Part shown: one piece after another, positions 1-64,000 of the stretch
Position numbering within the stretch: the first letter of the stretch is position 1
How the letters are laid out: each line of letters opens with the position of its first letter
DNA from: a bacterium
GTDB taxonomy: Bacteria > UBA8248
Length of the DNA stretch: 64,000 nt
Direction: 5' to 3'
Assembly: GCA_965207065.1 (NCBI GenBank)
Contig: OZ242260.1
Coordinates: forward strand, 1,792,001-1,856,000
The notes under the pieces: generated by a model
Database searches by the model: none
What the model saw: only the letters and a program-made list of their open reading frames with translations
Told to the model about the DNA's origin: nothing
Program-made: the position numbers and the translations under genes

Positions 1-2
1 GC

Positions 3-122
3 CCCGACGGCCCCGTCGTCTTCACGGGTTCCTCGCACTACGACGAGTGCATCGAGGATTCGCCGTATTTCGACTTCTCGGCGAAATCGCGCGGCGAGCC
101 TCGCTTCGAGCTTCCCGCGTAG
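3..122 (+). CDS. 3' end of an unidentified CDS running in from the window edge
   Basis: Open frame PDGPVVFTGSSHYDECIEDSPYFDFSAKSRGEPRFELPA* with GC3-rich codons, stop TAG 120-122, followed by a terminator. Confidence 0.6.
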   Translation, partial: PDGPVVFTGSSHYDECIEDSPYFDFSAKSRGEPRFELPA

Positions 123-130
123 CGGTTGTT

Positions 131-180
131 GCTTCCCGTCCGTGTCCCTGCCGCCTGGGACGCGGGCGGGAGCGTTTTTT
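131..180 (+). terminator. Rho-independent terminator
   Basis: Stem GCTTCCCGTCCGTGTCCC / GGGACGCGGGCGGGAGC followed by T6. Confidence 0.7.
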
Positions 181-237
181 CATATTCGCAGTGCAGGGGA
201 AATCGCCTCCCGAAAAGGCGAATAGGAGAATCATGAG

Positions 238-1458
238 ATGAGCGAACCCTGGAACAACGATATGTGGTTCACCAGCCCGTGGAACTTCGAGGGCGAGGTG
301 ACCTCCAATATCAATTTCGATCCCAACCCCAAGATCCACGACGTGACGCTCCGTGACGGTGAGCAGCAGGCGGGCGTCATGTTCAACAAGGACGAGAAGA
401 TAAGAATCGCCGAAGCCCTCGCCGAGACGGGCGTGCACCGAATCGAGGCTGGTATGCCTGTGGTCTCGCCGTCGGACGAAGCGGCGATCCGCGAGATCGT
501 CAAGCGTCTCGAAGGAACGGACACCGAGGTGTTCAGCTTCGCGCGCTGCATGGCGGACGACGTGAAGCGCTCCGCCGACACGGGCGTCAAGGGCGTCGTC
601 ATGGAAGTGCCCAGTTCCACGCACATGATCGAGCGCGCCTACAAGTGGGAGCTCGACAAGGCCATCGACACCTCCGTCAAGGCCACGCAGGTGGCGAAGG
701 AATGCGGCCTCTACACCGTGTTCTTCCCCATCGACTTCTCCCGTGCCCCGCTGGACTGGGTGCTGGGCCTGCTCAAGAAGGTGGCGACCGAGGGCCACAT
801 GGACGCGCTGGCGATCGTCGACACGTTCGGCGTGCTCAGCCCGCACACCGTGCCCTACGTCATCAAGAAGATGCGCGAAGTATTCCCGGACGAGCCCTTC
901 GAACCCCATTTCCACGACGACTACGGAATGGGCGTCGCCAATACGCTGATGGCGATGGCAGAGGGCTGCCAGGTGGCCCAGACTTCCGTGAGCGGCATCG
1001 GCGAACGCGCGGGCAACGCGGCGTATGAGGAACTCGCCCTGGCCATGCTCACCATGTACGACGTGGATATGGGCCTCAAGACGGAGAAGTTCACCGAGGT
1101 CTCGCGTCTCGTGCAGGAGTGCGGGCGCATCAGCTTAGCACCCAACCGCTGCGTCGTGGGCGATAACCTCTACGACATCGAGAGCGGCATCATCGTGAGC
1201 TGGCTCAAGAACTGCGAGAAGGACTTCCCGACCGAACTCGTGCCCTTCCGCGCCGGCCTCGTCGGCCAGAGCGAACCCGAGCCCGTCATCGGCAAGGGCA
1301 GCGGCATCGATTCCATCAATTTGTTCCTGGAGCAGTTGGGCATCACGGCGTCCGAGGAAGAAAAGATGGCGCTCCTGATGGACGTGAAGGAAAAATCCTT
1401 GGAGCTACATCGCCTGCTCACGATGGACGAGTTCAAGGAACTGGCGGGAGCGAATTAG
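238..1458 (+). CDS. DRE-TIM metallolyase (LeuA/homocitrate synthase-like, HMGL-like domain), no C-terminal regulatory domain
   Basis: DVTLRDGEQ motif, HFHDDYG metal ligands, GIGERAGNA; 406 aa; AGGAG RBS. Confidence 0.85.
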   Translation: MSEPWNNDMWFTSPWNFEGEVTSNINFDPNPKIHDVTLRDGEQQAGVMFNKDEKIRIAEALAETGVHRIEAGMPVVSPSDEAAIREIVKRLEGTDTEVFSFARCMADDVKRSADTGVKGVVMEVPSSTHMIERAYKWELDKAIDTSVKATQVAKECGLYTVFFPIDFSRAPLDWVLGLLKKVATEGHMDALAIVDTFGVLSPHTVPYVIKKMREVFPDEPFEPHFHDDYGMGVANTLMAMAEGCQVAQTSVSGIGERAGNAAYEELALAMLTMYDVDMGLKTEKFTEVSRLVQECGRISLAPNRCVVGDNLYDIESGIIVSWLKNCEKDFPTELVPFRAGLVGQSEPEPVIGKGSGIDSINLFLEQLGITASEEEKMALLMDVKEKSLELHRLLTMDEFKELAGAN

Positions 1459-1568
1459 TTTTCACCCCGCATCGCTCGGGGGCGGATGAGCTAGGCCGCG
1501 CCGGTTCGCCGGCCGGACCCGGCGGCCTCAGGCTCTCCGCCCCGATGCGCGGGTTGAAGATTGTACGG

Positions 1569-1601
1569 AAAGGGCGGCTCGAAATGGGCCGCCCTTTTTT
1601 T
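1569..1601 (+). terminator. Rho-independent terminator
   Basis: AAAGGGCGGCTC-GAAAT-GGGCCGCCCTTT plus T-run. Confidence 0.8.
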
Positions 1602-1639
1602 GCGTGAACGCCGGGGGGGCGAAGGATCTCCCGCTATTC

Positions 1640-1962
1640 GGGGTTTTGAAAAAGACCTTATTTCATGATTCGGCGCATAGAGCCGACCGGGAAAAAGGAG
1701 ATTTCACTCCCCCCTTGAGGGGGAGTCGAAGAGCTGAGGGCGTAAGCCCGAAAGCGATTCGGTGGGGGGTATAACTCGGAGTGGCGATAAAACGCGATTC
1801 ACCCCCCACCGATTCAGCCTTCGCATAAACCGCTCGGCTTCATCGACTCCCCCTCAAGGGGGGAGTGGTTGGTTGGCGCTCTGCAAGGAAGAAGTAAAGT
1901 TTCATCCCTCCCTGGTCGGCTTCATGCTTGGAATCACGAAACCGGAACTTTTCAACAACCCC
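1640..1962. repeat. Composite palindromic MITE/REP-like element with ~65-nt imperfect inverted arms enclosing a 163-nt palindromic unit (1705-1867)
   Basis: Ends GGGGTTTTGAAAAAG / CTTTTCAACAACCCC; arms 1640-1704 and 1894-1962 are reverse-complement similar; inner unit bounded by CACTCCCCCCTTGAGGGGGAGTCGA and its inverse. Confidence 0.75.
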
Positions 1963-2131
1963 TCAAGGGGGGAGTAATTTTTCCCTCATCAGGCGCGTCA
2001 AGCCTTCGTTCATAGAGATTTATCAACAACACAATCACGGGACCTTTTCCGGGCGATGGACTTAAGCCTTCCTCTTCTTTATCATTTCCGCATCAAACAG
2101 ATATCGACTCCCCGCACCGGAGGATTCCCCC

Positions 2132-2854
2132 ATGACGGATTGGAAGAAAAAGCTCGGCTTCATCGTTCCATCCTGGAACACGGTGATGGAGTACGAATGC
2201 CAGCGCATGGCGCCTGAGGGCGTATCGGTCCACTTCACGCGCATCGCCCACACGGACGATGAGGAAGAAACCCTCCTGCACATGATAGAGGTGGTGCCCG
2301 AACTCGCCGATCTGCTCGGCCACGCGAGTCTCGACGCCATCTGCTTCGGCTGCACCGGCGGCAGCTTCGTGCGTCCGGGCATGGATGACGACATCATCGA
2401 GGTCATCCAGGAGCGAACCGGGGTTCCCGCCACCACGACCTCCACCGCTCTCACCGAGGCCATGCGCGAGATGGGCGTCGCCAGGGTGGCGCTCGCCTCC
2501 CCCTATCCCCAGTGGCTGAACGAGCGGCTCACGGTGTTCCTGAAAGAAAAGGGAATCGAGGTGGTGGCCGAGAGAGGCCAGAACGTCGAGTGCCCCGCCT
2601 TCCTGCCGCCCGAGAACTCGGAAGCTCTCGCGCGCGAGGTGGACTGCGCCGAGGCGGACGGCATCTTCATCAGCTGCACGAACTTCCGCTCGCTCGAATC
2701 GGTGGATGTACTCGAAGCCGCGCTTGGGAAACCTGTGCTCACGAGCAACACCACGGCCATGTGGCACACGCTACGGGTGGCGGGCTTCGAGGGAGAAGCC
2801 ACAGCAGGCGGCGCGCTCATGCGCGAGCATCTCGCACCCGCCCGGCGCGCGTAG
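2132..2854 (+). CDS. Maleate cis-trans isomerase / Asp-Glu racemase superfamily protein
   Basis: GFIVPSWNTVME start; two catalytic Cys motifs FGCTGGS and ISCTN; PVLTSN. Confidence 0.85.
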   Translation: MTDWKKKLGFIVPSWNTVMEYECQRMAPEGVSVHFTRIAHTDDEEETLLHMIEVVPELADLLGHASLDAICFGCTGGSFVRPGMDDDIIEVIQERTGVPATTTSTALTEAMREMGVARVALASPYPQWLNERLTVFLKEKGIEVVAERGQNVECPAFLPPENSEALAREVDCAEADGIFISCTNFRSLESVDVLEAALGKPVLTSNTTAMWHTLRVAGFEGEATAGGALMREHLAPARRA

Positions 2855-2861
2855 GTCTTTT

Positions 2862-4025
2862 ATGGACGAGGGGAGCCGCCGCGGCCAGCAGTGGGTGACC
2901 GAGGAGTTCTATAAGGTTCACGACGTCTACGCCTTCCGCTCGGTGATGTACGTGGAATGGGGCTTCCGGCCCGCCGACGTGAGGAGAACCACCGAGCGCA
3001 TCAAGACGCCAGGCTCCGTGCCCAAGGAGTGGGCGCGCACCGCCGCCCAGGAAGAAGCGCTCGCGAGAGAAGCCGAAGCCGCCGGCCACCGCGAATCGGC
3101 GGCGGAGTTCTACCACCGCGCAGCGCTTTATTACGGCCCCGCCTGCGGCGTCATCCACAAGAACACACCGCAGAAGCTCGAACTTTACGGAAAGATGATC
3201 GCCTGCTACGAGAAGTTCATCGAGCTTTTCGACGAGGCCCCCGTGGAGCGCGTGGAGATTCCCTTCGAGAACGGAAAGACGATTCCGGGCATTTTGCAGA
3301 CCGTGCCGGGGGTGGAGCGCGCGCCCTGCGTCATCATTGTACCGGGGATGGACACCATCAAGGAGTTTCTCCCCAATCCCTATCACAACCATTTCAGGCG
3401 GCGCGGCCTCGCCACGCTCAGCATCGACGGCCCCGGCCAGGGGGAGAGCAACACGCGCGAGACCTGGGTGACGCTGGACAACTTCGAGCGCGCGGGCTCG
3501 GCCGCCATCGACTATCTCGAATCACGCCCCGAGGTGGACGCCGAGCGAATTGGCCTCTACGGCTGGAGCATGGGCAGCTACTGGGGGCCGCGCGTGGCGG
3601 CGCACGATGCGCGCTTAAAGGCCTGCGTGGGCGCGATGGGCGTCTACCTCCAGAAGGACTCCATCTTCAAGAGCGGAAAGCCCGCCTACCGCGCGAACTA
3701 CAAGTACATGTCCGACACCTATGATGAGGACGCCTTCGACGCCATGGCCGGGCAGATGACGCTCGAGGGCGTCGCGGGTGACATCAAGTGTCCCACCCTG
3801 CTCGCGATGGGCGAGTTCGACGAGCTTTGTCCCTTGGAGGACGCCGAGCGGCTCTTCGACCTCCTGGGCGGCCCCAGGGAGCTTTGGGTGTATGAGAACG
3901 AAACCCACACGATGGGCGGACGCCTGCCCGATTTCTACCTCATGGTGGCCGACTGGCTCCGCGACGCCATAGACGGCAAGTTCAGTCCCGACCACGCCGT
4001 GCGCCGCTTCTTCGAGGCGCGCTGA
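2862..4025 (+). CDS. Alpha/beta hydrolase (FrsA/DUF1100, 2,6-dihydroxypseudooxynicotine hydrolase-like)
   Basis: PGMDTIKE, DGPGQGES, nucleophile elbow GWSMG, D and H candidates (EFDELC, ETH); start placed at ATG 7 nt after the upstream stop. Confidence 0.8.
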   Translation: MDEGSRRGQQWVTEEFYKVHDVYAFRSVMYVEWGFRPADVRRTTERIKTPGSVPKEWARTAAQEEALAREAEAAGHRESAAEFYHRAALYYGPACGVIHKNTPQKLELYGKMIACYEKFIELFDEAPVERVEIPFENGKTIPGILQTVPGVERAPCVIIVPGMDTIKEFLPNPYHNHFRRRGLATLSIDGPGQGESNTRETWVTLDNFERAGSAAIDYLESRPEVDAERIGLYGWSMGSYWGPRVAAHDARLKACVGAMGVYLQKDSIFKSGKPAYRANYKYMSDTYDEDAFDAMAGQMTLEGVAGDIKCPTLLAMGEFDELCPLEDAERLFDLLGGPRELWVYENETHTMGGRLPDFYLMVADWLRDAIDGKFSPDHAVRRFFEAR

Positions 4026-4181
4026 GGAGAATTTCATTCAGGGGTGGGTGCGAAAGGGTATCAACGGCTTTTAAGGATTGTCCCAAACCCCGCTTTTCCA
4101 TATCGCCTCGATGCCGTATTCTTGGGCCTTTGCGATTCCCATTTTTCCAAAACGTAACCTCATGTTCTGACGGAGAATTTC

Positions 4182-5210
4182 ATGAAAGCGGCTTTGCTTG
4201 AAAAAACGCGCGTGATGAGCGTGGGCGATCAGCCCGACCCCGGCCTGCCCGCCGACCACGCGCTGGTGCGGGTGGCCACGTCGGCCATCTGCGGCACGGA
4301 CGTATCCATCTGGGCCGGAAAAATGCCCGCGCGCATCCCCTTGATTCCCGGCCACGAGTGCACGGGCACGGTGGAGCAGGTCGGCGAGAGCGTCACGCGC
4401 CTGAAAGTGGGCGACCGGGTGGTGCTGAACCCGCTGTCGAGTTGCGGGACTTGTTTCTACTGCGTGCGCGGGCTGACGAACATCTGCCTGCACGGCGGAT
4501 TGAGAGGCCGCGAGGTGCCGGGCACTTTCGCCGAGTACATCGCCGTGCGAGAGACCGAAGCCTTCGCCTTTCCCGAGCAGGTGAGTTTCGCCGCGGCGAC
4601 GAACTTCGTGGGTCTTTACACGGTCGTCTACAGTCAGAGAAAAGCGCCTTATATCGCGGGTTCGCGCGTGGCCGTCCTGGGGCAGGGGAGCAGCGGCCTG
4701 CTCCATACGCAGTTGGCGAAAGTGTCGGGAGCGGCGTCCGTCATCGCCGTGACGAGGAGCAAGTGGAAGCTGGAGGTGGCGAAAGAGATGGGCGCGGATG
4801 AAATCGTGCCCGCGGGCGAGGTGGACCCCGTCGAAGCCGTGCGTGAGCTCACCGACGGCCTGGGGGCCGACATCGTCATCGAGACGGCGGGCGCCGCCGA
4901 GACCATGGTGCAGGCCTACGAGATGGTGCGGCCCGGCGGCGCGATTTTGCAGTTCGGCATCGGGCCCGCGCAGGTAGACGGAGTACCGGGCCAGGCCTAT
5001 TACTTCAAGGATCTGACCGTCATCGGCTCGCGCGCGGGCCTGCCGGAGGATTTCGAGAGCGCCATCCGCCTGGTGGCGACCGGGCAAATCGACCTCGAAC
5101 CCCTCGTCACCCACCATTTCGCGCTCGATGAGATTCAAAAAGGCTTCGAGTTCGTCGATGCGGGCGGAGACGGCGGCACACTCCGGGCGGTGATCGAGAT
5201 AGCGAACTGA
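4182..5210 (+). CDS. Zinc-dependent medium-chain alcohol dehydrogenase
   Basis: AICGTD, GHECTG, structural Zn CxxCxxC...C, Rossmann GQGSSG. Confidence 0.9.
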   Translation: MKAALLEKTRVMSVGDQPDPGLPADHALVRVATSAICGTDVSIWAGKMPARIPLIPGHECTGTVEQVGESVTRLKVGDRVVLNPLSSCGTCFYCVRGLTNICLHGGLRGREVPGTFAEYIAVRETEAFAFPEQVSFAAATNFVGLYTVVYSQRKAPYIAGSRVAVLGQGSSGLLHTQLAKVSGAASVIAVTRSKWKLEVAKEMGADEIVPAGEVDPVEAVRELTDGLGADIVIETAGAAETMVQAYEMVRPGGAILQFGIGPAQVDGVPGQAYYFKDLTVIGSRAGLPEDFESAIRLVATGQIDLEPLVTHHFALDEIQKGFEFVDAGGDGGTLRAVIEIAN

Positions 5211-5232
5211 CGCCCGCCAACTTGCGCGGGCG

Positions 5233-5423
5233 GGGTTGTTGAAAGAGCCCTCGCAGGGGGCGTCGCCTTTACCCCCGTGGCAAGGGGCCGGGGGGTTGGT
5301 TTGGTAGGGGCCGCATATCATGCGGCCCGTTCGGGGGCGGCGTGAAAAATCCGGGTCGCATGTATGTCAGACATATATGTCTGACCTGCAAACCCCCTCC
5401 TCGGGGGGCTTTTTCAACAACCC
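5233..5423. repeat. MITE-like element with 18-bp terminal inverted repeats enclosing GTAG-type REP palindromes
   Basis: GGGTTGTTGAAAGAGCCC (5233-5250) vs GGGCTTTTTCAACAACCC (5406-5423), 17/18 match; internal palindromes at 5304-5328 and 5362-5389. Confidence 0.7.
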
Positions 5424-5455
5424 TGCGCTTGGCTCCGGCGAACAAGGAGGTTGTC

Positions 5456-6328
5456 ATGTCTTTTGAGCACCCATACATTCGAATTGCCAACGTGACGCCC
5501 GAGAAACTGGACGAGAAAGAGGGCTGGAGCGTCTCCGATTTCCGGGTCGTCGTCAGCGGGAAGGAGGGTTCCTCCTCCATCATGTACCACGCCACCCTGG
5601 CCCCGGGTGATCGCCACCACAAGCACCGCTACGAGAACTGCCAGATGCAGTATTACGTCGTGAGCGGCCACGGCCTGGCGGGAGCCGGGGAGGACCGCGT
5701 GGAGGTGCACGCGGGCCACTTCCACCAGATTCCGAAGGGCGTGGAGCACTGGCTCGTGAACCTGGGCCGGCACGATCCCCTGGTCATCATCGGGTTCTAC
5801 GACCGCGTTCCCTATCTGAAGGACACCGGCCGCGTCTATCTCGGCGATATCACCGAGGCCGACCTCACCGCCCCGCGCACGCTGAGCGCCGCCGCCCTGC
5901 AGCATCCCCTCGTGCACAACGACGAGGTTCCCCACGTCAAGGTGTCGCACGAGGAGGGTTGGACGCAGGATTACTTCAACGAGCCGCTCAACCGCAGCGT
6001 CGGGGCGGGCTCGTGCTGGATGCAGGGCTACTTCGGCCCCAAAACCGTGCACATGAAGCACCGCCACAACAACTGCGAGGAAATATGCTACATCTTGAAG
6101 GGCCGCGGCCTGGCCGGAATCGGGAAAGATCGCGGGGAAGTGTTCGCAGGCGACGTGAACTACATGCCCGCCGGGGTGGAGCACTGGCTCGCGAACATCA
6201 GCGATACCGAAGACCTCTCGGCTCCCGGCTGGTACATCGGGGTGGGCGGACTGGATGAGAGCGGTTTTGAATACTTGGGCCCCGTGACGGATGAAGACCT
6301 GAAACAGCGAACGGGCGCTATCGAATAG
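5456..6328 (+). CDS. Bicupin (two cupin domains) protein, paralog 1
   Basis: Two repeats with H-x-K-H-R-(Y/H)-x-N-C-(Q/E) and P-x-G-V-E-H-W motifs; AAGGAGG RBS before ATG 5456. Confidence 0.8.
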   Translation: MSFEHPYIRIANVTPEKLDEKEGWSVSDFRVVVSGKEGSSSIMYHATLAPGDRHHKHRYENCQMQYYVVSGHGLAGAGEDRVEVHAGHFHQIPKGVEHWLVNLGRHDPLVIIGFYDRVPYLKDTGRVYLGDITEADLTAPRTLSAAALQHPLVHNDEVPHVKVSHEEGWTQDYFNEPLNRSVGAGSCWMQGYFGPKTVHMKHRHNNCEEICYILKGRGLAGIGKDRGEVFAGDVNYMPAGVEHWLANISDTEDLSAPGWYIGVGGLDESGFEYLGPVTDEDLKQRTGAIE

Positions 6329-6368
6329 ATCTTCCCTGTAGAACAACCATTTTGTGAGGAACTTGTCT

Positions 6369-7226
6369 ATGCCGCTTCAATACCCCCTGATCCACGTCGA
6401 CGACGTTACGCCCGAGAAGATGGAAGAAAAGGAAGGCTGGGCGATCTCGGAGTTCCGTCTGCCCATCACAGGCGCGCACGGGAGCTCGACGACCGTCTTT
6501 CACTCCATCTTCCGGCCTGGCTCCACCCACGCGAAGCATCTCCATACCGAGTGCGAGGAAATCGCGGTCTATTTGAAGGGCCACGGCGTAGTCGGCCAGG
6601 GCGACCAACGCGCCGAGGTGCGCGAGGGCCACTGCCGCCTCATGCCGAAGGGGTCGACGCATTTCTTCTACAACGAGACGAAAGACGAGGAGGCGATGGT
6701 GGTCGGCTTCTACCTCGGCGCGCCGAGCGTGGCGGGCACGGGCTATGAGTTCCACGGCGACGTGACCCGGGCCGACCTCGACATGCCGCGCGAGGGGCTG
6801 ACCGAGGGAATCCTGGTGCACCTCGACGACGTGCAGCCCGAGAACATGAACGAGGGGGAGGGCTGGTCGATCACCGACTTCAGGCTCCCTCTGTGTGGGC
6901 GCAACGGCAGCGACACGACGCTGTTCCGCGCGCGCTTTTTCCCGGGCGCGGTTCACAAGAAGCACAGGCACGACAACTGCGAGGAGATCTACTACATCAT
7001 CAGCGGCCACGGCCTGGCGGGCGCGGGGCCGGATCGCGTGGAGGTGCGCGGCGGTCACTTCCACTACATCCCCAAAGGGGTGGAGCACTGGCTCCACAAC
7101 CTGAGCGACACCGAGCCCATCGAGGCGGTGGGCATCTACATCGGCAGCGGGAGCGTGGAGGAGACGGGCTACGTCTACATGGGCGACGTGACCGAAGAGG
7201 ACATCAAGGCGCGGACGCCGCTGTAG
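6369..7226 (+). CDS. Bicupin protein, paralog 2
   Basis: HAKHLHTECEE and HKKHRHDNCEE cupin motif 1; PKGSTHF and PKGVEHW motif 2; GAGGA RBS. Confidence 0.8.
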   Translation: MPLQYPLIHVDDVTPEKMEEKEGWAISEFRLPITGAHGSSTTVFHSIFRPGSTHAKHLHTECEEIAVYLKGHGVVGQGDQRAEVREGHCRLMPKGSTHFFYNETKDEEAMVVGFYLGAPSVAGTGYEFHGDVTRADLDMPREGLTEGILVHLDDVQPENMNEGEGWSITDFRLPLCGRNGSDTTLFRARFFPGAVHKKHRHDNCEEIYYIISGHGLAGAGPDRVEVRGGHFHYIPKGVEHWLHNLSDTEPIEAVGIYIGSGSVEETGYVYMGDVTEEDIKARTPL

Positions 7227-7374
7227 CCGATTATGGGTGCTCTCAAGGCCCGGCGGAATATGGGATTCGTGCGCCATGTGTTTTATCTTTTGCCTTTTGC
7301 GCACGTCGTGGTATTCTTGAGGGGCATGGGGAATTGGCGCATATATACGAGACAAATCTTTCGGGAGTGATGTC

Positions 7375-7923
7375 ATGAAGATAACCGAGGCGGCAGCCGA
7401 TAAAGTCAAGGAAATCATGGAGCAAAACGGTGGAGGCTTCGCCGGAATCCTCATCAGCTTCGAGGGCGGCTACAAGCTCGATCTGGTGAAGGATGAGGAT
7501 GCGGCCGAATACATCCGGGTGGAGAACCCCCTGCTGGGCGTTTTCGCCTCGCCCGAGCATGTCGACAGAGCTGAGAAGGCCCAGATCGAGTTCGTGACCG
7601 AAGGCCCCACGAGCGGGTTCAAGGTGACGCGCGAGATGACGGAGGGCGATACGTCCCTCCTGGAGCAGATTCAGGAGATCATCGACACGGAGATTAACCC
7701 GGCGGTGGCTTCCCACGGCGGCGTCATCAACCTGCTCGACGTGGAGGAAAAGCGCGTGTTCGTGCAGATGGGCGGCGGCTGCGCGGGCTGCGGCATGGCG
7801 GACGTGACGCTCAAGTCAGGCGTCGAGGCGCGCTTACAGCAATTAGACCCCGAGATTCAGGTGATCGACACCACCGACCACGCCTCGGGTGCGAACCCCT
7901 ACTACGCGCCGACGAAAAAATAG
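7375..7923 (+). CDS. nfuA: NfuA-like Fe-S cluster carrier (degenerate A-type N-domain plus NifU C-domain)
   Basis: MKITEAAADKVK start; EINPAVASHGG and GGGCAGCG (CxxC); DTTDHASGANPYY C-terminus. Confidence 0.8.
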   Translation: MKITEAAADKVKEIMEQNGGGFAGILISFEGGYKLDLVKDEDAAEYIRVENPLLGVFASPEHVDRAEKAQIEFVTEGPTSGFKVTREMTEGDTSLLEQIQEIIDTEINPAVASHGGVINLLDVEEKRVFVQMGGGCAGCGMADVTLKSGVEARLQQLDPEIQVIDTTDHASGANPYYAPTKK

Positions 7924-7938
7924 TTTTAGCGAAAGCAT

Positions 7939-7969
7939 AAAGGGGCCGGCCATATGGTCGGCCCTTTTT
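7939..7969. terminator. Bidirectional Rho-independent terminator between convergent genes
   Basis: AAAGGGGCCGGCCA-T-ATGGTCGGCCCTTTTT. Confidence 0.75.
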
Positions 7970-7977
7970 CTTTGGGC

Positions 7978-9231
7978 TTATTCCCCGATATCGAAGCGGA
8001 GTTTCTCATGCGCCGCGCGCAGGGCGGCTTCCACCTCTTCGGGCCGCTCTCCTTTTGCGAAGATGAAGCCCAGATATCTCTCTCCCTCTGGCAGCGGTAC
8101 GACGCGCCCGCCGATGTGGATGGAAATGTCGACCTCCACGACGCCGGGTACGGTCAGAGCTTCGTCTTTGCCCTCGACCCCCTTCAGCACCCCCTCACCG
8201 GGTATGGGAATCATCATGACGCCGGAAGCCTTTTTCTCACGCTCCATGGATGGAGGCGCTACGCCGAGGGCCTGGGAAAGGATGAGGCATTCGAGCGAGG
8301 CGCCGCCCCCGAACTCGAGTGCGCCCGAGCATTTCCCGCCAATGGAGCGGCTCGCCACGTCGATCACCCGTATTTCGCCCGCATCGTTGATTCTCAGTTC
8401 CGCGTGAAGTGGCCCCTCGCGCAGGCGGATGGCGCGGGCGGCGCGGGTGGTTTCCTCACGAATACGATTTTGCGTCTCATCGGGCAGCCGAGAGGGCGTG
8501 ACGTAGATGGTTTCCTCGAAAAAAGGGCCTTCCAGCGGGTCGGGCTTGTCGAAAATCGCGAGAATGTGCACCTCACCACGCACGACGAGGCCTTCGACCG
8601 CCACCTCTATGCCCTCCAGGTAATCCTCCACCAGGATCATCTCCGCCTCGGCGCCGCCGCGGGCGATGGTTTCTGGATCTTCGAGTATCGCGCCGACCCG
8701 GCGGTAGGCATCTGCGAATTCGGCCTCGTCGTTCGCGCGAATCACGCCCCGGCTGGCGGCGAGAAAGGTGGGTTTCAAAACACAGGGGTAGCGGATGCCC
8801 TCTGCGATTATCTCCGGCTCCTCCTGGGCGGAGACGAGGCGGAACGAGGGCGAAGGCAGGCCTTCTTCCGAGAGGACTTTTCTCAGTTCGTACTTGCTCC
8901 GCGTCGTGCGCGAGGCTTCCACGGGATGGTAGGGCAGCCCCAGCGCCTCGGCGGCCATCGCGCCGAGGATGAGCGTGTCGTCATCCACCGGTGCTATCGC
9001 GTCGAGCGGGAACTGACTTGCGAACGAACTGATGAGGGCGGCGCCCGCTTCCGGTTCGTTGTAATCGAGCGTGATGGAGCCGCCCGGGTTCAGCCCGGCC
9101 AGAAGGTCGGGCCGGTCGGTTCCCACTGTGACCCGGACGCCCATCTCCTGAGCCGCCGCCATGTAGGCGGACGCGCGGTAGGTGGCCGTCGTCATCAACA
9201 GGAGAACGCGCTCTCCTTCTTCAGGTGGCAT
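7978..9231 (-). CDS. ATP-grasp domain protein
   Basis: SKYELR, PCVLKP...ASRGV, LVEDYLEGIEVAVEG, HAELR, IDVASRSIGG; start uncertain (9231 or 9243). Confidence 0.8.
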   Translation of the reverse strand: MPPEEGERVLLLMTTATYRASAYMAAAQEMGVRVTVGTDRPDLLAGLNPGGSITLDYNEPEAGAALISSFASQFPLDAIAPVDDDTLILGAMAAEALGLPYHPVEASRTTRSKYELRKVLSEEGLPSPSFRLVSAQEEPEIIAEGIRYPCVLKPTFLAASRGVIRANDEAEFADAYRRVGAILEDPETIARGGAEAEMILVEDYLEGIEVAVEGLVVRGEVHILAIFDKPDPLEGPFFEETIYVTPSRLPDETQNRIREETTRAARAIRLREGPLHAELRINDAGEIRVIDVASRSIGGKCSGALEFGGGASLECLILSQALGVAPPSMEREKKASGVMMIPIPGEGVLKGVEGKDEALTVPGVVEVDISIHIGGRVVPLPEGERYLGFIFAKGERPEEVEAALRAAHEKLRFDIGE

Positions 9232-10000
9232 ACCACCCGCCATCCACCAGGAGCGATGTGCCGGTCACGAGGCTGCTCGCCTCGGAAGCCAGGAAGATGG
9301 CCGGCCCCACCAGTTCGCTCATCTGCCCGAAGCGGCCCATGGGCGTTCTGTCGCAGATGGCGTCGTAGATGAGTTCGTCTTCCTGCAGGGAGGCGGTGAG
9401 TTCCGTTTCGATGAAGGTGGGACAGATGGCGTTCACCTGGATGTTGTCTGTCGCATACTCGCGAGCGAAAACACGCGTCAGGCCGATGAGGCCGCTCTTC
9501 GAGGACGTATAAGGCCCGTAGCACTGTTGCCGGGGGTTCCGGAATACGGACCAGCCCATCAAAGATGAGATGTTGATCACCTTGCCGCCGCCCGATTTCT
9601 TCATTTCCTCGCCCGCGCGCCGCGTGATGAAGAAGATGCTCTTCAGGTTCAGGTCGAGGATCCTGTCCCAGTCCGCCTCGCTGATGTCCCAGAGCGTTTT
9701 CCGCACGTTCGTGCCCGCGTTGTTCACCAGAATGGTGAGGCCGCCCAGTGCTGCGGCGGCTTCTATCACCATGCGCTCGGCCGATTCCATGTTGGTCACG
9801 TCGGCCTGGATGAGCGCGCACTTGCGGCCCATGCCCTCGATGGCTTCCTTCGCCTCGCCGGCGGGTTCGATGTCGATGTCCGCGATGGCGACGTCAGCAC
9901 CCGCGGCGGCGAAGCCCTCGGCCAGCGTACGTCCGATGCCGCGCGCAGCGCCTGTAATGAGCGCCTTCGCGCCGCTCAGGTCGAAAAGAGATTGACTCAT
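9221..10000 (-). CDS. Short-chain dehydrogenase/reductase (gluconate 5-dehydrogenase-like)
   Basis: TGAARGIG, NNAG, YTSSK (YxxxK), VDGG; AAGGAG RBS. Confidence 0.9.
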   Translation of the reverse strand: MSQSLFDLSGAKALITGAARGIGRTLAEGFAAAGADVAIADIDIEPAGEAKEAIEGMGRKCALIQADVTNMESAERMVIEAAAALGGLTILVNNAGTNVRKTLWDISEADWDRILDLNLKSIFFITRRAGEEMKKSGGGKVINISSLMGWSVFRNPRQQCYGPYTSSKSGLIGLTRVFAREYATDNIQVNAICPTFIETELTASLQEDELIYDAICDRTPMGRFGQMSELVGPAIFLASEASSLVTGTSLLVDGGWYAT

Positions 10001-10186
10001 GTGTGATTCTCCTTATTAGGGGTGTCGGGTTTTTCCCGATTCTCTCCGCCGGAGCGTTCCCGGTCAATGGGCGCGGATAATCTCGTTGGCCTTGGAGGGA
10101 GAGTGTGATAATCAATAGGGAGAATTTCTTCTATTTTCCGTTCTCATTTGAGAGTGGTTTCGGGTTCCCATGCGCGGGAGTGAACA

Positions 10187-11836
10187 ATGGCTAAGTCCAA
10201 GGATAACGGCGCGAAAAAAGAGCGCCCCGTCCGGGAGGCGGCCTACAACTCGGGCAAGCCCGTGCCCGTGGTCTACGGGCCGGACGCGCCGGATGAGGGA
10301 TATCGGGAAAAGCTCGGCGCGCCGGGAGAATACCCCTACACCCGGGGCATCTACCCCACGATGTACCGGGGCTCGCTCTGGACGATGCGCCAGTACGCGG
10401 GTTTTTCCACCTCGGCGGACACCAACGCGCGGTTCCATTTTCTGCTCGGAAACGGCCAGACGGGCCTCTCGATGGCCTACGATCTGCCCACCCAGCTCGG
10501 CCTCGACTCGGACGACGAGACCGCACAGGACGACGTGGGACGCCTGGGCGTCGCCGTGGACACCGCTCAGGACATGGCGGACGTTTTCGAGGGGATACCG
10601 CTCGATAAGGTGAGTGTCTCGCACACCATCAATTCGACCGCCGCCATCATCCAGGCGTTCTGGCTCATCGCCGCAGAGCGCCAGGGGGTCGCGCTCGATA
10701 AGCTGCGCGGCACCTTCCAGAACGACATGCTCAAGGAGTACATCGGCCGGGGCACTTGGATATTCCCCCCGAGACCCTCCATGCGCCTGGTGGCCGACAT
10801 CATCGAATACAACGCGAAGCACTGCCCGCGCGTGAACGCCGTCAGCGTCTCGGCCACCCACATCGCCGAGACGGGCGCCACCCTCGCGCAGGACGTCGCC
10901 TTCCCCATCCTGAACGCTCTGGCCTATATACGAGAGCTCACCTCGCGCGGCCTCCACGTGGATGACTTCGTGCCCACGATGTCGTTTCACCTCTCGGTCG
11001 GCGGCGGCGTGGGGCCGTTCAATCTGCTTGAATCTATCGGCAAGCTGCGCGCGGCGCGGCGCATCTGGGCGCGCACGATGAAGGAGAAATACGGCGCGAA
11101 AAACCCGAAAACCATGCAGCTCAAGTTCTCGACCGGCAACTGCGGCAGCCGCATGGCGGCGCGCGAGCCGCTCAACAACATCGTGCGCCAGACGCTCTAC
11201 ACCCTGGCCGCTGTCATGGGGGGCACACGCTCAGTGAACATGGCGTGTTTCGACGAGGCTTTTGAGATTCCCTCGGACGAGTCCATCCGCACGGCGCTTC
11301 GGATTCAGCAGGTCATCGCCCATGAGAGCGGCGTGGCCGACACGGTGGATCCGCTGGCGGGGGGCTATGCGGTGGAAGCCGTGACGGATCAGGTGGAAGA
11401 GGAGATTCACGCCATCGTAGACGATTACGAATCACGCGGCGGAATCGTCCCCTTCATCGAGAGCGGCGAGATCCAGAGACTGCTCGCGCGGCAGGCTTAT
11501 GAGCATCAGCGAAAGATCGCCGATGGCGAGCAGGTGTGGGTGGGTGTGAACAAGTTCACCTCGGAAGAGGAAGACCGCATGAGCGCGGGTGAGGGCCTCT
11601 ACGAGGCGGATGATTCGGCGCTCGAAAAACAAAAAGAGCGCCTCGCGCGCGTGAAGGCCGCCCGCGATGAAGGCGAGGTGGCTGCGCAACTCGAAAAGCT
11701 GGCCAGGGCGTGTGAATCGAAAGAAAATCTGGTGCCTTATCTCATGGAGTCCGCTCGCGCGCGCCTCACCGTGGGGGAGATGACCGGGGTGATGCGCGGC
11801 GCCTTCGGGGCCTACGTGGAGCCGTCGGTCGTTTGA
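10187..11836 (+). CDS. B12-dependent acyl-CoA mutase, large (substrate-binding) subunit, methylmalonyl-CoA mutase family
   Basis: GEYPYTRG, WTMRQYAGF, GLSMAYDLPTQLGLDSD, QNDMLKE, DEA, DPLAGG, VGVNKF. Confidence 0.92.
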   Translation: MAKSKDNGAKKERPVREAAYNSGKPVPVVYGPDAPDEGYREKLGAPGEYPYTRGIYPTMYRGSLWTMRQYAGFSTSADTNARFHFLLGNGQTGLSMAYDLPTQLGLDSDDETAQDDVGRLGVAVDTAQDMADVFEGIPLDKVSVSHTINSTAAIIQAFWLIAAERQGVALDKLRGTFQNDMLKEYIGRGTWIFPPRPSMRLVADIIEYNAKHCPRVNAVSVSATHIAETGATLAQDVAFPILNALAYIRELTSRGLHVDDFVPTMSFHLSVGGGVGPFNLLESIGKLRAARRIWARTMKEKYGAKNPKTMQLKFSTGNCGSRMAAREPLNNIVRQTLYTLAAVMGGTRSVNMACFDEAFEIPSDESIRTALRIQQVIAHESGVADTVDPLAGGYAVEAVTDQVEEEIHAIVDDYESRGGIVPFIESGEIQRLLARQAYEHQRKIADGEQVWVGVNKFTSEEEDRMSAGEGLYEADDSALEKQKERLARVKAARDEGEVAAQLEKLARACESKENLVPYLMESARARLTVGEMTGVMRGAFGAYVEPSVV

Positions 11837-12249
11837 TGATGAGCACGAATAAACGCATACGGGTCCTGATGGCGAAGCCGGGCCTCGACGGGCATGATCG
11901 GGGCGTCAAGGTCATCATCCATGCGCTGAGAGACGCCGGCATGGAGGTGATTTATTCGGGTCTCAGGCAAACGGTGGAGCAGATTATCGCCGTAGCGATT
12001 CAGGAGAACGTGGACGTCATCGGCCTGAGCATACTCTCGGGCTCCTACATGGGGATTGCGCGCAGGCTCATGGCGAGAATCAAGGAAGAGGGCCTCGATG
12101 ATTGCCTCGTCATCTTTGGCGGGAATATCCTGGAGCGCGACGTGGCGGGGCTCAAATCCTTGGGCGTTGCCGAAGTCTTCAATCACCATGCGGACATGAC
12201 GGAAGTCGTCTCGTATATCCGTAACAACGCAGCAGCCGGCGCGGCCTGA
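11836..12249 (+). CDS. Cobalamin-binding small subunit of acyl-CoA mutase
   Basis: AKPGLDGHDRG (DxHxxG), GLSILSG, GGNI; TGATG overlap with the large subunit. Confidence 0.92.
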   Translation: MMSTNKRIRVLMAKPGLDGHDRGVKVIIHALRDAGMEVIYSGLRQTVEQIIAVAIQENVDVIGLSILSGSYMGIARRLMARIKEEGLDDCLVIFGGNILERDVAGLKSLGVAEVFNHHADMTEVVSYIRNNAAAGAA

Positions 12250-12265
12250 CGGCGGCGCATCTTTC

Positions 12266-13474
12266 GTGGGGGAATCAGTTTTGGAAAAGCCGCTGGAGGG
12301 CGTGCGCATACTCGATCTTTCCGCCCTGCTCGCAGGCCCTTACGGCAGCATGGTGCTGGCCGATCTGGGTGCGGACGTCATCAAGATAGAAGTACCGGGC
12401 CGGGGCGACCTGGTCCGGACGATGCCCCCCCACTACGTGGGCGAGACGAGCGCCTATTTCATCGCGCTCAACAGGAACAAGCGGGGCATTTTCCTGAACC
12501 TGAAGGACGAGGAGGGCTACCGCGTCTTCTGCGAGATGGTGAAACGCTCCGACGTGGTCTATGACAATTACCGCCCTGGCGTTTTGGAGCGGCTGGGCGC
12601 GGACTACGAAACGCTTAAAGTAGTGAATCCGCGCATCATCAGCGCCTCCGTCACCGGCTACGGACTCACCGGCCCCCAGAAAGACAAGCCCGCGCTCGAC
12701 CTCATCATCCAGGGGCGCGGCGGCATCATGAGCTTCACAGGCGAGCCGGGCAGGCCGCCCGTGCGCCTCGGCGTTCCCATGGGCGACATGGGAGGCGGCA
12801 TGTTCGCCGCCCACGGGATTCTGGCGGCGCTCTATAAGCGCGAGCGGACGGGCGTGGGCCAGAAGGTGGATGTCTCGCTCTTGGATTCCCAGTTGTATCT
12901 CGCAAGCTATCGTTCGCAGTACTATCTGACGGCGGGCGACGTGGCCGAGCCAATGGGCACGGGCCACGCATCCGCCGTTCCCATCGGCGCGTACCAGTGC
13001 GGCGACGGCAAGTGGCTTGTGCTCGACGCCATTCTGGATCATTTCTTCCAGGGCCTTTGCGACGCGCTGGGTCATCCTGAATGGAAGGACGACCCCAGGA
13101 TGAAGGACAGGCCCACCCGCCTCGAGAATCGCGAGTACGTGGACGGCAAGCTCTCGGAAGTCTACAAGACGAACACCGCCGCCCACTGGATAGAGAGAAT
13201 CGAGGCGCACGGCGTTCCCTGCGGGCCAATCCAGAGCATCGAGGAGGCGCTGAACGACCCCCAGACGCGCTCGCGAGAGATGGTGGTGGAGATGACCCAC
13301 CCTGAACTCGGCGAGATGCGCACGTTCAACACGCCCATCAAGATGGAGGGCACCTGGGGCGCTGCTCCCTCGCCGCCTCCCCTGATGGGCGAGCACACCG
13401 AGGAAGTGCTCAAGGAAGTGCTCGATCTAAACGATGAGGAAATCGAAAGGCTGAAAGCGCGCGAGGCGATTTAA
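12266..13474 (+). CDS. Family III CoA-transferase (CaiB/BaiF)
   Basis: PLEGVRILDLS, LAGPY, DLGADVIKIE, NRNKRGI, catalytic Asp region MGDMGGG, PPLMGEHT. Confidence 0.92.
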   Translation: MGESVLEKPLEGVRILDLSALLAGPYGSMVLADLGADVIKIEVPGRGDLVRTMPPHYVGETSAYFIALNRNKRGIFLNLKDEEGYRVFCEMVKRSDVVYDNYRPGVLERLGADYETLKVVNPRIISASVTGYGLTGPQKDKPALDLIIQGRGGIMSFTGEPGRPPVRLGVPMGDMGGGMFAAHGILAALYKRERTGVGQKVDVSLLDSQLYLASYRSQYYLTAGDVAEPMGTGHASAVPIGAYQCGDGKWLVLDAILDHFFQGLCDALGHPEWKDDPRMKDRPTRLENREYVDGKLSEVYKTNTAAHWIERIEAHGVPCGPIQSIEEALNDPQTRSREMVVEMTHPELGEMRTFNTPIKMEGTWGAAPSPPPLMGEHTEEVLKEVLDLNDEEIERLKAREAI

Positions 13475-13483
13475 GGGGCCGTC

Positions 13484-14272
13484 ATGTTTCATGACAAGAA
13501 GGCTTTCGTGTTCGACCTGGAAGGAGTCTTCTTCGCCGGAGACGAGGTGATGCCCGGCGGACAGGAGTTGATGCGGGCCATCAAGTCGAGAAACCTCCCC
13601 CATCGCTTCATCACGAACATCAGCCGCAGCACGGCGGCGGAAATCCGCGCCCACATGGCGGGTATTGGACTCGACCCGGGGGAGAACCTCATCGTGGCCG
13701 CGCTGGATCGGGTCGGCTCGTTTTTGAGGAAGAATTTCGGGCCGGGCCGCGCCTACGTGTTGGGGACGGATTCGCTTAAACGTGCGGTCGCATCGGGCGG
13801 TTTCGAGATATTGGGGAATGACGAAGAAGATAAGGCCGACGTCGTGCTTGTCGGTCTGGACGAAGACCTCACCTATCAGACTTTGAGCGCCGCAGCGCGG
13901 GCGGTGAGCCGGGGAGCGCAATTCGTCGCCATGAACCCCGACGTGCGGTTGCCGAGCGAGGATGGCTCTTTCTCCCTCGGCGGAGGCGCCATCATGGCGT
14001 CGGTTCGGGCGGCGGCGGGACGTGAGCCGGTGTTTTTCGGAAAGCCCGAACCTTTTCTCTTTGAAGAGGCGCTCGCTGAACTGGGCGTGGATGCGCGCCA
14101 CGCCGTCATGGTGGGGGACAACTTGAGAACGGATATTGCGGGCGGCCGGAAGGTGGGCATGGCCACCGTGTGGGTGAACCGCTGGGGGGTGATTGCCGGG
14201 GATCCGGACGTCACGGCGGACCTCGAAGTCAATACACTCGACGAACTGATGCCGCATCTGCCCGGCGGCTAA
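13484..14272 (+). CDS. HAD-superfamily class IIA hydrolase (NagD-like)
   Basis: FDLEGV (motif I), ITN, GKPEP, MVGDNLRTDI. Confidence 0.85.
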   Translation: MFHDKKAFVFDLEGVFFAGDEVMPGGQELMRAIKSRNLPHRFITNISRSTAAEIRAHMAGIGLDPGENLIVAALDRVGSFLRKNFGPGRAYVLGTDSLKRAVASGGFEILGNDEEDKADVVLVGLDEDLTYQTLSAAARAVSRGAQFVAMNPDVRLPSEDGSFSLGGGAIMASVRAAAGREPVFFGKPEPFLFEEALAELGVDARHAVMVGDNLRTDIAGGRKVGMATVWVNRWGVIAGDPDVTADLEVNTLDELMPHLPGG

Positions 14273-14295
14273 CTTTAAGAAACAGAGAGGACGAC

Positions 14296-15051
14296 ATGGC
14301 GCTGGTTGAATATGAGGTGAGAGACAAGCTGGCCTATATCAAATTGAACAGGCCGGAGAAGATGAACGCGATCAACCACGAGATGAGCGAACGCATCTTC
14401 GCGCTCTTCGACGAGATGGAGCGCGACCCAAATGTGTGGGGTTGTCTGATAACCGGCGAGGGCAAGGCCTTCTCGAGTGGACACGACCTCACCGAGCCGC
14501 CGCCCGAAGACAGGGAGGTGAAACCCGTTTCCGACCTCTATCAGGTCATCATGGAGCTTTTTAAGCCCTGCTTCGCGGCGATCAACGGGTTCTGTCTGGC
14601 GGGCGGGGCAGGCATCGCGCTCTCCTGCGACGTGCGCGTCATGGCCGAGGACACGCAACTCGGCTGGCCCCAGGTGATGCGCGGCATCTCTTCCGTCAGC
14701 GGGCCGATTCTCCTGGCGAAGCAGCTGCCCTTCAACCTCGCCCACTACCATCTGTTCACCGGCGAGCCCATCGACGCTGAAACCGCGCTCAGGCTCGGTC
14801 TCGTGAACAAGGTGGTTCCCCGGGCGAACGTGCTGGAGGAAACGGAGAAAATTGCGCGGCAGGTGCTGGCGAACGCGCCCCTGGCGGTGCGCGCCATCAA
14901 GGAGATCACCGTTCGCGCGCGCGACATGACGATGGAAGACGCCCTTCGATTCGGCGACGTGATCCTGAAACGCCTCCTGGAGACCGATGACGCAGAAGAG
15001 GGCGTGCGCGCCTTCAAGGAGAAAAGAACGCCTCGTTTCAAGGGGAAATAA
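14296..15051 (+). CDS. Crotonase (enoyl-CoA hydratase/isomerase) superfamily protein
   Basis: LNRPEKMNAI, AFSSGHDL, AAINGFCLAGG, EGVRAFKEKRTPRFKG; GAGAGGA RBS. Confidence 0.9.
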   Translation: MALVEYEVRDKLAYIKLNRPEKMNAINHEMSERIFALFDEMERDPNVWGCLITGEGKAFSSGHDLTEPPPEDREVKPVSDLYQVIMELFKPCFAAINGFCLAGGAGIALSCDVRVMAEDTQLGWPQVMRGISSVSGPILLAKQLPFNLAHYHLFTGEPIDAETALRLGLVNKVVPRANVLEETEKIARQVLANAPLAVRAIKEITVRARDMTMEDALRFGDVILKRLLETDDAEEGVRAFKEKRTPRFKGK

Positions 15052-15100
15052 AGATTATTATTATCTTTCGCTCCATCCTTCTGCCTGAAAGGAGGCCGCG

Positions 15101-16261
15101 GTGGACTTCGACCTCACCGACTCTCAACGGGAAATCCGGCAAAAAGCCCGCGAAATCGCTACGAACCAGATAGCACCCAAGGCGGCGTTCTGGGACCAGA
15201 CCGAGGAATATCCCTGGGAAAACGCTCGAATTCTCGCGGATGAAGGATTTATGGGCATGAACATCCCCGAGGAATTCGGCGGACCCGAGCGCCCGCTCAT
15301 CGAGGCCGTCCTGGTGGTCGAGGAGATGGCCAAGGTCTGCGGCATCACGGGGCGCATCGTGGTGGACAGCAATATGGGCGTGGTGGGGGCCATCATTAAA
15401 TACGGCACCGAGGAGCAGAAGAATAAGTATCTGCCCATGGTGCTCCAGGGGGATAAGCCCGCCATCGTCATCACCGAGCCCGAGGCGGGAAGCGCCGCCA
15501 CAGACATGACGACGCGGGCCGTGCTCGACGGCGATGAATATATCCTGAACGGCAAGAAGAAATGGATCACCGGCGCGGGCGTCTCCCACATCAACCTCGT
15601 ATTCGCCCGCGTAGTGCACGGCGGGGACGAGCAGGGAATCGGCGCGCTTATCGTGGAGTTGGGCGCGGAGGGCTTCCGCATCGGGGAACGCGCCTTCATG
15701 ATGGGCTTGCGGGGCATCCCCGAGAGTGAGGAGATTTTCGAGAACTGCCGCGTGCCGAGTGAAAACCTGGTGACGGTAGGCTTCGGTCGCCTGATGGCCG
15801 CCTACAACGCCCAGCGGGTGGGGGCAGGCACGGTGGCCTTGGGCCTCGCCGAGGGCGCCTTCGCGCAGGCGGTGGAATACGCGAAAAAACGCCACCAGTT
15901 CGGACGCCCGATATCGGAGTTCCAGGGGCTTCAGTGGATTCTGGCGGATGGACGCATTCAGCTCGACGCCGCGCGGCTCCTGCTCCACCGTGCGGCGGTG
16001 CAGGAAGACCCGAAGACGGGATTTCCCGACATGAACCTCGCCGCCATCGCCAAGACGTTTTCGGCCGAAGCCTCGATCAAGGTGACGAATGACGCGCTCC
16101 AGATTTTCGGGGCCGCCGGCTATTCGCGCGATCTGCCGATCGAGCGCATGGCGCGCGACGTGCGGATGTTCACCATCGGCGGCGGCACCACCCAGGCGCA
16201 ACGAAACGTGATCGCCTCGGGTATTTTCGGGAGAAAATTTTCGCAGCGCAGAGGAGAGTGA
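15101..16261 (+). CDS. Acyl-CoA dehydrogenase-fold protein, 3-sulfinopropanoyl-CoA desulfinase (AcdA)-like
   Basis: ACAD motifs TEPEAGS, QFGRPISEFQGLQW; AcdA-type segments YPWEN, GRIVVDSN, GDKPAI, MGLRGIPE, YNAQRVGAG, RMFTIGGGT; no catalytic Glu; GGAGG RBS with GTG start. Confidence 0.8.
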   Translation: MDFDLTDSQREIRQKAREIATNQIAPKAAFWDQTEEYPWENARILADEGFMGMNIPEEFGGPERPLIEAVLVVEEMAKVCGITGRIVVDSNMGVVGAIIKYGTEEQKNKYLPMVLQGDKPAIVITEPEAGSAATDMTTRAVLDGDEYILNGKKKWITGAGVSHINLVFARVVHGGDEQGIGALIVELGAEGFRIGERAFMMGLRGIPESEEIFENCRVPSENLVTVGFGRLMAAYNAQRVGAGTVALGLAEGAFAQAVEYAKKRHQFGRPISEFQGLQWILADGRIQLDAARLLLHRAAVQEDPKTGFPDMNLAAIAKTFSAEASIKVTNDALQIFGAAGYSRDLPIERMARDVRMFTIGGGTTQAQRNVIASGIFGRKFSQRRGE

Positions 16262-16380
16262 GAAAATCCTGCTCTAAGGATGGCTTCTCATAAAAGCGTC
16301 CCATGTCCGCTTGGAATATTGGGGCCGGAATATCCCGGGAAGGAGTAGTTAAACCCAGGCCGTATGATAAAGGAACCATA

Positions 16381-16722
16381 ATGGCTATCTTTACGCTTCA
16401 GGAAGCCCGCGATTTGCTGCCGCAGGTCAAGGAAGTGACGCAGCATTATTACGACGTCGTCGAGGAGATGCGCGAACAATTGGAAAACATCGAGGAGTCA
16501 CAAGACGTAAAGCGCCTCGAAGGACTCATGAATGACGCGGTCGGCGAGTGGGTCGAGGCCGTCAGAAACTTAGGGGTTGAAGTCAAAGGGTTGTGGCTGG
16601 CGGATTTCGATTCGGGAGACGGCTATTACTACTGCTGGAAGCTCGGCGAGGAAGACATCGAACATTTTCACAGCTACGATGGTGGGTTCGCCGGCCGCCG
16701 TCCCATTTCGTTGCTGGAATAA
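16381..16722 (+). CDS. DUF2203-like protein
   Basis: FTLQEARDLLP start, coiled coil, VEVKGLWLADF, YYCWKLGE, GFAGRRPI. Confidence 0.75.
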   Translation: MAIFTLQEARDLLPQVKEVTQHYYDVVEEMREQLENIEESQDVKRLEGLMNDAVGEWVEAVRNLGVEVKGLWLADFDSGDGYYYCWKLGEEDIEHFHSYDGGFAGRRPISLLE

Positions 16723-16828
16723 TACTCGTTTTTCCTGAGTTCGGAGGCTGTTCGATTCCAGAAAAACAATAACTTCCACGGTTCACGCTGGGCAAACGTG
16801 TGCCTGTTGGTGGTGGAGCAGATGCCCC

Positions 16829-18052
16829 CTAGCCGTATTGAAGTATCATGCCGGTGATCCCGCATTCGATGCAGCCGGCCACTTCGATGCAGCGCGAGTT
16901 CGCGGGCGGCATCACGACGCCGGTGATGCCCTCTCTGTAGAATCTCTCGAAGGGATAACGCCGCGCGATGGAGCGGCCCCCCACGAGCCGCATCGCGTGC
17001 TGCACCACCTTGGCGCAGACCTCGCACGAGATGTATTTGGACTGCATGACGGTTTTCACCGTGTTCTGGTTCGCCATGCCGTCGCCTTGTTCTTTCACGT
17101 GGCACGCCTCGTAGAGGAGCATCCGCGCGGCCCTGAGCTCGGAGCTCAACTCGCCGATGTTGCTCTGGTACATCTCGTTGTGACTCAGTGGCTCGGGGTT
17201 GGGCGGGTATTGCGTTGTTTTCACATATTCGACCAGGTGATTGTAGGCCCCCTCCGCGATGCCGAGGTAGGCGGCGGCAAAGCCTAAGTGGAACATGGTG
17301 ATGTCGATTTTCCCCAGCGCGCCGATGAAGTTCTCACCCCCCAGGATGTCCTCGTTCGGCACGAAGGTATCCTCGAAGATGATGTCGTCGCTCGCCGTTC
17401 CCCGCATCGACATGGTGTCCCACACCACCTGTACGGATGAACCTCCGTAATCCTTGTGAAGTACGGCGGTCATGATGGCCTCGGCGGCGGTCTTCTTCCC
17501 CTCCAAAAACCCGGTGGTGAAATAGTAATCGGCGTGCTCGCCAATCGAGGCGGAAATCTTCCTGCCGCTCAGCCGATAGCCGCCCTCGACGGGAGAGAAG
17601 ATGGACTTGAGCGTCACGAGGTGCCGGAAGCTCATACCGCGTTCCGCCGTGACGGAGGAAAACAGCTTGCCGTTCTCGACGATGTCGGGGAGGACGCGCT
17701 TTTTCTGCTCATCGTTCGCCAGGTCGAAAAAGAGGCTCACGCAGGTCTGGTGCATGTTCCAGGTCAGCGCGGTGGAGGCGCACGCCTTGCCCAGTTCTGC
17801 GAGCGCCATGTTGTAGGTGAGGGAATTCGCGCCCGATCCACCCCATTCCTCGGGGATGCACAAGGCGTTCAGGCCCGCGTCGATGAGTAGTTTGTAGTTC
17901 TCGGTGGGGAAGCGGCCTTCTCGGTCAATTTCGGCCGCCATCTCGGCCATCTGTGGCGTGAGGGCCTTTATCTTGTCGATGATCTGTTTGTCGTATTTCA
18001 GATCCATCAGCGTTTCGTATGACTCACTCGCCGCGGTTGTGGGACCCATCAT
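16829..18052 (-). CDS. Acyl-CoA dehydrogenase-fold flavoprotein (YdbM/SfnB/DszC-like branch)
   Basis: IDREGRFP, IPEEWGG, STALTWNMH, WDTMSMRGTAS, ERFYRE...VMPP; AGGAGG RBS. Confidence 0.75.
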   Translation of the reverse strand: MMGPTTAASESYETLMDLKYDKQIIDKIKALTPQMAEMAAEIDREGRFPTENYKLLIDAGLNALCIPEEWGGSGANSLTYNMALAELGKACASTALTWNMHQTCVSLFFDLANDEQKKRVLPDIVENGKLFSSVTAERGMSFRHLVTLKSIFSPVEGGYRLSGRKISASIGEHADYYFTTGFLEGKKTAAEAIMTAVLHKDYGGSSVQVVWDTMSMRGTASDDIIFEDTFVPNEDILGGENFIGALGKIDITMFHLGFAAAYLGIAEGAYNHLVEYVKTTQYPPNPEPLSHNEMYQSNIGELSSELRAARMLLYEACHVKEQGDGMANQNTVKTVMQSKYISCEVCAKVVQHAMRLVGGRSIARRYPFERFYREGITGVVMPPANSRCIEVAGCIECGITGMILQYG

Positions 18053-18423
18053 TTTTCCTCCTGTTCATCGAGGCGAAAAGCGCCCGCCTCGATCATCCAG
18101 ACGGCGTTCTGATTCAGGGTCGAGCGAGAGGACATGCTCGACGAATCTCGTGTTCAACTCATCAAAATCTCCATCAATCGACGATTTTCATCACACTGCT
18201 ACACCGGCTCAAAATTGGAGGTCGAGCGCGCCTCATGGGAAAAGGCGCACTTCCTCCATCGGGGATGGATCTCGATACTATCAGATGCCTCTTTGAGTTT
18301 GACAGCGTTTCATCGAGGCATGTAATCTCCGCAGGGTTTTCATACTTTAACCCATTGAGATAATTCTTGCACCAGCCGCTATACGGGTTGGTTTCGTTTC
18401 TCGAGATTTTCGGGAGATATTTT

Positions 18424-19425
18424 ATGACTCCCCGCATACTCGTCTCCACCACGCCGTTTGGGGAAATCGACCCCAAGCCCGTCGAGATGCTCGAAAGCGC
18501 AGGGGTGGAGTTCGTGCGCAACACGCTGGGCAAGCGGCCGAACGAAGATGAATTCGCCGATATGATACGCGATGGCTTCGACGCCGTCATCGCGGGTCTG
18601 GAACCATTCAACCCGAGAATACTGGATCTGGCGAAGGGTCTTCGCTTTATATCGCGCGCCACGGTGGGCCTCGAGACGGTGGACCTGAACGCCGCCCGCG
18701 AGCGGAACATTCTCGTTGCGAACACCCCCGGGGCCAACTCGCAAGCCGTGGCGGAACTGACGCTGAGCCACCTGCTCTCGCTCCTGCGGGGCGTACATCA
18801 CTCTCATGACGCGCTATTGCGCGGCGAGTGGCTCCAGTACATGGGCCGCACGCTCGATGAGATCACCCTGGGCGTCATCGGCGTGGGGCGCATCGGCAAG
18901 CGGGTGATACGCCAGGCATCGGGCTTCGGGGCGAAAATCATCGCGAACGATCTCGTTCCCGATGTCGAATTCGGCGAGCGCTACGGTGTGGAATGGGCCG
19001 AGAAAGAAGAAATCTACCGCCGCGCCGATGCTGTCTCCTTACACGTTCCTGCCACGCCGAAGACGATCCACATGGTGGGGGAAGACGAGATTACGATGAT
19101 GAAAAAAGGCGCTTTTCTCATCAACACGGCGCGCGGCGTCATCGTGGACGATGAGGCGCTCGCGCGCGCGCTGCGCTCGGGCCACTTGGGGGGCGCAGGC
19201 ATCGACGTTTTCCCCGAAGAGCCCTACCGGGGCGTACTCGTGGGCGCGCCCAACTGCATTCTCACCGCGCATCTCGGCGCAAGAGCGCGCTCCTCGCGTC
19301 TGCAAATGGAACTCGACGCGACGGAAAACGTCCTGTGCTTTCTGGCGGGCAAGCCGATTCCGGGACTCGTGCCGGATGAGGAATACGAGATGCAGCGCAT
19401 CATCACCGCCGACGCGAACGCGTAA
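18424..19425 (+). CDS. D-isomer-specific 2-hydroxyacid dehydrogenase (phosphoglycerate dehydrogenase-like)
   Basis: VANTPGANSQAVAE, GVGRIG, LINTARG, DVFPEEP, TAHLG. Confidence 0.9.
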   Translation: MTPRILVSTTPFGEIDPKPVEMLESAGVEFVRNTLGKRPNEDEFADMIRDGFDAVIAGLEPFNPRILDLAKGLRFISRATVGLETVDLNAARERNILVANTPGANSQAVAELTLSHLLSLLRGVHHSHDALLRGEWLQYMGRTLDEITLGVIGVGRIGKRVIRQASGFGAKIIANDLVPDVEFGERYGVEWAEKEEIYRRADAVSLHVPATPKTIHMVGEDEITMMKKGAFLINTARGVIVDDEALARALRSGHLGGAGIDVFPEEPYRGVLVGAPNCILTAHLGARARSSRLQMELDATENVLCFLAGKPIPGLVPDEEYEMQRIITADANA

Positions 19426-19462
19426 ACCGGGAAAAGACTCTTCTAACAATTGGAGTTAATGA

Positions 19463-20227
19463 ATGCCCAGGACACCTGATTTTTTCGCGGGAAAAACCAT
19501 CATCGTCACCGGCGCAGCCAGCGGCATCGGAAAGGAGACCTCGCTCATTTTCGGGCGCGAGGGAGCCAACGTCTTCTGCGCGGACCTGGATGAGGAAGGC
19601 GCCGCCGATGTCGCCGAGCGCGTTACGGAGAACGGAGGCCGGGGCGTTCACATGAAGGTGGACGTCACCTCGCGCGAAGAAGCGTTCGACATGACGAGGC
19701 GCGCCAAGGAGAGGTTCAGCCGGGTCGATTTTTCGCTCAATTCTGCAGGCGCCGCTCTGCGCCGTTCTGATTTTTTAGGAATAGAAGACGACCTGTGGGA
19801 GCGGACGTTCGACCTGAACGTCAAGGGTGTTTTCTACTGTATGCAGGCCGCGATTCCCGAAATGCTCGAAAACGGCAGTGGCGTCATCGTCAACATCGGG
19901 AGTATGGCGCACAAGCGCGGAGGGCCGGGCCACTCGGTGCACTACGCGGCGGCCAAGGGCGCGGTGGTGACGATGAGCATGGGCGTGGGCCGCGAGTTTG
20001 CGGACAGGGGCATCCGGTGCATGTCCATATCGCCCGGACCCATCGACACGCCGTTTCACGACGTCTCCTCGGAGGAACTCAGGGAGTCGATGCGCGCTCA
20101 GATACCGATGGGCCGCTTCGGTACGCCGGAAGAGATTGGTGAGCTGGTGTTGTTCATGTGCTCGGATGCGTGCGGGTTCATGACGGCGGACACCGTGTAC
20201 GTGAACGGCGGCGGGGGCTGGAAGTAG
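19463..20227 (+). CDS. Short-chain dehydrogenase/reductase
   Basis: TGAASGIG, NSAG, YAAAK, PMGRFG. Confidence 0.9.
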   Translation: MPRTPDFFAGKTIIVTGAASGIGKETSLIFGREGANVFCADLDEEGAADVAERVTENGGRGVHMKVDVTSREEAFDMTRRAKERFSRVDFSLNSAGAALRRSDFLGIEDDLWERTFDLNVKGVFYCMQAAIPEMLENGSGVIVNIGSMAHKRGGPGHSVHYAAAKGAVVTMSMGVGREFADRGIRCMSISPGPIDTPFHDVSSEELRESMRAQIPMGRFGTPEEIGELVLFMCSDACGFMTADTVYVNGGGGWK

Positions 20228-20238
20228 GATGCGCTAGG

Positions 20239-20463
20239 TCATCTTCTCGAAAAAAGGTTCAAGAGCAGCGTCAGCACGATGCTGATCACGATGCAGGTCA
20301 CCACCGGGAAGGAAAAACTCCAGTTCTTCCCCCGCAAGTGAATGTCGCCCGGCAGTTTTCCGAGAAACGGAATCTTGGGCGCCAAGACGAACACTACTCC
20401 CAGGACCATCAGAACCGCGCCGAGCAGAATCAACGCTTTTCCAAAACCGCCGAAAGGCTCCAT
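20239..20463 (-). CDS. DUF2905-like small membrane protein
   Basis: Two hydrophobic helices flanking LGKLPGDI; FPVVTCIVIS. Confidence 0.8.
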   Translation of the reverse strand: MEPFGGFGKALILLGAVLMVLGVVFVLAPKIPFLGKLPGDIHLRGKNWSFSFPVVTCIVISIVLTLLLNLFSRR

Positions 20464-20478
20464 CTGCTATCTGTCCTC

Positions 20479-21543
20479 TTATGGGGATGTTTCGGTTTCC
20501 TCATCCTTCGCGGCGCCCTCCCAAAGATCCCGCTGGACCCCTTTGGGCAGCGCGACACCCAGATGCGAATACGCCGCCGATGGCGCGCGCCTGCCGCCGC
20601 GCGTTCTCTGTACGAAGCCCGCCCGCAGCAGGAATGGCTCCACCATGTCCACCAGGGTGTCCGTCTCCTCGTTCATGGTGGCGGCGATGGCCTCCACCCC
20701 CACCGGGCCGCCGCCGTATTGATCGATGATCGTTCTCAGATATTTCCTGTCCAGCGCGTCCAGACCCAACTCGTCCACGCCTTCCATGGCGAGCGCTTCG
20801 CGCGCACTGGTGAGGGTGATGGCGTCATCCCCACGCGCCTGGCAGAAATCGCGCGTCCAGAGCAGGAGGCGGTTCGCCGTGCGCGGCGTGCCCCGGCTTC
20901 TTCGTGCGAGTTCGTGTGCCGCCTCTTCTTCAATCGGAACTTCGAGACGAACGGCGCTCCGCAGGAGTATCTGCACGAGTTCTTCCTCGGAGTAAAAATC
21001 CACGTGGTAGACGAGATAGAAGCGTTCTCTCAGAGCGGCGGTCAGGGCGCCGGGGCGCGTCGTGGCGCCCACGGCCGTGAATATCTTGAGCGGGAAATTG
21101 ATGGTGCGGGCCATGGGTCCGCTATCGACGACGAAGTCCACGCGGTAGTCCTCCATCGCGGGGTAGAGGAATTCCTCCACCGCGCTGGGCATGCGGTGGA
21201 TCTCGTCGATGAACAGCACGTCTCCCTGCTGGAGGCCCGTGAGTATTCCCATGAGGTCGGCCGGTCTGGAGAGAGAAGGGCCGGAGGTCTTGACGAGGCG
21301 CGTTCCCATTTCCTCCGAGATGATGTGCGAAAGCGTGGTTTTCCCGAGACCCGGCGGCCCGTGGAAGAGAATGTGGCCCAGGGGCTCGTTTCTTCTGCGC
21401 GAGGCCTCGAGCGCAATGCGCAGTTTCGCCACCAGGTCGGTCTGGCCCACGTATTCTTCAAGCTGCGTGGGCCTCAGCGAGGTGAAGGTTCGCTCTTCCG
21501 CCGGGCTCGCCGCCTTCGCGCTCACGCGCCGCTCGATGACCAT
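20479..21543 (-). CDS. ruvB: Holliday junction branch migration helicase RuvB
   Basis: LRP..LEEYVGQ, GPPGLGKTTL, FIDEIHR, GATTR, RGTPR, RTRGGR. Confidence 0.97.
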   Translation of the reverse strand: MVIERRVSAKAASPAEERTFTSLRPTQLEEYVGQTDLVAKLRIALEASRRRNEPLGHILFHGPPGLGKTTLSHIISEEMGTRLVKTSGPSLSRPADLMGILTGLQQGDVLFIDEIHRMPSAVEEFLYPAMEDYRVDFVVDSGPMARTINFPLKIFTAVGATTRPGALTAALRERFYLVYHVDFYSEEELVQILLRSAVRLEVPIEEEAAHELARRSRGTPRTANRLLLWTRDFCQARGDDAITLTSAREALAMEGVDELGLDALDRKYLRTIIDQYGGGPVGVEAIAATMNEETDTLVDMVEPFLLRAGFVQRTRGGRRAPSAAYSHLGVALPKGVQRDLWEGAAKDEETETSP

Positions 21544-21553
21544 GGTTTTCTCC

Positions 21554-22189
21554 CTATCGGCTCAGCCGGAACACTTCCTGCAAGATGGCTTCGGCCTCCG
21601 CCTCAGCTCCCAGCGAGGCGACGGCGCGCTGGACAAGATTCTCTGCCTCGGGCGTTCGGTAGCCCAACTGCCCCACCAGCACGGCCATGACGTCGCCATG
21701 CAGAGGCGTGGCGTCGCGGTGTTCGTCCGATGGAACCTCGATATCGCGCGCCAGTTGAAGCTCCACAATTTCCTCTCTGAGCGTGGAGATTACCTGTTCG
21801 GCTTTTTTTCTGCCGATGCCGGGCAGTTTGGTGAGCATGACGGTGTTCGCCGTCGCGATGGCTTCTGCGATCTGAAGGGGAGGGAGGCTCATCGCCCGCA
21901 CCCCGCTTTTGGGGCTGATGCCGGGCACTTTAATAAACGACAGGAAAAACGCTCTTTCTTCCGCTGAGAGGAAACCCACCAGCCGGGGCAGGAGCTGACC
22001 AGTGGCCACGTTTCCCTCCAGGTAATGATGGGTGTGGAGTTCCACCGCCTCGCGCGCGCTCATGAGCGCCTGTAGCTCATGCACCGCGTATCCGCCCACC
22101 TGTATTTCATACCCGATGCCGGCTGAAGTCTTGAGGATGACGCATTCGGCCTGGACGTCGATGATCTCCCCCGATATCTGTCGGATCAT
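21554..22189 (-). CDS. ruvA: Holliday junction DNA-binding subunit RuvA
   Basis: GIGYEI, HhH motifs VPGISPK and LPGIGRKKA, C-terminal LGY; located between ruvC and ruvB. Confidence 0.92.
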   Translation of the reverse strand: MIRQISGEIIDVQAECVILKTSAGIGYEIQVGGYAVHELQALMSAREAVELHTHHYLEGNVATGQLLPRLVGFLSAEERAFFLSFIKVPGISPKSGVRAMSLPPLQIAEAIATANTVMLTKLPGIGRKKAEQVISTLREEIVELQLARDIEVPSDEHRDATPLHGDVMAVLVGQLGYRTPEAENLVQRAVASLGAEAEAEAILQEVFRLSR

Positions 22190-22719
22190 GCTTTACTCCC
22201 GACCGCCTGCTCACTTCTTAAGTAGCTGCGGTCGATGTGGCAATACGCCGCGGCAATGGCGTCGGCCACGTCTGGGGGTTCCGGCAAATCGTGCAATCTG
22301 AGTCGCTGCTGGACCATGTGCTGCACCTGCGCCTTCGTGGCGCGTCCGGCGCCGACGAGCGATTTCTTGATTTCGGTCGCCGAGTAGCTGACCACCGGAA
22401 CGCCCGCCTGCGATGCGGCGAGGAAGATCACCCCCCGCGCGTGTCCCATGATGATGGAGGTGCGGGGGTGCTTGTAGTGGCTGTAGAGGTTTTCCACGGC
22501 CATGACGTGGGGTTCGTTCGTCTCGATGATGTGAACGAGGTCCTTGTGCAACTCGTAGAGGCGCTTCTCTAGCGCCGCGTTTGAATCGCTCTTGAGGATG
22601 CCGCCATCCACCAGGCGCGGTTCGAATTCGCCATCGTCGAGGCGCAGGACGGCGTAGCCCGTGACGCCAAGGCCGGGGTCCACGCCCAGAACGCGGAATG
22701 TGTTTTCAGATTGCGTCAA
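22186..22719 (-). CDS. ruvC: Crossover junction endodeoxyribonuclease RuvC
   Basis: LGVDPG, AVENLY, GHARGV, EIKKSLVGAGRATKAQV, DVADAIA; TTG start. Confidence 0.95.
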   Translation of the reverse strand: MTQSENTFRVLGVDPGLGVTGYAVLRLDDGEFEPRLVDGGILKSDSNAALEKRLYELHKDLVHIIETNEPHVMAVENLYSHYKHPRTSIIMGHARGVIFLAASQAGVPVVSYSATEIKKSLVGAGRATKAQVQHMVQQRLRLHDLPEPPDVADAIAAAYCHIDRSYLRSEQAVGSKA

Positions 22720-22750
22720 AAGAAAACCCCACGGGCGGTGGGTTGTGCGT

Positions 22751-23500
22751 TTATGCGGATGCTTCCGCCATCTGTTCTTCGGAAATGTCGAAGTTCGCGT
22801 AGACGTTCTGCACGTCGTCGTTGTCCTCGAGCGCTTCCATGAGACGAAGCATCTGCTCTGCTTCCTTGCCCTCGAGCTTCACCGTCGATTTGGGCAGCAT
22901 GGCGAGTTCGGCCGATTCCGTCGGTATCTCGCTACTGTCGAGCGCCTCGCGCACGGACTCGAACGCATCCGGCGAAGTATGGATCTCGAACAAATCGTCG
23001 GTGGATTCGAAGTCCTCCGCCCCCGCTTCGAGCACGAGCTCCATGAGCGTTTCTTCATCCACGCTCTCCTGGGGGACGAGGAACAGGCCCTTTTTCTCGA
23101 AGTTCCATGCCACGGCGTTCGGCTCGGCCATGGTGCCGTTGTTCTTCGTCAGGATGTGGCGGATTTCCGCGCCCGTGCGGTTGCGGTTGTCGGTGAGCAC
23201 CGCGATGAGAATCGCCACCCCGTTGGGGCCGTAGCCCTCATAGGCGCATTCCTCATAACTCACGCCTTCGAGGTCGCCCGTTCCCTTGGCGATGGCGCGT
23301 GCGATGTTGTCCTGGGGCATGTTGGCCCCTTTCGCCGTCTGTATCGCCGTGCGCAGCCGGGGATTGCCGTCGGGGTCTCCCCCGCCGATCCTGGCCGCGA
23401 TGGTGATTTCCTTGATGAGTTTGGTGAAAATCTTGCCGCGCTTGGCGTCGAGTGCGCCTTTTTTCCGCTTGATGGTGCTCCATTTGGAATGACCGGACAT
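22751..23500 (-). CDS. yebC: YebC/PmpR family protein
   Basis: [41 protein letters not shown]. Confidence 0.97.
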
Positions 23501-23741
23501 GACGGGTACTCCTGCGATTCTCCTGCGGTGGGTTCTATCCCTCTCCATCCGAAGGGCATTCGTCCTCATGAGGCATTCTGACTATAATTTCTAGCATGGG
23601 GGGCGGTGGGAGTAAAGACTTGGGCCTGCCGGGTCCGGCCTCGAAGCGCCCCGCATGGACACCTCGTTGATGGGGTGATATTTTTCCGCCAGACGTTTCC
23701 AGGGAGGAAGGATTCTGAGTTCTCGAAAAACAGCAACTTCG

Positions 23742-24704
23742 ATGAATCCCGTAGAGCGGGGCGCGCGGACGCTTCGGATCGAAGCCGAGGCGCTCGCAGG
23801 GCTCATCGAGCGGCTGGACGGGGGGTTCATCCAGGCGGTCGATATCGTTCTGGGGTGCAAGGGCAAGGTCGCGGTCACCGGCATGGGGAAGAGCGGGCTG
23901 ATCGGGCAGAAGATTTCCGCCACCCTTGCGAGTACAGGCACGCCTTCTTATTTTCTCCATCCCGCAGAGGGCGTTCACGGTGATTTGGGTATGGTGACGA
24001 AAGAAGACGTCATCGTCGCGCTCTCCTACAGCGGCGAGACGGACGAGGTGGTGCGCATCCTGCCCGTCTTCGCCCGTCTGGGCACGCCGCTCATCGCCAT
24101 CACCGGAACCGGGAATTCCACCCTCTGGCGCGCCGCGCAGGCCGTTCTGAACATTCACGTGAAAGAAGAAGCCTGCCCGATTCAGCTTGCGCCCACGGCG
24201 AGCAGCACCGCCGCCCTGGCGATGGGCGATGCGCTGGCGATGGCCGTGCTGGAGGCGAGAGGGTTTCAGCCCGAGGATTTTGCGCGTTTTCATCCCGGCG
24301 GGGCCTTGGGAAAGAAACTCATTCGCGTGAAAGAACTGATGGTCACGGGCGATGACGTTCCGCAGGTGGAAGAAGCTGCTTCTCTGGACCGGGTCGTGCG
24401 CGAGATGAGCGCCAGGAGACTGGGGATGACGTGCGTGATGGGCATGGATCAGGAATTGCGCGGCGTCATCACGGACGGGGACTTGAGGCGCGCGCTGGAG
24501 AAAACCGAGGATTTGCCCGAGCTTACAGCCGGCGATTTGATGACGATCGATCCAACGACGATTGATCAGGATGAAATGGCCGCCGCGGCGGTTCAATTGA
24601 TGGAGGCGGGCGCCATAACATCCCTGGCAGTCACCGCCGGTGCGGATAAGCTTCTGGCGGGTGTGCTGCACCTCCATCATGTACTGCGCGCAGGTGTGGT
24701 ATAG
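23742..24704 (+). CDS. kdsD: KpsF/GutQ family arabinose-5-phosphate isomerase
   Basis: TGMGKSG, STGTPS, HGDLG, EACP..LAPTASS, FHPGGALG, two CBS domains. Confidence 0.92.
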   Translation: MNPVERGARTLRIEAEALAGLIERLDGGFIQAVDIVLGCKGKVAVTGMGKSGLIGQKISATLASTGTPSYFLHPAEGVHGDLGMVTKEDVIVALSYSGETDEVVRILPVFARLGTPLIAITGTGNSTLWRAAQAVLNIHVKEEACPIQLAPTASSTAALAMGDALAMAVLEARGFQPEDFARFHPGGALGKKLIRVKELMVTGDDVPQVEEAASLDRVVREMSARRLGMTCVMGMDQELRGVITDGDLRRALEKTEDLPELTAGDLMTIDPTTIDQDEMAAAAVQLMEAGAITSLAVTAGADKLLAGVLHLHHVLRAGVV

Positions 24705-24743
24705 ACGTATCCGAGCCTTTCTAGGGCCGTTTTTACGCCATCC

Positions 24744-25487
24744 TCACTTCCACCCCGAAGGTCCGAAAATCAAAAGAGCGAGCGCTGCGGCAATCATCAG
24801 CCCCAGGCCGCTCGCGTAGCCCAAAGCGGGCGGGATGCGTCCGCGGATCAGTCTTCCCATCAGGAATCCGGCGACGGCGGGCAGAATTGATACGGCGGAG
24901 CGCGCTGACTCGAAGGCCCCCAGTGCGCCCGAGCCGCTCAGGATGGCAATCTGAACGCTCGCGAACACCAGCGCGCTCGTATAGGTGAGCCGCATCATCC
25001 GGGCGCGGCCTGCGCCCATGCTGTCGAGATACATGATGCTTATGGGGTTGCCCGCGTATGAAAAGCCGCTCAGCCCGCCCGCAAAAAACCCGGCCAGATA
25101 GGTGAAGAAGGTCTCGTCGCGCATATCGAGTTGGACTCTCTGGCGCGAGATGCTGTAGATGGCGAACAAAAGGACGAGGACGCCCACCGACCACTTGAGG
25201 AACGTGGGCGGACTGGAGATCAGGGTCAGCACACCCACGGCGGCGCCCGCCGCACCCGCGCCCAGGTAAGGCATGAGGCGTTTGAGCGAGGGGGTGGGAA
25301 CGCCGCCTCCGATCGCGCGAATCGCCACCAGGATCAAGTTGGGCAGCGAGAGGGTGAGCACGGAATCGCGCACGCCGACGAGGGCGCCCAGCGCAGGCGT
25401 CGCCACGAGGCCGAAATCGATTCCTGCGGCTCCCTCCAGGAAGGCCGCGGCGAAAACAAGAAGCGTGATATCCCAGGTTGGCCACAT
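24744..25487 (-). CDS. TSUP family (TauE/SafE-like) membrane exporter
   Basis: About 8 hydrophobic segments; repeated G-rich motifs (EGAAGIDFGL, GGLSGFSYAG). Confidence 0.7.
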   Translation of the reverse strand: MWPTWDITLLVFAAAFLEGAAGIDFGLVATPALGALVGVRDSVLTLSLPNLILVAIRAIGGGVPTPSLKRLMPYLGAGAAGAAVGVLTLISSPPTFLKWSVGVLVLLFAIYSISRQRVQLDMRDETFFTYLAGFFAGGLSGFSYAGNPISIMYLDSMGAGRARMMRLTYTSALVFASVQIAILSGSGALGAFESARSAVSILPAVAGFLMGRLIRGRIPPALGYASGLGLMIAAALALLIFGPSGWK

Positions 25488-25505
25488 CGGTTCTGGTGAA
25501 TCCGG

Positions 25506-26489
25506 CTAGAGGTTCAACAGTCGCTGAATGTTCTTGTGCGAGACGTTCTCGTATTCTTCCTGGCTCAAACCCGACTGCCGGAGCGTTTCGACCGCATCGG
25601 TGTCCGTCATGTCGTAGGGCAGGTCCGTGCCCAGCACGACCCGGTCTCCTCCCATGACGTCCACCAGGAAGCGCACGACGGGCGGATGAAATACCAGCAT
25701 GTCCAGGTAGAAGTTCGAGCGCAGGTACTCGATGGGCGCGCGAGATATGTTCTTGCACTCGGGCCGCACCTTCCAGCCGTGTGCGAAGCGGCCGACCAGA
25801 TAGGGCACGGTTCCCCCGCCGTGCAGGAAGATGAAGGTGAGGTTCGGCAGCCTCTCGAAAATGCCGGAGAAGATGAGGCGCCCGATGCTGTTCGCGCTCT
25901 CCGTGGGGAAGCCGACGAGGTTGAACAGGTGGTAATCCTTCATCTGCGCCGCGCCCGCCGGATTGGCCGGATGGACGATGATAGGCACGTCCATGCCCGC
26001 AGCAGCCTCGTAGATGGGATAGAAACTCTCATCATCGAGGTACCGTCCGTTCACGTTCGTGCTCAAAAACCCGCCTTTGAGCCCCAGCTTGTTCACGGAG
26101 CGCTCCAACTCCTTCACCGAGAGGTCGACGTTCTGCGCAGGCAGCGATGCCAGGCCATGAAACTTGGTGGGGTGTTTCTCGATGATGCCGGCGTAGGCGT
26201 CGTTCGCCGCCTTGCAGAGTTCATCAGCCAGTCCGTCGTCTGCCCAGTAGCAGCCCGGGTTCGACGAGAAGGAGAGGATGTTCATGTCCAGGCTCATCTC
26301 GTCCATTGTCTCGAGCCTTAAGTCCACGTTGGTGAAAGGCTCGATGGGCGGATGCATCATGCCCTTGATGTCCACGATGCGTTTGCCCTCGGCGTTCGTG
26401 GTGAGCTTCACGCCGTATCGCGGGCCTTCTTTTTCCAGGATTTCAAAGTATTCATCGGGATATATGTGGCAATGAGCGTCGATGTGCAT
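25506..26489 (-). CDS. Amidohydrolase-2 family protein (ACMSD-like decarboxylase/hydratase)
   Basis: IDAHCH, IIVHP, HGGGTVP, LGTDLPY; GGAG RBS before ATG 26489. Confidence 0.85.
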   Translation of the reverse strand: MHIDAHCHIYPDEYFEILEKEGPRYGVKLTTNAEGKRIVDIKGMMHPPIEPFTNVDLRLETMDEMSLDMNILSFSSNPGCYWADDGLADELCKAANDAYAGIIEKHPTKFHGLASLPAQNVDLSVKELERSVNKLGLKGGFLSTNVNGRYLDDESFYPIYEAAAGMDVPIIVHPANPAGAAQMKDYHLFNLVGFPTESANSIGRLIFSGIFERLPNLTFIFLHGGGTVPYLVGRFAHGWKVRPECKNISRAPIEYLRSNFYLDMLVFHPPVVRFLVDVMGGDRVVLGTDLPYDMTDTDAVETLRQSGLSQEEYENVSHKNIQRLLNL

Positions 26490-26621
26490 TCTTATCGTCT
26501 CCATGATGGGAAAAGCCGAACCGGATTGTTAGCACCCGCGAATGAGGGGTGTCAATGATAAGGCGTCTTTCCGCCCGGTTGTGGATTCACAATTTTTTTG
26601 CTTCGGCTGGAGGTAGATAAG

Positions 26622-27398
26622 TCAGGGCTTGATGGCCCGGATGGTCGCGCTCGCGAGTTCAGGCGTGACGTAGGGTTTACGCCCAATGATTTCCACGTTG
26701 GCGAATCCGGCCTCGCGCAGCCCGGCAGTATAAGCATGCTCGCTGATTGCGCCCGCGATGCACGCGCACCAATCCTCGATGGAGGCTTCTGCGGATGACT
26801 CGGTGGTTTCGTTTCCGGCTGGTTCTCCCGCCCTGATGATGTCCGACACCACGAAACGCCCGCCCGGACGCAGTACGCGGAAAGATTCGCGGAACACGGC
26901 CGCCTTGTCCGGCGAGAGATTGATGACGCAGTTGCTGATGACGATGTCGACCGAGGCGTCTTCAATCGGCATGTCCTCCATCTCGCCCTTTCTGAACGAG
27001 ACGTTTTGAGCGCCCAGCCTTTGTCTGTTTTTCTCCGCTTTCTTCAGCATGGCGTCCGTCATGTCGAGGCCGACCACGCTTCCGCGCGGCCCCACCTCCT
27101 TCGCGGCAAGAAAACAGTCCAGCCCCGCGCCCGAGCCTAAGTCCAGCACAGTCTCGCCCGGCTTGGGATGAGCGTCCGCAATGGGATTCCCGCATCCCGC
27201 GTTGGCGCTCAGAACGTCACGAGGAAGCTCTCCCAAGTCTTCTTTCGCATATCCGATACTTTGGACGTTATCGGCGCCCATAGGCATCTCGGCGTCTGAG
27301 TCACCGCAGCAGGAAACCTCGCCCGCGGCGACCTTCGCATAAAGCTCGCGAACCGCGCTTTTGATTTCACCTGAATCGTCGCAGCATCCAGCGGACAT
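26622..27398 (-). CDS. arsM: Arsenite S-adenosylmethionine methyltransferase
   Basis: N-terminal CC pairs, [45 protein letters not shown]. Confidence 0.85.
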
Positions 27399-27928
27399 GG
27401 ATGGAACCTCCTCGTCGGTAGCATTCGGGCTTCGCGAATAGACGCCCCGAACTTGAGTAGGATAGCAAGGACGCGGGGGAGAGGGGAAGGGGGAATTCTT
27501 TCTGATGACGAGGGAATCGCGCCACACTTCCAAGTATGCCCGATGCCGCTAAATACGGTGCAGGTAGTCATTCCTCCCCGCTCGGAGCAGGGCGGTTCGC
27601 GAGCCGGGCGGATAACGTGTACATTGTATCCATCCATACCGTCTTCGTTTAGTTTTGGTATGAGCGCGCGCGGGTGGATGGCGGCCTGGTCATCGTCGGC
27701 GGGCTCTAGGAGATCGTGTCTACGACATCCGGCGGTGCAGTCGGAGCCATGCTTAGGCAGTTCTCGGGAATGAGCAAACCGCTCTTCATACTCTTCTGCC
27801 TCGAAACCAATTAGTCGGGAGCGGCCGACCAGGTCAGAATTAAGGACGGCTGGCGCGCATGCAGATATGGCCGATTTGATTCCTGTAATTCCGTTTTTTT
27901 CGGTAACCCAATCATTGAAAGGAAAATC

Positions 27929-28954
27929 ATGACTAGAATTTTTGTGCCGCAACCGATTCCGGAGGCCGCTGCCGCCAAGCTCGATACACTGGGCGAGGTG
28001 ACCACATATCCACATGTCGACCGAATGATCCCGGAATCAGAACTGCTGGAAGCCGTGCGTGACAAACACATACTGTTCGGTATCGGGGAGATCCCCTTCA
28101 ACGAGCGAGTGTTCGAGGCGGCGAAAGAGTTGCAGTTCGTCTCCGTCATGCACGGGTCGGCGAAGTTCATCGATTTTGCAGCGGCGACGCGGCGCAACAT
28201 TCCGGTCTCTGGGCAAAAAAGCATGACCCAGAAAACAACCGCGGAATTCACTTTTGCTCTTTTGATGGCGACGGCGTGGCGATTGCCGGAGGCGGATACG
28301 TTCCTCCGGGAGGACCGCTGGCGGCAGAATCAGTCGATGGCTTTCATGGGTACGCGCCTCTTCGGCAAGACGCTCGGAATCGTCGGGATGGGCCGGATCG
28401 GGCAACTGTTGGCGCGCAAAGCCGCCGCATGCGATATGCGCATTACCTACAACAAGCGCACCCCGCTGAGCCCGGCGGAGGAGTTCGTTCTGGGTTCAGC
28501 CGAATTCCGCACCCTGGACGATTTGTTCAGAGAGGCGGATTTCATCGCATTGACCCCGGCGCTCACCAAAGACACGGTGGGTCTCATCAATGAACACCTT
28601 ATCTCTCTCATGAAGCCGAGCGCTATTCTGATCAACACTTCGCGCGGACTCGTTCTGGACGAGGCGGCCCTGGAGAAAGCCCTGAGAGAAATGCGAATTC
28701 GGGGCGCCGGGCTGGACGTCTATCAGACCGAGGTACCCGAGCCCAACCCGGGGCCGATAGCGGGGCTTAAAGATCTGCCGAATGTCGTTCTTACCCCGCA
28801 CATGGGGAGCGCGGGCCGCGAGACGCGCGAGGAGATGGCCTTGCGTACTGTGATGAATATCGAGCGCTTCATCGCCGGCAAGCGGCCGTATGACGTTTTC
28901 AACCCCGAAGTTTACGGCAAGGCGGCCATTACGGGAGACGAGGTCATCGGATAA
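27929..28954 (+). CDS. D-glycerate dehydrogenase / glyoxylate reductase family
   Basis: TTAEFTFALL, GMGRIG, LINTSRG, GLDVYQTE, TPHMGSA. Confidence 0.88.
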   Translation: MTRIFVPQPIPEAAAAKLDTLGEVTTYPHVDRMIPESELLEAVRDKHILFGIGEIPFNERVFEAAKELQFVSVMHGSAKFIDFAAATRRNIPVSGQKSMTQKTTAEFTFALLMATAWRLPEADTFLREDRWRQNQSMAFMGTRLFGKTLGIVGMGRIGQLLARKAAACDMRITYNKRTPLSPAEEFVLGSAEFRTLDDLFREADFIALTPALTKDTVGLINEHLISLMKPSAILINTSRGLVLDEAALEKALREMRIRGAGLDVYQTEVPEPNPGPIAGLKDLPNVVLTPHMGSAGRETREEMALRTVMNIERFIAGKRPYDVFNPEVYGKAAITGDEVIG

Positions 28955-29191
28955 CCGGCGAATCGGCTGTTTTACTTCCGGGAACCATTGCGCCTTGTAA
29001 TTATCGGCACTCCTCCACCTCTGAAACTTGCGGGTGTCCGCACTCATCGAGCTTCACCCGTGACCGGATGGCCGCCCGCAGAGACCCCTGCGGCGAGGCG
29101 AGCAGGGGTTCCCCGCTGCGGGTTGCGGGAAAAGCGCTTCCGTGCAAACTTGGGGCCGGACCGCCCCCTTTCCTCTATCACGCGTTGAGAC

Positions 29192-31924
29192 ATGACGGAA
29201 GATAAAAAACGAATCTTTCTGATTGACGGCTCGGGCTACATGTTCCGGGCCTATTACGGAACGATGCGCCAGCGTCTTTCGAACTCGAAGGGCGTGCCCA
29301 CAGGCGGTACGCTAGCGTTCGCCAGAATGCTCCTGAAAGTCATCCGGGAGCGAGGACCCGAGTACGTGGCCATCGCCTTCGATCGCCCCGAGCCCACCTT
29401 CCGCCACGAGATTTACCCCGCCTACAAGGGAAACCGCGACGCCGCGCCGGAAGACCTGGTCGAGCAGATCCCTTACATGCACCGCGTGGTCGAGGTGCTG
29501 CGGATCCCGCTTCTCGTACAGGTTGGGGCCGAGGCCGACGACATCATCGGCACGCTGGCCGCGCGCGCCGAAGCGGAGGACTTCGAGGTCGTCCTGGTGA
29601 CGGCGGATAAGGACTTCGCCCAGCTGGTCACTGAAAACGTGCGCATCTGGGACCCGATGAAGGACGAAGAGATGGGGCCTGCTGAGATCGAAGCGAAATG
29701 GGGCGTGCCGCCCGAAAAATTCGTGGATATCCAGGCGCTCATGGGAGATACGGCGGACAACATTCCAGGCGTGCCCGGCATCGGGGAGAAAACAGCCGTC
29801 GCCCTGATCCAGCAGTTCGGCGGACTCGACCAGGTGCTCGCATCTACTGATCAGATAAAACGCCCCAAGCAACGCGAGAACATCGAGGAAAACGTCGAGA
29901 TGGCGAAGCTCTCGCGGCAGCTTTGCACCATCAAGCGCGACCTGACGCTCGAAGGGGACCTGGAATCTTGCCGTCTGGGCGACGCCGACATCGAGGCGGG
30001 CCGAAAACTCTTCGCCGAGGAGCTCGAATTCAAGAACATCATCGAACAACTCCCCGGATACAGCGCAACAGAGGCCGAGGAAGCTGCGACCGAAGAGGCG
30101 GCTGCTCCAGCCGTAGAGGAGGAGCGCGATTATCACGTCATCAGAACGCAGGAAGATCTGCGGTCGATGACCGCAGAACTCGAAAAGGCGGGGCGCTTCG
30201 CGTTCGATCTGGAGACCACATCGCTCGATCCCATGAAGGCGCGCATCGTGGGTTTCAGTTTTTCCGCCGCTGCCGGCCGCGCGTTCTACGTCCCGGTGGG
30301 GCATGAGACGATGGATTCGGGCCCCCAGCTTGTGCTCGAAGACGTGCTCCGTGAAGTCTCGCCGCTGCTTGAATCGACTCAAATCGAGAAAATCGGCCAG
30401 AACATCAAATACGACATCGCGGTGCTCAAAGAGGCCGGCCGCGAGGTTTGCGGCCCCTTGTTCGACACCATGCTCGCCTCCTACCTCCTGCTCTCGAGCC
30501 GCAGGAGCCACGGGATGGACCATCTGGCGCAGGAGTACTTCGGGGTGACGACCATCAAATATGCCGATCTGTGCGGCAAGGGGGCGAAGCAGATTCCCTT
30601 CTCCCACGTGCCGGTCGAGGCGGCGGCCCCCTATGCCTGCCAGGATGCGGATATTACATATCGCCTGGCCCTGGAGATGGCGCCGCAACTGAAAAGTGAT
30701 GGTCTCGTGAACCTGTTCGAGGAACTCGAAGTCCCGCTCCTGCGCTTCCTGCTTGAAATGGAGCGCGCGGGCATCCGGCTGGATCGGGAATTCCTGCAGA
30801 ACATGGGCAAGGAGCTCGAAGCGCGCCTCGAGCAGATGACAAGCGAAATCCACGGGCTGGCGGGCCAGGAGTTCAACATCAACTCCACCCAGCAGCTGCG
30901 CGTCATCCTGTTCGAAAAGCTGAACCTGCCCGTGATTAAGAGAACGAAAACAGGGCCTTCCACCGACATCGACACGCTGGAGAGGCTGGCCCCTCAGCAC
31001 CCCTTGCCCCAGGAAATCCTGAGTTTCAGACAGCTCTCCAAGCTCAAGAGCACCTACGTGGATACCCTGCCCGAACTGGTGAACCCACGGACGGGCCGCA
31101 TCCACGCGCGCTTCAACCAGACGGTCGCCGCCACGGGCCGCCTGAGCGGTTCCGACCCCAATCTGCAGAACATCCCCATCCGCACGGATCTGGGCCGCCA
31201 GATTCGCCGGGCCTTCCTGCCCGAGGCGGGGTGGAAGCTCTTATCTGCGGATTACAGCCAGATCGAACTGAGGGTCCTGGCGCATTTCACGAACGACCCG
31301 GCCCTCGTCGACGCCTTCGGCAAGGGGGAGGACATTCACGCCACGACCGCCTCGGCCGTCTACGGCGTGGCCCTCGACGGGGTGGACTCCGAGATGCGCC
31401 GCGTCGCCAAGGCGGTGAATTTCGGTATCATCTACGGGCAGGGGCCCTTCGGCCTCTCCCAGACCATCGGCATCCCGCAGTCAGAAGCCCGCTCGTTCAT
31501 CGACACCTATTTCGAGCGATTCGCCGCCGTGCCCGCCTTCGTGGATGAGACCATCGAGAGCGGCAGGACGCGCGGCTACGTCTCCACCATCATGGGGCGG
31601 CGCAGGTACCTGCCGGATCTGAACAGCCGGAACCGCAATGCGAAAAACGCCGCCGAGCGAACGGCGGTGAACTCCGTCATCCAGGGCAGCGCCGCCGACA
31701 TCATCAAGCTTGCGATGATAGCCATCGCCGAACGGCTTAAGAAAGAAAACAGAGAAGCGCGCATGCTCGTGCAGGTGCACGATGAACTCCTGTTCGAGAT
31801 ACCGCCCGCAGAAATTGAAAGCGTCTCCGTCCTCGTCACAGAGGAGATGCGCGGCGCAATGCCCTTACGCGTTCCGCTCGACGTGGACGTGAGCACGGGG
31901 GATAACTGGGGCGAGTTGAAGTAG
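29192..31924 (+). CDS. polA: DNA polymerase I
   Basis: 5'-3' exonuclease (LIDGS, EADD, GDTADNIPGV), 3'-5' exonuclease (FDLETT), polymerase motifs DYSQIELR, KAVNFGIIYG, QVHDEL. Confidence 0.98.
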   Translation: MTEDKKRIFLIDGSGYMFRAYYGTMRQRLSNSKGVPTGGTLAFARMLLKVIRERGPEYVAIAFDRPEPTFRHEIYPAYKGNRDAAPEDLVEQIPYMHRVVEVLRIPLLVQVGAEADDIIGTLAARAEAEDFEVVLVTADKDFAQLVTENVRIWDPMKDEEMGPAEIEAKWGVPPEKFVDIQALMGDTADNIPGVPGIGEKTAVALIQQFGGLDQVLASTDQIKRPKQRENIEENVEMAKLSRQLCTIKRDLTLEGDLESCRLGDADIEAGRKLFAEELEFKNIIEQLPGYSATEAEEAATEEAAAPAVEEERDYHVIRTQEDLRSMTAELEKAGRFAFDLETTSLDPMKARIVGFSFSAAAGRAFYVPVGHETMDSGPQLVLEDVLREVSPLLESTQIEKIGQNIKYDIAVLKEAGREVCGPLFDTMLASYLLLSSRRSHGMDHLAQEYFGVTTIKYADLCGKGAKQIPFSHVPVEAAAPYACQDADITYRLALEMAPQLKSDGLVNLFEELEVPLLRFLLEMERAGIRLDREFLQNMGKELEARLEQMTSEIHGLAGQEFNINSTQQLRVILFEKLNLPVIKRTKTGPSTDIDTLERLAPQHPLPQEILSFRQLSKLKSTYVDTLPELVNPRTGRIHARFNQTVAATGRLSGSDPNLQNIPIRTDLGRQIRRAFLPEAGWKLLSADYSQIELRVLAHFTNDPALVDAFGKGEDIHATTASAVYGVALDGVDSEMRRVAKAVNFGIIYGQGPFGLSQTIGIPQSEARSFIDTYFERFAAVPAFVDETIESGRTRGYVSTIMGRRRYLPDLNSRNRNAKNAAERTAVNSVIQGSAADIIKLAMIAIAERLKKENREARMLVQVHDELLFEIPPAEIESVSVLVTEEMRGAMPLRVPLDVDVSTGDNWGELK

Positions 31925-31942
31925 CGGAGGCGCACGTTCCCC

Positions 31943-32605
31943 ATGTCCAATCTCTACGCGGTCGGCGACATCCACGGCCAGATTCATATGCTCGAAGCCC
32001 TGGTGGAGCGCGTGCCCTTCCAGGAGGAGGACGAGATCGTCTTTCTCGGAGATTACATCGACAGGGGGCGGGATTCGAAGGCCGTGGTCGATTTGCTGAT
32101 CCGCTTCAAGCGCGAATACCCCAAAGCTGTTTTCCTGCGGGGCAACCATGAGGACATGCTACTGGATTATCTCGCAGGAGGCGGGAGTTATCATCCGGGC
32201 GTCTACCTCATGAACGGCGGCGACGCGACGCTGGAAAACTACCGTGATGAGGGAGGCGACGTTCTGGTGCCGCCTGAGCATCTGAAATTCTTCAATGCCC
32301 TCGAGTGGATTCATACGAGCCGCGGTTTCATCTTCGTGCATGCGGGCCTGAGGCCGGGCGTTCCCATCGACCGGCAGGACCCGATGGATTTGGTCTGGAT
32401 ACGCGAGGAGTTTCTCCATGCGGGATATGATTTCGGAAAGCCCGTCGTTTTCGGGCACACACCGGGATTGGAGATAAAAAACGAACTTCCCTTATATCTG
32501 GGCATCGACACGCGCGCCGTAACCGGCGGTTTTCTGACGTGCGTGCAACTTGCCGATGGCGGCATTGTAGACTGCCACCAGGTTTCCTCCCGGGAAGTGG
32601 AATGA
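31943..32605 (+). CDS. Metallophosphoesterase (Ser/Thr protein phosphatase, PphA-like)
   Basis: GDIHG, GDYIDRG, RGNHE, FVHAG, FGHT. Confidence 0.9.
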   Translation: MSNLYAVGDIHGQIHMLEALVERVPFQEEDEIVFLGDYIDRGRDSKAVVDLLIRFKREYPKAVFLRGNHEDMLLDYLAGGGSYHPGVYLMNGGDATLENYRDEGGDVLVPPEHLKFFNALEWIHTSRGFIFVHAGLRPGVPIDRQDPMDLVWIREEFLHAGYDFGKPVVFGHTPGLEIKNELPLYLGIDTRAVTGGFLTCVQLADGGIVDCHQVSSREVE

Positions 32606-32617
32606 GATGAATCGCTC

Positions 32618-34909
32618 GTGAAGCGAAAACCGGACTCGATACCCGACGAGAAAAAGATACTCCGCCTGATCGCCGAAGAGGACAGGCCGATGGCCGTGCG
32701 CGAACTCGTGCGCCTGCTCGATGTTCCCTCCGCCGCGCGCCCTGCGCTCAGAAAGCGCCTGCGCGCCATGGCGGAAGAGGGTGCGCTCGTCAGGGTTCGC
32801 GGCCGCTATTCGACGCCGGGTTCCCTCTCCATCTACCAGGGAACCTTTCGGGGCCATAGGCTGGGGTTTGGGTTCGTCGTTCCGAACCAGGCGCCGGGTG
32901 AGGAAAAACCACTCGATATCATGATCAAGAAAACCCGCACACGGGGCGCAATGGACGGCGATACGGTCTCCGCCAGGGTGGAGAAAGTACAGCCCGATGG
33001 AAGGTGTGAGGGCAGCGTGCTCGACGTAATCGAACGCGCGCACGAAACCCTGGTGGGCAGGCTCTGCGTGGAGGGGCGAAGCGCGTGGGTGGAACCCCAG
33101 GGAGAGCGTATACCGCACCTCGTGGTCCTGGGCGCCGGTGAGCGGGGAGGAGCGAGGCGCGGCGAGTGGGTGGAGGTGGAGATCACCCGCTATCCCACGC
33201 AGAAAGAGCCCGCCAAAGGGCGTATCCTGAGGTCGTTCGGCTACCCGGAAGACCCCGCCGCCGAGGGACGGATGGTGCTCGCCAAGCACGGGATACGCGA
33301 GGATTTCCCCAAAAAGGTGCTGGATGAGGAAAAGAGGATATCCCCGCCGGGGGAGGATACTCCCTTTCCGGAGGGTGTGGAGGATTTGAGGGATCTGTGC
33401 GCGTTCACTATCGATCCATTCGACGCGCGCGATCGCGACGACGCGGTTTCGATAGAAAAACTCAAGTTCGGCGGCTGCCGCCTGGGTGTGCACATCGCCG
33501 ACGTGGGCCATTACGTGAAGGGAGGCGGCGCGATTGACAAAGAAGCCCTCGAGCGCGGGGTGAGCGTCTATCTTCCGGATCGGGCTGTGCCCATGCTGCC
33601 GCCCCGCCTGACGGGCGAGGTGTGCTCGTTGCGGGAGGGGGCCGTTCGCCGGACCCTGAGCGTCTTCATCGATTTCGACCGATACGGGAATCAATCGGGG
33701 ATGCGCCTTACCTTCGCGCGTATTCGCTCGCGCGCCTCTTTGACCTATCGCGGCACAGCGGCCGTTCTGGAGGGCGGTGAGATTCCCCAGAAAGACGAGG
33801 TCGAAAGCGCACGCGCGCTCGAAGCGCCGCTCAGGCAGCTCTCGGCCCTTGCCGACAAGCTTCACGTGGAGCGCATGCGCCGGGGGAGTCTCGATTTCGA
33901 CCTGCCCGAAGCCCAGGTGCTGCTCGATGAGGAGGGGATGCCGACGGGGATTGCGCGCGCGCCGAGAACATCCGCGCACCGGCTCATCGAGGAGTGCATG
34001 CTGGCGGCGAACCGGGCGGTAGCGGAATTTCTCGCCGATGCGGGCGGGGCTTCGGTCTACCGCGTCCATGAGTCGCCGTCGGAGGATAATCTCCAGGGTT
34101 TAAGGGCGATCCTCTCCAAATTGGGCCTGAATGCGCCGCGTCTGGAGGAACTCAAGCGGCCGGGCGGGCTTCAGGAGGTATTCGACGCTGTGGAGGGCTC
34201 GGACGTGGAGCGCTACGTGAATCTCGCCGCGCTCAGGAGCATGAAGCTCGCGCGCTATGAGGCGGCGCCCGCCCTTCACTTCGGCCTGGGCTTCGAGCGC
34301 TACACGCATTTCACCTCCCCCATCCGCCGGTACGCGGACCTGTGCGTTCACCGAAGGCTCCAGAAGCTCATGCGCGGTGACAAGAGAAAGCCCCAGGCGA
34401 AGCCCCTCGCCGCCCTTTGCGGCGATATTTCCGAGCGGGACCGGGTGGCCGAGGCCGCCTCGCGCGAGATGGCCGATTTCATGAAGGCGCTGTTCATGCG
34501 CGATAAGGTTGGCGAACGCTTTCGGGGACACGTCTCGGGCGTCGCGAATTTCGGGATTTTCGTGGAACTCGAAGATATTTTCGTAGAAGGCATGGTACCG
34601 CTCGAATTCATGACGGATGACTACTACGCCTATATTCCAGAGGAACACGCCGTACTGGGCCGAAGGTCCGGCCGAAGATTCCGCCTGGGCGATCCCGTTA
34701 CCGTGCGGGTGGAGAGCGTGGAACTGGCCTCGCGGCGCGTCACGTTCCAGCTAATGGCGGGCGGGACGAGAGAGTTGGTCGGCGATGCGGCGCAGTCGCG
34801 CCGCGCGGCGATATCCACCGAGCGTCGTCGCTCAGGGAAGAAGAAACCCTCGAGCCCACGGCGCAAGAAGAAGGGAAAAGCGGCGATTAAGCGGGGGAGA
34901 CGCCGCTGA
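32618..34909 (+). CDS. rnr: Ribonuclease R
   Basis: N-terminal HTH, GFGFV, TIDPFDARDRDDA, HFTSPIRRYADL, S1 domain, basic tail; upstream of smpB. Confidence 0.95.
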   Translation: MKRKPDSIPDEKKILRLIAEEDRPMAVRELVRLLDVPSAARPALRKRLRAMAEEGALVRVRGRYSTPGSLSIYQGTFRGHRLGFGFVVPNQAPGEEKPLDIMIKKTRTRGAMDGDTVSARVEKVQPDGRCEGSVLDVIERAHETLVGRLCVEGRSAWVEPQGERIPHLVVLGAGERGGARRGEWVEVEITRYPTQKEPAKGRILRSFGYPEDPAAEGRMVLAKHGIREDFPKKVLDEEKRISPPGEDTPFPEGVEDLRDLCAFTIDPFDARDRDDAVSIEKLKFGGCRLGVHIADVGHYVKGGGAIDKEALERGVSVYLPDRAVPMLPPRLTGEVCSLREGAVRRTLSVFIDFDRYGNQSGMRLTFARIRSRASLTYRGTAAVLEGGEIPQKDEVESARALEAPLRQLSALADKLHVERMRRGSLDFDLPEAQVLLDEEGMPTGIARAPRTSAHRLIEECMLAANRAVAEFLADAGGASVYRVHESPSEDNLQGLRAILSKLGLNAPRLEELKRPGGLQEVFDAVEGSDVERYVNLAALRSMKLARYEAAPALHFGLGFERYTHFTSPIRRYADLCVHRRLQKLMRGDKRKPQAKPLAALCGDISERDRVAEAASREMADFMKALFMRDKVGERFRGHVSGVANFGIFVELEDIFVEGMVPLEFMTDDYYAYIPEEHAVLGRRSGRRFRLGDPVTVRVESVELASRRVTFQLMAGGTRELVGDAAQSRRAAISTERRRSGKKKPSSPRRKKKGKAAIKRGRRR

Positions 34910-34920
34910 GTTTCTGAAGC

Positions 34921-35159
34921 GGGGTTGTTGGATAAGTCTCCTTTTCGAGGATAGAGGAGACGCCCCGCTTGACTGGAAAACGAACCCCCGCTCCCCCCCT
35001 TGTCAGGGGGGTATAAAAAGGCGATGCGCCCCCGCCGGGCGGAGGGGGTTTTGCTTTTTCTTGTCCCCCTGACAAGGGGGGGGTAGGGGGGGTGACTTTA
35101 TGGGGTTTCCCTTTCAAGGAGGTTGACTTTACCCACTCAAGGGCTTTTTCCACGGCCCC
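34921..35159. repeat. Degenerate MITE/REP composite between rnr and smpB
   Basis: Ends GGGGTTGTTGGATAAG / CTTTTTCCACGGCCCC; internal inverted pair CCCCCCTTGTCAGGGGGG ... CCCCCTGACAAGGGGGGG. Confidence 0.6.
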
Positions 35160-35317
35160 AAGCGGCAATGCTTCAGATTTGGTTCACTTACGGTTCCCCT
35201 ATGAAATTTCCCTGGTGGCGAAAAATCCCCTAAAGAGCTATATTGTTTCTCGATGACAAGGGAACTTGGGGAGCGATGCGCTCCTTTTTCTTTTTCCTGA
35301 GATTCTTGAGGTTTGTG

Positions 35318-35782
35318 ATGGCGGGCGGCATAAAAATCGTTGCCGAGAACAGGCGCGCCCGCGCCGATTATGCGATCGATGAGACTTATGAGGCGGGCCT
35401 CGTGCTCACGGGCACGGAGGTGAAGGCGCTCCGCGAGGGCCGCGCGAACTTAAAGGAGAGCTTCGGCGACATCATCGACGGCGAGGCATGGCTGGTCGAT
35501 TGCCACATCAGCCCCTACGGGCACGGCAACATCAACAACCACGAGCCCACGCGCAGGCGAAAGCTGCTGCTCCACAAGCGCGAGATAGGCCGCCTCATCG
35601 GACGCGTGAACGAACGGGGCATGACGCTCGTGCCGATGAAGATGTATTTCGCCCGGGGCCGCGCGAAGGTGGAGATTGGCGTCGGCAAGGGCAAAAAGTT
35701 CCATGACCGCCGGGAAGAGCTGAAAAAACGCGACGCGAACCGCGAGATTGAGCGCGCGCTGAGGGAGAGGAACCGGGGATGA
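35318..35782 (+). CDS. smpB: SsrA-binding protein SmpB
   Basis: NRRAR, EAGLVLTGTEVKALR, HISPY, RKLLLHKREI, GKGKKFHDRR. Confidence 0.97.
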   Translation: MAGGIKIVAENRRARADYAIDETYEAGLVLTGTEVKALREGRANLKESFGDIIDGEAWLVDCHISPYGHGNINNHEPTRRRKLLLHKREIGRLIGRVNERGMTLVPMKMYFARGRAKVEIGVGKGKKFHDRREELKKRDANREIERALRERNRG

Positions 35783-35985
35783 TTCACATTTTCAAGGACT
35801 ACACGATGCGCTGGTGGCAGGTGAGTCTGCTGAAAATCTCGTTGGCCGCGTTCGGCCTGGCCATTGGCGCCACCTGGCCGGGAGCCTTCGAGGGCTGGCT
35901 GCTGTGGATATGGCTGGTATTCCTGCTCCCCGCCGCGTATCTGAGCTACGTCTTCTATCCTGAAATGTGGAAGAGACGTAAATAG
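35779..35985 (+). CDS. Small two-helix membrane protein of unknown function
   Basis: 68 aa, ATGA overlap with the smpB stop, two hydrophobic stretches, basic C-terminus. Confidence 0.6.
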   Translation: MIHIFKDYTMRWWQVSLLKISLAAFGLAIGATWPGAFEGWLLWIWLVFLLPAAYLSYVFYPEMWKRRK

Positions 35986-36046
35986 CGTATTCGAAACGGG
36001 TCCGGGGCCATGATCGCCGCTCCGGAGCCTTGGCTTCATTTCTATT

Positions 36047-36407
36047 GGGGGCGATCTGGCTTCGACGGGAGGATTTGAAGTCTGAGCTGCGCGCCGGGGA
36101 CGCCACTTGGCCCCGTTATCAATGTGGCAAAATCACACCAGCCGACAACGAGCTGGCTCTCGCTGCTTAAACGCTAGCGAGCGTTCCCCCTCGCCTCGTC
36201 CGCGGGGGAGGAGTGGAGCGTCATGATGCGGACTAGCCGACCCAGGTTTCGGTCCGGAGCCTGCTAGGCGAAATCGAATCGGACTAGCCCGGAGGATGGC
36301 CCGCCGGTGGGCTTGAGACCGGGCGAAACCCTTTCCACCGGCTACGCGCGTAGACGCTCACGACGGAAGCCTTGCGGACGCGGGTTCGATTCCCGCCGCC
36401 TCCACCA
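36047..36407 (+). ncRNA. ssrA: tmRNA; tag peptide (A)ADNELALAA at 36141-36170
   Basis: 5' GGGGGCG...TTCGAC, 3' T-arm GCGGGTTCGATTCCCGC and acceptor end CGCCTCCACCA, internal tag ORF ending LAA-TAA; adjacent to smpB. Confidence 0.96.
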
Positions 36408-36456
36408 GAATACAATACTTGCGGCGCCATGCGCCGCCGATCGAACAGGAGTTCAA

Positions 36457-37272
36457 ATGACCGAAAAAAGCACGATTCAGAACATGGCTCTGTTTTGTGA
36501 TTTCGAAAACATCGCCCTTGGCGTGCGCGACGCCAAATACTCGGATTTTGATATTCAAAGAGTGCTGGAGCGCTTATTGCTCAGGGGCAGCATTGTCGTC
36601 AAGAAAGCATATTGCAACTGGGCGCGCTACAAGGAATTCAAGGCTCCCATGCACGAGGCGGCCTTCGAGTTGATCGAAATACCGCACGTCCGCATGTCCG
36701 GCAAGAACTCGGCCGACATTCGCATGGTCGTCGACGCATTGGACCTCTGCTATACCAAGTCGCACGTCGATACTTTCGTGATTATCAGCGGCGATTCCGA
36801 TTTTTCGCCATTGGTCAGCAAGCTGCGCGAGAATAACAAGGTAGTTGTCGGCGTCGGCGTGAAGAACTCGACCTCCGACTTGCTGACCTCGAACTGCGAC
36901 GAGTTCATCTATTACGACGACTTGATGCGCGAATCCGATAAACAGGGAAAAGCCAAACGGAAGCGGCCGGCCGCCCGCGCCGGAAGAAAGAAAGTCGTCG
37001 ACGGCGAAGAGGAAAAACGGCTGGAAGGGCTCAATCTGGTCCTGGAGACGACCGAGGACTTGTCCCGGGAGCGGGGCGAGGAAGAAAAGGTCTGGGGATC
37101 GATGGTGAAGCAGGCCCTGAAACGCCGCAAGCCGGGATTCAGCGAATCCTATCACGGATACAAAACCTTCAAACACTTGCTCGAAGACGCGAAAGCCCGC
37201 GGGATGCTAAATCTGGAGTTCGACAAAAAGTCCGGCGGATACATCGTGAAGAGCGCGCAACTCGATGAATAG
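36457..37272 (+). CDS. NYN-domain (LabA/DUF88, PIN-like) ribonuclease with C-terminal OST-HTH/LOTUS domain
   Basis: FCDFEN, GKNSADIRMVVDA, ISGDSDFSPL, CDEFIYYDD; C-terminal PGFSESYHGYKTFKHLLE; CAGGAG RBS. Confidence 0.9.
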   Translation: MTEKSTIQNMALFCDFENIALGVRDAKYSDFDIQRVLERLLLRGSIVVKKAYCNWARYKEFKAPMHEAAFELIEIPHVRMSGKNSADIRMVVDALDLCYTKSHVDTFVIISGDSDFSPLVSKLRENNKVVVGVGVKNSTSDLLTSNCDEFIYYDDLMRESDKQGKAKRKRPAARAGRKKVVDGEEEKRLEGLNLVLETTEDLSRERGEEEKVWGSMVKQALKRRKPGFSESYHGYKTFKHLLEDAKARGMLNLEFDKKSGGYIVKSAQLDE

Positions 37273-37284
37273 GCGCGCTTAGAA

Positions 37285-37337
37285 GCTCACGACGGAAGCC
37301 TTGCGGATGCGGGTTCGGATTCCCGCCGCCTCCACCA
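37285..37337 (+). repeat. Duplicated tmRNA 3' end (att-like direct repeat of 36356-36407)
   Basis: GCTCACGACGGAAGCCTTGCGGATGCGGGTTCGGATTCCCGCCGCCTCCACCA: one substitution and one 1-nt insertion relative to ssrA. Confidence 0.95.
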
Positions 37338-37464
37338 TTTTTAAATGAGAATGCGGCTAGCCTGTGAATACGGGTTTCATTGAATTGTTCTGATTCAAAT
37401 TGGTTCATTCTGTGGATTCTTGTTATATTTTCTGAAGTCAGATTTCAGCGAGTCGGGCGTACTC

Positions 37465-37677
37465 ATGACGCCGAGCGAAGTCATTTTCGAGCTTACCGAA
37501 GCAGTAGAAGGCGGCTATGACGCCCGGGCCTTGGGCTACGGAATTTTCACCCAGGGAGAGGACTGGGATGATCTGAAGTCAATGGTCCGGGATGCGGTGC
37601 TTTGCCATTTCGGTGAAGAAGACGTGCCCAAAGTAGCCAGGTTGCATCTTGTCAGGGACGAAGTTATCGCAGTATGA
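37465..37677 (+). CDS. HicB-like antitoxin (short type)
   Basis: EVIFELTEAVEGGYDARALG..IFTQGEDWDDLKSMVRDAVLCHF; ATGA overlap with a HicA-like start. Confidence 0.75.
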   Translation: MTPSEVIFELTEAVEGGYDARALGYGIFTQGEDWDDLKSMVRDAVLCHFGEEDVPKVARLHLVRDEVIAV

Positions 37678-37713
37678 AATTGCCGAGTGCTCTCTCTGGC
37701 GACGACTTGATTC
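37674..37713 (+). pseudogene. Truncated HicA-like toxin remnant
   Basis: MKLPSALSGDDLI resembles HicA N-termini (MKLP..LSG..LI); similarity stops where the convergent sulfatase ends. Confidence 0.55.
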
Positions 37714-39228
37714 TCAACCCTCCTCCTCATCCGCATCGCTCTTCGTCTCCGGGAACCACTCCAGAAAACCTTCTTCGGTGGCGGGCGGAAACGGCCACTG
37801 GTCCCCGCGCATGGCGGACAGCGTACGGTCGGGGCCGGGCTGGAACCGCCGGGCCGGCTCGCCGACGAGTTTCCCGTTATCCAGCCATTTCTCGTCGCTT
37901 CCGTACATCTGCCCCTCCAGCGTCTCGGTCAACCGGGATAGCACGTCGGCGTAGTCGGGGTCCGAGAATAGATCGACGAGTTCGTTCGGGTCTTCCTGCA
38001 AGTCGAATAGCTGGAAGAAGTGCCCGACCGGGTAGTAGATGAGCTTGTGGCGTCCGTCGTGGATCATGCGGGAGCAATGCGCGTCCTCGCCCGCCTCGCC
38101 GAAGAGGAATTCCCGCTTCTTATCACCCACCATCGAGAGGCCTTCCACCGTCTCGGGTACCTCGATGCCGCACAGGTCGAGCAGGGTGGGCATGACGTCC
38201 TGTAGGCAGACGAGACGGTTGTCCACCCGGCCCGAGCCCACACGCGCATCGTCCGGCAGACCCGCCAGGATCATCGGGATTCCGGCGGAATACTCGTAGA
38301 AGACGCGCTTGGCCCACATGCCGTGGTTGCCCAGCATGTCGCCGTGGTCCGAGGTGAAGCAGATGATGGTGTCGTTGGTGAGGCTTTCCTCGCGCAGGGT
38401 GCCGATGATGATGCGTATCTGGTGTTCGATATGGGTGCACAGGGCGTAGAACGCCCGGCGCGCGTCGATAATCGCCCCTTCACCGTAAAGGTCGCCGCGC
38501 GTCTGGGTGGCCTGCGCGTTGTAGGGGAGCTTTTCGCGGTCGCGCGCCCATTCGCCCATGAACGGCTCGTCGATGGGTATGTCGCGGTAGATGTCCAGGT
38601 AGGCCTGGAGCGGCACGAGCGGCGGGTGCGGATGGCGGTAGGAGAGATACCAGAAAGCCGGCCGCATCGGGTCGCGCCGCTTGATGGTGCGCGCCATCAT
38701 GCGGGTGGTCCAGTTCGTGGGGTGCGTCGCCTCGGGCAGATGCCATGCCCGGTAGGTATACTGGTTGTTCCCCATGCCGTGATCGAACTGGCGGCCCGTG
38801 TAGCCGATGTCGCCCAGGTAGATGTCGTAATCATCGGCGACGTTGTAAATCGAGCGGCCCTCGTCGTCTAGGATGACGTCGTCGAAACCGATGCGATCGC
38901 GCTGGGGATAGACGTGAATCTTGCCGACCGCGTAGGCCTGATAGCCCGCGTCGCGGAAGGTCTGAGCCATCGTCGGCAAGTGGTCGGGCATCAGCATCGT
39001 CGGGCTGAAAACGCGGTCGCCGTGGGCGCGTGCGCTCGCGCCGGTCATCAGCGTACGCCTCGCCGGTATGCAGAACGGGTGTTCGGAATAGGCGTTCGTG
39101 AAGCGCACGCCGTTCTTGCAGAAGGTGTCGAGCGTCGGCGTCAGGATGCAGGGATGGCCCGCCGCCCCAAGCAGGGGCGAGGACCAGTGGTCGGTATTGA
39201 TCAGGAGGACGTTCGGTCTCGTTTGCAT
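37714..39228 (-). CDS. Formylglycine-dependent sulfatase family protein
   Basis: RPNVLLINTDH, CIPAR (CxPxR) plus LMTG, GKIH, PHPPL, SDHGDMLG, DPNE. Confidence 0.9.
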   Translation of the reverse strand: MQTRPNVLLINTDHWSSPLLGAAGHPCILTPTLDTFCKNGVRFTNAYSEHPFCIPARRTLMTGASARAHGDRVFSPTMLMPDHLPTMAQTFRDAGYQAYAVGKIHVYPQRDRIGFDDVILDDEGRSIYNVADDYDIYLGDIGYTGRQFDHGMGNNQYTYRAWHLPEATHPTNWTTRMMARTIKRRDPMRPAFWYLSYRHPHPPLVPLQAYLDIYRDIPIDEPFMGEWARDREKLPYNAQATQTRGDLYGEGAIIDARRAFYALCTHIEHQIRIIIGTLREESLTNDTIICFTSDHGDMLGNHGMWAKRVFYEYSAGIPMILAGLPDDARVGSGRVDNRLVCLQDVMPTLLDLCGIEVPETVEGLSMVGDKKREFLFGEAGEDAHCSRMIHDGRHKLIYYPVGHFFQLFDLQEDPNELVDLFSDPDYADVLSRLTETLEGQMYGSDEKWLDNGKLVGEPARRFQPGPDRTLSAMRGDQWPFPPATEEGFLEWFPETKSDADEEEG

Positions 39229-39609
39229 CTATGGCTCCCCAGGAAATTTCAGGCCGGGTTCGGCGTCGCACGGATGAAATTCATGCAAAATCGTAGCCCG
39301 GTGACGCTACTCCAGTTCCGTTTCCAGGACAAGCGGATCGGCGCGGAATAATGCCGTGTCCACGGGCAGGCGCGCGGATTTACGGATGACGAGGCGGCCC
39401 TTGGTGAACGCCCTCGTCGGCTCCTGCTACGGCGCGCTCACGAGTTCTTCCAGCATACCGACCGCGCGGCGGCTCATCTCTGCCCAGGTGTTTTTCCAGA
39501 AAGGGAACAAAGGCGCGCGACGTCCTGTCCGAGCCGCCCCCGGCCCGCCCAGGGTGCAGGGGGTGAGCCGGGAGCCTTTGTTCAGTTTATCGCAGCTTCC
39601 GCCAAGTGG

Positions 39610-40572
39610 CTATTTCTTCTTGACGAGCTTGTTCACGAGCGCCTTCATGTTGTTGTTTTCCGCTGCCATGAAGGACTCGAAATCCTTTCCGCTCATGTAT
39701 ATCACCCGTTCGCCCATGCGCTTCACCATGGATTGGAAGGATTTGTCCTTCACTCCCTTGTCGAAGGCCGTCCGTAGCTTGCCCAGGATGTCCGCAGGCG
39801 TCTTCTTGGACGCGAAGACCGTGCGGAACATGGCGAACTGGACGTCGTAGCCCTGCTCCTTCATCGTGGGCAGGTTGGGGAGCTGGGGCAGCCGGTCGGG
39901 CGCGGTGATAGCGAGAACGCGGACGTCTCCCTTGGAGAGAGAGGGCATCACCGTGGAGGCGAATGCGGGGGCGATGTCGATGTGCCCGCCGAGGAAGGCC
40001 TGCCAGGTGGGCCCGCCGCCCTGGAACGGAACGAACTTCAGCTTGATGCCCGCCTTGAGCGAGAGAAGCTCCATGGGAATCTGGTCCACACCCAGGCCGG
40101 GGACGCCGCCGAAGGAGATCTTGCCCGGCCTGCGCTTGGCGTCTTCGATCAGGTCACGCAGGTTCTTCCAGGGGGCGTCTTTCTTCACGGTAATGAGAAG
40201 CGGGCTGTAGTTGATTCGTCCCACCGGCACGAAGGACGCCGAGGAATAGGGAAGGCTCTCTAGGAGAGGCTTCACCAGGATGCTCTGCTGGTCGCCCAGG
40301 ATCAGGGTGTGCCCGTCCGCCCGCGCGCGGGCCACGAAGCTCGCTCCGATGGAGCCGCCTCCGCCTGCTCGGATGACCGCGAGCATGGGCTGGCCCAGAT
40401 AAGGTTCCATGACGCTCGCGAATGCGCGCGCGTGCGCGTCGTGCGAGCCGCCCGGCGAATAGGGGATGATCAGCCGGACGGGCTTGTTCGGGAACTTCGC
40501 GGACTCCGCGTGGGTCGGCGCCAGCCACAGAGCCATGGCCGCGATGAGTAGAACTGCCGTGAGTCGTTTCAT
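39610..40572 (-). CDS. Tripartite tricarboxylate transporter substrate-binding protein (TctC/Bug)
   Basis: Signal peptide, FPNKPVRLIIPYSPGG, GGGGSIG, ADGHTL, VPFQGGG, LPTMKEQG. Confidence 0.9.
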   Translation of the reverse strand: MKRLTAVLLIAAMALWLAPTHAESAKFPNKPVRLIIPYSPGGSHDAHARAFASVMEPYLGQPMLAVIRAGGGGSIGASFVARARADGHTLILGDQQSILVKPLLESLPYSSASFVPVGRINYSPLLITVKKDAPWKNLRDLIEDAKRRPGKISFGGVPGLGVDQIPMELLSLKAGIKLKFVPFQGGGPTWQAFLGGHIDIAPAFASTVMPSLSKGDVRVLAITAPDRLPQLPNLPTMKEQGYDVQFAMFRTVFASKKTPADILGKLRTAFDKGVKDKSFQSMVKRMGERVIYMSGKDFESFMAAENNNMKALVNKLVKKK

Positions 40573-40641
40573 GAGAATTCCCTCCTGTGGGTTATTCCTG
40601 CCTTCTCTGAAATCATGCGCCCCGATGTAGTGTAACCCTCC

Positions 40642-42147
40642 TCATTCATCACCGGCCTGCGGGGATCGGCGGCGGGCGCCCCAGACGACGACACCTGCGG
40701 CCAGCAATATAAAGACGAGCGAGATGGGCCGGCGGACGAACAGAGACAGGTCGCCGTCTCCCATGATAAGCGATTGTCCGAGGGAAGACTCGAACGCCCG
40801 CCCCAGAATGAAGGTGATGATGAGGGGGGCGACCGGGAAATCGAATTTTCTCAGAAAATAGCCCACCACTCCGAAGACCAGCATCACCTTCACGTCGAAG
40901 AAGCTGTTGTTCAGGGCGTATGTCCCCACCACACAGAACGCCGCCACGACGGGGAAGACCGCCTTCTTCGGGAACCGCGCGATCAGGGCCACATAGCGCA
41001 GGCTGAAGAACCCGAGGATCAGCATAAGGACGTTGCAGAGCAGCATGGCGATCAGGATGCTGTAGACGATCGCGCCGTGATCCTCGAAGAGGCGGGGGCC
41101 CGGCCGGAGCCCCTGCACCATGAATGCGGCGAAGAGCACCGCGGTTACGATGTCGCCCGGTATGCCGAAACTGAGCAGGGGGATGAGGCTCGAACCGTTG
41201 ACCGCGTTGTTGCCGGTTTCGGCGGCGGCCACTCCCTCCAGCGATCCTTTCCCGAACTGCTCGGGCTGCTTTGACCTCCGGAACGCCAGGCCGTAGGAGA
41301 CGAACGCGGATACCACCTGTCCCAGGCCCGGAATCGCGCCGATGATCGTGCCGACCACCGCCGAGCGGGAGATCGTCCGGCCGCAGCTCTTGAACTCCTC
41401 CATGGTCAGGGGTTCGTTGCCCTCGGCGCGCCACGCGGTCATGCGCTTCTCGTCTTCGGCCTTGCGCTCCTCTCGGGTCTTCTCTCCGTAGAGGAGGATC
41501 TCCGAGAGCGCAAAGATCCCGATCAGCATCGCGATGAACGAGATTCCCCCGGTCAGGTCCACCGAGCCGAAGGTGAAGCGCCGCACCCCGATCAGGGGGT
41601 CGAGACCGACCGAGCTCAGAAACAGCCCGAGAGCGGCGGACATCAGCCCACGAATCACCGAACGGCCCGTGACGCAGCTGATGATGGCGAAGCTGAAGAC
41701 GAAGATAGCGAAATATTCCGGGGGGCCCACCAGGATGGCGACCGCCGCGATGGCGCCCGCGATGAAGATGGTGACGAGATCGCTGAAGGTGTCCCCGATG
41801 ACGGAGGAGTAGAGAGCCATCTCGAGGGCCTTTCTCGCCTTACCCTGCTGGGCGAGGGGGTAGCCGTCCAGTACGGTGGCCGCGGCTGCGCCCGTGCCCG
41901 GCGTGTTGATCAGGATCGCGGGAATCGAACCGCCGAATATCGCCCCCTTCGTGATGGCCAGGAGGAAGGGAATCCCCAGAACGGGTTCGACGAAAAACGA
42001 GATCGGCAGCAGAACCGCCACCGCCATGGCGGCCGTGAGGCCGGGCAGGCCGCCCACCACGATCCCCATCGACATTCCGATCACTAGGACGGCGAGTACG
42101 TCGAAGCGCAGGCACAGGAACAGGCCTTGCGCCAGCTGCGCCCACAT
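40642..42147 (-). CDS. Tripartite tricarboxylate transporter permease TctA
   Basis: GGLPGL, GGSIPAILINTPG, DGYPLAQQG, EGVAAAETGNNA, GIPG. Confidence 0.92.
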   Translation of the reverse strand: MWAQLAQGLFLCLRFDVLAVLVIGMSMGIVVGGLPGLTAAMAVAVLLPISFFVEPVLGIPFLLAITKGAIFGGSIPAILINTPGTGAAAATVLDGYPLAQQGKARKALEMALYSSVIGDTFSDLVTIFIAGAIAAVAILVGPPEYFAIFVFSFAIISCVTGRSVIRGLMSAALGLFLSSVGLDPLIGVRRFTFGSVDLTGGISFIAMLIGIFALSEILLYGEKTREERKAEDEKRMTAWRAEGNEPLTMEEFKSCGRTISRSAVVGTIIGAIPGLGQVVSAFVSYGLAFRRSKQPEQFGKGSLEGVAAAETGNNAVNGSSLIPLLSFGIPGDIVTAVLFAAFMVQGLRPGPRLFEDHGAIVYSILIAMLLCNVLMLILGFFSLRYVALIARFPKKAVFPVVAAFCVVGTYALNNSFFDVKVMLVFGVVGYFLRKFDFPVAPLIITFILGRAFESSLGQSLIMGDGDLSLFVRRPISLVFILLAAGVVVWGARRRSPQAGDE

Positions 42148-42148
42148 C

Positions 42149-42631
42149 CTAGAAGACCCCGCCCGAAAGCCTGCCTTCCGGCAGCACGACGCCCAGGAAA
42201 TGACCGAAGAAGACCCGGATGAAGAGCGGGGTCAACAGAGCGAGCAGCGCGAGGGTCCGCCATTCCCGCATCCCGAGCTGAAAGGCGAACAGGGCGACGG
42301 CGACGAGGGTGGCGGGGAGCATCCCGAACCACTCGACGAGGAGGATGTAGAGGGCGAAGGTGGCGACCGGCGCCAGAGCGCGGATCCGAAGCGGTCCGCT
42401 GGGAAGGCGCTCAGGCGTGGAGGAGGGGGATATCCATTTTTGCGCGGCCATCAATGCGGCCATGAGCGCGAGCAGGGAGAGGGCAAGAAATGGAAAGGCG
42501 CTGGGCGGGAACGGAATAGTTCGTTCTCCCACCTTTCGGATAAGCACCTGGCTGGGTATCAGCGCCAGTCCGGCCAGGCTGAATACGAACACGGCAAGCC
42601 CGACCCACGTTTCCCGGTGGAATCGCTTCAT
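42149..42631 (-). CDS. Tripartite tricarboxylate transporter small subunit TctB
   Basis: Four hydrophobic helices, PSAFP, C-terminal LGVVLPEG; directly upstream of TctA. Confidence 0.85.
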   Translation of the reverse strand: MKRFHRETWVGLAVFVFSLAGLALIPSQVLIRKVGERTIPFPPSAFPFLALSLLALMAALMAAQKWISPSSTPERLPSGPLRIRALAPVATFALYILLVEWFGMLPATLVAVALFAFQLGMREWRTLALLALLTPLFIRVFFGHFLGVVLPEGRLSGGVF

Positions 42632-43008
42632 GGTGCTCTGCCTCCAGTTGGGCCCTCACGTCCTCGAGGCCCGCTCTCAGAGCAAAGCGTCGCAACTATC
42701 GACCTAACGCTCACCAATGGAAGAGCGGCACGTCGAAGAGACTCTCTTCCGTTGATCACTCATTTAGGGCAAGGCAGCCGTCATTTCGATTTTTATAATA
42801 CATGCAGAATACGGAACTGAATCCTTCGGGTCAATCAGCGTTGTTTCTCTATACATTCTGTGGCCGCCGCCTGAACGTGTACGTATGGAAAATCTCCCGA
42901 ATGCTTTACCTTTGCCATTTCGCTTCGGTTGTCATCAAAAACCCCCTTGTGTAGTGTTGATCAAATCGAAAAGTAAATTCCCTGAATTCCTGCGCGGGGG
43001 AGGATGCC

Positions 43009-44397
43009 ATGGCCGCAAAGACCAAGGTGGATGTCCTGATCGAGAACGGAACCGTCGTCACCGTGGACCCGCAGCGGAGGGTCATCCGAAACGGCGCCGT
43101 CGTCATAGCGAAGAACCGGATCAAGGACGTCGGGAAGGCTTCGGCCCTCAGGAAAAAATACGAGGCCAAACGGACCTACGACGCCACCATGAAGCTCGTC
43201 ACCCCCGGCCTGATCAACGCACACATCCATTTCTACCACCACATGCACCGGGGCCTTTCGCCCGAGACCCTGGCGGGTATGCCGTGGTCCGACTTCGTCC
43301 ACCGCCGGGTCGCCACCATCGTGAACGCCGAGGACGAGATATGGGGCGGCCTCGGGATCCTGGCCGAAACCCTCAAGACGGGGGCAACGACCTTTCTTGA
43401 GGCGGGTTCCTACAACCCAGGCCCCGTCATCGAGGGCGTCTCCCGCATCGGAATGCGGGGCCTGATGGGCCGAAGGTCGTTCGACATGGTGAGCCAGGGC
43501 CACAACATGCTGGTCGAGAGCACCCGGGAGTGTCTGAACGAGAACGAGAAGTTCATGAAGGACTACCGGGGCGGGGTGGGGCTCGTGAAGCCCTGCGTCG
43601 TCATCGTCGGGATGGGGCGCTGCTCGGACCGGCTCTACCAAAAGTCCAAGGAGATGGCAGACAAGTACAGGACTATCCTCCACATGCACCAGGCCAACAT
43701 GATCGAGAACGTCCAGGAGAGCCTGAGCCTGAACGGCGCCCGCCCCATCGAGCATCTCCACAACATCGGTGTTCTTGGTAAGAACGTGGCTCTCACCCAC
43801 ATGATCCACGTGAGCGCCAGGGAGATCGAGTTTCTCGCCAAAACGCGGACGAACGTCCTGCACTGTCCGAGCACCGCCATGAAGATCAGCTACGGCCTCT
43901 CCGCCTTCGGGAAGTTCCCAGAGATGATGGAGGCGGGCGTCAACGTCGCCATTGGGACCGACGCGTCTGACTGCTCGAACTTCAACGACATGGTGCGCCT
44001 AATGTATCTGGCGGCGGCGACGCCCAAGGACTACCGCTACGACCCGGCAGCGGGGAGTGCCGAAAAGGCTATCGAGATGGCGACCATCAACGCAGCCAGG
44101 GCGATGAACATGGAGCGGGAGATCGGCTCCCTCGAGCCGGGCAAGAAGGCCGACGTCGCCATCTTCGACATGAAGCGGCCGGATTGGGTCCCCCTCTACA
44201 ACGAGATCCAGAATTTCGTCTATTCGGCCCAGGGGAACAGCTGCGAGAGCGTCATGGTCGACGGGAAGTTCGTGATGGAGAACCGCGAGATCAAAACGAT
44301 AGACGAGACGGAAATCGTGGAGCGGATCGGGCGCCTGGCGAAAGGGGTCATGAAGCGGAGCAAGGTGCCGCTCTACAGCCCGTGGAAGTTCATCTAG
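43009..44397 (+). CDS. Amidohydrolase, MTA/SAH-deaminase / AtzA-like subfamily
   Basis: PGLINAHIH, HMH, HCPS, IGTD, MATINAA, GSLEPGKKAD. Confidence 0.88.
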   Translation: MAAKTKVDVLIENGTVVTVDPQRRVIRNGAVVIAKNRIKDVGKASALRKKYEAKRTYDATMKLVTPGLINAHIHFYHHMHRGLSPETLAGMPWSDFVHRRVATIVNAEDEIWGGLGILAETLKTGATTFLEAGSYNPGPVIEGVSRIGMRGLMGRRSFDMVSQGHNMLVESTRECLNENEKFMKDYRGGVGLVKPCVVIVGMGRCSDRLYQKSKEMADKYRTILHMHQANMIENVQESLSLNGARPIEHLHNIGVLGKNVALTHMIHVSAREIEFLAKTRTNVLHCPSTAMKISYGLSAFGKFPEMMEAGVNVAIGTDASDCSNFNDMVRLMYLAAATPKDYRYDPAAGSAEKAIEMATINAARAMNMEREIGSLEPGKKADVAIFDMKRPDWVPLYNEIQNFVYSAQGNSCESVMVDGKFVMENREIKTIDETEIVERIGRLAKGVMKRSKVPLYSPWKFI

Positions 44398-44428
44398 TCC
44401 CGGCCGCCCGGACGGGGAGGAGACCCTC

Positions 44429-45562
44429 ATGACGCGCATCGCCACCACCCACGTCGGGTCGTTGCCGCGAAGCAAGCGTGCGCTCGATTTTCTCTTCGCC
44501 CGCGACCGGGACGAGCCCTACGACCCGGCCGACTTCGCCGCCTGCATGGCGGAAGAGTGCGCGGAGACGGTGCGCCGGCAGGTCGAAGCCGGGGTCGACA
44601 TCGTCTCGGACGGCGAGACGTCCAAGATTTCCTACACCACCTACGTCAAGAACCGCTACACCGGCTTCTCCGGCCAGAGCGAGCGAGCCGTGCCCGGGGA
44701 TTTGAAGCTCTTCCCGCGCTATCTCGAACGCCTCGCGCGCGAGGGCGGGACGCCGAAGCTCGTCCGTCCGCAATGCACCGGACCGGTAGCGCCGAAGGAC
44801 GACGCCGACCTCAGGGCCGACATCGAAAATTTCAAGAATACGATGGCGTCGCATGACGTTAAGCGCGGCTTCCTGAACGCGGCGTCGCCCGGCGTCATCG
44901 CGTTGTTCATGCCGAACGTCTACTACTCTACTCGTGAGGCCTACTTGGAAGCCCTCGCCGACGCGATGAAGACGGAATACGACGCGATCCTGGCGGCAGG
45001 CTTCGACCTCCAGCTCGACTGCCCGGACTTAGGCCTCGCGCGCCACGTGCTGTACGAGGATCGTTCCGACGCCGAGTTCGGCATAATCGCGGCGGCGAAC
45101 GTCGAGGTACTGAACCACGCGCTGCGCGATGCCGACCCGGCACGGGTGCGGGTCCACATCTGCTGGGGGAACTACGAGGGGCCTCACGTGTGCGACGTCG
45201 GGCTGGATCACGTGTTCTCCGCCTTGATGTCCGCACGCGCCCGCTACGTCCTGTTCGAGAACGCCAACCCGCGGCACGAGCACGAGTGGACCGTATTCCG
45301 CGACCGGCGGGACGAGATACCCGAGGAAAAGATCCTCGTGCCCGGCGTCATCGACACGACGAGCAACTTCGTGGAGCATCCCGAACTCGTCGCGCAGCGG
45401 ATCGGGCGCTTCGTGGAGCTCTTTGGTCCGGAGCGAGTGGTCGCCGGAACCGACTGCGGGTTCGGGACCTTCGCCGGTTTCGGAGCGGTCGATCCCGACA
45501 TCGTCTACGTCAAGCTCGCGGCGTTGGCCGAAGGCGCCGCCATCGCGTCCGAGAGTATATGA
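44429..45562 (+). CDS. Cobalamin-independent methionine synthase II family (single-barrel MetE-like) protein
   Basis: TTHVGSLPR, VSDGE, Zn ligands HICWGN, FENANPRH, GTDCGF. Confidence 0.88.
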   Translation: MTRIATTHVGSLPRSKRALDFLFARDRDEPYDPADFAACMAEECAETVRRQVEAGVDIVSDGETSKISYTTYVKNRYTGFSGQSERAVPGDLKLFPRYLERLAREGGTPKLVRPQCTGPVAPKDDADLRADIENFKNTMASHDVKRGFLNAASPGVIALFMPNVYYSTREAYLEALADAMKTEYDAILAAGFDLQLDCPDLGLARHVLYEDRSDAEFGIIAAANVEVLNHALRDADPARVRVHICWGNYEGPHVCDVGLDHVFSALMSARARYVLFENANPRHEHEWTVFRDRRDEIPEEKILVPGVIDTTSNFVEHPELVAQRIGRFVELFGPERVVAGTDCGFGTFAGFGAVDPDIVYVKLAALAEGAAIASESI

Positions 45563-45871
45563 CGCGCGCCGCAAGCAGCGCGCGCAGCCGGGAGAGAGCG
45601 CCGTTAAGCATCTCCTGGTGAATACCGAAGGCGATTTTGTGCAGGCGTGAGGGTGTAACTCAACCTTTGCGTATCTGGCGTCTATAATCCCTGCCAAGAC
45701 TTCAAAGACCCGAGTCCATCCTTCTCCATTGCATTCTGACATTCACGCGGATTAAAATGCGCACGTCTTCGAGACGGTGTCGCAGAACCTTTGGGTGTTT
45801 CTAATGTATGACTTGGTTCGCGGCGCCCTGAATCTGTAAGTTCCACGGGACATCCAGAGAGGACGCAGAGC

Positions 45872-48031
45872 ATGTCGCGCCTGGCTGAAGATGAATCCTC
45901 CGCCATTGCCGCTGAACCGATCCTCGATCCACGCCGCCGATATCTGAATCGCGAGCTCTCCTGGCTCTCTTTCAACTGGCGCGTGCTCGCCGAGGCGAGC
46001 AATCTCCGCCACCCCGTGCTCGAACGGCTTCGATTCCTCTCCATATCGGCGAGCAACCTCGATGAATTCTTCATGGTGCGCCTCGCGGGACTCAAGGGCC
46101 AGGTGGCGAACGGCGTCACCCAGAAGAGCCTCGATGGCCGTACGCCCGCAGAGCAGTTGCTCGAAGTTTCTCAGGAGAGCGCTCGGCTGATCCGCGAACA
46201 GGAAACGGTTTGGCGGCGCTTACAAGTTGAACTCGGAGAGGTCGGTATCTCGGTGGTCACCGCGAAAGACTTGAGCGCGGAGGACATCGAATGGCTGGGC
46301 GACTACTTCCTGAAACAGGTATTCCTCGTGCTGACGCCGCTCGCCATCGACCCGGCGCACCCGTTTCCCTTTATCGCCAATCGCGGTTTTTCCCTGGCGC
46401 TGGAACTCGAAGCCATCAATGGTGCCCGGAAGATGCGGGCGCTGGTTCCGCTGCCCGATCAGGTGCGCCGCTTCATACGCCTGCCGGGAGAGGATGTCCG
46501 CTTCTTCGCGCTGGAGAATCTGGTTCGCTTGTTCATCGATCAGTTGTTCCCCGGCTACCGGATCGTCGGAAGCGGCGTGTTCCGCCTCATCCGTGACAGC
46601 GATATCGAATACGAAGAAGAGGCCGAAGACCTCGTCCTGTTGTTCGAGACCATGCTGCGCAGGCGCCGGCTCGGCGGTGTGGTGCGCCTGAACCTGAGCG
46701 CCGACATGCCGGATTCGCTGCGCGAACTGGTGATTGACGAGTTCGACGCGCAACCCGAGGACATCGTGGAGCTGACCGGCACGATCGGCATGGCGCAACT
46801 TGATGAGTTAATCGATTGCGGGCGGCCGGATCTGATTTTCCCTGAGTACCGTGCGCGCTTTCCCGAGCGCATCCGCGAGTACGACAACGATTGCTTCGCG
46901 GCGATCCGCCACAAGGACATCATCGTCCACCACCCCTACGAGAGTTTCGATGTGGTGGTGCAGTTTCTCGAACAGGCTGCGGCCGACCCGAACGTGCTGG
47001 CGATAAAACAGACGCTGTATCGCACGACCGACGGGTCGCCCATCGTGAAGGCGCTCATCGCGGCTGCGGAATCGGGCAAATCGGTCACCGCGATGGTGGA
47101 ACTCAAGGCGCGCTTCGACGAGGAGACCAACCTCAAGCTCTCGCAGTCGCTCGAACGCGCCGGCGTCCACGTGGTCTATGGCTTCATGAAGCTCAAGACC
47201 CACGCCAAGGTCACCTGCGTCGTGCGGCGCGAGGGAGAAGATCTGCGCAGCTACGTGCACTTCGGCACCGGCAACTACCATCCGATTACCGCGCGCATAT
47301 ATACGGACCTCTCGTTTTTCACCTGCGATGAGCGTCTTGCCCACGACGCCGCGCAAGTGTTCAACCTGACCACCGGCTATGCGCTGCCGACAAGTTTCGA
47401 GTGCGTCGCTGTGGCGCCCTCGGGCCTTCGGAAATCCGTGCTTGAGATGATCGACAATGAGATAGCCAACGCCGAAGCCGGCCGGCCGGCCGGGGTGTGG
47501 GCGAAGATGAACTCACTCGTGGATGGGACGGTGATCGACAAGCTCTACCAGGCGAGCGCCGCAGGCGTTCAGGTCGATCTGGTGGTTCGCGGCATCTGCT
47601 GCCTGCGTCCGGGCGTGCCGGGCCTATCCGAAAATATCCGGGTCAAGAGCATCATCGGGCGGTTTCTGGAACACTCGCGTATCGTGTGTTTCGCCAACGG
47701 CCACCCGCTGCCCTCGCCTCATGCGAAGGTGTTCATCACCTCGGCCGACTGGATGCCGCGCAACTTCGACCGCCGCTGCGAGGTGCTGGTGCCGATAGAG
47801 AACGAAACCGTGCATCAGCAGGTGCTCGACCAGATCATGGTGGCGAATTACAAGGACGATGTCCAAAGCTGGAACATGGCTGGCGACGGCGACTACGAGC
47901 GAGCGCTGCTCGGGGAAGAAGATTTCACGGCGCACACCTATTTCATGACGAATCCAAGTCTGTCTGGTCGCGGAAGCGCGCTCAGGCGGGCAGGCGGCCC
48001 GGCGAGGTTGCGTATTGCGGAAGACGGCTGA
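45872..48031 (+). CDS. ppk1: Polyphosphate kinase 1
   Basis: [61 protein letters not shown]. Confidence 0.97.
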
Positions 48032-49541
48032 ACGACCAGGCCTCGTCGATGAGGCAACCGGCTCTCACGAACGCTATGGCGTAATTGACATTGGTTCCAA
48101 CTCGATCCGTCTGGTCGTGTTCGAGGGGTTGCTGCGCGCGCCGCTGCCCATGTTCAACGAAAGGATCCTGTGCGGTCTGGGCCGCAATTTACATGATACC
48201 GGCAGGCTCGATACGGAGGGCATCGAACAGGCGCTTCAGAACATCGAGCGTTTTGGCGTCCTGTTGCGCGCGATGGGGGTGACGCGCTTTGACGCCATCG
48301 CCACCGCGGCGGTGCGCGATGCCGAGGATGGATCTAAGTTCGTCGCCGAAGTGGAGCGACGGTGCGGTTTTCGCGTGCGCGTGCTCTCGGGTGCCGGAGA
48401 AGCCGAGATGGCGGCGCTCGGGGTGTTGAGCGGAGCGCCGGAGGCGGACGGCGTCGTGGGCGACCTGGGCGGCGGCAGCCTCGAGTTGGTCCATCTGGTT
48501 GATGGCGTGATCGCCGAGCAGGCGACGCTGCCTCTCGGGCCGCTCAACCTCTTCGCCGCCTCGGGCGGCCAGCGAAAGCGTGCGCGGCGGATCATTGACG
48601 AAGCTTTGGGCGAGTTGCCCTGGCTCACCAAAATGCGCAAGCGTGCTTTCTATGCCGTCGGCGGCAACTGGCGGGCTTTGGCGCACGCTCACATGTCGCA
48701 TTCGGGCTATCCGCTCAACATCATTCACCATTACCGGCTACGCAGCGGCGACCTTGAAAAAATCGCCGCTCTGATATCCCGCCAGAGCCGCGAATCGTTG
48801 ACGGGCATTCGCGGCGTTTCGAGCAGGCGGCTCGATTTGCTGCCGCTCGCAGCACTTGTGATGGAACACCTCCTAGCGATTGTTGCGCCACGCGACGTGG
48901 TCTTCTCCGCTAATGGGCTGCGCGAAGGGCTCGCCTATGCGTGCCTGGGGAAGCGGGTCCGGAACGAGGACCCGCTGCTCAGTGCGGTGGGCGACATTCA
49001 TGCCCGCACCGCGCGGTTTCCCGATCACGTCCCTGAACTGCTCGAGTGGACAGAAAGCCTTTTTCCAAAAGAGAGCGCGTCCGAGCTGCGCCTGCGTCAC
49101 GCCGTCTGTCTGCTCAGCGACGTCGGCTGGCGGGTGCACCCGGATTACCGGGCCGCCCAGGCCTGCGCCGAGGTGCTGCATGCGCGCGCCTTACACGTCA
49201 GCCACGAGGAGCGGGTGTTTCTCGCGCTGGCCGTTTACGGGCGTTATACGAGCCGGGAGACCCACGGGGAATTGCGCACCGTCGTGCGGCTGCTGGATGG
49301 GGAGACCGCCGGTCGCGCGCGAATCCTCGGCTCCGCCGTGCGCCTGGGCGAGACTCTGTGCGGCGGCGTTCCCGGCCTGCTGGGGCGTTTTTCGCTCAAG
49401 CCGTCGCCGCGCCGGGGTTCTCTCAAGCTCAAGTGCCGCCGCCGTGACAAGAACATGCTGGGCGAAGTCGTCGTGCGCCGCTTCGAGGCCCTGGCCGCTC
49501 TGATGGGGCTGGAGCCAGAGGTGAGCTTTGTCGATGACTAA
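48015..49541 (+). CDS. ppx: Ppx/GppA exopolyphosphatase
   Basis: [34 protein letters not shown]-like C-domain; overlaps ppk1. Confidence 0.92.
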
Positions 49542-49764
49542 GGCGGGCGTACTGGTTTCCCAGAAAATGGCCGGTCGAGAGACTTGAGACGGAAACTACT
49601 TGCTGTGGATGAAATTAGGTTCGGGCCTCCCGATTGCATTTCATATCCGCTCGGCTAAAATAACCAACTACCTTTTGTTCGACAGATGAGCGCCCCGGCG
49701 CTGAAAAATCCGTTTATTTCGCCGCAGAACCCGGTGGCGGAAACGTCAAGAAGGAGAGCACGAC

Positions 49765-50718
49765 ATGGTGGAACGCAGAAGCTATTCGGGGATCCTGCCA
49801 GCGATGCAGGTTCCCATGCTGGACAACATGGATATCGATGAGGCCGAGCTTAGCCGTTTTTCCGGATGGCTGGCCGGATTCGAGGGTGTGAACGGGCTCG
49901 TCACCAACGGCCACACGGGCGAGGTATTCTCATTTACCGCACGAGAACGCGCCGAGGTGACGCGGATCGTCGCTGACGCCGTAGGCGGAAGCGTGCCGGT
50001 CATTTCGGGGCTCGCATGCGAGGGCATCCGCGACGGTATCGAACAAGCCGAGATGGCCCGGGAAGCAGGAGCCGACGGGCTGCTCGTGATGCCGTTTCAC
50101 CACTGGCTGCGTTTCGGACATCGACCGCAGCACGTCATCGACTACTTCACGGCAGTCGGCGAGGCGTCCGACCTGAACCTGGTGGTGCACGTGTATCCCG
50201 CGTGGACGAAGGCGAGCTACAGTTCCGAGCTTCTGGGCGAACTCGGGAGGATTCCCTGGGTGACCTGCTTCAAGGTCGGCACGCGCGAGATGTCCCAATA
50301 CGCGCGCGACATCGCCTCCATCCGCGAGAACGCGCCCGATACGACGATCCTCACCTGTCACGACGAATATCTCCTCGCATCGATGGTGCAGGGCGTGGAC
50401 GGCGCGCTCGTCGGGTTCGCCTCGTTCATTCCCGACCTCATCGTAGCGCTCTATGAGGCCGTCAAGGCGGGCGACCTGCACCGCGCGCAGGAGATACAGG
50501 CGCAGATTCTACCGCTCAAGGAAGTCGTATATTCGAGCGGCGAGCCCTCAGGGGAGGCGCACGCGCGCATGAAAACGGCGATGGTGCTCGCCGGACGCTT
50601 CAAATCGCCCGTCGTGCGTCCGCCGAGCGAGGTCGCCAAGGGACGCACGTTCGAGGCGATCAAAAGCGCCGTGGAGCAATCGGGCCTGCTGAAACTTGAA
50701 ACCGCGACTACCGGATAA
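49765..50718 (+). CDS. Dihydrodipicolinate synthase (DapA/NAL) family aldolase/dehydratase
   Basis: NGHTGE, GADGLLVMP, Schiff-base Lys candidate CFKVG, VRPP; AAGGAG RBS. Confidence 0.85.
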   Translation: MVERRSYSGILPAMQVPMLDNMDIDEAELSRFSGWLAGFEGVNGLVTNGHTGEVFSFTARERAEVTRIVADAVGGSVPVISGLACEGIRDGIEQAEMAREAGADGLLVMPFHHWLRFGHRPQHVIDYFTAVGEASDLNLVVHVYPAWTKASYSSELLGELGRIPWVTCFKVGTREMSQYARDIASIRENAPDTTILTCHDEYLLASMVQGVDGALVGFASFIPDLIVALYEAVKAGDLHRAQEIQAQILPLKEVVYSSGEPSGEAHARMKTAMVLAGRFKSPVVRPPSEVAKGRTFEAIKSAVEQSGLLKLETATTG

Positions 50719-50760
50719 TCGTTCGTCTCTCAAGGACAAACCAACGAGGGGAGGAAACCC

Positions 50761-51774
50761 ATGCTCAGAAAAAGAATGCGCTTCAAGGGGTTGACGCTTG
50801 GCCTTTTGCTGGCTGCCCTGATAACGGGCGCGGGCCCTGCGGCATACGCCGCCGATTCTTTCAGTATCGGCGCGATGCGGCCCGGTTCGGCCTGGTACGT
50901 CTTCGGCGCCACGCTGGCGCAACTGCTTAAGCCCAGCCTGCCGAAGGGCAGCAACCCCGAAGTGATCGCGCGCGGCGGAGGCGTGAGCAATCCCGCCGCC
51001 GTGGACAAGAAAAAGGCGACCATCGCGCTTTCGAACGTCGCCTCCGCACTTTGGGCCTACAACGGCTTGAAGGGCGTCTACAAGCAAAAGCACAACAACA
51101 TCCGCGCTCTCATCGGCGGGCTGAACAAAGTGCGCGTCACCGCTATGGTGACGGAGAACTACATCAAGCGGACGGGCAACGACACGCTCGAAAAAGCGAT
51201 GCTCTCCAAGCCGCCCGCGCGCATCGTCATGAAGCCTGCGGGCAGCACCGTCCCTGTCGTCGCCGACATGCTCATGGCCGCGCTGGGAACCAGCCGCAAG
51301 GACATGAAGGCGCGGGGCGGCAAGATCATTCAGGTGGCCGCGAACCAGATTCCGGCGATCATCAAAGACGGCAGGGCGGACCTCTACTTCGAGGTCGCCA
51401 TCCCGAGGCACCCGACGGTGACGGAAGTCACGACCACCAACGCGATGCGCTTCCTGAGTTTCCCCCAAAAGGCGCTCAAGGCCCTCGCCGCCAATGGCCT
51501 GCGGACGGCGGCCGTGCCGGGCAAGTGGTTCAAGGGCATCAAGGGCAAGGTGATGGCGGTCGACCTCGGAACGGTGCTCATCGCGCACAAGGACATGTCG
51601 GATTCACTCGCCTACACCATCACGAAAACGCTGGCCGAGAACAAGAAGGCCATGGGCAAAGCCCACGCGGCCTGGAGGTTCTTCAAGCCCAAAAACGGCG
51701 GTAAAACGGCGAGCGTCGGGGTGCCGCTCCATCCGGGCGCCGCGAAGTATTTCAAGGAAAAAGGCTGGCTGTAG
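50761..51774 (+). CDS. TAXI family TRAP transporter solute receptor
   Basis: Signal peptide, GSAWY..G, GGGVSN, VPLHPGAAKYFKEKG. Confidence 0.9.
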   Translation: MLRKRMRFKGLTLGLLLAALITGAGPAAYAADSFSIGAMRPGSAWYVFGATLAQLLKPSLPKGSNPEVIARGGGVSNPAAVDKKKATIALSNVASALWAYNGLKGVYKQKHNNIRALIGGLNKVRVTAMVTENYIKRTGNDTLEKAMLSKPPARIVMKPAGSTVPVVADMLMAALGTSRKDMKARGGKIIQVAANQIPAIIKDGRADLYFEVAIPRHPTVTEVTTTNAMRFLSFPQKALKALAANGLRTAAVPGKWFKGIKGKVMAVDLGTVLIAHKDMSDSLAYTITKTLAENKKAMGKAHAAWRFFKPKNGGKTASVGVPLHPGAAKYFKEKGWL

Positions 51775-51848
51775 ACCGACCACGGCGGGGCGGGGGACGA
51801 CGAGGTTCGTCTTTCGCCCCGTTTCCTCGCATCGGGGTTTCATGAACC

Positions 51849-53702
51849 ATGCGCATGGAAAAGCTTGGTATCGACGGCGTCTGGCTGGCGTTCCAGATGT
51901 GGATCGTTTTCTACCCGCAGGCTCCGCTGGTCGAGCGGCCCATCCACCTGCTTCTGGCGCTGGCGCTCGTCCTGCTCTTTAATCCGCTGAAAAAAACAGG
52001 CGCTCAGGCATGGCGCAATCACCTGATGGACGGTCTGCTGCTCGTCGGCACGGCGGCTGTTTTCGTCTATTACGCCCTCTCATCGACCCGCCTCACCGAA
52101 CGCATGGAGACCATCGACCCGGTCCTCGCCGTGGACGTGGCGGCCTTCGCGGCGATCATGGTGTTGTTGTTCGAGGGGGTGCGCCGCACGGTGGGCTGGC
52201 CGCTTCTGGGCGTTCTGCTCGTATTTTTCGCCTATGCGTTCGTCGGCAAGATGCTGCCCGGCGCACTCGGCTTCCGGGGTTTCACGATTGACGAAGTGGT
52301 CGAGATCATGACCATGACGACCAACGGCGTGCTGGGGATCACGACGGCGACATCTCTTCAGTTCGTCTTCTACTTCGTTTTCTTCGGTGCGGTTTACTCA
52401 GGGATAGGCGGCGGGCAGTTGTTCATCGACCTCTCGCTCAAGGTGGCGGGACGCTTCGCCGGAGGCGCTGCGAAGGCCGCCGTCGTGAGTTCGAGCCTGA
52501 TGGGTTCGATCAGCGGCAGCGCGGTGGCGAACGTGGCGACGACGGGCGTCTTCACCATCCCGCTGATGCGAAAGACCGGCTACGGGCCAGCGCACGCGGG
52601 CGCGGTGGAGGCGATCGCTTCCACAGGCGGCCAGCTCATGCCGCCCATCATGGGCATCGCCGCGTTCGTGATGGCGGAGTTGCTGCAGATATCCTACGCG
52701 CGCATCGCAGTGGCGGGACTCATCCCGGCACTCGCGTTCTACGCCGCCATCTTCATCTTCATCGACCTGCGGGCACGGGCCGAGGGCGCGCTCGCGCTCG
52801 GAGCGAGCGAACTGACACCCGAGGAACCCATCGCGGGAAGGCTCTATCTTCTTCTTCCGCCGCTTGCGCTGATCGCCATGCTGGTCGCGGGCTTTTCGGC
52901 CACCTACGCCGCCGTCATCGGTACGGCTTCGTGCGCCGTGGTCGCATACTTTCGCCGCAGGAGCTGGCTGAGCCTCGCAGGATGGGCCGAGGTGGTGCGA
53001 AACGGTGCGCGACAGGCCGCGGAAATCGCCGTGCCCATCGCCGCCATCGGGATCATCATCGCCGTCGCCATTCAATCGAACCTGGCGCTCAAATTCTCCT
53101 CCGGCCTCATCGGCGCATCGGGCGGAAAGCTGTTTTTCGCCATGTTCCTGATCATCATCGGCTGCCTCATCATGGGGATGGGCCTGCCGACGGTCGCCGC
53201 CTACATCATCGGAGCGATTCTGTTCGCGCCTGCGCTCAAGGATTTAGGCATAGCCGAGCTTCCCGCCCATTTCTTCGTCATGTACTACTGCGTGCTCTCG
53301 ATGGTGACGCCCCCGGTGGCGCTGGCGTCATTCACCGCTGCGGGAATTTCAGGAGCGGGCTCAATGGAGACGAGCCTCATCGCCTTTCGCCTGAGCCTCG
53401 TTTCGTTCCTGATACCCTTCGCCTTCGCGTTCGACCCGAGGCTGCTGGGGCAGGGCGATTTGGGCTGGGTCGCCCTTGCGTGCGTTTCGCTGTTCTGCGC
53501 GACGGGCGCCTGGGCGGTGGCGCTCAGCGGATATCTCAAAGGCCCTTTGCGTCTCCCCGAGCGCGCGATTTATGGAGTGGTAGCCGTGGCCGTCATACTG
53601 TTCCCCACTGGCGGGGTCGCGTGGGCGGCTGCTTTCACGGGGTTGCTCGTGCTGGCGGCTTGGGGAATATGGCTTGGACCCCGCCTGCGGGCTGCTGGAT
53701 GA
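51849..53702 (+). CDS. TRAP transporter fused (4TM/12TM) permease
   Basis: GGAAKAAVVSS, SGSAVANV, EAIASTGGQLMPPIMG, GMGLPT, VTPPVALA. Confidence 0.92.
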   Translation: MRMEKLGIDGVWLAFQMWIVFYPQAPLVERPIHLLLALALVLLFNPLKKTGAQAWRNHLMDGLLLVGTAAVFVYYALSSTRLTERMETIDPVLAVDVAAFAAIMVLLFEGVRRTVGWPLLGVLLVFFAYAFVGKMLPGALGFRGFTIDEVVEIMTMTTNGVLGITTATSLQFVFYFVFFGAVYSGIGGGQLFIDLSLKVAGRFAGGAAKAAVVSSSLMGSISGSAVANVATTGVFTIPLMRKTGYGPAHAGAVEAIASTGGQLMPPIMGIAAFVMAELLQISYARIAVAGLIPALAFYAAIFIFIDLRARAEGALALGASELTPEEPIAGRLYLLLPPLALIAMLVAGFSATYAAVIGTASCAVVAYFRRRSWLSLAGWAEVVRNGARQAAEIAVPIAAIGIIIAVAIQSNLALKFSSGLIGASGGKLFFAMFLIIIGCLIMGMGLPTVAAYIIGAILFAPALKDLGIAELPAHFFVMYYCVLSMVTPPVALASFTAAGISGAGSMETSLIAFRLSLVSFLIPFAFAFDPRLLGQGDLGWVALACVSLFCATGAWAVALSGYLKGPLRLPERAIYGVVAVAVILFPTGGVAWAAAFTGLLVLAAWGIWLGPRLRAAG

Positions 53703-53746
53703 GAGGATACTATGGATAGCAAGGCCCTTTATGGAGGTTCAATAAG

Positions 53747-54577
53747 ATGAAAGGGGGTTTGTCTCACCATAGAACGCATTGCGGAAATCCCTTCCCGGTG
53801 GTGTGGCTTCGTTTCGCAGCGATTTGTCTGTTGTTGCCTTTGGCCTGGAGCGTATTGTTGAGCACGCAAGCCTGGGGCGCAGCTCCGGCTCCGATGGTCG
53901 TGCGGGCGGACTCCCTTAATCCTTCCGGGTTTTCCGAGGCGGTCTTTCTAGGCCACCGGATACTCGCGAGAGAAAGCAAGGACTTGCTCCTTGATGAGAA
54001 GCGGCGGCGCGAACTCGCCCGCGAGATTGAGGGAGTGCTCAAGCGGGTGAGATACGCGTACCCCGAAATTGCAAAGATTACCGTTCGTGCGGCCCATGTG
54101 CCCGGAGTGCTTCTCTTGGGCGTGAAGCCTGATTTGTTTAAAGCAGTCGCCGGTCTCCTTGAGGGTAAAAACGGACCCGTCGAGTTGCGCACCGGAAATC
54201 CCGCCTTCGACGCCTTGAACGTGAAACTTAAGTTGAAGGCCGTACGGCCATACCGCCACACGGGCGTTCTCGTCATGCGCCTGAGCGAGGATCTGAACGT
54301 CAAAGCGGCGCGTAGCGCATACCTGAAGATAGCGGGAGTAGCATACGCAGAAGCCGATGCGCACCTGGGGGACGGATCGGACATCGAAGCATCGAAAACG
54401 GGCAATGTATGGTATCTCGTCGTCCGCAAGGCGTGGGGGGATTGCCCCGCCGGCTGCATCTACAAGAAGTTGTTTTTCTTCACCGTGAAGGGTGAGGATG
54501 TCGAGCGCGTCGAACCCTCTAATGCGATGGAGATGCCCGAATTCGAGAAAATCCTCGAAACGAGAAAGTGGCGTTGA
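53747..54577 (+). CDS. Hypothetical exported protein
   Basis: Signal-like N-terminus, C-terminal WGDCPAGCI motif; GGAGG RBS; start uncertain. Confidence 0.6.
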   Translation: MKGGLSHHRTHCGNPFPVVWLRFAAICLLLPLAWSVLLSTQAWGAAPAPMVVRADSLNPSGFSEAVFLGHRILARESKDLLLDEKRRRELAREIEGVLKRVRYAYPEIAKITVRAAHVPGVLLLGVKPDLFKAVAGLLEGKNGPVELRTGNPAFDALNVKLKLKAVRPYRHTGVLVMRLSEDLNVKAARSAYLKIAGVAYAEADAHLGDGSDIEASKTGNVWYLVVRKAWGDCPAGCIYKKLFFFTVKGEDVERVEPSNAMEMPEFEKILETRKWR

Positions 54578-54704
54578 CGCTGTGCGCGCGGGATGAGAGG
54601 CTCACCCCCGCTTCCGGTGAAAAATATAATTTTGCATGATGCGAACAGGGTAGCAGGGTCATTATCCACCTGTCGAGAGACACACACGAGGAGGAACCAG
54701 AACA

Positions 54705-55082
54705 ATGAACATCGCATACGTTTTCGCCACCGACATGTCGGCCACCTACAAGCTGGGCACCATGATCCTGCCGCAACTCGAAGCCGGCAACCACGGTGTG
54801 AACGTCGTCGGCATGTTTTTCTTCGACGACAACCTGTTCTGCCTGCGCGAGGGCGACGAGGTGGGCGAGCGCCTGGCCAAGGTCGCCGCGGAGCAGAACA
54901 TCCTCCTCATGGTCTGCGATCAGTGCGCCGTGCGGCGCAACCTCGCCGAGGGCACGTTCGAACAATGCGGGTCGGGCGACGTCAAGGCGAAGGGCCTGGT
55001 GGCCGGCGTGGGTGCAGGCTGCTTCCCGCAACTCTACGCCGCACTCGCCCCCGCCGCGCCCGACCTCGTCATTACGCTGTAG
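54705..55082 (+). CDS. DsrE-related (SaoD/DsrE-like) protein
   Basis: MILPQLE, GMFFFDDN, CDQCA..R, GCFPQLY; GAGGAGG RBS. Confidence 0.75.
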   Translation: MNIAYVFATDMSATYKLGTMILPQLEAGNHGVNVVGMFFFDDNLFCLREGDEVGERLAKVAAEQNILLMVCDQCAVRRNLAEGTFEQCGSGDVKAKGLVAGVGAGCFPQLYAALAPAAPDLVITL

Positions 55083-55132
55083 GAATTCTGCGGATTCGAT
55101 CGTTTATTTGTTTGTCGATTTTTGTGTTTCCG

Positions 55133-55160
55133 GTAGGGACAGGTCGCGACCTGTCCCTAC
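55133..55160. repeat. Perfect 28-bp GTAG-type REP palindrome
   Basis: GTAGGGACAGGTCGCGACCTGTCCCTAC. Confidence 0.85.
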
Positions 55161-55189
55161 TGCCCCCACCTTGTAGAACACTAACCAAC

Positions 55190-55396
55190 CACTCCCCCCT
55201 TGAGGGTCGGCCTTTCCTCCTCGGGAAGGCCGACGAGGAAGCCGAGCGCTTTGTGCGAAGGCTGATGCGGTGGGGGGTAAAATGCATTTTATCACCATTC
55301 CGAATTATACCCCCCACCGATTCGGTTTCGGGTTTTCACCCTCACCTCATCGTCGGTCTACCCGAGGAGGATAGACCGACCCTCAAGGGGGGAGTG
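55190..55396. repeat. Second, inverted copy of the 1705-1867 palindromic unit carrying two extra 27-nt hairpins
   Basis: Aligns by eye to the reverse complement of 1705-1867; similarity extends to 55169 (matching 1888). Confidence 0.85.
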
Positions 55397-55490
55397 ATTC
55401 TTCCTCTTTTATCAGTCGCCAATGACCTTCAAGGGGGGAATGATTGCAATGTCTGCGTTTTTTCGAAACGCCCCGAGATGGAAGTGAATC

Positions 55491-56312
55491 TCAAGCGGAT
55501 TCGAGCACGCAATAGGAGTGCAGCCCCGTCCACTCGGCGAGCGCCGGAGCGTTTTCGGGCGCATAGCGCATGCACACGTCCAGCATGGCGCCCGAGCGGA
55601 TGATCTTGAGCTTGTTTCCCTCCTCGAACGCGAAGAGATCGTCAAAGCCCGTCACCCATTTCGCCCCGAAGTTGGTTTCGAAATAATCCGAGGTCGCCGT
55701 CATCGTCTCGTTCCCGGAGGTGCGGTGGATGATTTTTCCCGAGAAATAATCAAAGGCGACGATGAGGCTTGGGATTCGCGCGCGCAGCCTGTCCAGAAAG
55801 TCATGGATGAGATTTGCCGGCAGGTACATGGTGTTCCCCTCCCAGATGAACAGGGTCTGCGCCTCCAGGTCGAAGCCCGCCTGGCCGAGTTCTCCGGGGA
55901 GGTCGATTTCCAGGTAATTGCCGTGAACCGTGTCGCAGGGCGCGACGCCGTGCTCTTCAAGAACATTCCGCTTGAACTCGAGAACTCCAGGCTGGTCGAC
56001 GTCGTAGAAGCTGACGCCGGGGGCACGAAAAATTTGCGAGCGCATGTCGAAGCCGGCACCCAGCGTAACGACTTGCTTCACGCCGTCCGCTATCGCGCGC
56101 TCCAGCGTCTCGTTCATGATGCACACGCGGTAGCGCGCCGTCTCCCGGACAGCCGGAAAGGTGCGAATGAGTTCGCGGAACTTCGCCGTCGCCTCCTCGT
56201 CGATGAACCATCCCGCGTAGGGGTCTTCGAACAGCGGACGCGCCTCGTCTTTTTCCATCTGCCGGACGCATGCGGGGAAAAAGGCCGTGGAGCCGACCTC
56301 GTTGATTTTCAC
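55491..56312 (-). CDS. SAM-dependent methyltransferase (LCM/TIGR00027-like), copy 3
   Basis: LFEDPYA, QVVTLGAGFDMR, DVDQP, FIWEGNTMYL; GTG start inferred by alignment with copies 1 and 2. Confidence 0.85.
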   Translation of the reverse strand: MKINEVGSTAFFPACVRQMEKDEARPLFEDPYAGWFIDEEATAKFRELIRTFPAVRETARYRVCIMNETLERAIADGVKQVVTLGAGFDMRSQIFRAPGVSFYDVDQPGVLEFKRNVLEEHGVAPCDTVHGNYLEIDLPGELGQAGFDLEAQTLFIWEGNTMYLPANLIHDFLDRLRARIPSLIVAFDYFSGKIIHRTSGNETMTATSDYFETNFGAKWVTGFDDLFAFEEGNKLKIIRSGAMLDVCMRYAPENAPALAEWTGLHSYCVLESA

Positions 56313-56317
56313 GGGAC

Positions 56318-57160
56318 TCAGGACGCTTTGAGCACGCAGTAGGAATAGAGTTTCAACAAGTCGGCCGCCACGTCCATGTACTCTTTTACAGCCGCCACGG
56401 ACTGCGGCGCGCGTCGCTCGCCGACTTCCATCAGGCTTGCGGATTCGTGCACTTCGAAGCCGTGTTTTTCCGTGAGGACGGAGAGGTCGTCGAAACCCGT
56501 CAGCCATTTCACATTGAAGTTGTTTTCAAAAAAATCCGTGACTTCGGTGATTCTCTCATCGCCGGACGTGCGGTTGATGATCTTTTCGGAGAAATAATCG
56601 AATGCGATGGTCATACGAGGGACCTGCGCGCGCATTCGAGCGAGAAAATCGTGGATCAGGTCGACCGGCAGATACATGGTGTTGCCTTCCCATATGAAGA
56701 GTATGGGCGCTTCGAGGTCTAAGCCCGCTTTTTTCAGTTCCCGGGGCAGGTCGGCTTCCAGGTAATTGCACTCGATTCCGGCGCAGGGCGTGACGCCGCC
56801 TGCTTCCAGGACCTTGTTCTTGAACTGCAGTACCGCCGGCTGGTCGACGTCGCAGAACCTGACGTCTTCTGTCTGATAGATGTGGGCGCGCATATCGAAA
56901 CCCGCGCCGAGCGAGACGATCTGCTTCATGCCGTCCGCGATGCCGCGCTCGACGACCTCGCTCATGACGCACACCCGGAAACGAACCAGTTCCAGCGAGG
57001 GCGGGAAAACCCTTATCTGCTCCTGAACCTTCTCCTCAATCGCTTCGTTGACGAACAGCGCCGCATAGGGGTCGTCGAACAGCTTGTGTTCCTGATTTTT
57101 TTCCATCGCCCGCATACAGGAAATGACGAACGCGGTTGCGCCGATTTCGTTGATGTCCAT
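56318..57160 (-). CDS. SAM-dependent methyltransferase (LCM/TIGR00027-like), copy 2
   Basis: LFDDPYA, QIVSLGAGFDMR, DVDQP, FIWEGNTMYL. Confidence 0.88.
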   Translation of the reverse strand: MDINEIGATAFVISCMRAMEKNQEHKLFDDPYAALFVNEAIEEKVQEQIRVFPPSLELVRFRVCVMSEVVERGIADGMKQIVSLGAGFDMRAHIYQTEDVRFCDVDQPAVLQFKNKVLEAGGVTPCAGIECNYLEADLPRELKKAGLDLEAPILFIWEGNTMYLPVDLIHDFLARMRAQVPRMTIAFDYFSEKIINRTSGDERITEVTDFFENNFNVKWLTGFDDLSVLTEKHGFEVHESASLMEVGERRAPQSVAAVKEYMDVAADLLKLYSYCVLKAS

Positions 57161-57165
57161 AGAAC

Positions 57166-58011
57166 TCAGGACGCCTTGAGCACGCAGTAGGAGTAGAGTT
57201 TCAACAGGTCGGCCGTCAGTTCCATAAACTCGTTCATTTGCTCCACGGATTCGGGCGCACGGCGCTCGCCGACTTCAATGACGTTTGCGGATGAGACCAC
57301 TTCGAAGCCGTGCTTTTCCCGGAACACGGAGAGGTCGTCGAAGCCGGTCACCCATTTCGCCCCGAAGTTGCTTTCGAAAAGGTCGGTGAATTCGCTGATT
57401 CTCTCGTCACCGGTCGTGCGGTTGACCACCTTTTCTGAGAGATAATCGAAGGCGATGGTCAAGCCCGAGATGCGCGCGCGCAACCGGCTCAGAAAATTAT
57501 GGATCAGGTCGAGCGGCAGGTACATGGTGTTGCCTTCCCATATGAACAGGATGGGGGCTTCCAGGTCGAAGCCCGCTCGGCTGAGTTCCACGGGCAGGTC
57601 GACTTCCAGGTAATTGCATTCGATTCCGGCACAGGGCGTGACGCCGCCTGCTTCGAGAACCTTGTTCTTGAACTGAAGCACCGCCGGTTGATCGACGTCG
57701 CAGAACCGGACGCCGTCGGTTTGATAAATCTGGGCGCGCATGTCGAAGCCCGCGCCGAGCGAGACGATCTGCTTCACGCCTTCTTCGATCCCGCGCTCGA
57801 CGATTTCGCTCATGGCGCAAACCCGGTAGCGAACCAAATCTCTCACGGGCGGAAAAATCCGTATCTGCTCCCGTACCTTCTCCTCGATCGCCTCGTTGGC
57901 GAACAGCGCCGCGTAGGGGTCGTCGAACAGTTTGTGTTCTTCGTCTTTTTCCATCGCGCGGATGGAGGATACGAAAAATGCGGTCGAGCCGATTTCGTTG
58001 ATGATATCCAC
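57166..58011 (-). CDS. SAM-dependent methyltransferase (LCM/TIGR00027-like), copy 1
   Basis: Same motifs as copy 2; GAGGAG RBS, GTG start. Confidence 0.88.
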   Translation of the reverse strand: MDIINEIGSTAFFVSSIRAMEKDEEHKLFDDPYAALFANEAIEEKVREQIRIFPPVRDLVRYRVCAMSEIVERGIEEGVKQIVSLGAGFDMRAQIYQTDGVRFCDVDQPAVLQFKNKVLEAGGVTPCAGIECNYLEVDLPVELSRAGFDLEAPILFIWEGNTMYLPLDLIHNFLSRLRARISGLTIAFDYLSEKVVNRTTGDERISEFTDLFESNFGAKWVTGFDDLSVFREKHGFEVVSSANVIEVGERRAPESVEQMNEFMELTADLLKLYSYCVLKAS

Positions 58012-58195
58012 AGCCGTGGCTCCTCTGAATTGGGTCTGTCACACCATTCCCGGGAAAAGAGAAGGCGCGCCTCGTTTAGTCCTCACTGGTCTTGGTTTGA
58101 CAGGACGGGATAATAGCGAAGTGCGGCGGTGGTGGGCAATGAAAAAATGGTGGTCAGATGCCCGCGCCGCGCCCCGGAGAATGTCGAGGCTCTCC

Positions 58196-58621
58196 TCAGT
58201 CGACAACCGCGATCGCGTTGACCTCCACGAGGCACCTGGGGTCGGTGGCGAGGCGCACGACCTGCAGCGTGGTGGAGGCGGGGCGATGCTCACCAAAATA
58301 CTCTTTTCGGATGCCCCCTGCCTCCTCGGCGCCCTCCATCGTCGTCGAGAAGAACTGGAAGAATACGATGTCCTGGAACGTGCCGCCCACGGCATCGAGG
58401 CTTTTCTTCAGGTTCTCGAGCGCCATGCGCGTCTGGGTGGGCAAGTCGCCTGGCAGCGTGTCGAACTCCTCGGGCCTGTGGGGATGGTGATGATAGGGCG
58501 GGGCCGCGGTGACCCCTGCGAAATAGACGGTCGTCCCGCCGCTCGCCTTGATGGCCATCGAGTAGGGTGTCCAGACGTCGAGCCTGTCGGGCCAATCCAC
58601 ACATTCGATTTGCTTCGGCAT
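58196..58621 (-). CDS. RidA/YjgF/UK114 family protein
   Basis: PYSMAI, VYFAG, QTRMALENL, RPAST, LVEVNAIA; AAGGAG RBS. Confidence 0.88.
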   Translation of the reverse strand: MPKQIECVDWPDRLDVWTPYSMAIKASGGTTVYFAGVTAAPPYHHHPHRPEEFDTLPGDLPTQTRMALENLKKSLDAVGGTFQDIVFFQFFSTTMEGAEEAGGIRKEYFGEHRPASTTLQVVRLATDPRCLVEVNAIAVVD

Positions 58622-58950
58622 CTTGGGTCTCCTTCAGGAAAAAAGTCGAAAGCCGGGCTTATTCGCGGCAATTAAAATCAGGTTAGAAAATCAATGCAAG
58701 TGGAGTGCTCCCTGATCTCGGATTTGCACTTGTCGAATCGATGATTCTATTTTGAATACAGGTCATTCGTCACCTTGCTCCCGGGATCGATTCTCCTTAA
58801 CCTGCAGATGGTGAAATACACACTGGATGACGATTCCCTCCGATTGAAGGCTTGCAGGTTCGGTTGAATTTCGTGCAGAACGTGATTTGAAAGGTGGTAG
58901 AGAGGGAAGTGCGGCTGGATATACGGTGTTGACTTTGGCGCAGAGGAGAA

Positions 58951-59352
58951 ATGAAGAAGATGGCGATTGTCGGCGCATTTCATCATGTCCATATGATCAG
59001 CAGGGATCCCGACAGGGTAGCCGATTGGTTCGAGCGCTTCTTCGGGAGTGAGATAGTGGCCGAGCAGTTTCCGGCCGGGGCGCGCAACCTCGTCCTCCGG
59101 GTGGGGGAAGGGACGCTCAGCGTGCGCACCCCCCGGCCCTCGGATGGACTCACGGAAGCGGACGGCCCTCGCCCCAAGGGGTACGGAATCCATCACTTCT
59201 GCTTCGTCGTAGATGACCTGCAAGGATTACTTGCGGACATGCGCGCCAACGGGGTGACGAATATCCAGGAGATGCCCGTCCACGTGAGCGGCAAGTTCGC
59301 CGCCTTCATCGAAGGCCCCGAAGAAATGCCCATCGAGCTCATTCAGGCCTGA
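58951..59352 (+). CDS. VOC (glyoxalase/bleomycin-resistance) family protein
   Basis: FHHVH, WFERFFG, GIHHFCFVVDDL, GPEEMPIELIQ. Confidence 0.85.
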   Translation: MKKMAIVGAFHHVHMISRDPDRVADWFERFFGSEIVAEQFPAGARNLVLRVGEGTLSVRTPRPSDGLTEADGPRPKGYGIHHFCFVVDDLQGLLADMRANGVTNIQEMPVHVSGKFAAFIEGPEEMPIELIQA

Positions 59353-59414
59353 CCCGGGCGGCCGGGAGTAAACGTTTCCGAAGACCGTCTCGCCCTGAGC
59401 TGTTTTTCGGGGCG

Positions 59415-60608
59415 CTATTCGGCCGGCAGGCCGGTGATGCGCGAGCTTATCTTGATCCGGAATATGTGGTTGTTCCCGGCGCCGTGGAGGAACGAGATTA
59501 CGTCGCGCAGGTATTTCTCGACGGGGCATTCGCGCATGTAGCCCACGCCGCCGTGCACCTCGAGCGCCAGGCGGCAGACATCATACGCCGCTTCCGAACA
59601 AACCACCTTGGTGAGCCACGACATTTTCGGGTCGTAGTCCTCGGCGTAATCCACCGCCCATGAGGTCCGCCAGAGGACGGAGCGCGCCATCTCCAGCTTC
59701 GTGTACATCTCCCCGATCATCTGGGCGACGGCCTGATGCCCCCCGATGGGTTTTCCGCCCTGCACCCTCTCCTGCGAGTAGCGCACGGCTTCTTCGAAGG
59801 CGGCCCGGCCCGAGCCGAGCACGGTCGCTCCGTAGCCGCCCCTTCCCCGCGCGATGCGGCTGGTGCGCAGCGACTCGGCCTGGCCCTCTTCTTCCCCGAG
59901 CCGGTTGCGGGCGGGGACCTCGGCGTTCTCGAAGACGAGCGTGGCGTTGCTCAGGAGGCGGCGGCCCATCTTGTCGTGGATCTGCCCGATGCTTAAGCCC
60001 GGCGTGTCCGCGGGGACGAGAAAAGGCGTCATGCCCTTCAAGCCCCCCTGCGTCCTGTCGGTGCGCGTGTAGACGATGTAGAGCTTTGCTGTTCCACCGT
60101 TGCTGATGAAGCGCTTGACGCCGCTCAGCCGGTAGACGTCGCCCTCGCGCTCGGCGCGCATCTGCACGCCTGCGCCGGGAGCAGCGTAGGGCAGGACGTG
60201 ATCCGTACCGGCGTCGGGCTCGGTGATGCACGTCGCCAGATGGAAGCGGTGATCCGAGACGAACGCCGGGAGGAAGCGTTCTTTCTGCTCGTCGTTCGTC
60301 CAGTGCTCGATGATGGGGGTGAACTTCCAGGTCTGATCGAAGGTGGCGGCCACGCCGAGATCACCCGCTCCGAGTTCCTCGCCAACGATGGAGAGGGTGA
60401 GCATGTCGGCTCCGCCGCCGCGCTCATCAGACAGCGCCAGCGTGCGGAGGCCGAGCTTGGAACCCTCCTCGACCACTTCGGTGGGGATGCAGTCCAGCGG
60501 GTCCGGGTTCCGGTCATACTCGGCGGCGATGGGTTTCACGTGGCGGTTGACGTAATCGCGCGCGAGTTGCTGCAGCGCCTTTTGTTCATCGGTCAGGGAA
60601 AAATCCAT
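59415..60608 (-). CDS. Acyl-CoA dehydrogenase-fold protein
   Basis: MDFSLTDEQ, TEPDAGTD, KRFISNG, RVQGGKPI, HGGVGYMRECPVEKYLRD. Confidence 0.88.
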   Translation of the reverse strand: MDFSLTDEQKALQQLARDYVNRHVKPIAAEYDRNPDPLDCIPTEVVEEGSKLGLRTLALSDERGGGADMLTLSIVGEELGAGDLGVAATFDQTWKFTPIIEHWTNDEQKERFLPAFVSDHRFHLATCITEPDAGTDHVLPYAAPGAGVQMRAEREGDVYRLSGVKRFISNGGTAKLYIVYTRTDRTQGGLKGMTPFLVPADTPGLSIGQIHDKMGRRLLSNATLVFENAEVPARNRLGEEEGQAESLRTSRIARGRGGYGATVLGSGRAAFEEAVRYSQERVQGGKPIGGHQAVAQMIGEMYTKLEMARSVLWRTSWAVDYAEDYDPKMSWLTKVVCSEAAYDVCRLALEVHGGVGYMRECPVEKYLRDVISFLHGAGNNHIFRIKISSRITGLPAE

Positions 60609-60617
60609 CGGCGCTCC

Positions 60618-61391
60618 TCAATCGTTTCCGGCGATGAAGCCTTCGCGCACCTTGGGCATTGTGACCGCGAGGTCGAGAATCGGCAGTCCGTGAGAGGGCG
60701 CGACGACGGCGACGTCGAGTTCTTCGATCAGTTCCTCCAGGCGGTCCGAATAGATGTTCATGTCGGCGAAACGCGTCCAGAACAGCGCCCGCTCGGCGAA
60801 CACGCCTAGGACTTCCGCCAGATCGAGTGAGTCGGCCTCTTCCGCGATCTTTCCGCAGTGGCCGTCCCAGTGGTAGTGGCTGTAGGCGAAGCCGTCCCCT
60901 GGAAAGAGGGCGCGCGCGCCGGTGTCGAACCCCCAGAGCGAAGTGCGCAAGTCGCGGATGACGGGCTCGACGGCGATGAAGCGCCTGTCGCCCAGGTCGA
61001 TCTCATCGCCGATCTCCATCTGCCGCATCCTGTCCGCATGCTCGGGGTAGGAGAGATGGTAGTCGCTCACGTCGCAGTGGACCGTCATCTCGGGATAGGC
61101 TTCGAGCAGCCTGCCCAGCCCGCCAGCGTGGGGCGTTTCCTGGTGGGAGAGGAACAGGTATTTGAGCGTGGAGCCGCGCTCGGCCAGAATTTCGCTCACC
61201 TGTTGTGAGACGACGGGGAAATCCCCCTGGTGGCCCGTTTCGACGAGTATCGAACCTTCAGAACCGATGAGGAGGAAGGCTGCGTTGTAGCTGTGGTAAA
61301 TCTTTCCCTTGTGGTGCTGTTCGTGGCAGATGCCGAGCCAGAAGATGCCGAGAGCGATTTCGCGCGGTAGGGGATTTTCGTGGGGGTTCAT
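60618..61391 (-). CDS. Metallo-beta-lactamase-fold protein (flavodiiron/ODP-like metal motif, no flavodoxin domain)
   Basis: LVETG, SHQETPHAGG, LFPGDGF, APSHG. Confidence 0.75.
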   Translation of the reverse strand: MNPHENPLPREIALGIFWLGICHEQHHKGKIYHSYNAAFLLIGSEGSILVETGHQGDFPVVSQQVSEILAERGSTLKYLFLSHQETPHAGGLGRLLEAYPEMTVHCDVSDYHLSYPEHADRMRQMEIGDEIDLGDRRFIAVEPVIRDLRTSLWGFDTGARALFPGDGFAYSHYHWDGHCGKIAEEADSLDLAEVLGVFAERALFWTRFADMNIYSDRLEELIEELDVAVVAPSHGLPILDLAVTMPKVREGFIAGND

Positions 61392-61393
61392 GA

Positions 61394-62284
61394 TTACCTT
61401 TCCATGTCGCGGGGAACGTAGCGCGGGTCGACGACGGAGCGGTCCAGATCGCGCAGCACCTCATCGAGCACCGAAAACTGGCGTTCGACCAGTTCGCGTC
61501 CCATGAGAATGGCCCCGTAGCCGGGGGCGAGATTTTCGATGTCGTATCTCTCGAAGACGTCGGCGATGCCTTTGCGGACATGCCCGGTATCGACGCCCTC
61601 GAGCCACCAGTAGCGCGTGTTCAGCAGGAACGAGCGTACGAACTCAGGTGTCGTCACGGAATCTTCCTCCACCGACCAGGGGCCTTCGGGGTCGTCTCCC
61701 CACACATGGCTGAACATGTCCGAAGAGAACAGGGTGCGGGTGGCTTCGTCGTAAATCCACATGGTGGTGATGAGGCGGATTGGCGCGTTGATGCCGCTGA
61801 TGACCCTGTTCTCGTTCCCCCCGACGCGGCATTCGAGCTCGTTTCCCAGCACTGTCGTCGGGAAGATCTGCTCCTCCTCGCTCTTGGGGCCGAATTTCTC
61901 CACGTCGAAGTCGAGCCAGAAGTCCATGTCGGGCCGCCGGGCGAAGCACTCCACGACGTTGAACTCGCGGGCGAGCGCGGCGGCGTTCCCGACGGACATG
62001 AACTCGTTGAGCCTGAGCGGGTAGATCGACAGCGGGGTGTCGGGCGCGATGATGGAGCCGATTTGCTCGAACAGGGATTGCTTGTGGCCGTTGTAGCCCG
62101 TGTCGAGCAGAATTGCTCCGTCATCCTCGCAAAGGAGATAGCAGTTGGACGGAGCGAAGCCCCTGGCGCTTTTGGGATAGGCGCTGATCCGCCCGTCGAG
62201 CTCGAAGACGTTGTGCAAGGCGTAGGCCTTGCCGCCGCCCAAATCCGTGACGCCGCTGTAGGACAACACGCCGCTGTCGGTCAT
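61394..62284 (-). CDS. Degenerate metallo-beta-lactamase-fold protein
   Basis: NCYLL, LLDTG, LFSSDMF, APGYG; the His ligand motif is replaced by RLNEFMSVGN. Confidence 0.65.
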   Translation of the reverse strand: MTDSGVLSYSGVTDLGGGKAYALHNVFELDGRISAYPKSARGFAPSNCYLLCEDDGAILLDTGYNGHKQSLFEQIGSIIAPDTPLSIYPLRLNEFMSVGNAAALAREFNVVECFARRPDMDFWLDFDVEKFGPKSEEEQIFPTTVLGNELECRVGGNENRVISGINAPIRLITTMWIYDEATRTLFSSDMFSHVWGDDPEGPWSVEEDSVTTPEFVRSFLLNTRYWWLEGVDTGHVRKGIADVFERYDIENLAPGYGAILMGRELVERQFSVLDEVLRDLDRSVVDPRYVPRDMER

Positions 62285-62370
62285 GGATGAATACCTCCGG
62301 TTATCCTTGAGCGGAACGCCGCCGCTGCTTCGCGCTCTTCGGGGTCCCTCTCACTTCGGGATTTTCATGG

Positions 62371-62396
62371 TGTCGACATTAAAGATGTCGACATTA
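62371..62396. promoter_or_regulatory. Candidate tandem operator in a divergent promoter region
   Basis: TGTCGACATTA repeated at 62371 and 62386, each containing the palindrome TGTCGACA. Confidence 0.5.
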
Positions 62397-62611
62397 GACA
62401 GGATTCGAAGGGTTTTTGCACCCCGATCCGCGCAAAAAACGCCGCCCGTCGTCGTGGGGTTTTCCTGGACGCCATGCGAAGCGGCCCACCTGAAAAACAA
62501 AAATTTGTATGTTCCATCGATAAATGGTATAAGCTTTAATACCTATCACCCACAGAAAGTGGGGGTTTCTTACCTGCCCCATCATACCCACCCCTTGAAG
62601 GAGGGAACACG

Positions 62612-63601
62612 ATGTTGAGCTTCAAACGCATACTCGTACTCGCAGCCGTTCTCATTTTATGGAGCGCTCCCGCGCTGGCAATGAAGTTCCCCTCCAAACC
62701 GATGGAGCTGATCTGCACGACCTCGCCTGGTTCGAGCGTGGCGGTCTGGTGCCAGCTTCTCGCCCAGGAGTTTCCAAAGGTGCTCGGCGTTCCCATGCGG
62801 GTGACCTTCAAGAGCGGCGGCTCGCAGCACGAGCCGGTTCTCTACGTTTCGGGCAAGCCCGCCGACGGACACATCATCATGCACATCAGCGCCAGCTTCT
62901 ACGGGTATTTCCACCTGCCGCACTACAGGAGGACTTACAACGACTTCCAGACGCTGGCCCAGGTCGAGAAGCACGTCTACGGCGTCGCGGTAAAGTGCAA
63001 CAACAAGTACGGCATCAAGACGTTCGAGGACCTCGTCGCCTACGCCAAGAAGAACCCCGGCAAACTGTCGATGGGCTCCAACAAGCGGGGCTCCACGCAC
63101 CACCGTCATCAGCTCGCCTTCCTGAAAGCCGCAGGCATCGGTGACAAAGTCAAGACGATCTTCTACCGTGGCGACGGCAACGTGGTGAAGGACGTACTCG
63201 GCGGCCATCTCCCCAGCGGGCAGGCTTCGCCGCGCACGTGGAGGCCGCATATCGAGGCGGGAACCATCTGCCCGCTCGTATCGCAGACCCATAAGCGCCT
63301 CTCGCACGACCCGATCTGGAAGAACGTCCGGAGCGCAGTGGAAGTCGGCCTCAAATACGACCTCCCGCTCCACTGGCAGGGCCTCATGGTCAAGCGGGGC
63401 ACGCCTCCGGCAATCATGAAAAAACTGGAGGAAGCCGTCTACAAGGTGACCAGCTCGCCCGACTACAAGAAGTATCTCGCCAATGGGACGCACATCGTCC
63501 TGGACGTCAAGACGGGCTCGGAGTGGCTCAACAAGGACATGGCGAAGAACCAGGCGGTCGTGAAACAATTCATGATCAACCACAATATCATCAAGAAATA
63601 G
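62612..63601 (+). CDS. Tripartite tricarboxylate transporter substrate-binding protein (TctC/Bug)
   Basis: Signal peptide, FPSKPMELI, PADGH, YAKKNPGKL, DVLGGH; GGAGG RBS. Confidence 0.85.
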   Translation: MLSFKRILVLAAVLILWSAPALAMKFPSKPMELICTTSPGSSVAVWCQLLAQEFPKVLGVPMRVTFKSGGSQHEPVLYVSGKPADGHIIMHISASFYGYFHLPHYRRTYNDFQTLAQVEKHVYGVAVKCNNKYGIKTFEDLVAYAKKNPGKLSMGSNKRGSTHHRHQLAFLKAAGIGDKVKTIFYRGDGNVVKDVLGGHLPSGQASPRTWRPHIEAGTICPLVSQTHKRLSHDPIWKNVRSAVEVGLKYDLPLHWQGLMVKRGTPPAIMKKLEEAVYKVTSSPDYKKYLANGTHIVLDVKTGSEWLNKDMAKNQAVVKQFMINHNIIKK

Positions 63602-63650
63602 AGGTTTTTGAACGGACGGCGGGAGGTTCCGCCGTCGATAAGGCGCGAAG

Positions 63651-64000
63651 ATGACGGAAGAAAAAGAAAATAGCGCGTCCACTCCCTATGAGTTGAAGGT
63701 TCCGATGAGGGCGGCGGTGTTGACCACCACCGCCCTCATCCTGGGGGGACTCGTTTATCTCTACTACGAAACCTATGCGATGCAACCTCCGTACGAGCCG
63801 GGGTATCCGGGTGACGCCTTTTTCCCCCGGCTGACCCTGGGTTTCTCGATTATCTGGGCGCTCATCGTCCTGGGGCGCGGGTTTTTCCTGCCCCCGGAGG
63901 CGCAGTCCGCAGGCGGCGAGGAGCCATACCTCCAGGCGCATTGGCTGGAGTTCGCCTCCATCGTCGTGTTCGTTTACCTCTACGCGGTTCTGCTCGAACC
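63651..64000 (+). CDS. TctB-like membrane subunit, 3'-truncated by the window end
   Basis: Open frame MTEEKENS...YPGDAFFPRLTLG...YAVLLEP with hydrophobic helices, downstream of TctC. Confidence 0.7.
   Translation, partial: MTEEKENSASTPYELKVPMRAAVLTTTALILGGLVYLYYETYAMQPPYEPGYPGDAFFPRLTLGFSIIWALIVLGRGFFLPPEAQSAGGEEPYLQAHWLEFASIVVFVYLYAVLLE

Follow-up and report, generated by a model that had tools for sequence, protein, structure and literature searches.

The window, the whole 64,000-nt stretch of DNA analysed here, carries at 10187..11836, on the forward strand, a gene for a split acyl-CoA mutase, specifically for its 549-aa large subunit, the TIM-barrel part that binds the substrate. Its pocket keeps the residues expected to grip an acid and has lost several others typical of methylmalonyl-CoA mutase (MCM), so the question is which acyl-CoA ester it rearranges. 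To our knowledge, only methylmalonyl, ethylmalonyl, isobutyryl/pivalyl, 2-hydroxyisobutyryl, and phenylsuccinyl specificities are established for acyl-CoA mutases, and each has given access to a pathway or to a biocatalytic use.

A split mutase with its own B12 subunit

The protein is the large subunit of a mutase of the two-subunit, AdoCbl-dependent acyl-CoA mutase family, whose chemistry it would be expected to share. With PF01642 the barrel domain scores 582.6 bits (cut-off 22.1); the subunit's score with TIGR00641 is 591 bits (cut-off 303.8). Its AlphaFold model (pTM 0.81, mean pLDDT 74.4) superposes on the solved mutases 4R3U, 2XIQ, and 4REQ with a TM-score of 0.86; pLDDT is below 50 at 320–326 and 353–361, the loops just after the remodelled motifs described below. 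At 510.2 bits the protein stays short of the cut-off of the MCM equivalog NF006944 (876), but this model was built from fused enzymes and its cut-off is unreachable for a split subunit, so the shortfall is weak evidence. Across 13 representatives, none of the NCBIfam equivalogs told mutase subtypes apart, and the protein atlas matches for the large subunit are generic mutase clusters only.

The gene for the B12-binding small subunit (~137 aa; PF02310 76.9 bits, TIGR00640 130.2 bits) follows at 11836..12249 on the same strand. Its ATG shares one base with the TGA that ends the large-subunit gene (the listed ORF begins with a TTG at 11833), and the two genes are translationally coupled. The small subunit carries GLDGHDRG, matching DxHxxG, which we take to be its cobalamin-binding histidine motif, and such a gene adjoins the mutase in 47 of 52 loci of the clade defined below. 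No cobalamin riboswitch was found upstream of the mutase; the sole Rfam match in the window is a tmRNA.

Pocket residues and the clade they define

Residues were mapped by HMMER pairwise alignment to 1REQ_A, the Propionibacterium MCM (residue number = chain index + 1), and all residue statements of the preliminary description were reproduced. Y89 (RQYAGF), Q197, R207 (KEYIGR), and H244, presumably first-shell substrate-binding residues, are kept as Y70, Q178, R188, and H225, and E370 is kept as well; pocket roles are assumed here for Y89, R207, H244, Y243, and E370. SISGYH has become SVSATH (G242A, Y243T), LSFF has become MSFH (F287H), HSQTSG has become STGNCG (H328S, S329T, Q330G, T331N, S332C), and SLHTNS has become SVNMAC (L363V, H364N, T365M, N366A, S367C). 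The pocket region also differs by R283T and by five extra residues (GGGVG) that follow the strand bearing MSFH. The canonical set Y243, F287, H328-x-Q330-T331, and H364-T365-N366 is thus absent, with T, H, S-T-G-N, and N-M-A in its place. With His at 287 and Ser at 328, the same side chain could simply have moved while the substrate stayed as it was, a point against the reading preferred below.

With Tyr and Arg at positions 89 and 207, the protein is neither of the isobutyryl type (F/Q) nor of the 2-hydroxyisobutyryl type (I/Q), as had been argued. Both signatures were found in other paralogues: F-Q-Q proteins are present in other genomes, and the window genome's own I-Q-Q paralogue (L003) is a separate gene. 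NF045497 (isobutyryl-CoA mutase/IcmF) gives 269 bits, its cut-off being 1500, and its Phe/Gln pair at 89/207 is absent.

The altered residues are fixed well beyond this one genome. Among the query and its 120 best homologues (121 sequences, 53–100% identity), T243, H287, S328, T329, G330, N364, C367, and E370 are found in all 121 and H244 in 120. The loops read STG(N/G/A)x at 328–332 and N(M/L)(A/P)C at 364–367, and position 366, canonically N, is A, P, or G. The control was a set of 73 canonical split MCM loci of at least 6 kb from many phyla of bacteria and archaea, drawn from relatives in named genomes, 79 of 80 of whose loci were canonical MCMs. Here position 243 is Y (100%), 287 F (99%), 328 H (100%), 330 Q (100%), and 364 H (99%), and 72 of the 73 have the full canonical set. 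By this comparison the pocket substitutions are more than chance, and they define a clade (T243/H287/S328-x-G330/N364). When homologues were clustered at 50% identity the clade collapsed to one representative (661 bits), the next scoring 501 bits at 46% identity, and the T243/H287/G330 combination occurred in just one of 126 complete cluster representatives. Remodelled Tyr/Arg clades are in themselves common: of 74 cluster representatives of the Tyr/Arg type that were examined, 41 are remodelled.

The clade ranges over the window's small phylum and Desulfobacterota-type metagenome-assembled genomes, the latter forming a sister clade. The own-phylum sub-clade (11 loci) has additional fixed changes in the pocket region: G187 beside R188, V216, a GV insertion, and R322. 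No characterised member of the clade was found, and a search of the papers available on the clade or on the roles of these residues gave nothing relevant; it is a real, uncharacterised mutase variant. A canonical MCM co-occurs with a clade member in 11 of 13 genomes checked, namely the window's own, where the pocket of the second enzyme is canonical, and 10 of 12 of the Desulfobacterota type; in two of these (G368 and G440) the canonical MCM has its own epimerase. Genome G427 yielded none, nor did the eight matches (of 12) examined in genome G119.

Known mutase systems and gene neighbourhoods

The query has the same fold (TM 0.85–0.86) and the same Pfam/TIGR domain as the MCMs of P. shermanii (MutB, 1REQ/4REQ) and human (MMUT, 2XIQ). 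It has Y89, Q197, R207, H244, and E370 in common with them, a separate B12 subunit as in split MCM forms, and identities of 35–37% to the fused solved structures and 45–51% to split MCMs. Unlike MCM, its clade has Y243T, F287H, H328S, Q330G, and H364N fixed and an insertion after strand 6. The best solved relative by both sequence (458.5 bits) and fold (TM 0.86, 41% identity) is HcmAB of Aquincola tertiaricarbonis (4R3U), which is likewise split but has Ile/Gln where the query has Tyr/Arg. In the alignment HCM and human MCM both keep GYH, F287, H-x-Q-T, and H-T-N, all of which are lost in the query.

A parallel to the remodelling comes from Streptomyces, where crotonyl-CoA carboxylase/reductase (TIGR01751 629.6 bits) is immediately followed by a mutase gene (loci L399 and L400). 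In a second genome, the genes after this mutase encode a CitE-like lyase and an acyl-CoA dehydrogenase (ACAD)-family protein. On gene order and the TIGR01751 match it was identified by its neighbour as ethylmalonyl-CoA mutase (ECM), a name that assumes that ccr and meaA form an operon. ECM acts on a 2-alkylmalonyl-CoA, a substrate that requires an epimerase. The Streptomyces enzyme keeps Y89, Q197, R207, H244, and E370, as the query does, and shows its remodelling in the same pair of loops, with GVQVN for HSQTS (STGNC in the query) and QLPA for HTNS at 364–367 (NMAC in the query, NLPC in the sister clade). Common to ECM and the clade are a small residue for H328, an amide for H364, L or M for T365, and P or A for N366. 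Unlike the clade, ECM keeps Y243, F287, and Q330, and it is a single 682-aa chain that includes the B12 domain, whereas the query is split. Because the query is only ~34–35% identical to it, less than to canonical split MCMs, the resemblance is parallel, not inherited. No ccr was found near the query mutase, and the ECM loop signatures GVQVN and QLPA are absent from it too; only the kind of remodelling is common to both. Another motif group, "RN IAGGG ALCC", had been considered as ECM and was dropped since the ccr-linked Streptomyces gene has a different signature; a plasmid search with P0138 as query gave matches all below 60% identity.

Clade neighbourhoods were compared at 52 loci (11 own-phylum, 41 sister-clade) with the 73 canonical ones. 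A family III CoA-transferase adjoins the mutase in 32 of the 52 (10 of 11 own-phylum, 22 of 41 others), in contrast to one of 73 canonical loci, and MeaB, adjacent in 20 of 73 canonical loci, is adjacent in none of the 52. The window genome has two MeaB genes elsewhere, one next to the HCM-like paralogue. Methylmalonyl-CoA epimerase is found near the mutase at similar frequency in sister-clade and canonical loci (25 of 41 vs. 43 of 73; the sister-clade epimerase scores 132.7 bits with TIGR03081, above cut-off), as is an MmdA-like carboxyltransferase (15 of 41 vs. 28 of 73). Sister-clade clusters also include Na+-decarboxylase beta subunit genes and, in 10 of 41 loci, a ScpC-type succinate CoA-transferase above the NF053853 cut-off (564 bits vs. 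500); one neighbour cluster (c26) proved to be the antisense shadow of this ScpC-like gene and was rejected. All four kinds of neighbour are about as frequent here as at canonical MCM genes, which suits a 2-alkyl homologue and methylmalonyl-CoA equally well. Such partners are the ones that a genuine succinyl-CoA/methylmalonyl-CoA mutase would need, which counts against the preferred reading. Neither epimerase nor carboxyltransferase was found in any of the 11 own-phylum loci.

In the window, the small subunit is followed on the forward strand by a family III CoA-transferase of SUGCT/YfdE-like type (12266..13474, 402 aa; PF02515 440.5 bits), whose best solved relative is a succinate-hydroxymethylglutarate CoA-transferase (9BR7, 288 bits). 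Next are a HAD-IIA family phosphatase (13484..14272, 262 aa; TIGR01460 142.9 bits, above cut-off), which follows the CoA-transferase in the loci of nine relatives and whose association with the mutase is confined to the phylum of the window, and a crotonase-family enoyl-CoA hydratase (14296..15051; PF00378 180.8 bits), a mutase neighbour at genus level only. Identification of the latter as a ScpB-like methylmalonyl-CoA decarboxylase was rejected: its best solved relatives are hydratases (first 3-hydroxypropionyl-CoA dehydratase, 5ZAI, 158 bits), and there is no methylmalonyl-CoA decarboxylase among its 57 matches at E up to 1e-25. It is just 31% identical to the sister-clade crotonases. The gene at 15101..16261, also forward, encodes an ACAD-fold protein nearest to 3-sulfinopropionyl-CoA desulfinase (548.9 bits with NF042439, whose cut-off is 600; 423.8 bits with 5AF7, the next structure, a dehydrogenase, reaching 282.7). 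It keeps R84 and Q246, and has GGG in place of the YEG catalytic-base motif, so that the catalytic Glu is missing; the AGG/YEG motif is described in PMC8360864. Only within the genus of the window is this gene a neighbour of the mutase (L157, L158, and L256 among the 11 own-phylum loci). A DUF2203 protein (16303..16722, forward; PF09969 88 bits) is the last co-directional gene of the array. Divergently transcribed, on the reverse strand, are an SDR oxidoreductase (9221..10000; PF13561 204.7 bits), beside the mutase in nine of 11 own-phylum loci, and an ATP-grasp enzyme resembling L-amino-acid ligases (7978..9243; PF13535 121.7 bits, PF18603 64.9 bits), which is conserved together with the SDR in the window's phylum.

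Two described operons have something in common with this array. The iaa operon of Aromatoleum aromaticum, as presented in PMC8360864, pairs the phenylsuccinyl-CoA mutase IaaGH with the family III transferase IaaL and is a published precedent for such a pairing; by its description it has, like the window, a B12 mutase, there for a substituted succinyl-CoA, together with a family III CoA-transferase and an unusual ACAD without the YEG glutamate. No other iaa-type genes were found in the window. The E. coli sbm-argK-scpB-scpC operon converts succinate to propionate with a mutase, a succinate CoA-transferase, and a decarboxylating step. In the window, by contrast, the transferase is of family III, MeaB/ArgK is lacking, and the crotonase is hydratase-like.

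Candidate substrates

The reading judged most likely, at about even confidence, is that the protein is a substituted-malonyl/succinyl-CoA mutase. Its substrate would more likely be a relative of methylmalonyl-CoA, of the ethylmalonyl/methylsuccinyl type or some other substituted succinyl-CoA, than methylmalonyl-CoA itself, because five MCM-invariant residues give way to smaller or different ones and the 364–367 loop is rebuilt as in ECM. The preliminary description had proposed an anionic substrate differing from methylmalonyl-CoA. The first part is the natural reading of the Tyr/Arg pair. The second is supported by the clade-invariant substitutions, the co-occurring canonical MCM, the clade's own dicarboxylate-type CoA-transferase, and the remodelling of the same two loops in ECM, and it meets counter-evidence in the methylmalonyl-type neighbours of the sister clade. 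By analogy with the family, B12 would be bound by the small subunit and the adenosyl radical would take a hydrogen from the CoA thioester. Tyr70 and Arg188 (Y89/R207) would clamp the free carboxylate, His225 (H244) would hold the thioester carbonyl, and the COSCoA group would move to the neighbouring carbon, turning a succinyl-type ester into a 2-substituted-malonyl-type ester or the reverse. SUGCT is a succinyl-CoA:dicarboxylate transferase, and its relative next to the mutase may load the free acid onto CoA, probably from succinyl-CoA.

The main competitor, though itself somewhat doubtful, is that the clade is a divergent, isofunctional MCM, a second lineage with a re-packed pocket (e.g., the His moved from 328 to 287). 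It would serve conversions between succinate and propionate, have no MeaB gene beside it, and be paired with a family III CoA-transferase of the succinate/propionate type; within the window's genus, it could recycle propionyl-CoA-derived carbon to succinyl-CoA, the transferase's CoA donor. All of Y89, R207, H244, and Q197 are kept, and in the sister clade epimerase and carboxyltransferase are adjacent as often as at canonical MCM genes, with clusters (ScpC-like, mutL, mutS, Na+-pump beta, MmdA-like, epimerase) that reproduce the succinate decarboxylation pathway. Epimerase-linked members fall in two separate sub-clades of a quick tree, one genome (G427) yielded no canonical MCM, and the desulfinase-like neighbour in the window would yield propionyl-CoA. 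However, the canonical pocket is so widely kept, in 72 of 73 split MCMs and in the human, Propionibacterium, and even HCM structures, that an isofunctional change at five positions is without precedent among the sequences examined. A canonical MCM is already present in most genomes checked, in G368 and G440 with an epimerase of its own, the own-phylum operons have neither epimerase nor carboxyltransferase, and 2-alkylmalonyl-CoA homologues would need these two enzymes equally, as in the ccr-ecm operon.

Two further readings depart more widely from a carboxylate substrate or from catalysis. The clamp might hold a non-carboxylate anion, the mutase rearranging a sulfinate-type succinyl-CoA analogue such as 3-sulfinopropionyl-CoA, and the window's own sub-clade, with its SUGCT-like transferase and desulfinase-like ACAD, would then represent an undescribed organosulfur pathway. 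As an analogue of succinate, 3-sulfinopropionate would be accepted by enzymes of the succinate type. The terms 3-sulfinopropionyl-CoA, desulfinase, and CoA-transferase occur together in a Variovorax proteomics paper (PMC6370202). The ACAD-fold gene three downstream, nearer to desulfinase than to any dehydrogenase, with R84 and Q246 kept and the Glu missing, suits this, but it is absent from the neighbourhoods of the clade outside the window's genus; moreover, since desulfinase removes sulfinate without rearrangement, a mutase would have no obvious role. With no precedent either, this reading is very unlikely. Least probable of all, and close to negligible, is a catalytically dead or regulatory paralogue: Y243, Q330, and N366, invariant in canonical enzymes, are indeed lost, but their replacements are invariant across two phyla at 53–57% overall identity, Y89, R207, H244, Q197, and E370 are kept, and there is a dedicated, translationally coupled B12 subunit with its His motif, adjacent in nearly all clade loci.

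The clade offers a clean test case, with the acid clamp kept and five residues changed that do not vary elsewhere, whether in archaea or in humans; its partner is a dicarboxylate-type CoA-transferase, and its anaerobe members lie near sodium-pumping decarboxylase genes. If the sulfinate reading held, no earlier acyl-CoA mutase would be known to use a hetero-anionic substrate. Should the enzyme prove to be an MCM, then Y243, Q330, H328, and H364 would be dispensable for MCM chemistry, changing how the active site is read. If, as preferred here, its substrate is not that of MCM, it would represent a new rearrangement in anaerobic dicarboxylate metabolism.

The mutase and its operon

The large subunit (549 aa; window 10187–11836, + strand) matches the mutase barrel domain over its full length (PF01642, 582.6 bits; TIGR00641, 591 bits), and its stop codon shares one base with the ATG that starts a B12-binding subunit of 137 aa on the same strand (PF02310; TIGR00640, 130.2 bits; sequence GLDGHDRG). 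It is a variant within a known enzyme kind, the B12-dependent acyl-CoA mutases, and new as a variant. Further + strand genes follow at gaps of 9 to 50 bases, encoding a family III CoA-transferase (12266–13474), a HAD-IIA phosphatase (13484–14272), a crotonase (14296–15051), an acyl-CoA-dehydrogenase (ACAD)-fold protein (15101–16261), and a DUF2203 protein (16303–16722). An SDR gene and the gene of an ATP-grasp enzyme run divergently from the operon, and no cobalamin riboswitch was found upstream of it. The best solved relative of the CoA-transferase is succinate-hydroxymethylglutarate CoA-transferase (288 bits). The ACAD-fold protein matches 3-sulfinopropionyl-CoA desulfinase (5AF7) at 423.8 bits, with any dehydrogenase much more distant; it reaches 548.9 bits against NF042439 (cut-off 600) and retains R84 and Q246, with GGG in place of the catalytic Glu motif. 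It is a candidate desulfinase of an uncultured lineage.

Farther upstream, window 238–7923 encodes an HMGL-like enzyme (238–1458), an arylmalonate-decarboxylase/Asp-Glu-racemase family protein (2132–2854), an alpha/beta hydrolase, a Zn-ADH, two bicupins (5342–6328 and 6354–7226) and a NifU-like protein; these genes and the mutase operon may form one catabolic island. The downstream boundary of the catabolic region is an ordinary housekeeping cluster of consecutive RuvB, RuvA, RuvC, and YebC/TACO1-family genes (20479–23569, – strand). A tmRNA gene lies at 36047–36407 (+ strand; RF00023, 170.5 bits).

Pocket residues and their conservation

Residues were mapped by HMMER alignment to Propionibacterium methylmalonyl-CoA mutase (MCM; 1REQ_A, published number = chain index + 1), gap-free across the relevant blocks. 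The preliminary description had Y89, Q197, R207, and H244 kept and SISGYH, LSFF, HSQTSG, and SLHTNS replaced by SVSATH, MSFH, STGNCG, and SVNMAC; the alignment gives the same reading throughout. It also shows R283 changed to Thr, E370 retained, and a five-residue insertion (GGGVG) after the MSFH strand. 2-Hydroxyisobutyryl-CoA mutase (HCM; 4R3U) and human MCM carry GYH, F287, H-x-Q-T, and H-T-N, so these residues occur in enzymes whose small substrates differ. An AlphaFold model (22 input sequences; pTM 0.81, mean pLDDT 74.4) places the altered residues in or just past predicted barrel strands 219–222, 265–271, 314–318, and 349–351. The model fits HCM and MCM structures at TM 0.86; pLDDT is below 50 in loops 320–326 and 353–361, and no conclusion on pocket geometry is drawn for that reason.

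The pocket changes are a signature conserved across a clade and no peculiarity of this locus. In a set made up of the query and the 120 homologues that score best (53–96% identity), T243, H287, S328, T329, G330, N364, C367, and E370 occur in 121/121 sequences and H244 in 120/121. Against 73 canonical split MCMs spread over many phyla and drawn from loci of relatives in named genomes (canonical pocket in 72), 13 columns are fixed differently, including Y243T, F287H, H328S, Q330G, and H364N. Clustering of the library at 50% identity leaves the entire clade with a single representative (P0028, 661 bits); the runner-up reaches 501 bits and is 46% identical. The 150 nearest representatives include 126 that are complete at the scored positions; Y89 and R207 are kept in 74 of the 126, with a canonical pocket in 33 and a non-canonical one in 41. 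Remodelled Tyr/Arg-type mutases are thus common, and the T243/H287/G330 combination was seen in one cluster only. Own-phylum operons have extra fixed near-pocket changes: G187 beside R188, V216, a GV insertion, and R322.

A Streptomyces mutase offers a reference. In one of two genomes its gene comes immediately after that of crotonyl-CoA carboxylase/reductase (TIGR01751, 629.6 bits), as in the ccr-meaA operon, and this gene order marks it as an ethylmalonyl-CoA mutase (ECM); in the second, a CitE-like lyase and an ACAD come next after it. Like the target it retains Y89, Q197, R207, H244, and E370, but unlike it keeps Y243 and F287. It has GVQVN for HSQTS and QLPA for HTNS, so a switch from a methyl to an ethyl substituent would be written in the very two loops that the target has rebuilt. 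The replacements are also alike: a small residue takes the place of H328, an amide that of H364, Leu/Met that of T365, and Pro/Ala that of N366, the 364–367 loop reading NLPC in the sister clade, NMAC in the window, and QLPA in the ECM. Since the ECM is only ~34–35% identical to the query, the likeness is parallel, not inherited.

Distribution, paralogues, and gene neighbourhoods

Within the 51 species genomes of the window's own phylum, orthologues of at least 71% identity are found in 28; of 401 genomes sampled evenly from the phylum to which a Desulfobulbus MAG belongs, 12 have a clade member by motif. In ten 90%-identity clusters, every named member comes from a MAG. No solved structure falls within the clade, and no paper on it turned up in the literature searched.

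The window's genome has four mutase large subunits: the target, a canonical MCM (YQR GYH QF HSQTA HTNS), an HCM-like I-Q-Q mutase accompanied by MeaB, an AMP-ligase, and its own B12 subunit, and a GAH/GVVCG/FTCA type. It also has three small subunits, two MeaB genes, one carboxyltransferase, and an epimerase-like gene slightly below cut-off (112.7 bits). On contig C1 of this genome, the canonical large subunit (2120575–2122107; L001, L309) is solitary between RNase Y/YmdB and alanyl-tRNA synthetase, its best-scoring small subunit ~750 kb distant (2874288–2874680); the Ile/Gln/Gln (2-hydroxyisobutyryl-type) cluster with an AMP-forming ligase is at 2613848–2618321 (L003, L311, L321, L324); and the YQR GAH RY GVVCG FTCA mutase (3007369–3008904; L002, L310), without an adjacent B12 subunit, is beside a crotonase and an aldehyde:ferredoxin oxidoreductase. 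This last motif type also occurs in genomes G403, G392, and G416.

A canonical-pocket MCM also accompanies the clade member in 10/12 Desulfobacterota-type genomes, flanked in G368 and G440 by its own epimerase, fumarase, and malic enzyme; none was found among all four matches in G427 (one a fragment) or among 8 of 12 matches examined in G119. Six such genomes (G285, G416, G119, G392, G161, G368) have 11 to 13 mutase-domain matches each, with many distinct pocket signatures (among them AYH..HTQTG AVCS, GFH..TAHCG CNPP, GII..TGTVG LQPA, SYH..PSGNA), most without a characterised counterpart.

Neighbourhoods were sampled at 20 genome loci and at least 80 metagenome loci. Of the 100 loci, 55 had a length of 6 kb or more, 53 of these with a match of at least 50% identity and 52 of those with the clade motif. 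ORFs were called by a custom script, partners scored by tblastn (at least 30% identity over at least 60% coverage), and partner families named by NCBIfam (TIGR03081, 132.7 bits, cut-off 114.95; TIGR03458, 688, cut-off 658.7; NF053853, 564, cut-off 500; TIGR01109, 226, cut-off 190.6; TIGR01117, 768, below its cut-off of 998.8). Counts for own-phylum, other clade, and canonical MCM loci, in that order, are descriptive and not tests because related loci are not independent: family III CoA-transferase 10/11, 22/41, and 1/73; methylmalonyl-CoA epimerase 0/11, 25/41, and 43/73; MmdA-like carboxyltransferase 0/11, 15/41, and 28/73; ScpC-like succinate CoA-transferase 0/11, 10/41, and 4/73; Na+-decarboxylase beta subunit 0/11, 5/41 (8 by clustering), and 14/73; MeaB 0/11, 0/41, and 20/73. 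The small subunit is present at 11/11, 36/41, and 27/73, the last count being based on similarity to the small subunit of the window. Own-phylum loci have Zn-ADH, NifU-like, ATP-grasp, and SDR genes on one side and the mutase, CoA-transferase, and HAD genes on the other; the crotonase and desulfinase-like gene join the locus only within the window's genus. In a quick maximum-likelihood tree the own-phylum clade is sister to the other clade, whose members with a linked epimerase fall into two distinct sub-clades that surround a transferase-only one.

Two clade members (L145 in G119, L146 in G080) are without the CoA-transferase. Downstream of them is a ~970–980-aa gene in which FAD-linked oxidase, Fe-S, and CCG domains are fused; upstream are an aldehyde:ferredoxin oxidoreductase, a ThiS-like protein, and a 3-hydroxyisobutyrate-dehydrogenase-like gene.

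Possible substrates

The data agree with a functional adenosylcobalamin mutase whose acyl-CoA substrate bears a free acid group and is probably supplied by a dicarboxylate-type CoA-transferase; that the protein is inactive is hard to credit. An anionic substrate other than methylmalonyl-CoA had been proposed earlier: the anionic part stands in this form, and on methylmalonyl-CoA itself the evidence is divided. A divergent MCM isozyme is a tenable reading though not a probable one, with the first shell intact and sister-clade neighbourhoods strikingly MCM-like. That context is not decisive, because both the epimerase and the carboxyltransferase would be needed for a 2-alkylmalonyl-CoA homologue as well. 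That the anion is not a carboxylate but, for example, a sulfinate seems very unlikely, the sole hint being the desulfinase-like neighbour, limited to genus level.

A substituted malonyl/succinyl-type acyl-CoA is given about an even chance. It is favoured by the five otherwise invariant residues that differ in the clade, loops remodelled as in the ECM, the regular co-occurrence of canonical MCM in clade genomes, a family III transferase partner exclusive to the clade but for the one canonical locus, and own-phylum operons that combine extra fixed near-pocket changes with the lack of epimerase and carboxyltransferase. The clade is one of the family's many unexplored branches, and not a unique one.

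Follow-up and report, generated by a model that had tools for sequence, protein, structure and literature searches.

A direct repeat of the 3' end of ssrA, the tmRNA gene, is the described signature of ssrA islands (PMC3146451, PMC12595487). The Pseudomonas islands of the I23/I44/I55 class and VPI-1 (PMC12595487) target the tmRNA 3' end, are flanked by direct repeats and carry non-transfer cargo; they span tens of kilobases and encode a tyrosine integrase, with intY beside the tmRNA gene and alpA at the far end. In Dehalococcoides, 15 ssrA islands without an integration module have been proposed to be cis-mobilizable elements (PMC3146451). They adjoin ssrA, are bounded by ssrA and a 20-bp repeat of its 3' end, hold several genes each (38 rdhA genes and others across the 15 islands) and have serine-recombinase partners. 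Similarly, the CIMEs of Streptococcus ICE families have att-like sites on both sides and lack integration and transfer genes; CIME status implies that a related ICE or IME has an integrase able to act on the att sites (ICEberg 2.0, PMC6323972).

Here, we report the analysis of an islet of about 0.93 kb bounded by ssrA and a copy of its 3' end, located in what we call the window, the whole 64-kb stretch of bacterial DNA that was analysed. The islet probably descends from an integrative element that targeted ssrA and of which only attL, a single cargo gene and attR are left; rather than a new kind of mobile element, it is most likely a relic of a known type that is unusually small. The features of the islet and its upstream neighbourhood are the following.

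32618-34909, upstream of smpB: RNase R gene (rnr; Pfam RNB, E = 8.7e-97)
35243-35782, plus strand: smpB, the upstream tmRNA partner gene, given as context (Pfam SmpB, E = 6.9e-61)
35779-35985, plus strand: ORF for a hydrophobic 68-aa product, overlapping the smpB stop, given as context (ORF lists)
36047-36407, plus strand: intact tmRNA gene, ssrA (ARAGORN; Rfam RF00023, 170.5 bits, model positions 1-374 of 374)
36345-36407, plus strand: repeat copy 1, 63 nt, attL side (repeat search; Rfam alignment)
36408-36456, plus strand: 49-nt leader with a GC hairpin at 36421-36437 and AGGAG at 36447-36451 (sequence)
36457-37272, plus strand: gene for a 271-aa protein of NYN, linker and OST-HTH/LOTUS-type regions (ORF list; Pfam NYN)
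37274-37337, plus strand: repeat copy 2, 64 nt, attR side, a displaced tmRNA 3' fragment (repeat search, sequence)
37338-37355, plus strand: stretch of about 18 nt past copy 2 that still aligns with a second genome, L001 (blastn colinearity ends at 37355, L001 position 2426)

ARAGORN placed a single tmRNA gene, with the peptide tag ADNELALAA. According to the Rfam alignment, copy 1 covers the 3' strand of the long helix, the T-arm, and the 3' strand of the acceptor with the CCA of this functional tmRNA. Copy 2 matches it at 60 of 63 positions, differing by three substitutions, and has one extra G in the T-loop. The direct repeat stops exactly at the CCA, and in 100 shuffles no chance match arose to a 28-nt probe taken from the tmRNA 3' end. 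A preliminary description of this DNA had reported that the last 52 nt of ssrA recur with two differences (36356-36407 versus 37285-37337); this is correct but too short, as the repeat continues for another 11 nt on its 5' side, to 63 nt in total. The final 20 nt are identical between the copies and start in the T-loop, where the insertion point of the Dehalococcoides islands has been placed (PMC3146451).

As in ssrA-located islands, the insert begins at the 3' end of a full-length ssrA, at 36408, and it is closed by the flanking direct repeat expected of a tmRNA-targeting island. Between the repeats there are 866 bp, consisting of the NYN ORF and its leader. The start codon lies 49 nt past the tmRNA CCA and the stop codon 12 nt ahead of the 52-nt repeat, both as previously noted, and the stop is 1 nt short of the extended repeat at 37274. 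No integrase family was detected among the 62 window ORFs scanned (12 + 50), and the sole gene between the repeats encodes the NYN protein, so that the islet has no integrase of its own. The repeat and ORF analysis thus bore out the proposed one-gene unit, which lacks an integrase and lies between ssrA, with its 3' end intact, and a displaced copy of that end. Unlike the Pseudomonas islands and VPI-1, the islet has neither intY nor alpA; it resembles the Dehalococcoides islands in its position, boundaries and missing integration module, but has a single gene and a 63-nt repeat, and no partner element is apparent. Like a CIME, it keeps attL and attR around one non-recombinase gene and lacks integration and transfer genes; unlike what CIME status implies, no related element or activity that would use these sites is known, the window contains no helper element, and the unit appears fixed.

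This architecture suggests how the islet may have arisen. Integration would have given the tmRNA gene a replacement 3' end (attL), and the 3' end that was replaced would have moved to the distal side of the insert, persisting as attR at 37274-37337. The recombination genes of the element would subsequently have been lost, or were never there, leaving attL, cargo and attR in the manner of a CIME or a decayed island. As neither an empty ssrA site nor an integrase-bearing version was seen among the loci gathered through their NYN gene, we infer the integrase-mediated origin and the reduction by deletion from the architecture. The tight packing, with a 49-nt leader that includes a ribosome-binding site and a stop codon 1 nt from the repeat, would need lucky deletion end points or an originally small element.

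The arrangement was compared with one related genome that shares it, L001, a Nitrospinota metagenome-assembled genome (MAG) with the same order smpB-ssrA-NYN-repeat. L001 is colinear with window positions 35144-37355 at about 90-90.5% DNA identity (blastn). Beyond copy 2, identity drops to 14 of 22 positions over 37338-37360 and then to 13 of 32. Copy 1 is identical at 62 of 63 positions and the leader at 44 of 49. The ORF at 35779-35985, for which a Pfam search found no family, is conserved at 88.4% DNA identity, with mostly third-position changes. The L001 NYN gene is interrupted by a scaffold gap with unrelated filler.

Compared with L001, the NYN gene has changed at 13 of the 542 sites in codon positions 1 and 2 and at 39 of the 271 third-position sites; this far smaller change at positions 1 and 2 indicates purifying selection on a functional gene. 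At four-fold degenerate sites, divergence is 16/112 in the NYN gene, 17/80 in smpB and 6/30 in the small ORF, which is not a significant difference (Fisher p = 0.22). The second copies of both genomes share derived states relative to the tmRNA genes, namely a T instead of a G as the sixth repeat base and an extra T-loop base, which in L001 is a C at the same position; L001 copy 2 additionally has CCATCA in place of CCACCA. Colinearity, the shared derived states and host-like divergence together imply that the islet predates the split between the window genome and L001. Being common to both genomes, the NYN gene would now be vertically inherited, a cargo kept under purifying selection.

A mis-assembly or binning artefact at the duplication or the NYN junction is very unlikely, because the duplication is also present in L001, an independent assembly, where it has distinct differences. 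The related records are MAGs, and the gap in the L001 gene is the kind of feature that invites such doubt; against this, both junctions are the same in the two assemblies, the repeat copies differ at four positions within each genome, the derived states of the second copies are common to both genomes, and the unit is part of an uninterrupted 64-kb sequence in which normal genes precede and follow it.

The cargo gene encodes a well-defined nuclease domain. Pfam assigns residues 10-153 to NYN (PF01936, E = 3.8e-36); the sequence search also retrieved PDB 2qip (E = 1.6e-11) and the NYN domain of MARF1, and Foldseek on the predicted model returned the same two relatives (2qip, E = 1e-09), with the reported matches of the whole model confined to the N-terminal domain. 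The acidic motifs FCDFEN, SADIR and SGDSDF are invariant across 33 orthologues, and so, in their alignment, are D15, D87, D93, D113 and D115, which we take to be the catalytic acidic residues of the NYN/PIN-like domain. The C-terminal part is less clear-cut. The OST-HTH/LOTUS match of the protein itself scores 15.1 bits (E = 0.021), under the cutoff of 23.8; PF12872 (OST-HTH) is matched in 15 of the 33 aligned orthologues at E <= 0.01 (best 1.7e-06), and the model predicts helices followed by two strands over residues 182-265. Of the NYN-LOTUS assignment made in the preliminary description, the NYN half is therefore solid, and the LOTUS half is sub-threshold in this protein but matched at the family level. 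Judged by its sequence, the product is a predicted nuclease of the NYN plus OST-HTH family. It shares its domain architecture and its stand-alone gene with the LK-nuclease (DUF88/NYN) and OST-HTH proteins described by Anantharaman and Aravind 2010 (PMC2848206).

The window protein is 80-84% identical to proteobacterial copies; protein clusters with 95-97% identical members also exist. In a FastTree phylogeny of 80 sequences, which broadly matches taxonomy, the window protein groups with those of L002 and L003 (Proteobacteria, Alphaproteobacteria). The gene was probably acquired from a proteobacterium; proteobacterial chromosomes have it as an ordinary stand-alone gene that is highly conserved. 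Its GC3 of 0.735 is only 1.4 SD below the local value (0.803 +/- 0.049, 25 genes), so that composition alone does not mark it as foreign. Other sources were rejected: phages gave 7 records with less than 36% identity that cover the N-terminal domain only, and the 60-65% identical plasmid matches are mostly on replicons of 0.8-2 Mb. Two longer database proteins, P0005 and P0014, considered as tmRNA read-through products, are internally duplicated chimeras and uninformative.

A comparison set of 80 related NYN loci, with NYN genes 63-84% identical, bears on whether the islet travels. The preliminary description had offered a cassette mobilised in trans and, as an alternative, a collapsed island. 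The first of these, broadened to an active, cassette-like non-autonomous element moved by an integrase in trans or by accretion in cis, would account for the extreme compactness of the unit, its well-kept att-like repeats and a NYN protein unusually alike across phyla, and such mobilisation of integrase-less att-flanked elements has been documented (PMC6323972, PMC3146451). We nevertheless consider it unlikely. A tmRNA lies near the NYN gene at 1 of the 80 loci and is missing from the flanks of the other 79; among the 80 sources tested, a direct repeat of at least 14 nt spans the gene in two, the window and L001. Neither a tmRNA nor flanking repeats accompany the 79 other loci, and L001, the sole other genome carrying the unit, has it at the same site with host-like divergence. 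Five of the 80 loci have tRNAs in their flanks, directly downstream only in L014 and there without a repeat. Conservation of the 5' or 3' flanks of NYN loci is confined to small local families, and the neighbour genes of these loci fall into 552 clusters with almost no synteny.

Mobility genes are equally missing from these surroundings: no match to an integrase, a transposase or a phage family was obtained at E <= 1e-08 for 150 immediate-neighbour ORFs from 78 loci, a set that excludes two neighbour ORFs of L080 and may contain spurious ORFs because a greedy longest-ORF caller was used. The same gene was not encountered in a large integrase-bearing island of relatives, the finding that the preliminary description had named as pointing to simple decay. 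The empty integrase scan of the 62 window ORFs and the broad agreement of the NYN tree with taxonomy likewise argue against an active element. Trans mobilisation thus finds no support in the data, and the collapsed island is favoured, the unit being colinear with L001 at host-like divergence. An integron gene cassette was also rejected: the 3' boundary is a direct tmRNA copy, not an imperfect inverted repeat, and folds no better than shuffles, the scanned window ORFs include no integrase, and 3' flanks are not conserved at the other NYN loci.

The islet sits directly behind genes for RNase R, SmpB and tmRNA, which raises the possibility that tmRNA, NYN gene and displaced tmRNA fragment form a domesticated or co-opted RNA module. 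The fragment would then serve as a processing or stability element or as a CCA-bearing 3' end of a co-transcript, and the NYN/LOTUS RNase would have been recruited to the rnr-smpB-ssrA ribosome-rescue cluster. This reading is compatible with a relic origin and with purifying selection on the NYN gene; we regard it as quite unlikely. Copy 2 differs from L001 at 6 of 64 positions, compared with 72 of 379 four-fold degenerate and intergenic sites, as would be expected of constraint or gene conversion rather than free decay; this excess is weakly supported (Fisher p = 0.075), and conversion by copy 1 would explain it equally well. Copy 2 on its own folds no more stably than shuffles do (window z = +1.1, L001 z = +0.9), its T-loop is enlarged in both genomes and its CCACCA end is lost in L001. 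The second tRNA-like 3' end once proposed for the transcript has no positive support. At the 79 other loci, members of the family are not linked to tmRNA, smpB or rnr. The cited part of the family description reports no tmRNA link either, and its absence of conserved neighbourhoods is reproduced at the NYN loci analysed here (PMC2848206); the position between tmRNA repeats is particular to the present lineage.

Both the RNA module and the relic leave room for expression from the tmRNA gene. The leader hairpin has 7 bp, a 3-nt loop and no U-tract, with 6 bp kept in L001, and the leader folds at -16.6 kcal/mol (z = -2.3); the 49 nt from the CCA to the start codon contain no promoter-like match. 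A simple scan of 35700-37900 found no sigma-70-like promoter sites, a result that is uninformative because no promoter was recovered for ssrA itself. Expression of the NYN gene by read-through from ssrA, as earlier suggested, is plausible, and transcription of the gene probably occurs together with the ssrA region or starts within it. The defence role also suggested for its product gained no positive support: the only PADLOC match is partial and at the domain level (PDLC01154 'NYN', E = 1.8e-07), pairing residues 60-159 with positions 202-301 of the 310-position profile, no defence partner genes lie beside the NYN gene, and the orthologues are located among housekeeping genes.

Read as a relic, the islet is a very small, clean case in which integration at the tmRNA gene would have delivered one useful gene that the host keeps after the vehicle is gone. 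Remnants that are flanked by att sites and lack an integrase can be less than 1 kb long, and island finders keyed to integrases would miss them. The placement of a conserved bacterial NYN plus OST-HTH RNase without a characterised function directly behind RNase R, SmpB and tmRNA furthermore offers a hypothesis for its role.

The DNA beyond the second repeat has a different character, and its features are as follows.

37465-37677, plus strand: HicB-like small ORF, 70 aa (ESM Atlas neighbours; foreign composition)
37674-37712, plus strand: start of an overlapping ORF (MKLPSALSGDDLI...) (ORF list)
37714-39228, minus strand: convergent sulfatase gene (ORF list)

The spacer at 37338-37464 is AT-rich (GC 0.386), and the HicB-like ORF, which is absent from L001, has a GC3 of 0.592 compared with 0.803 +/- 0.049 for the 25 local genes. 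It had no Pfam, PHROG or PDB sequence match. All 30 of its 30 ESM Atlas matches are clusters labelled 'putative 2-oxoisovalerate dehydrogenase' (0.95), and the closest Atlas clusters that have a Pfam assignment belong to DUF1902 and HicB, so that the HicB likeness comes from the Atlas alone. The first 13 or so residues of the overlapping ORF resemble, by eye, what we take to be the N-terminus of a HicA toxin; the resemblance fades where the convergent sulfatase gene ends, and neither the 29-aa piece nor the 122-aa ORF had a Pfam match. A third tmRNA fragment was sought as a possible outer boundary of the HicB-like remnant; blastn-short and nhmmer found no third repeat copy in the window, and a 14-nt minus-strand match inside tctA (41918-41931) was taken as chance. 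The 70-aa ORF is a probable remnant of a second element. As in the region of tandem, variable islands beside ssrA in Dehalococcoides (PMC3146451), the DNA past copy 2 is probably a continuing hot spot for insertion and rearrangement.

The islet between the tmRNA gene and a displaced copy of its 3' end is real and cleanly delimited. The features of this region are as follows.

Upstream of RNase R: polA and a metallophosphoesterase gene
32618-34909, same strand as smpB and ssrA: RNase R
35243-35782, +: smpB
35779-35985, +: hydrophobic ORF (68 aa) between smpB and ssrA, its start overlapping the smpB stop (ATGA)
36047-36407, +: tmRNA gene, ssrA (ARAGORN, tag ADNELALAA), the sole tmRNA gene in the window
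36345-36407, +: repeat copy 1 (attL side), the last 63 nt of the tmRNA gene
36408-36456, +: leader (49 nt), between the CCA and the NYN start codon
36457-37272, +: NYN gene, the sole ORF between the repeat copies
37274-37337, +: repeat copy 2 (attR side, 64 nt), a recurrence of the last 63 nt of the tmRNA gene
From 37338: AT-rich spacer, GC 0.386
Downstream of the spacer, within 37338-37712: HicB-like ORF (70 aa), GC3 0.592
37714-39228, convergent: sulfatase gene, followed by tctCAB

The tmRNA gene matches RF00023 over the full model (Rfam, 170.5 bits). The repeat copies differ by 3 substitutions, all in the first 44 positions, and by an extra G in the T-loop of copy 2, and are identical over the final 20 nt, up to the CCA; the 52-nt repeat with two differences that was originally described is correct and forms the inner portion of the longer one. 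A 28-nt tmRNA 3'-end probe produced no chance matches in 100 shuffles, and no third copy was detected in the window by blastn-short or nhmmer. Only 1 nt separates the end of the NYN stop codon from the extended repeat, and this tight packaging is the main oddity of the islet. The NYN frame also stays open on its 5' side, across the leader and the 3' part of the tmRNA gene, yielding a 321-aa ORF that begins with the GTG at 36307 (36307-37272), and is likewise open in L001, a Nitrospinota MAG with the same layout, so that automated gene calling could give the NYN protein an N-terminal extension overlapping ssrA. The three trans-translation partners (RNase R, SmpB and tmRNA) are clustered on one strand (32618-36407), with the NYN RNase directly after them.

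The 271-aa product contains a NYN domain (Pfam PF01936, E = 3.8e-36, residues 10-153) and resembles VPA0982 (2qip) and the MARF1 NYN domain both in sequence and in predicted fold (AlphaFold2 model, mean pLDDT 72; Foldseek match to 2qip, E = 1e-09). This domain is followed by a low-confidence Lys/Arg-rich linker and a conserved C-terminal domain, modeled as helices and then two strands, the order given for bacterial OST-HTH domains in PMC2848206. The OST-HTH Pfam score of the window protein itself is 15.1 bits, below the cutoff of 23.8, and the domain was found in 15 of the 33 aligned orthologues (best E = 1.7e-06); within the nuclease domain, the acidic motifs show no variation among the 33 sequences. 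The label “NYN-LOTUS”, assigned in the preliminary description, is thus right at the family level.

L001 encompasses smpB, the small ORF, ssrA with the same tag, the leader, the NYN gene and the repeat, and is colinear with window positions 35144-37355 at about 90.5% identity. How far the genomes have diverged varies among site classes.

Window-L001 divergence (differing sites/sites)
smpB four-fold sites: 17/80
Small ORF four-fold sites: 6/30
NYN four-fold sites: 16/112
Intergenic stretches: 13/60 and 20/97
Leader: 5/49
Second repeat: 6/64
tmRNA 3' end: 1/63

Within the NYN gene, 13 of 542 sites differ at codon positions 1 and 2, and 39 of 271 at position 3. By these figures, the islet was in place before the two genomes separated, and purifying selection acts on the NYN gene. 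The second copies also have in common a T in place of G at repeat position 6 and a one-base insertion at a shared T-loop site (G in the window, C in L001); the L001 copy ends in CCATCA, not CCACCA. The second repeat is somewhat less diverged than neutral-like sites, a weak difference (Fisher p = 0.075) for which gene conversion by the functional copy would account. The 68-aa hydrophobic ORF, which matched no Pfam family, is kept in L001, and most of its changes fall at third positions. The L001 NYN gene is interrupted at 1970-2034 by a run of N, marking a scaffold gap, and then by about 55 nt without similarity to the window; as far as can be told, this is an assembly join rather than a biological insertion.

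Homologues of the NYN protein of the same length number more than 8,000, with 66-84% identity in Alpha-, Beta-, Gamma-, Zeta- and Deltaproteobacteria and some other phyla, and 95-97% on a few contigs. We compared 80 NYN loci, obtained by a genome scan with the NYN protein, with flanks of up to 10 kb. A tmRNA gene occurs near the NYN gene in just one of these, L001. Direct repeats of at least 14 nt across the gene were sought in 80 of 81 sources (the loci plus the window, minus L027, with a downstream flank of only 71 nt) and were found only in the window and L001. Outside small local families, the loci share no related flanking sequence over the 70 nt before and the 90 nt after the gene. Neighbor ORFs fall into 552 clusters, the biggest with 10 members and only 12 with at least 3. 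A Pfam scan of 150 of the 152 immediate neighbors, from 78 loci, identified no integrase, transposase or phage proteins; these are ordinary genes (GroES, trigger factor, MutL, UvrD, aminoacyl-tRNA synthetases, thiolases, transporters), with two toxin-antitoxin-like matches. This agrees with the lack of conserved neighborhoods for bacterial LK-nuclease and OST-HTH genes noted in PMC2848206. In a midpoint-rooted FastTree of 80 sequences (L001 omitted for its N gap, branching taken without support values), the topology is broadly taxonomic, and the window protein groups with L002 and L003 (Proteobacteria, Alphaproteobacteria). In the gammaproteobacterial locus L014 (region 10819-10945), a tRNA-Leu(TAG) gene starts 42 nt past the NYN stop codon and in the same orientation, without a flanking repeat; this adjacency is probably coincidental.

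The comparative data speak against one of the initial alternatives, a one-gene cassette that is currently travelling, and favor a fixed relic. The best explanation for the islet is a CIME-like (cis-mobilizable element) relic, fixed and miniature, at the tmRNA gene, with a domesticated NYN/OST-HTH RNase. Integration would have occurred at the tmRNA 3' end, the displaced 3' fragment forming the far boundary of the element, and the remnant would comprise attL, attR and the one cargo gene kept between them. Such a boundary is described for many ssrA islands (PMC3146451, PMC12595487); the islet shares this anatomy but has only one gene. Integrase-less, att-flanked units are termed cis-mobilizable elements (PMC6323972), and fifteen integrase-less ssrA islands are reported in Dehalococcoides (PMC3146451). 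The data are compatible both with an element cut down by deletion and with one that was small from the outset. By title, we found no literature on a NYN-tmRNA link or an integrase-less tmRNA islet of this arrangement. No integrase or transposase families were detected among the 62 window ORFs scanned, which came from a greedy longest-ORF caller that could miss genes under spurious antisense ORFs.

Homology with L001 stops about 18 nt past the second repeat, beyond which L001 carries different DNA with, by eye, a chorismate-mutase-like ORF. In the window, the GC3 of the 70-aa ORF is about 4 SD under the mean of 25 Pfam-supported genes (0.803 +/- 0.049); in the ESM Atlas, this ORF falls among small “putative 2-oxoisovalerate dehydrogenase” clusters, with DUF1902 and HicB as the nearest named neighbors. 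It is followed by an overlapping ORF start (first ~13 codons), which by eye we take to be HicA-like and which runs into the end of the convergent sulfatase gene. The whole stretch (37338-37712) abuts the sulfatase stop, is absent from L001, and has the appearance of a remnant left by a second, younger element beyond the displaced tmRNA fragment. Because the distal DNA differs between the genomes and is compositionally foreign in the window, the region beyond the second repeat fits a continuing integration and rearrangement hot spot.

Transcription of the NYN gene from the ssrA region is plausible, given that between the CCA and the start codon there are only 49 nt, with a GC hairpin lacking a U-tract (36421-36437; -16.6 kcal/mol, z = -2.3) and a good ribosome-binding site (AGGAG, 36447-36451). 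A promoter scan of 35700-37900 returned no sites, missing even that of ssrA, and is hence uninformative on NYN; the displaced tmRNA fragment alone folds no better than shuffled sequence. The sole defense match of the NYN protein is a partial, domain-level PADLOC match. The most economical prediction is a stand-alone role in RNA degradation or processing, in line with the proposal for the LK-nuclease and OST-HTH family in PMC2848206. From adjacency alone, we infer a candidate link to trans-translation.

Two further repeated structures were observed. Just past the displaced tmRNA fragment, L001 contains a non-coding long inverted repeat with GC-rich arms of about 25 nt (2505-2630). A REP/MITE-like element, about 140-160 nt long, intergenic and containing hairpins, is present in both genomes, at window positions 55169-55330, 55347-55399 (inverted) and 1749-1888 (inverted), and at 3108-3281 in L001, the copies being 75-89% identical.
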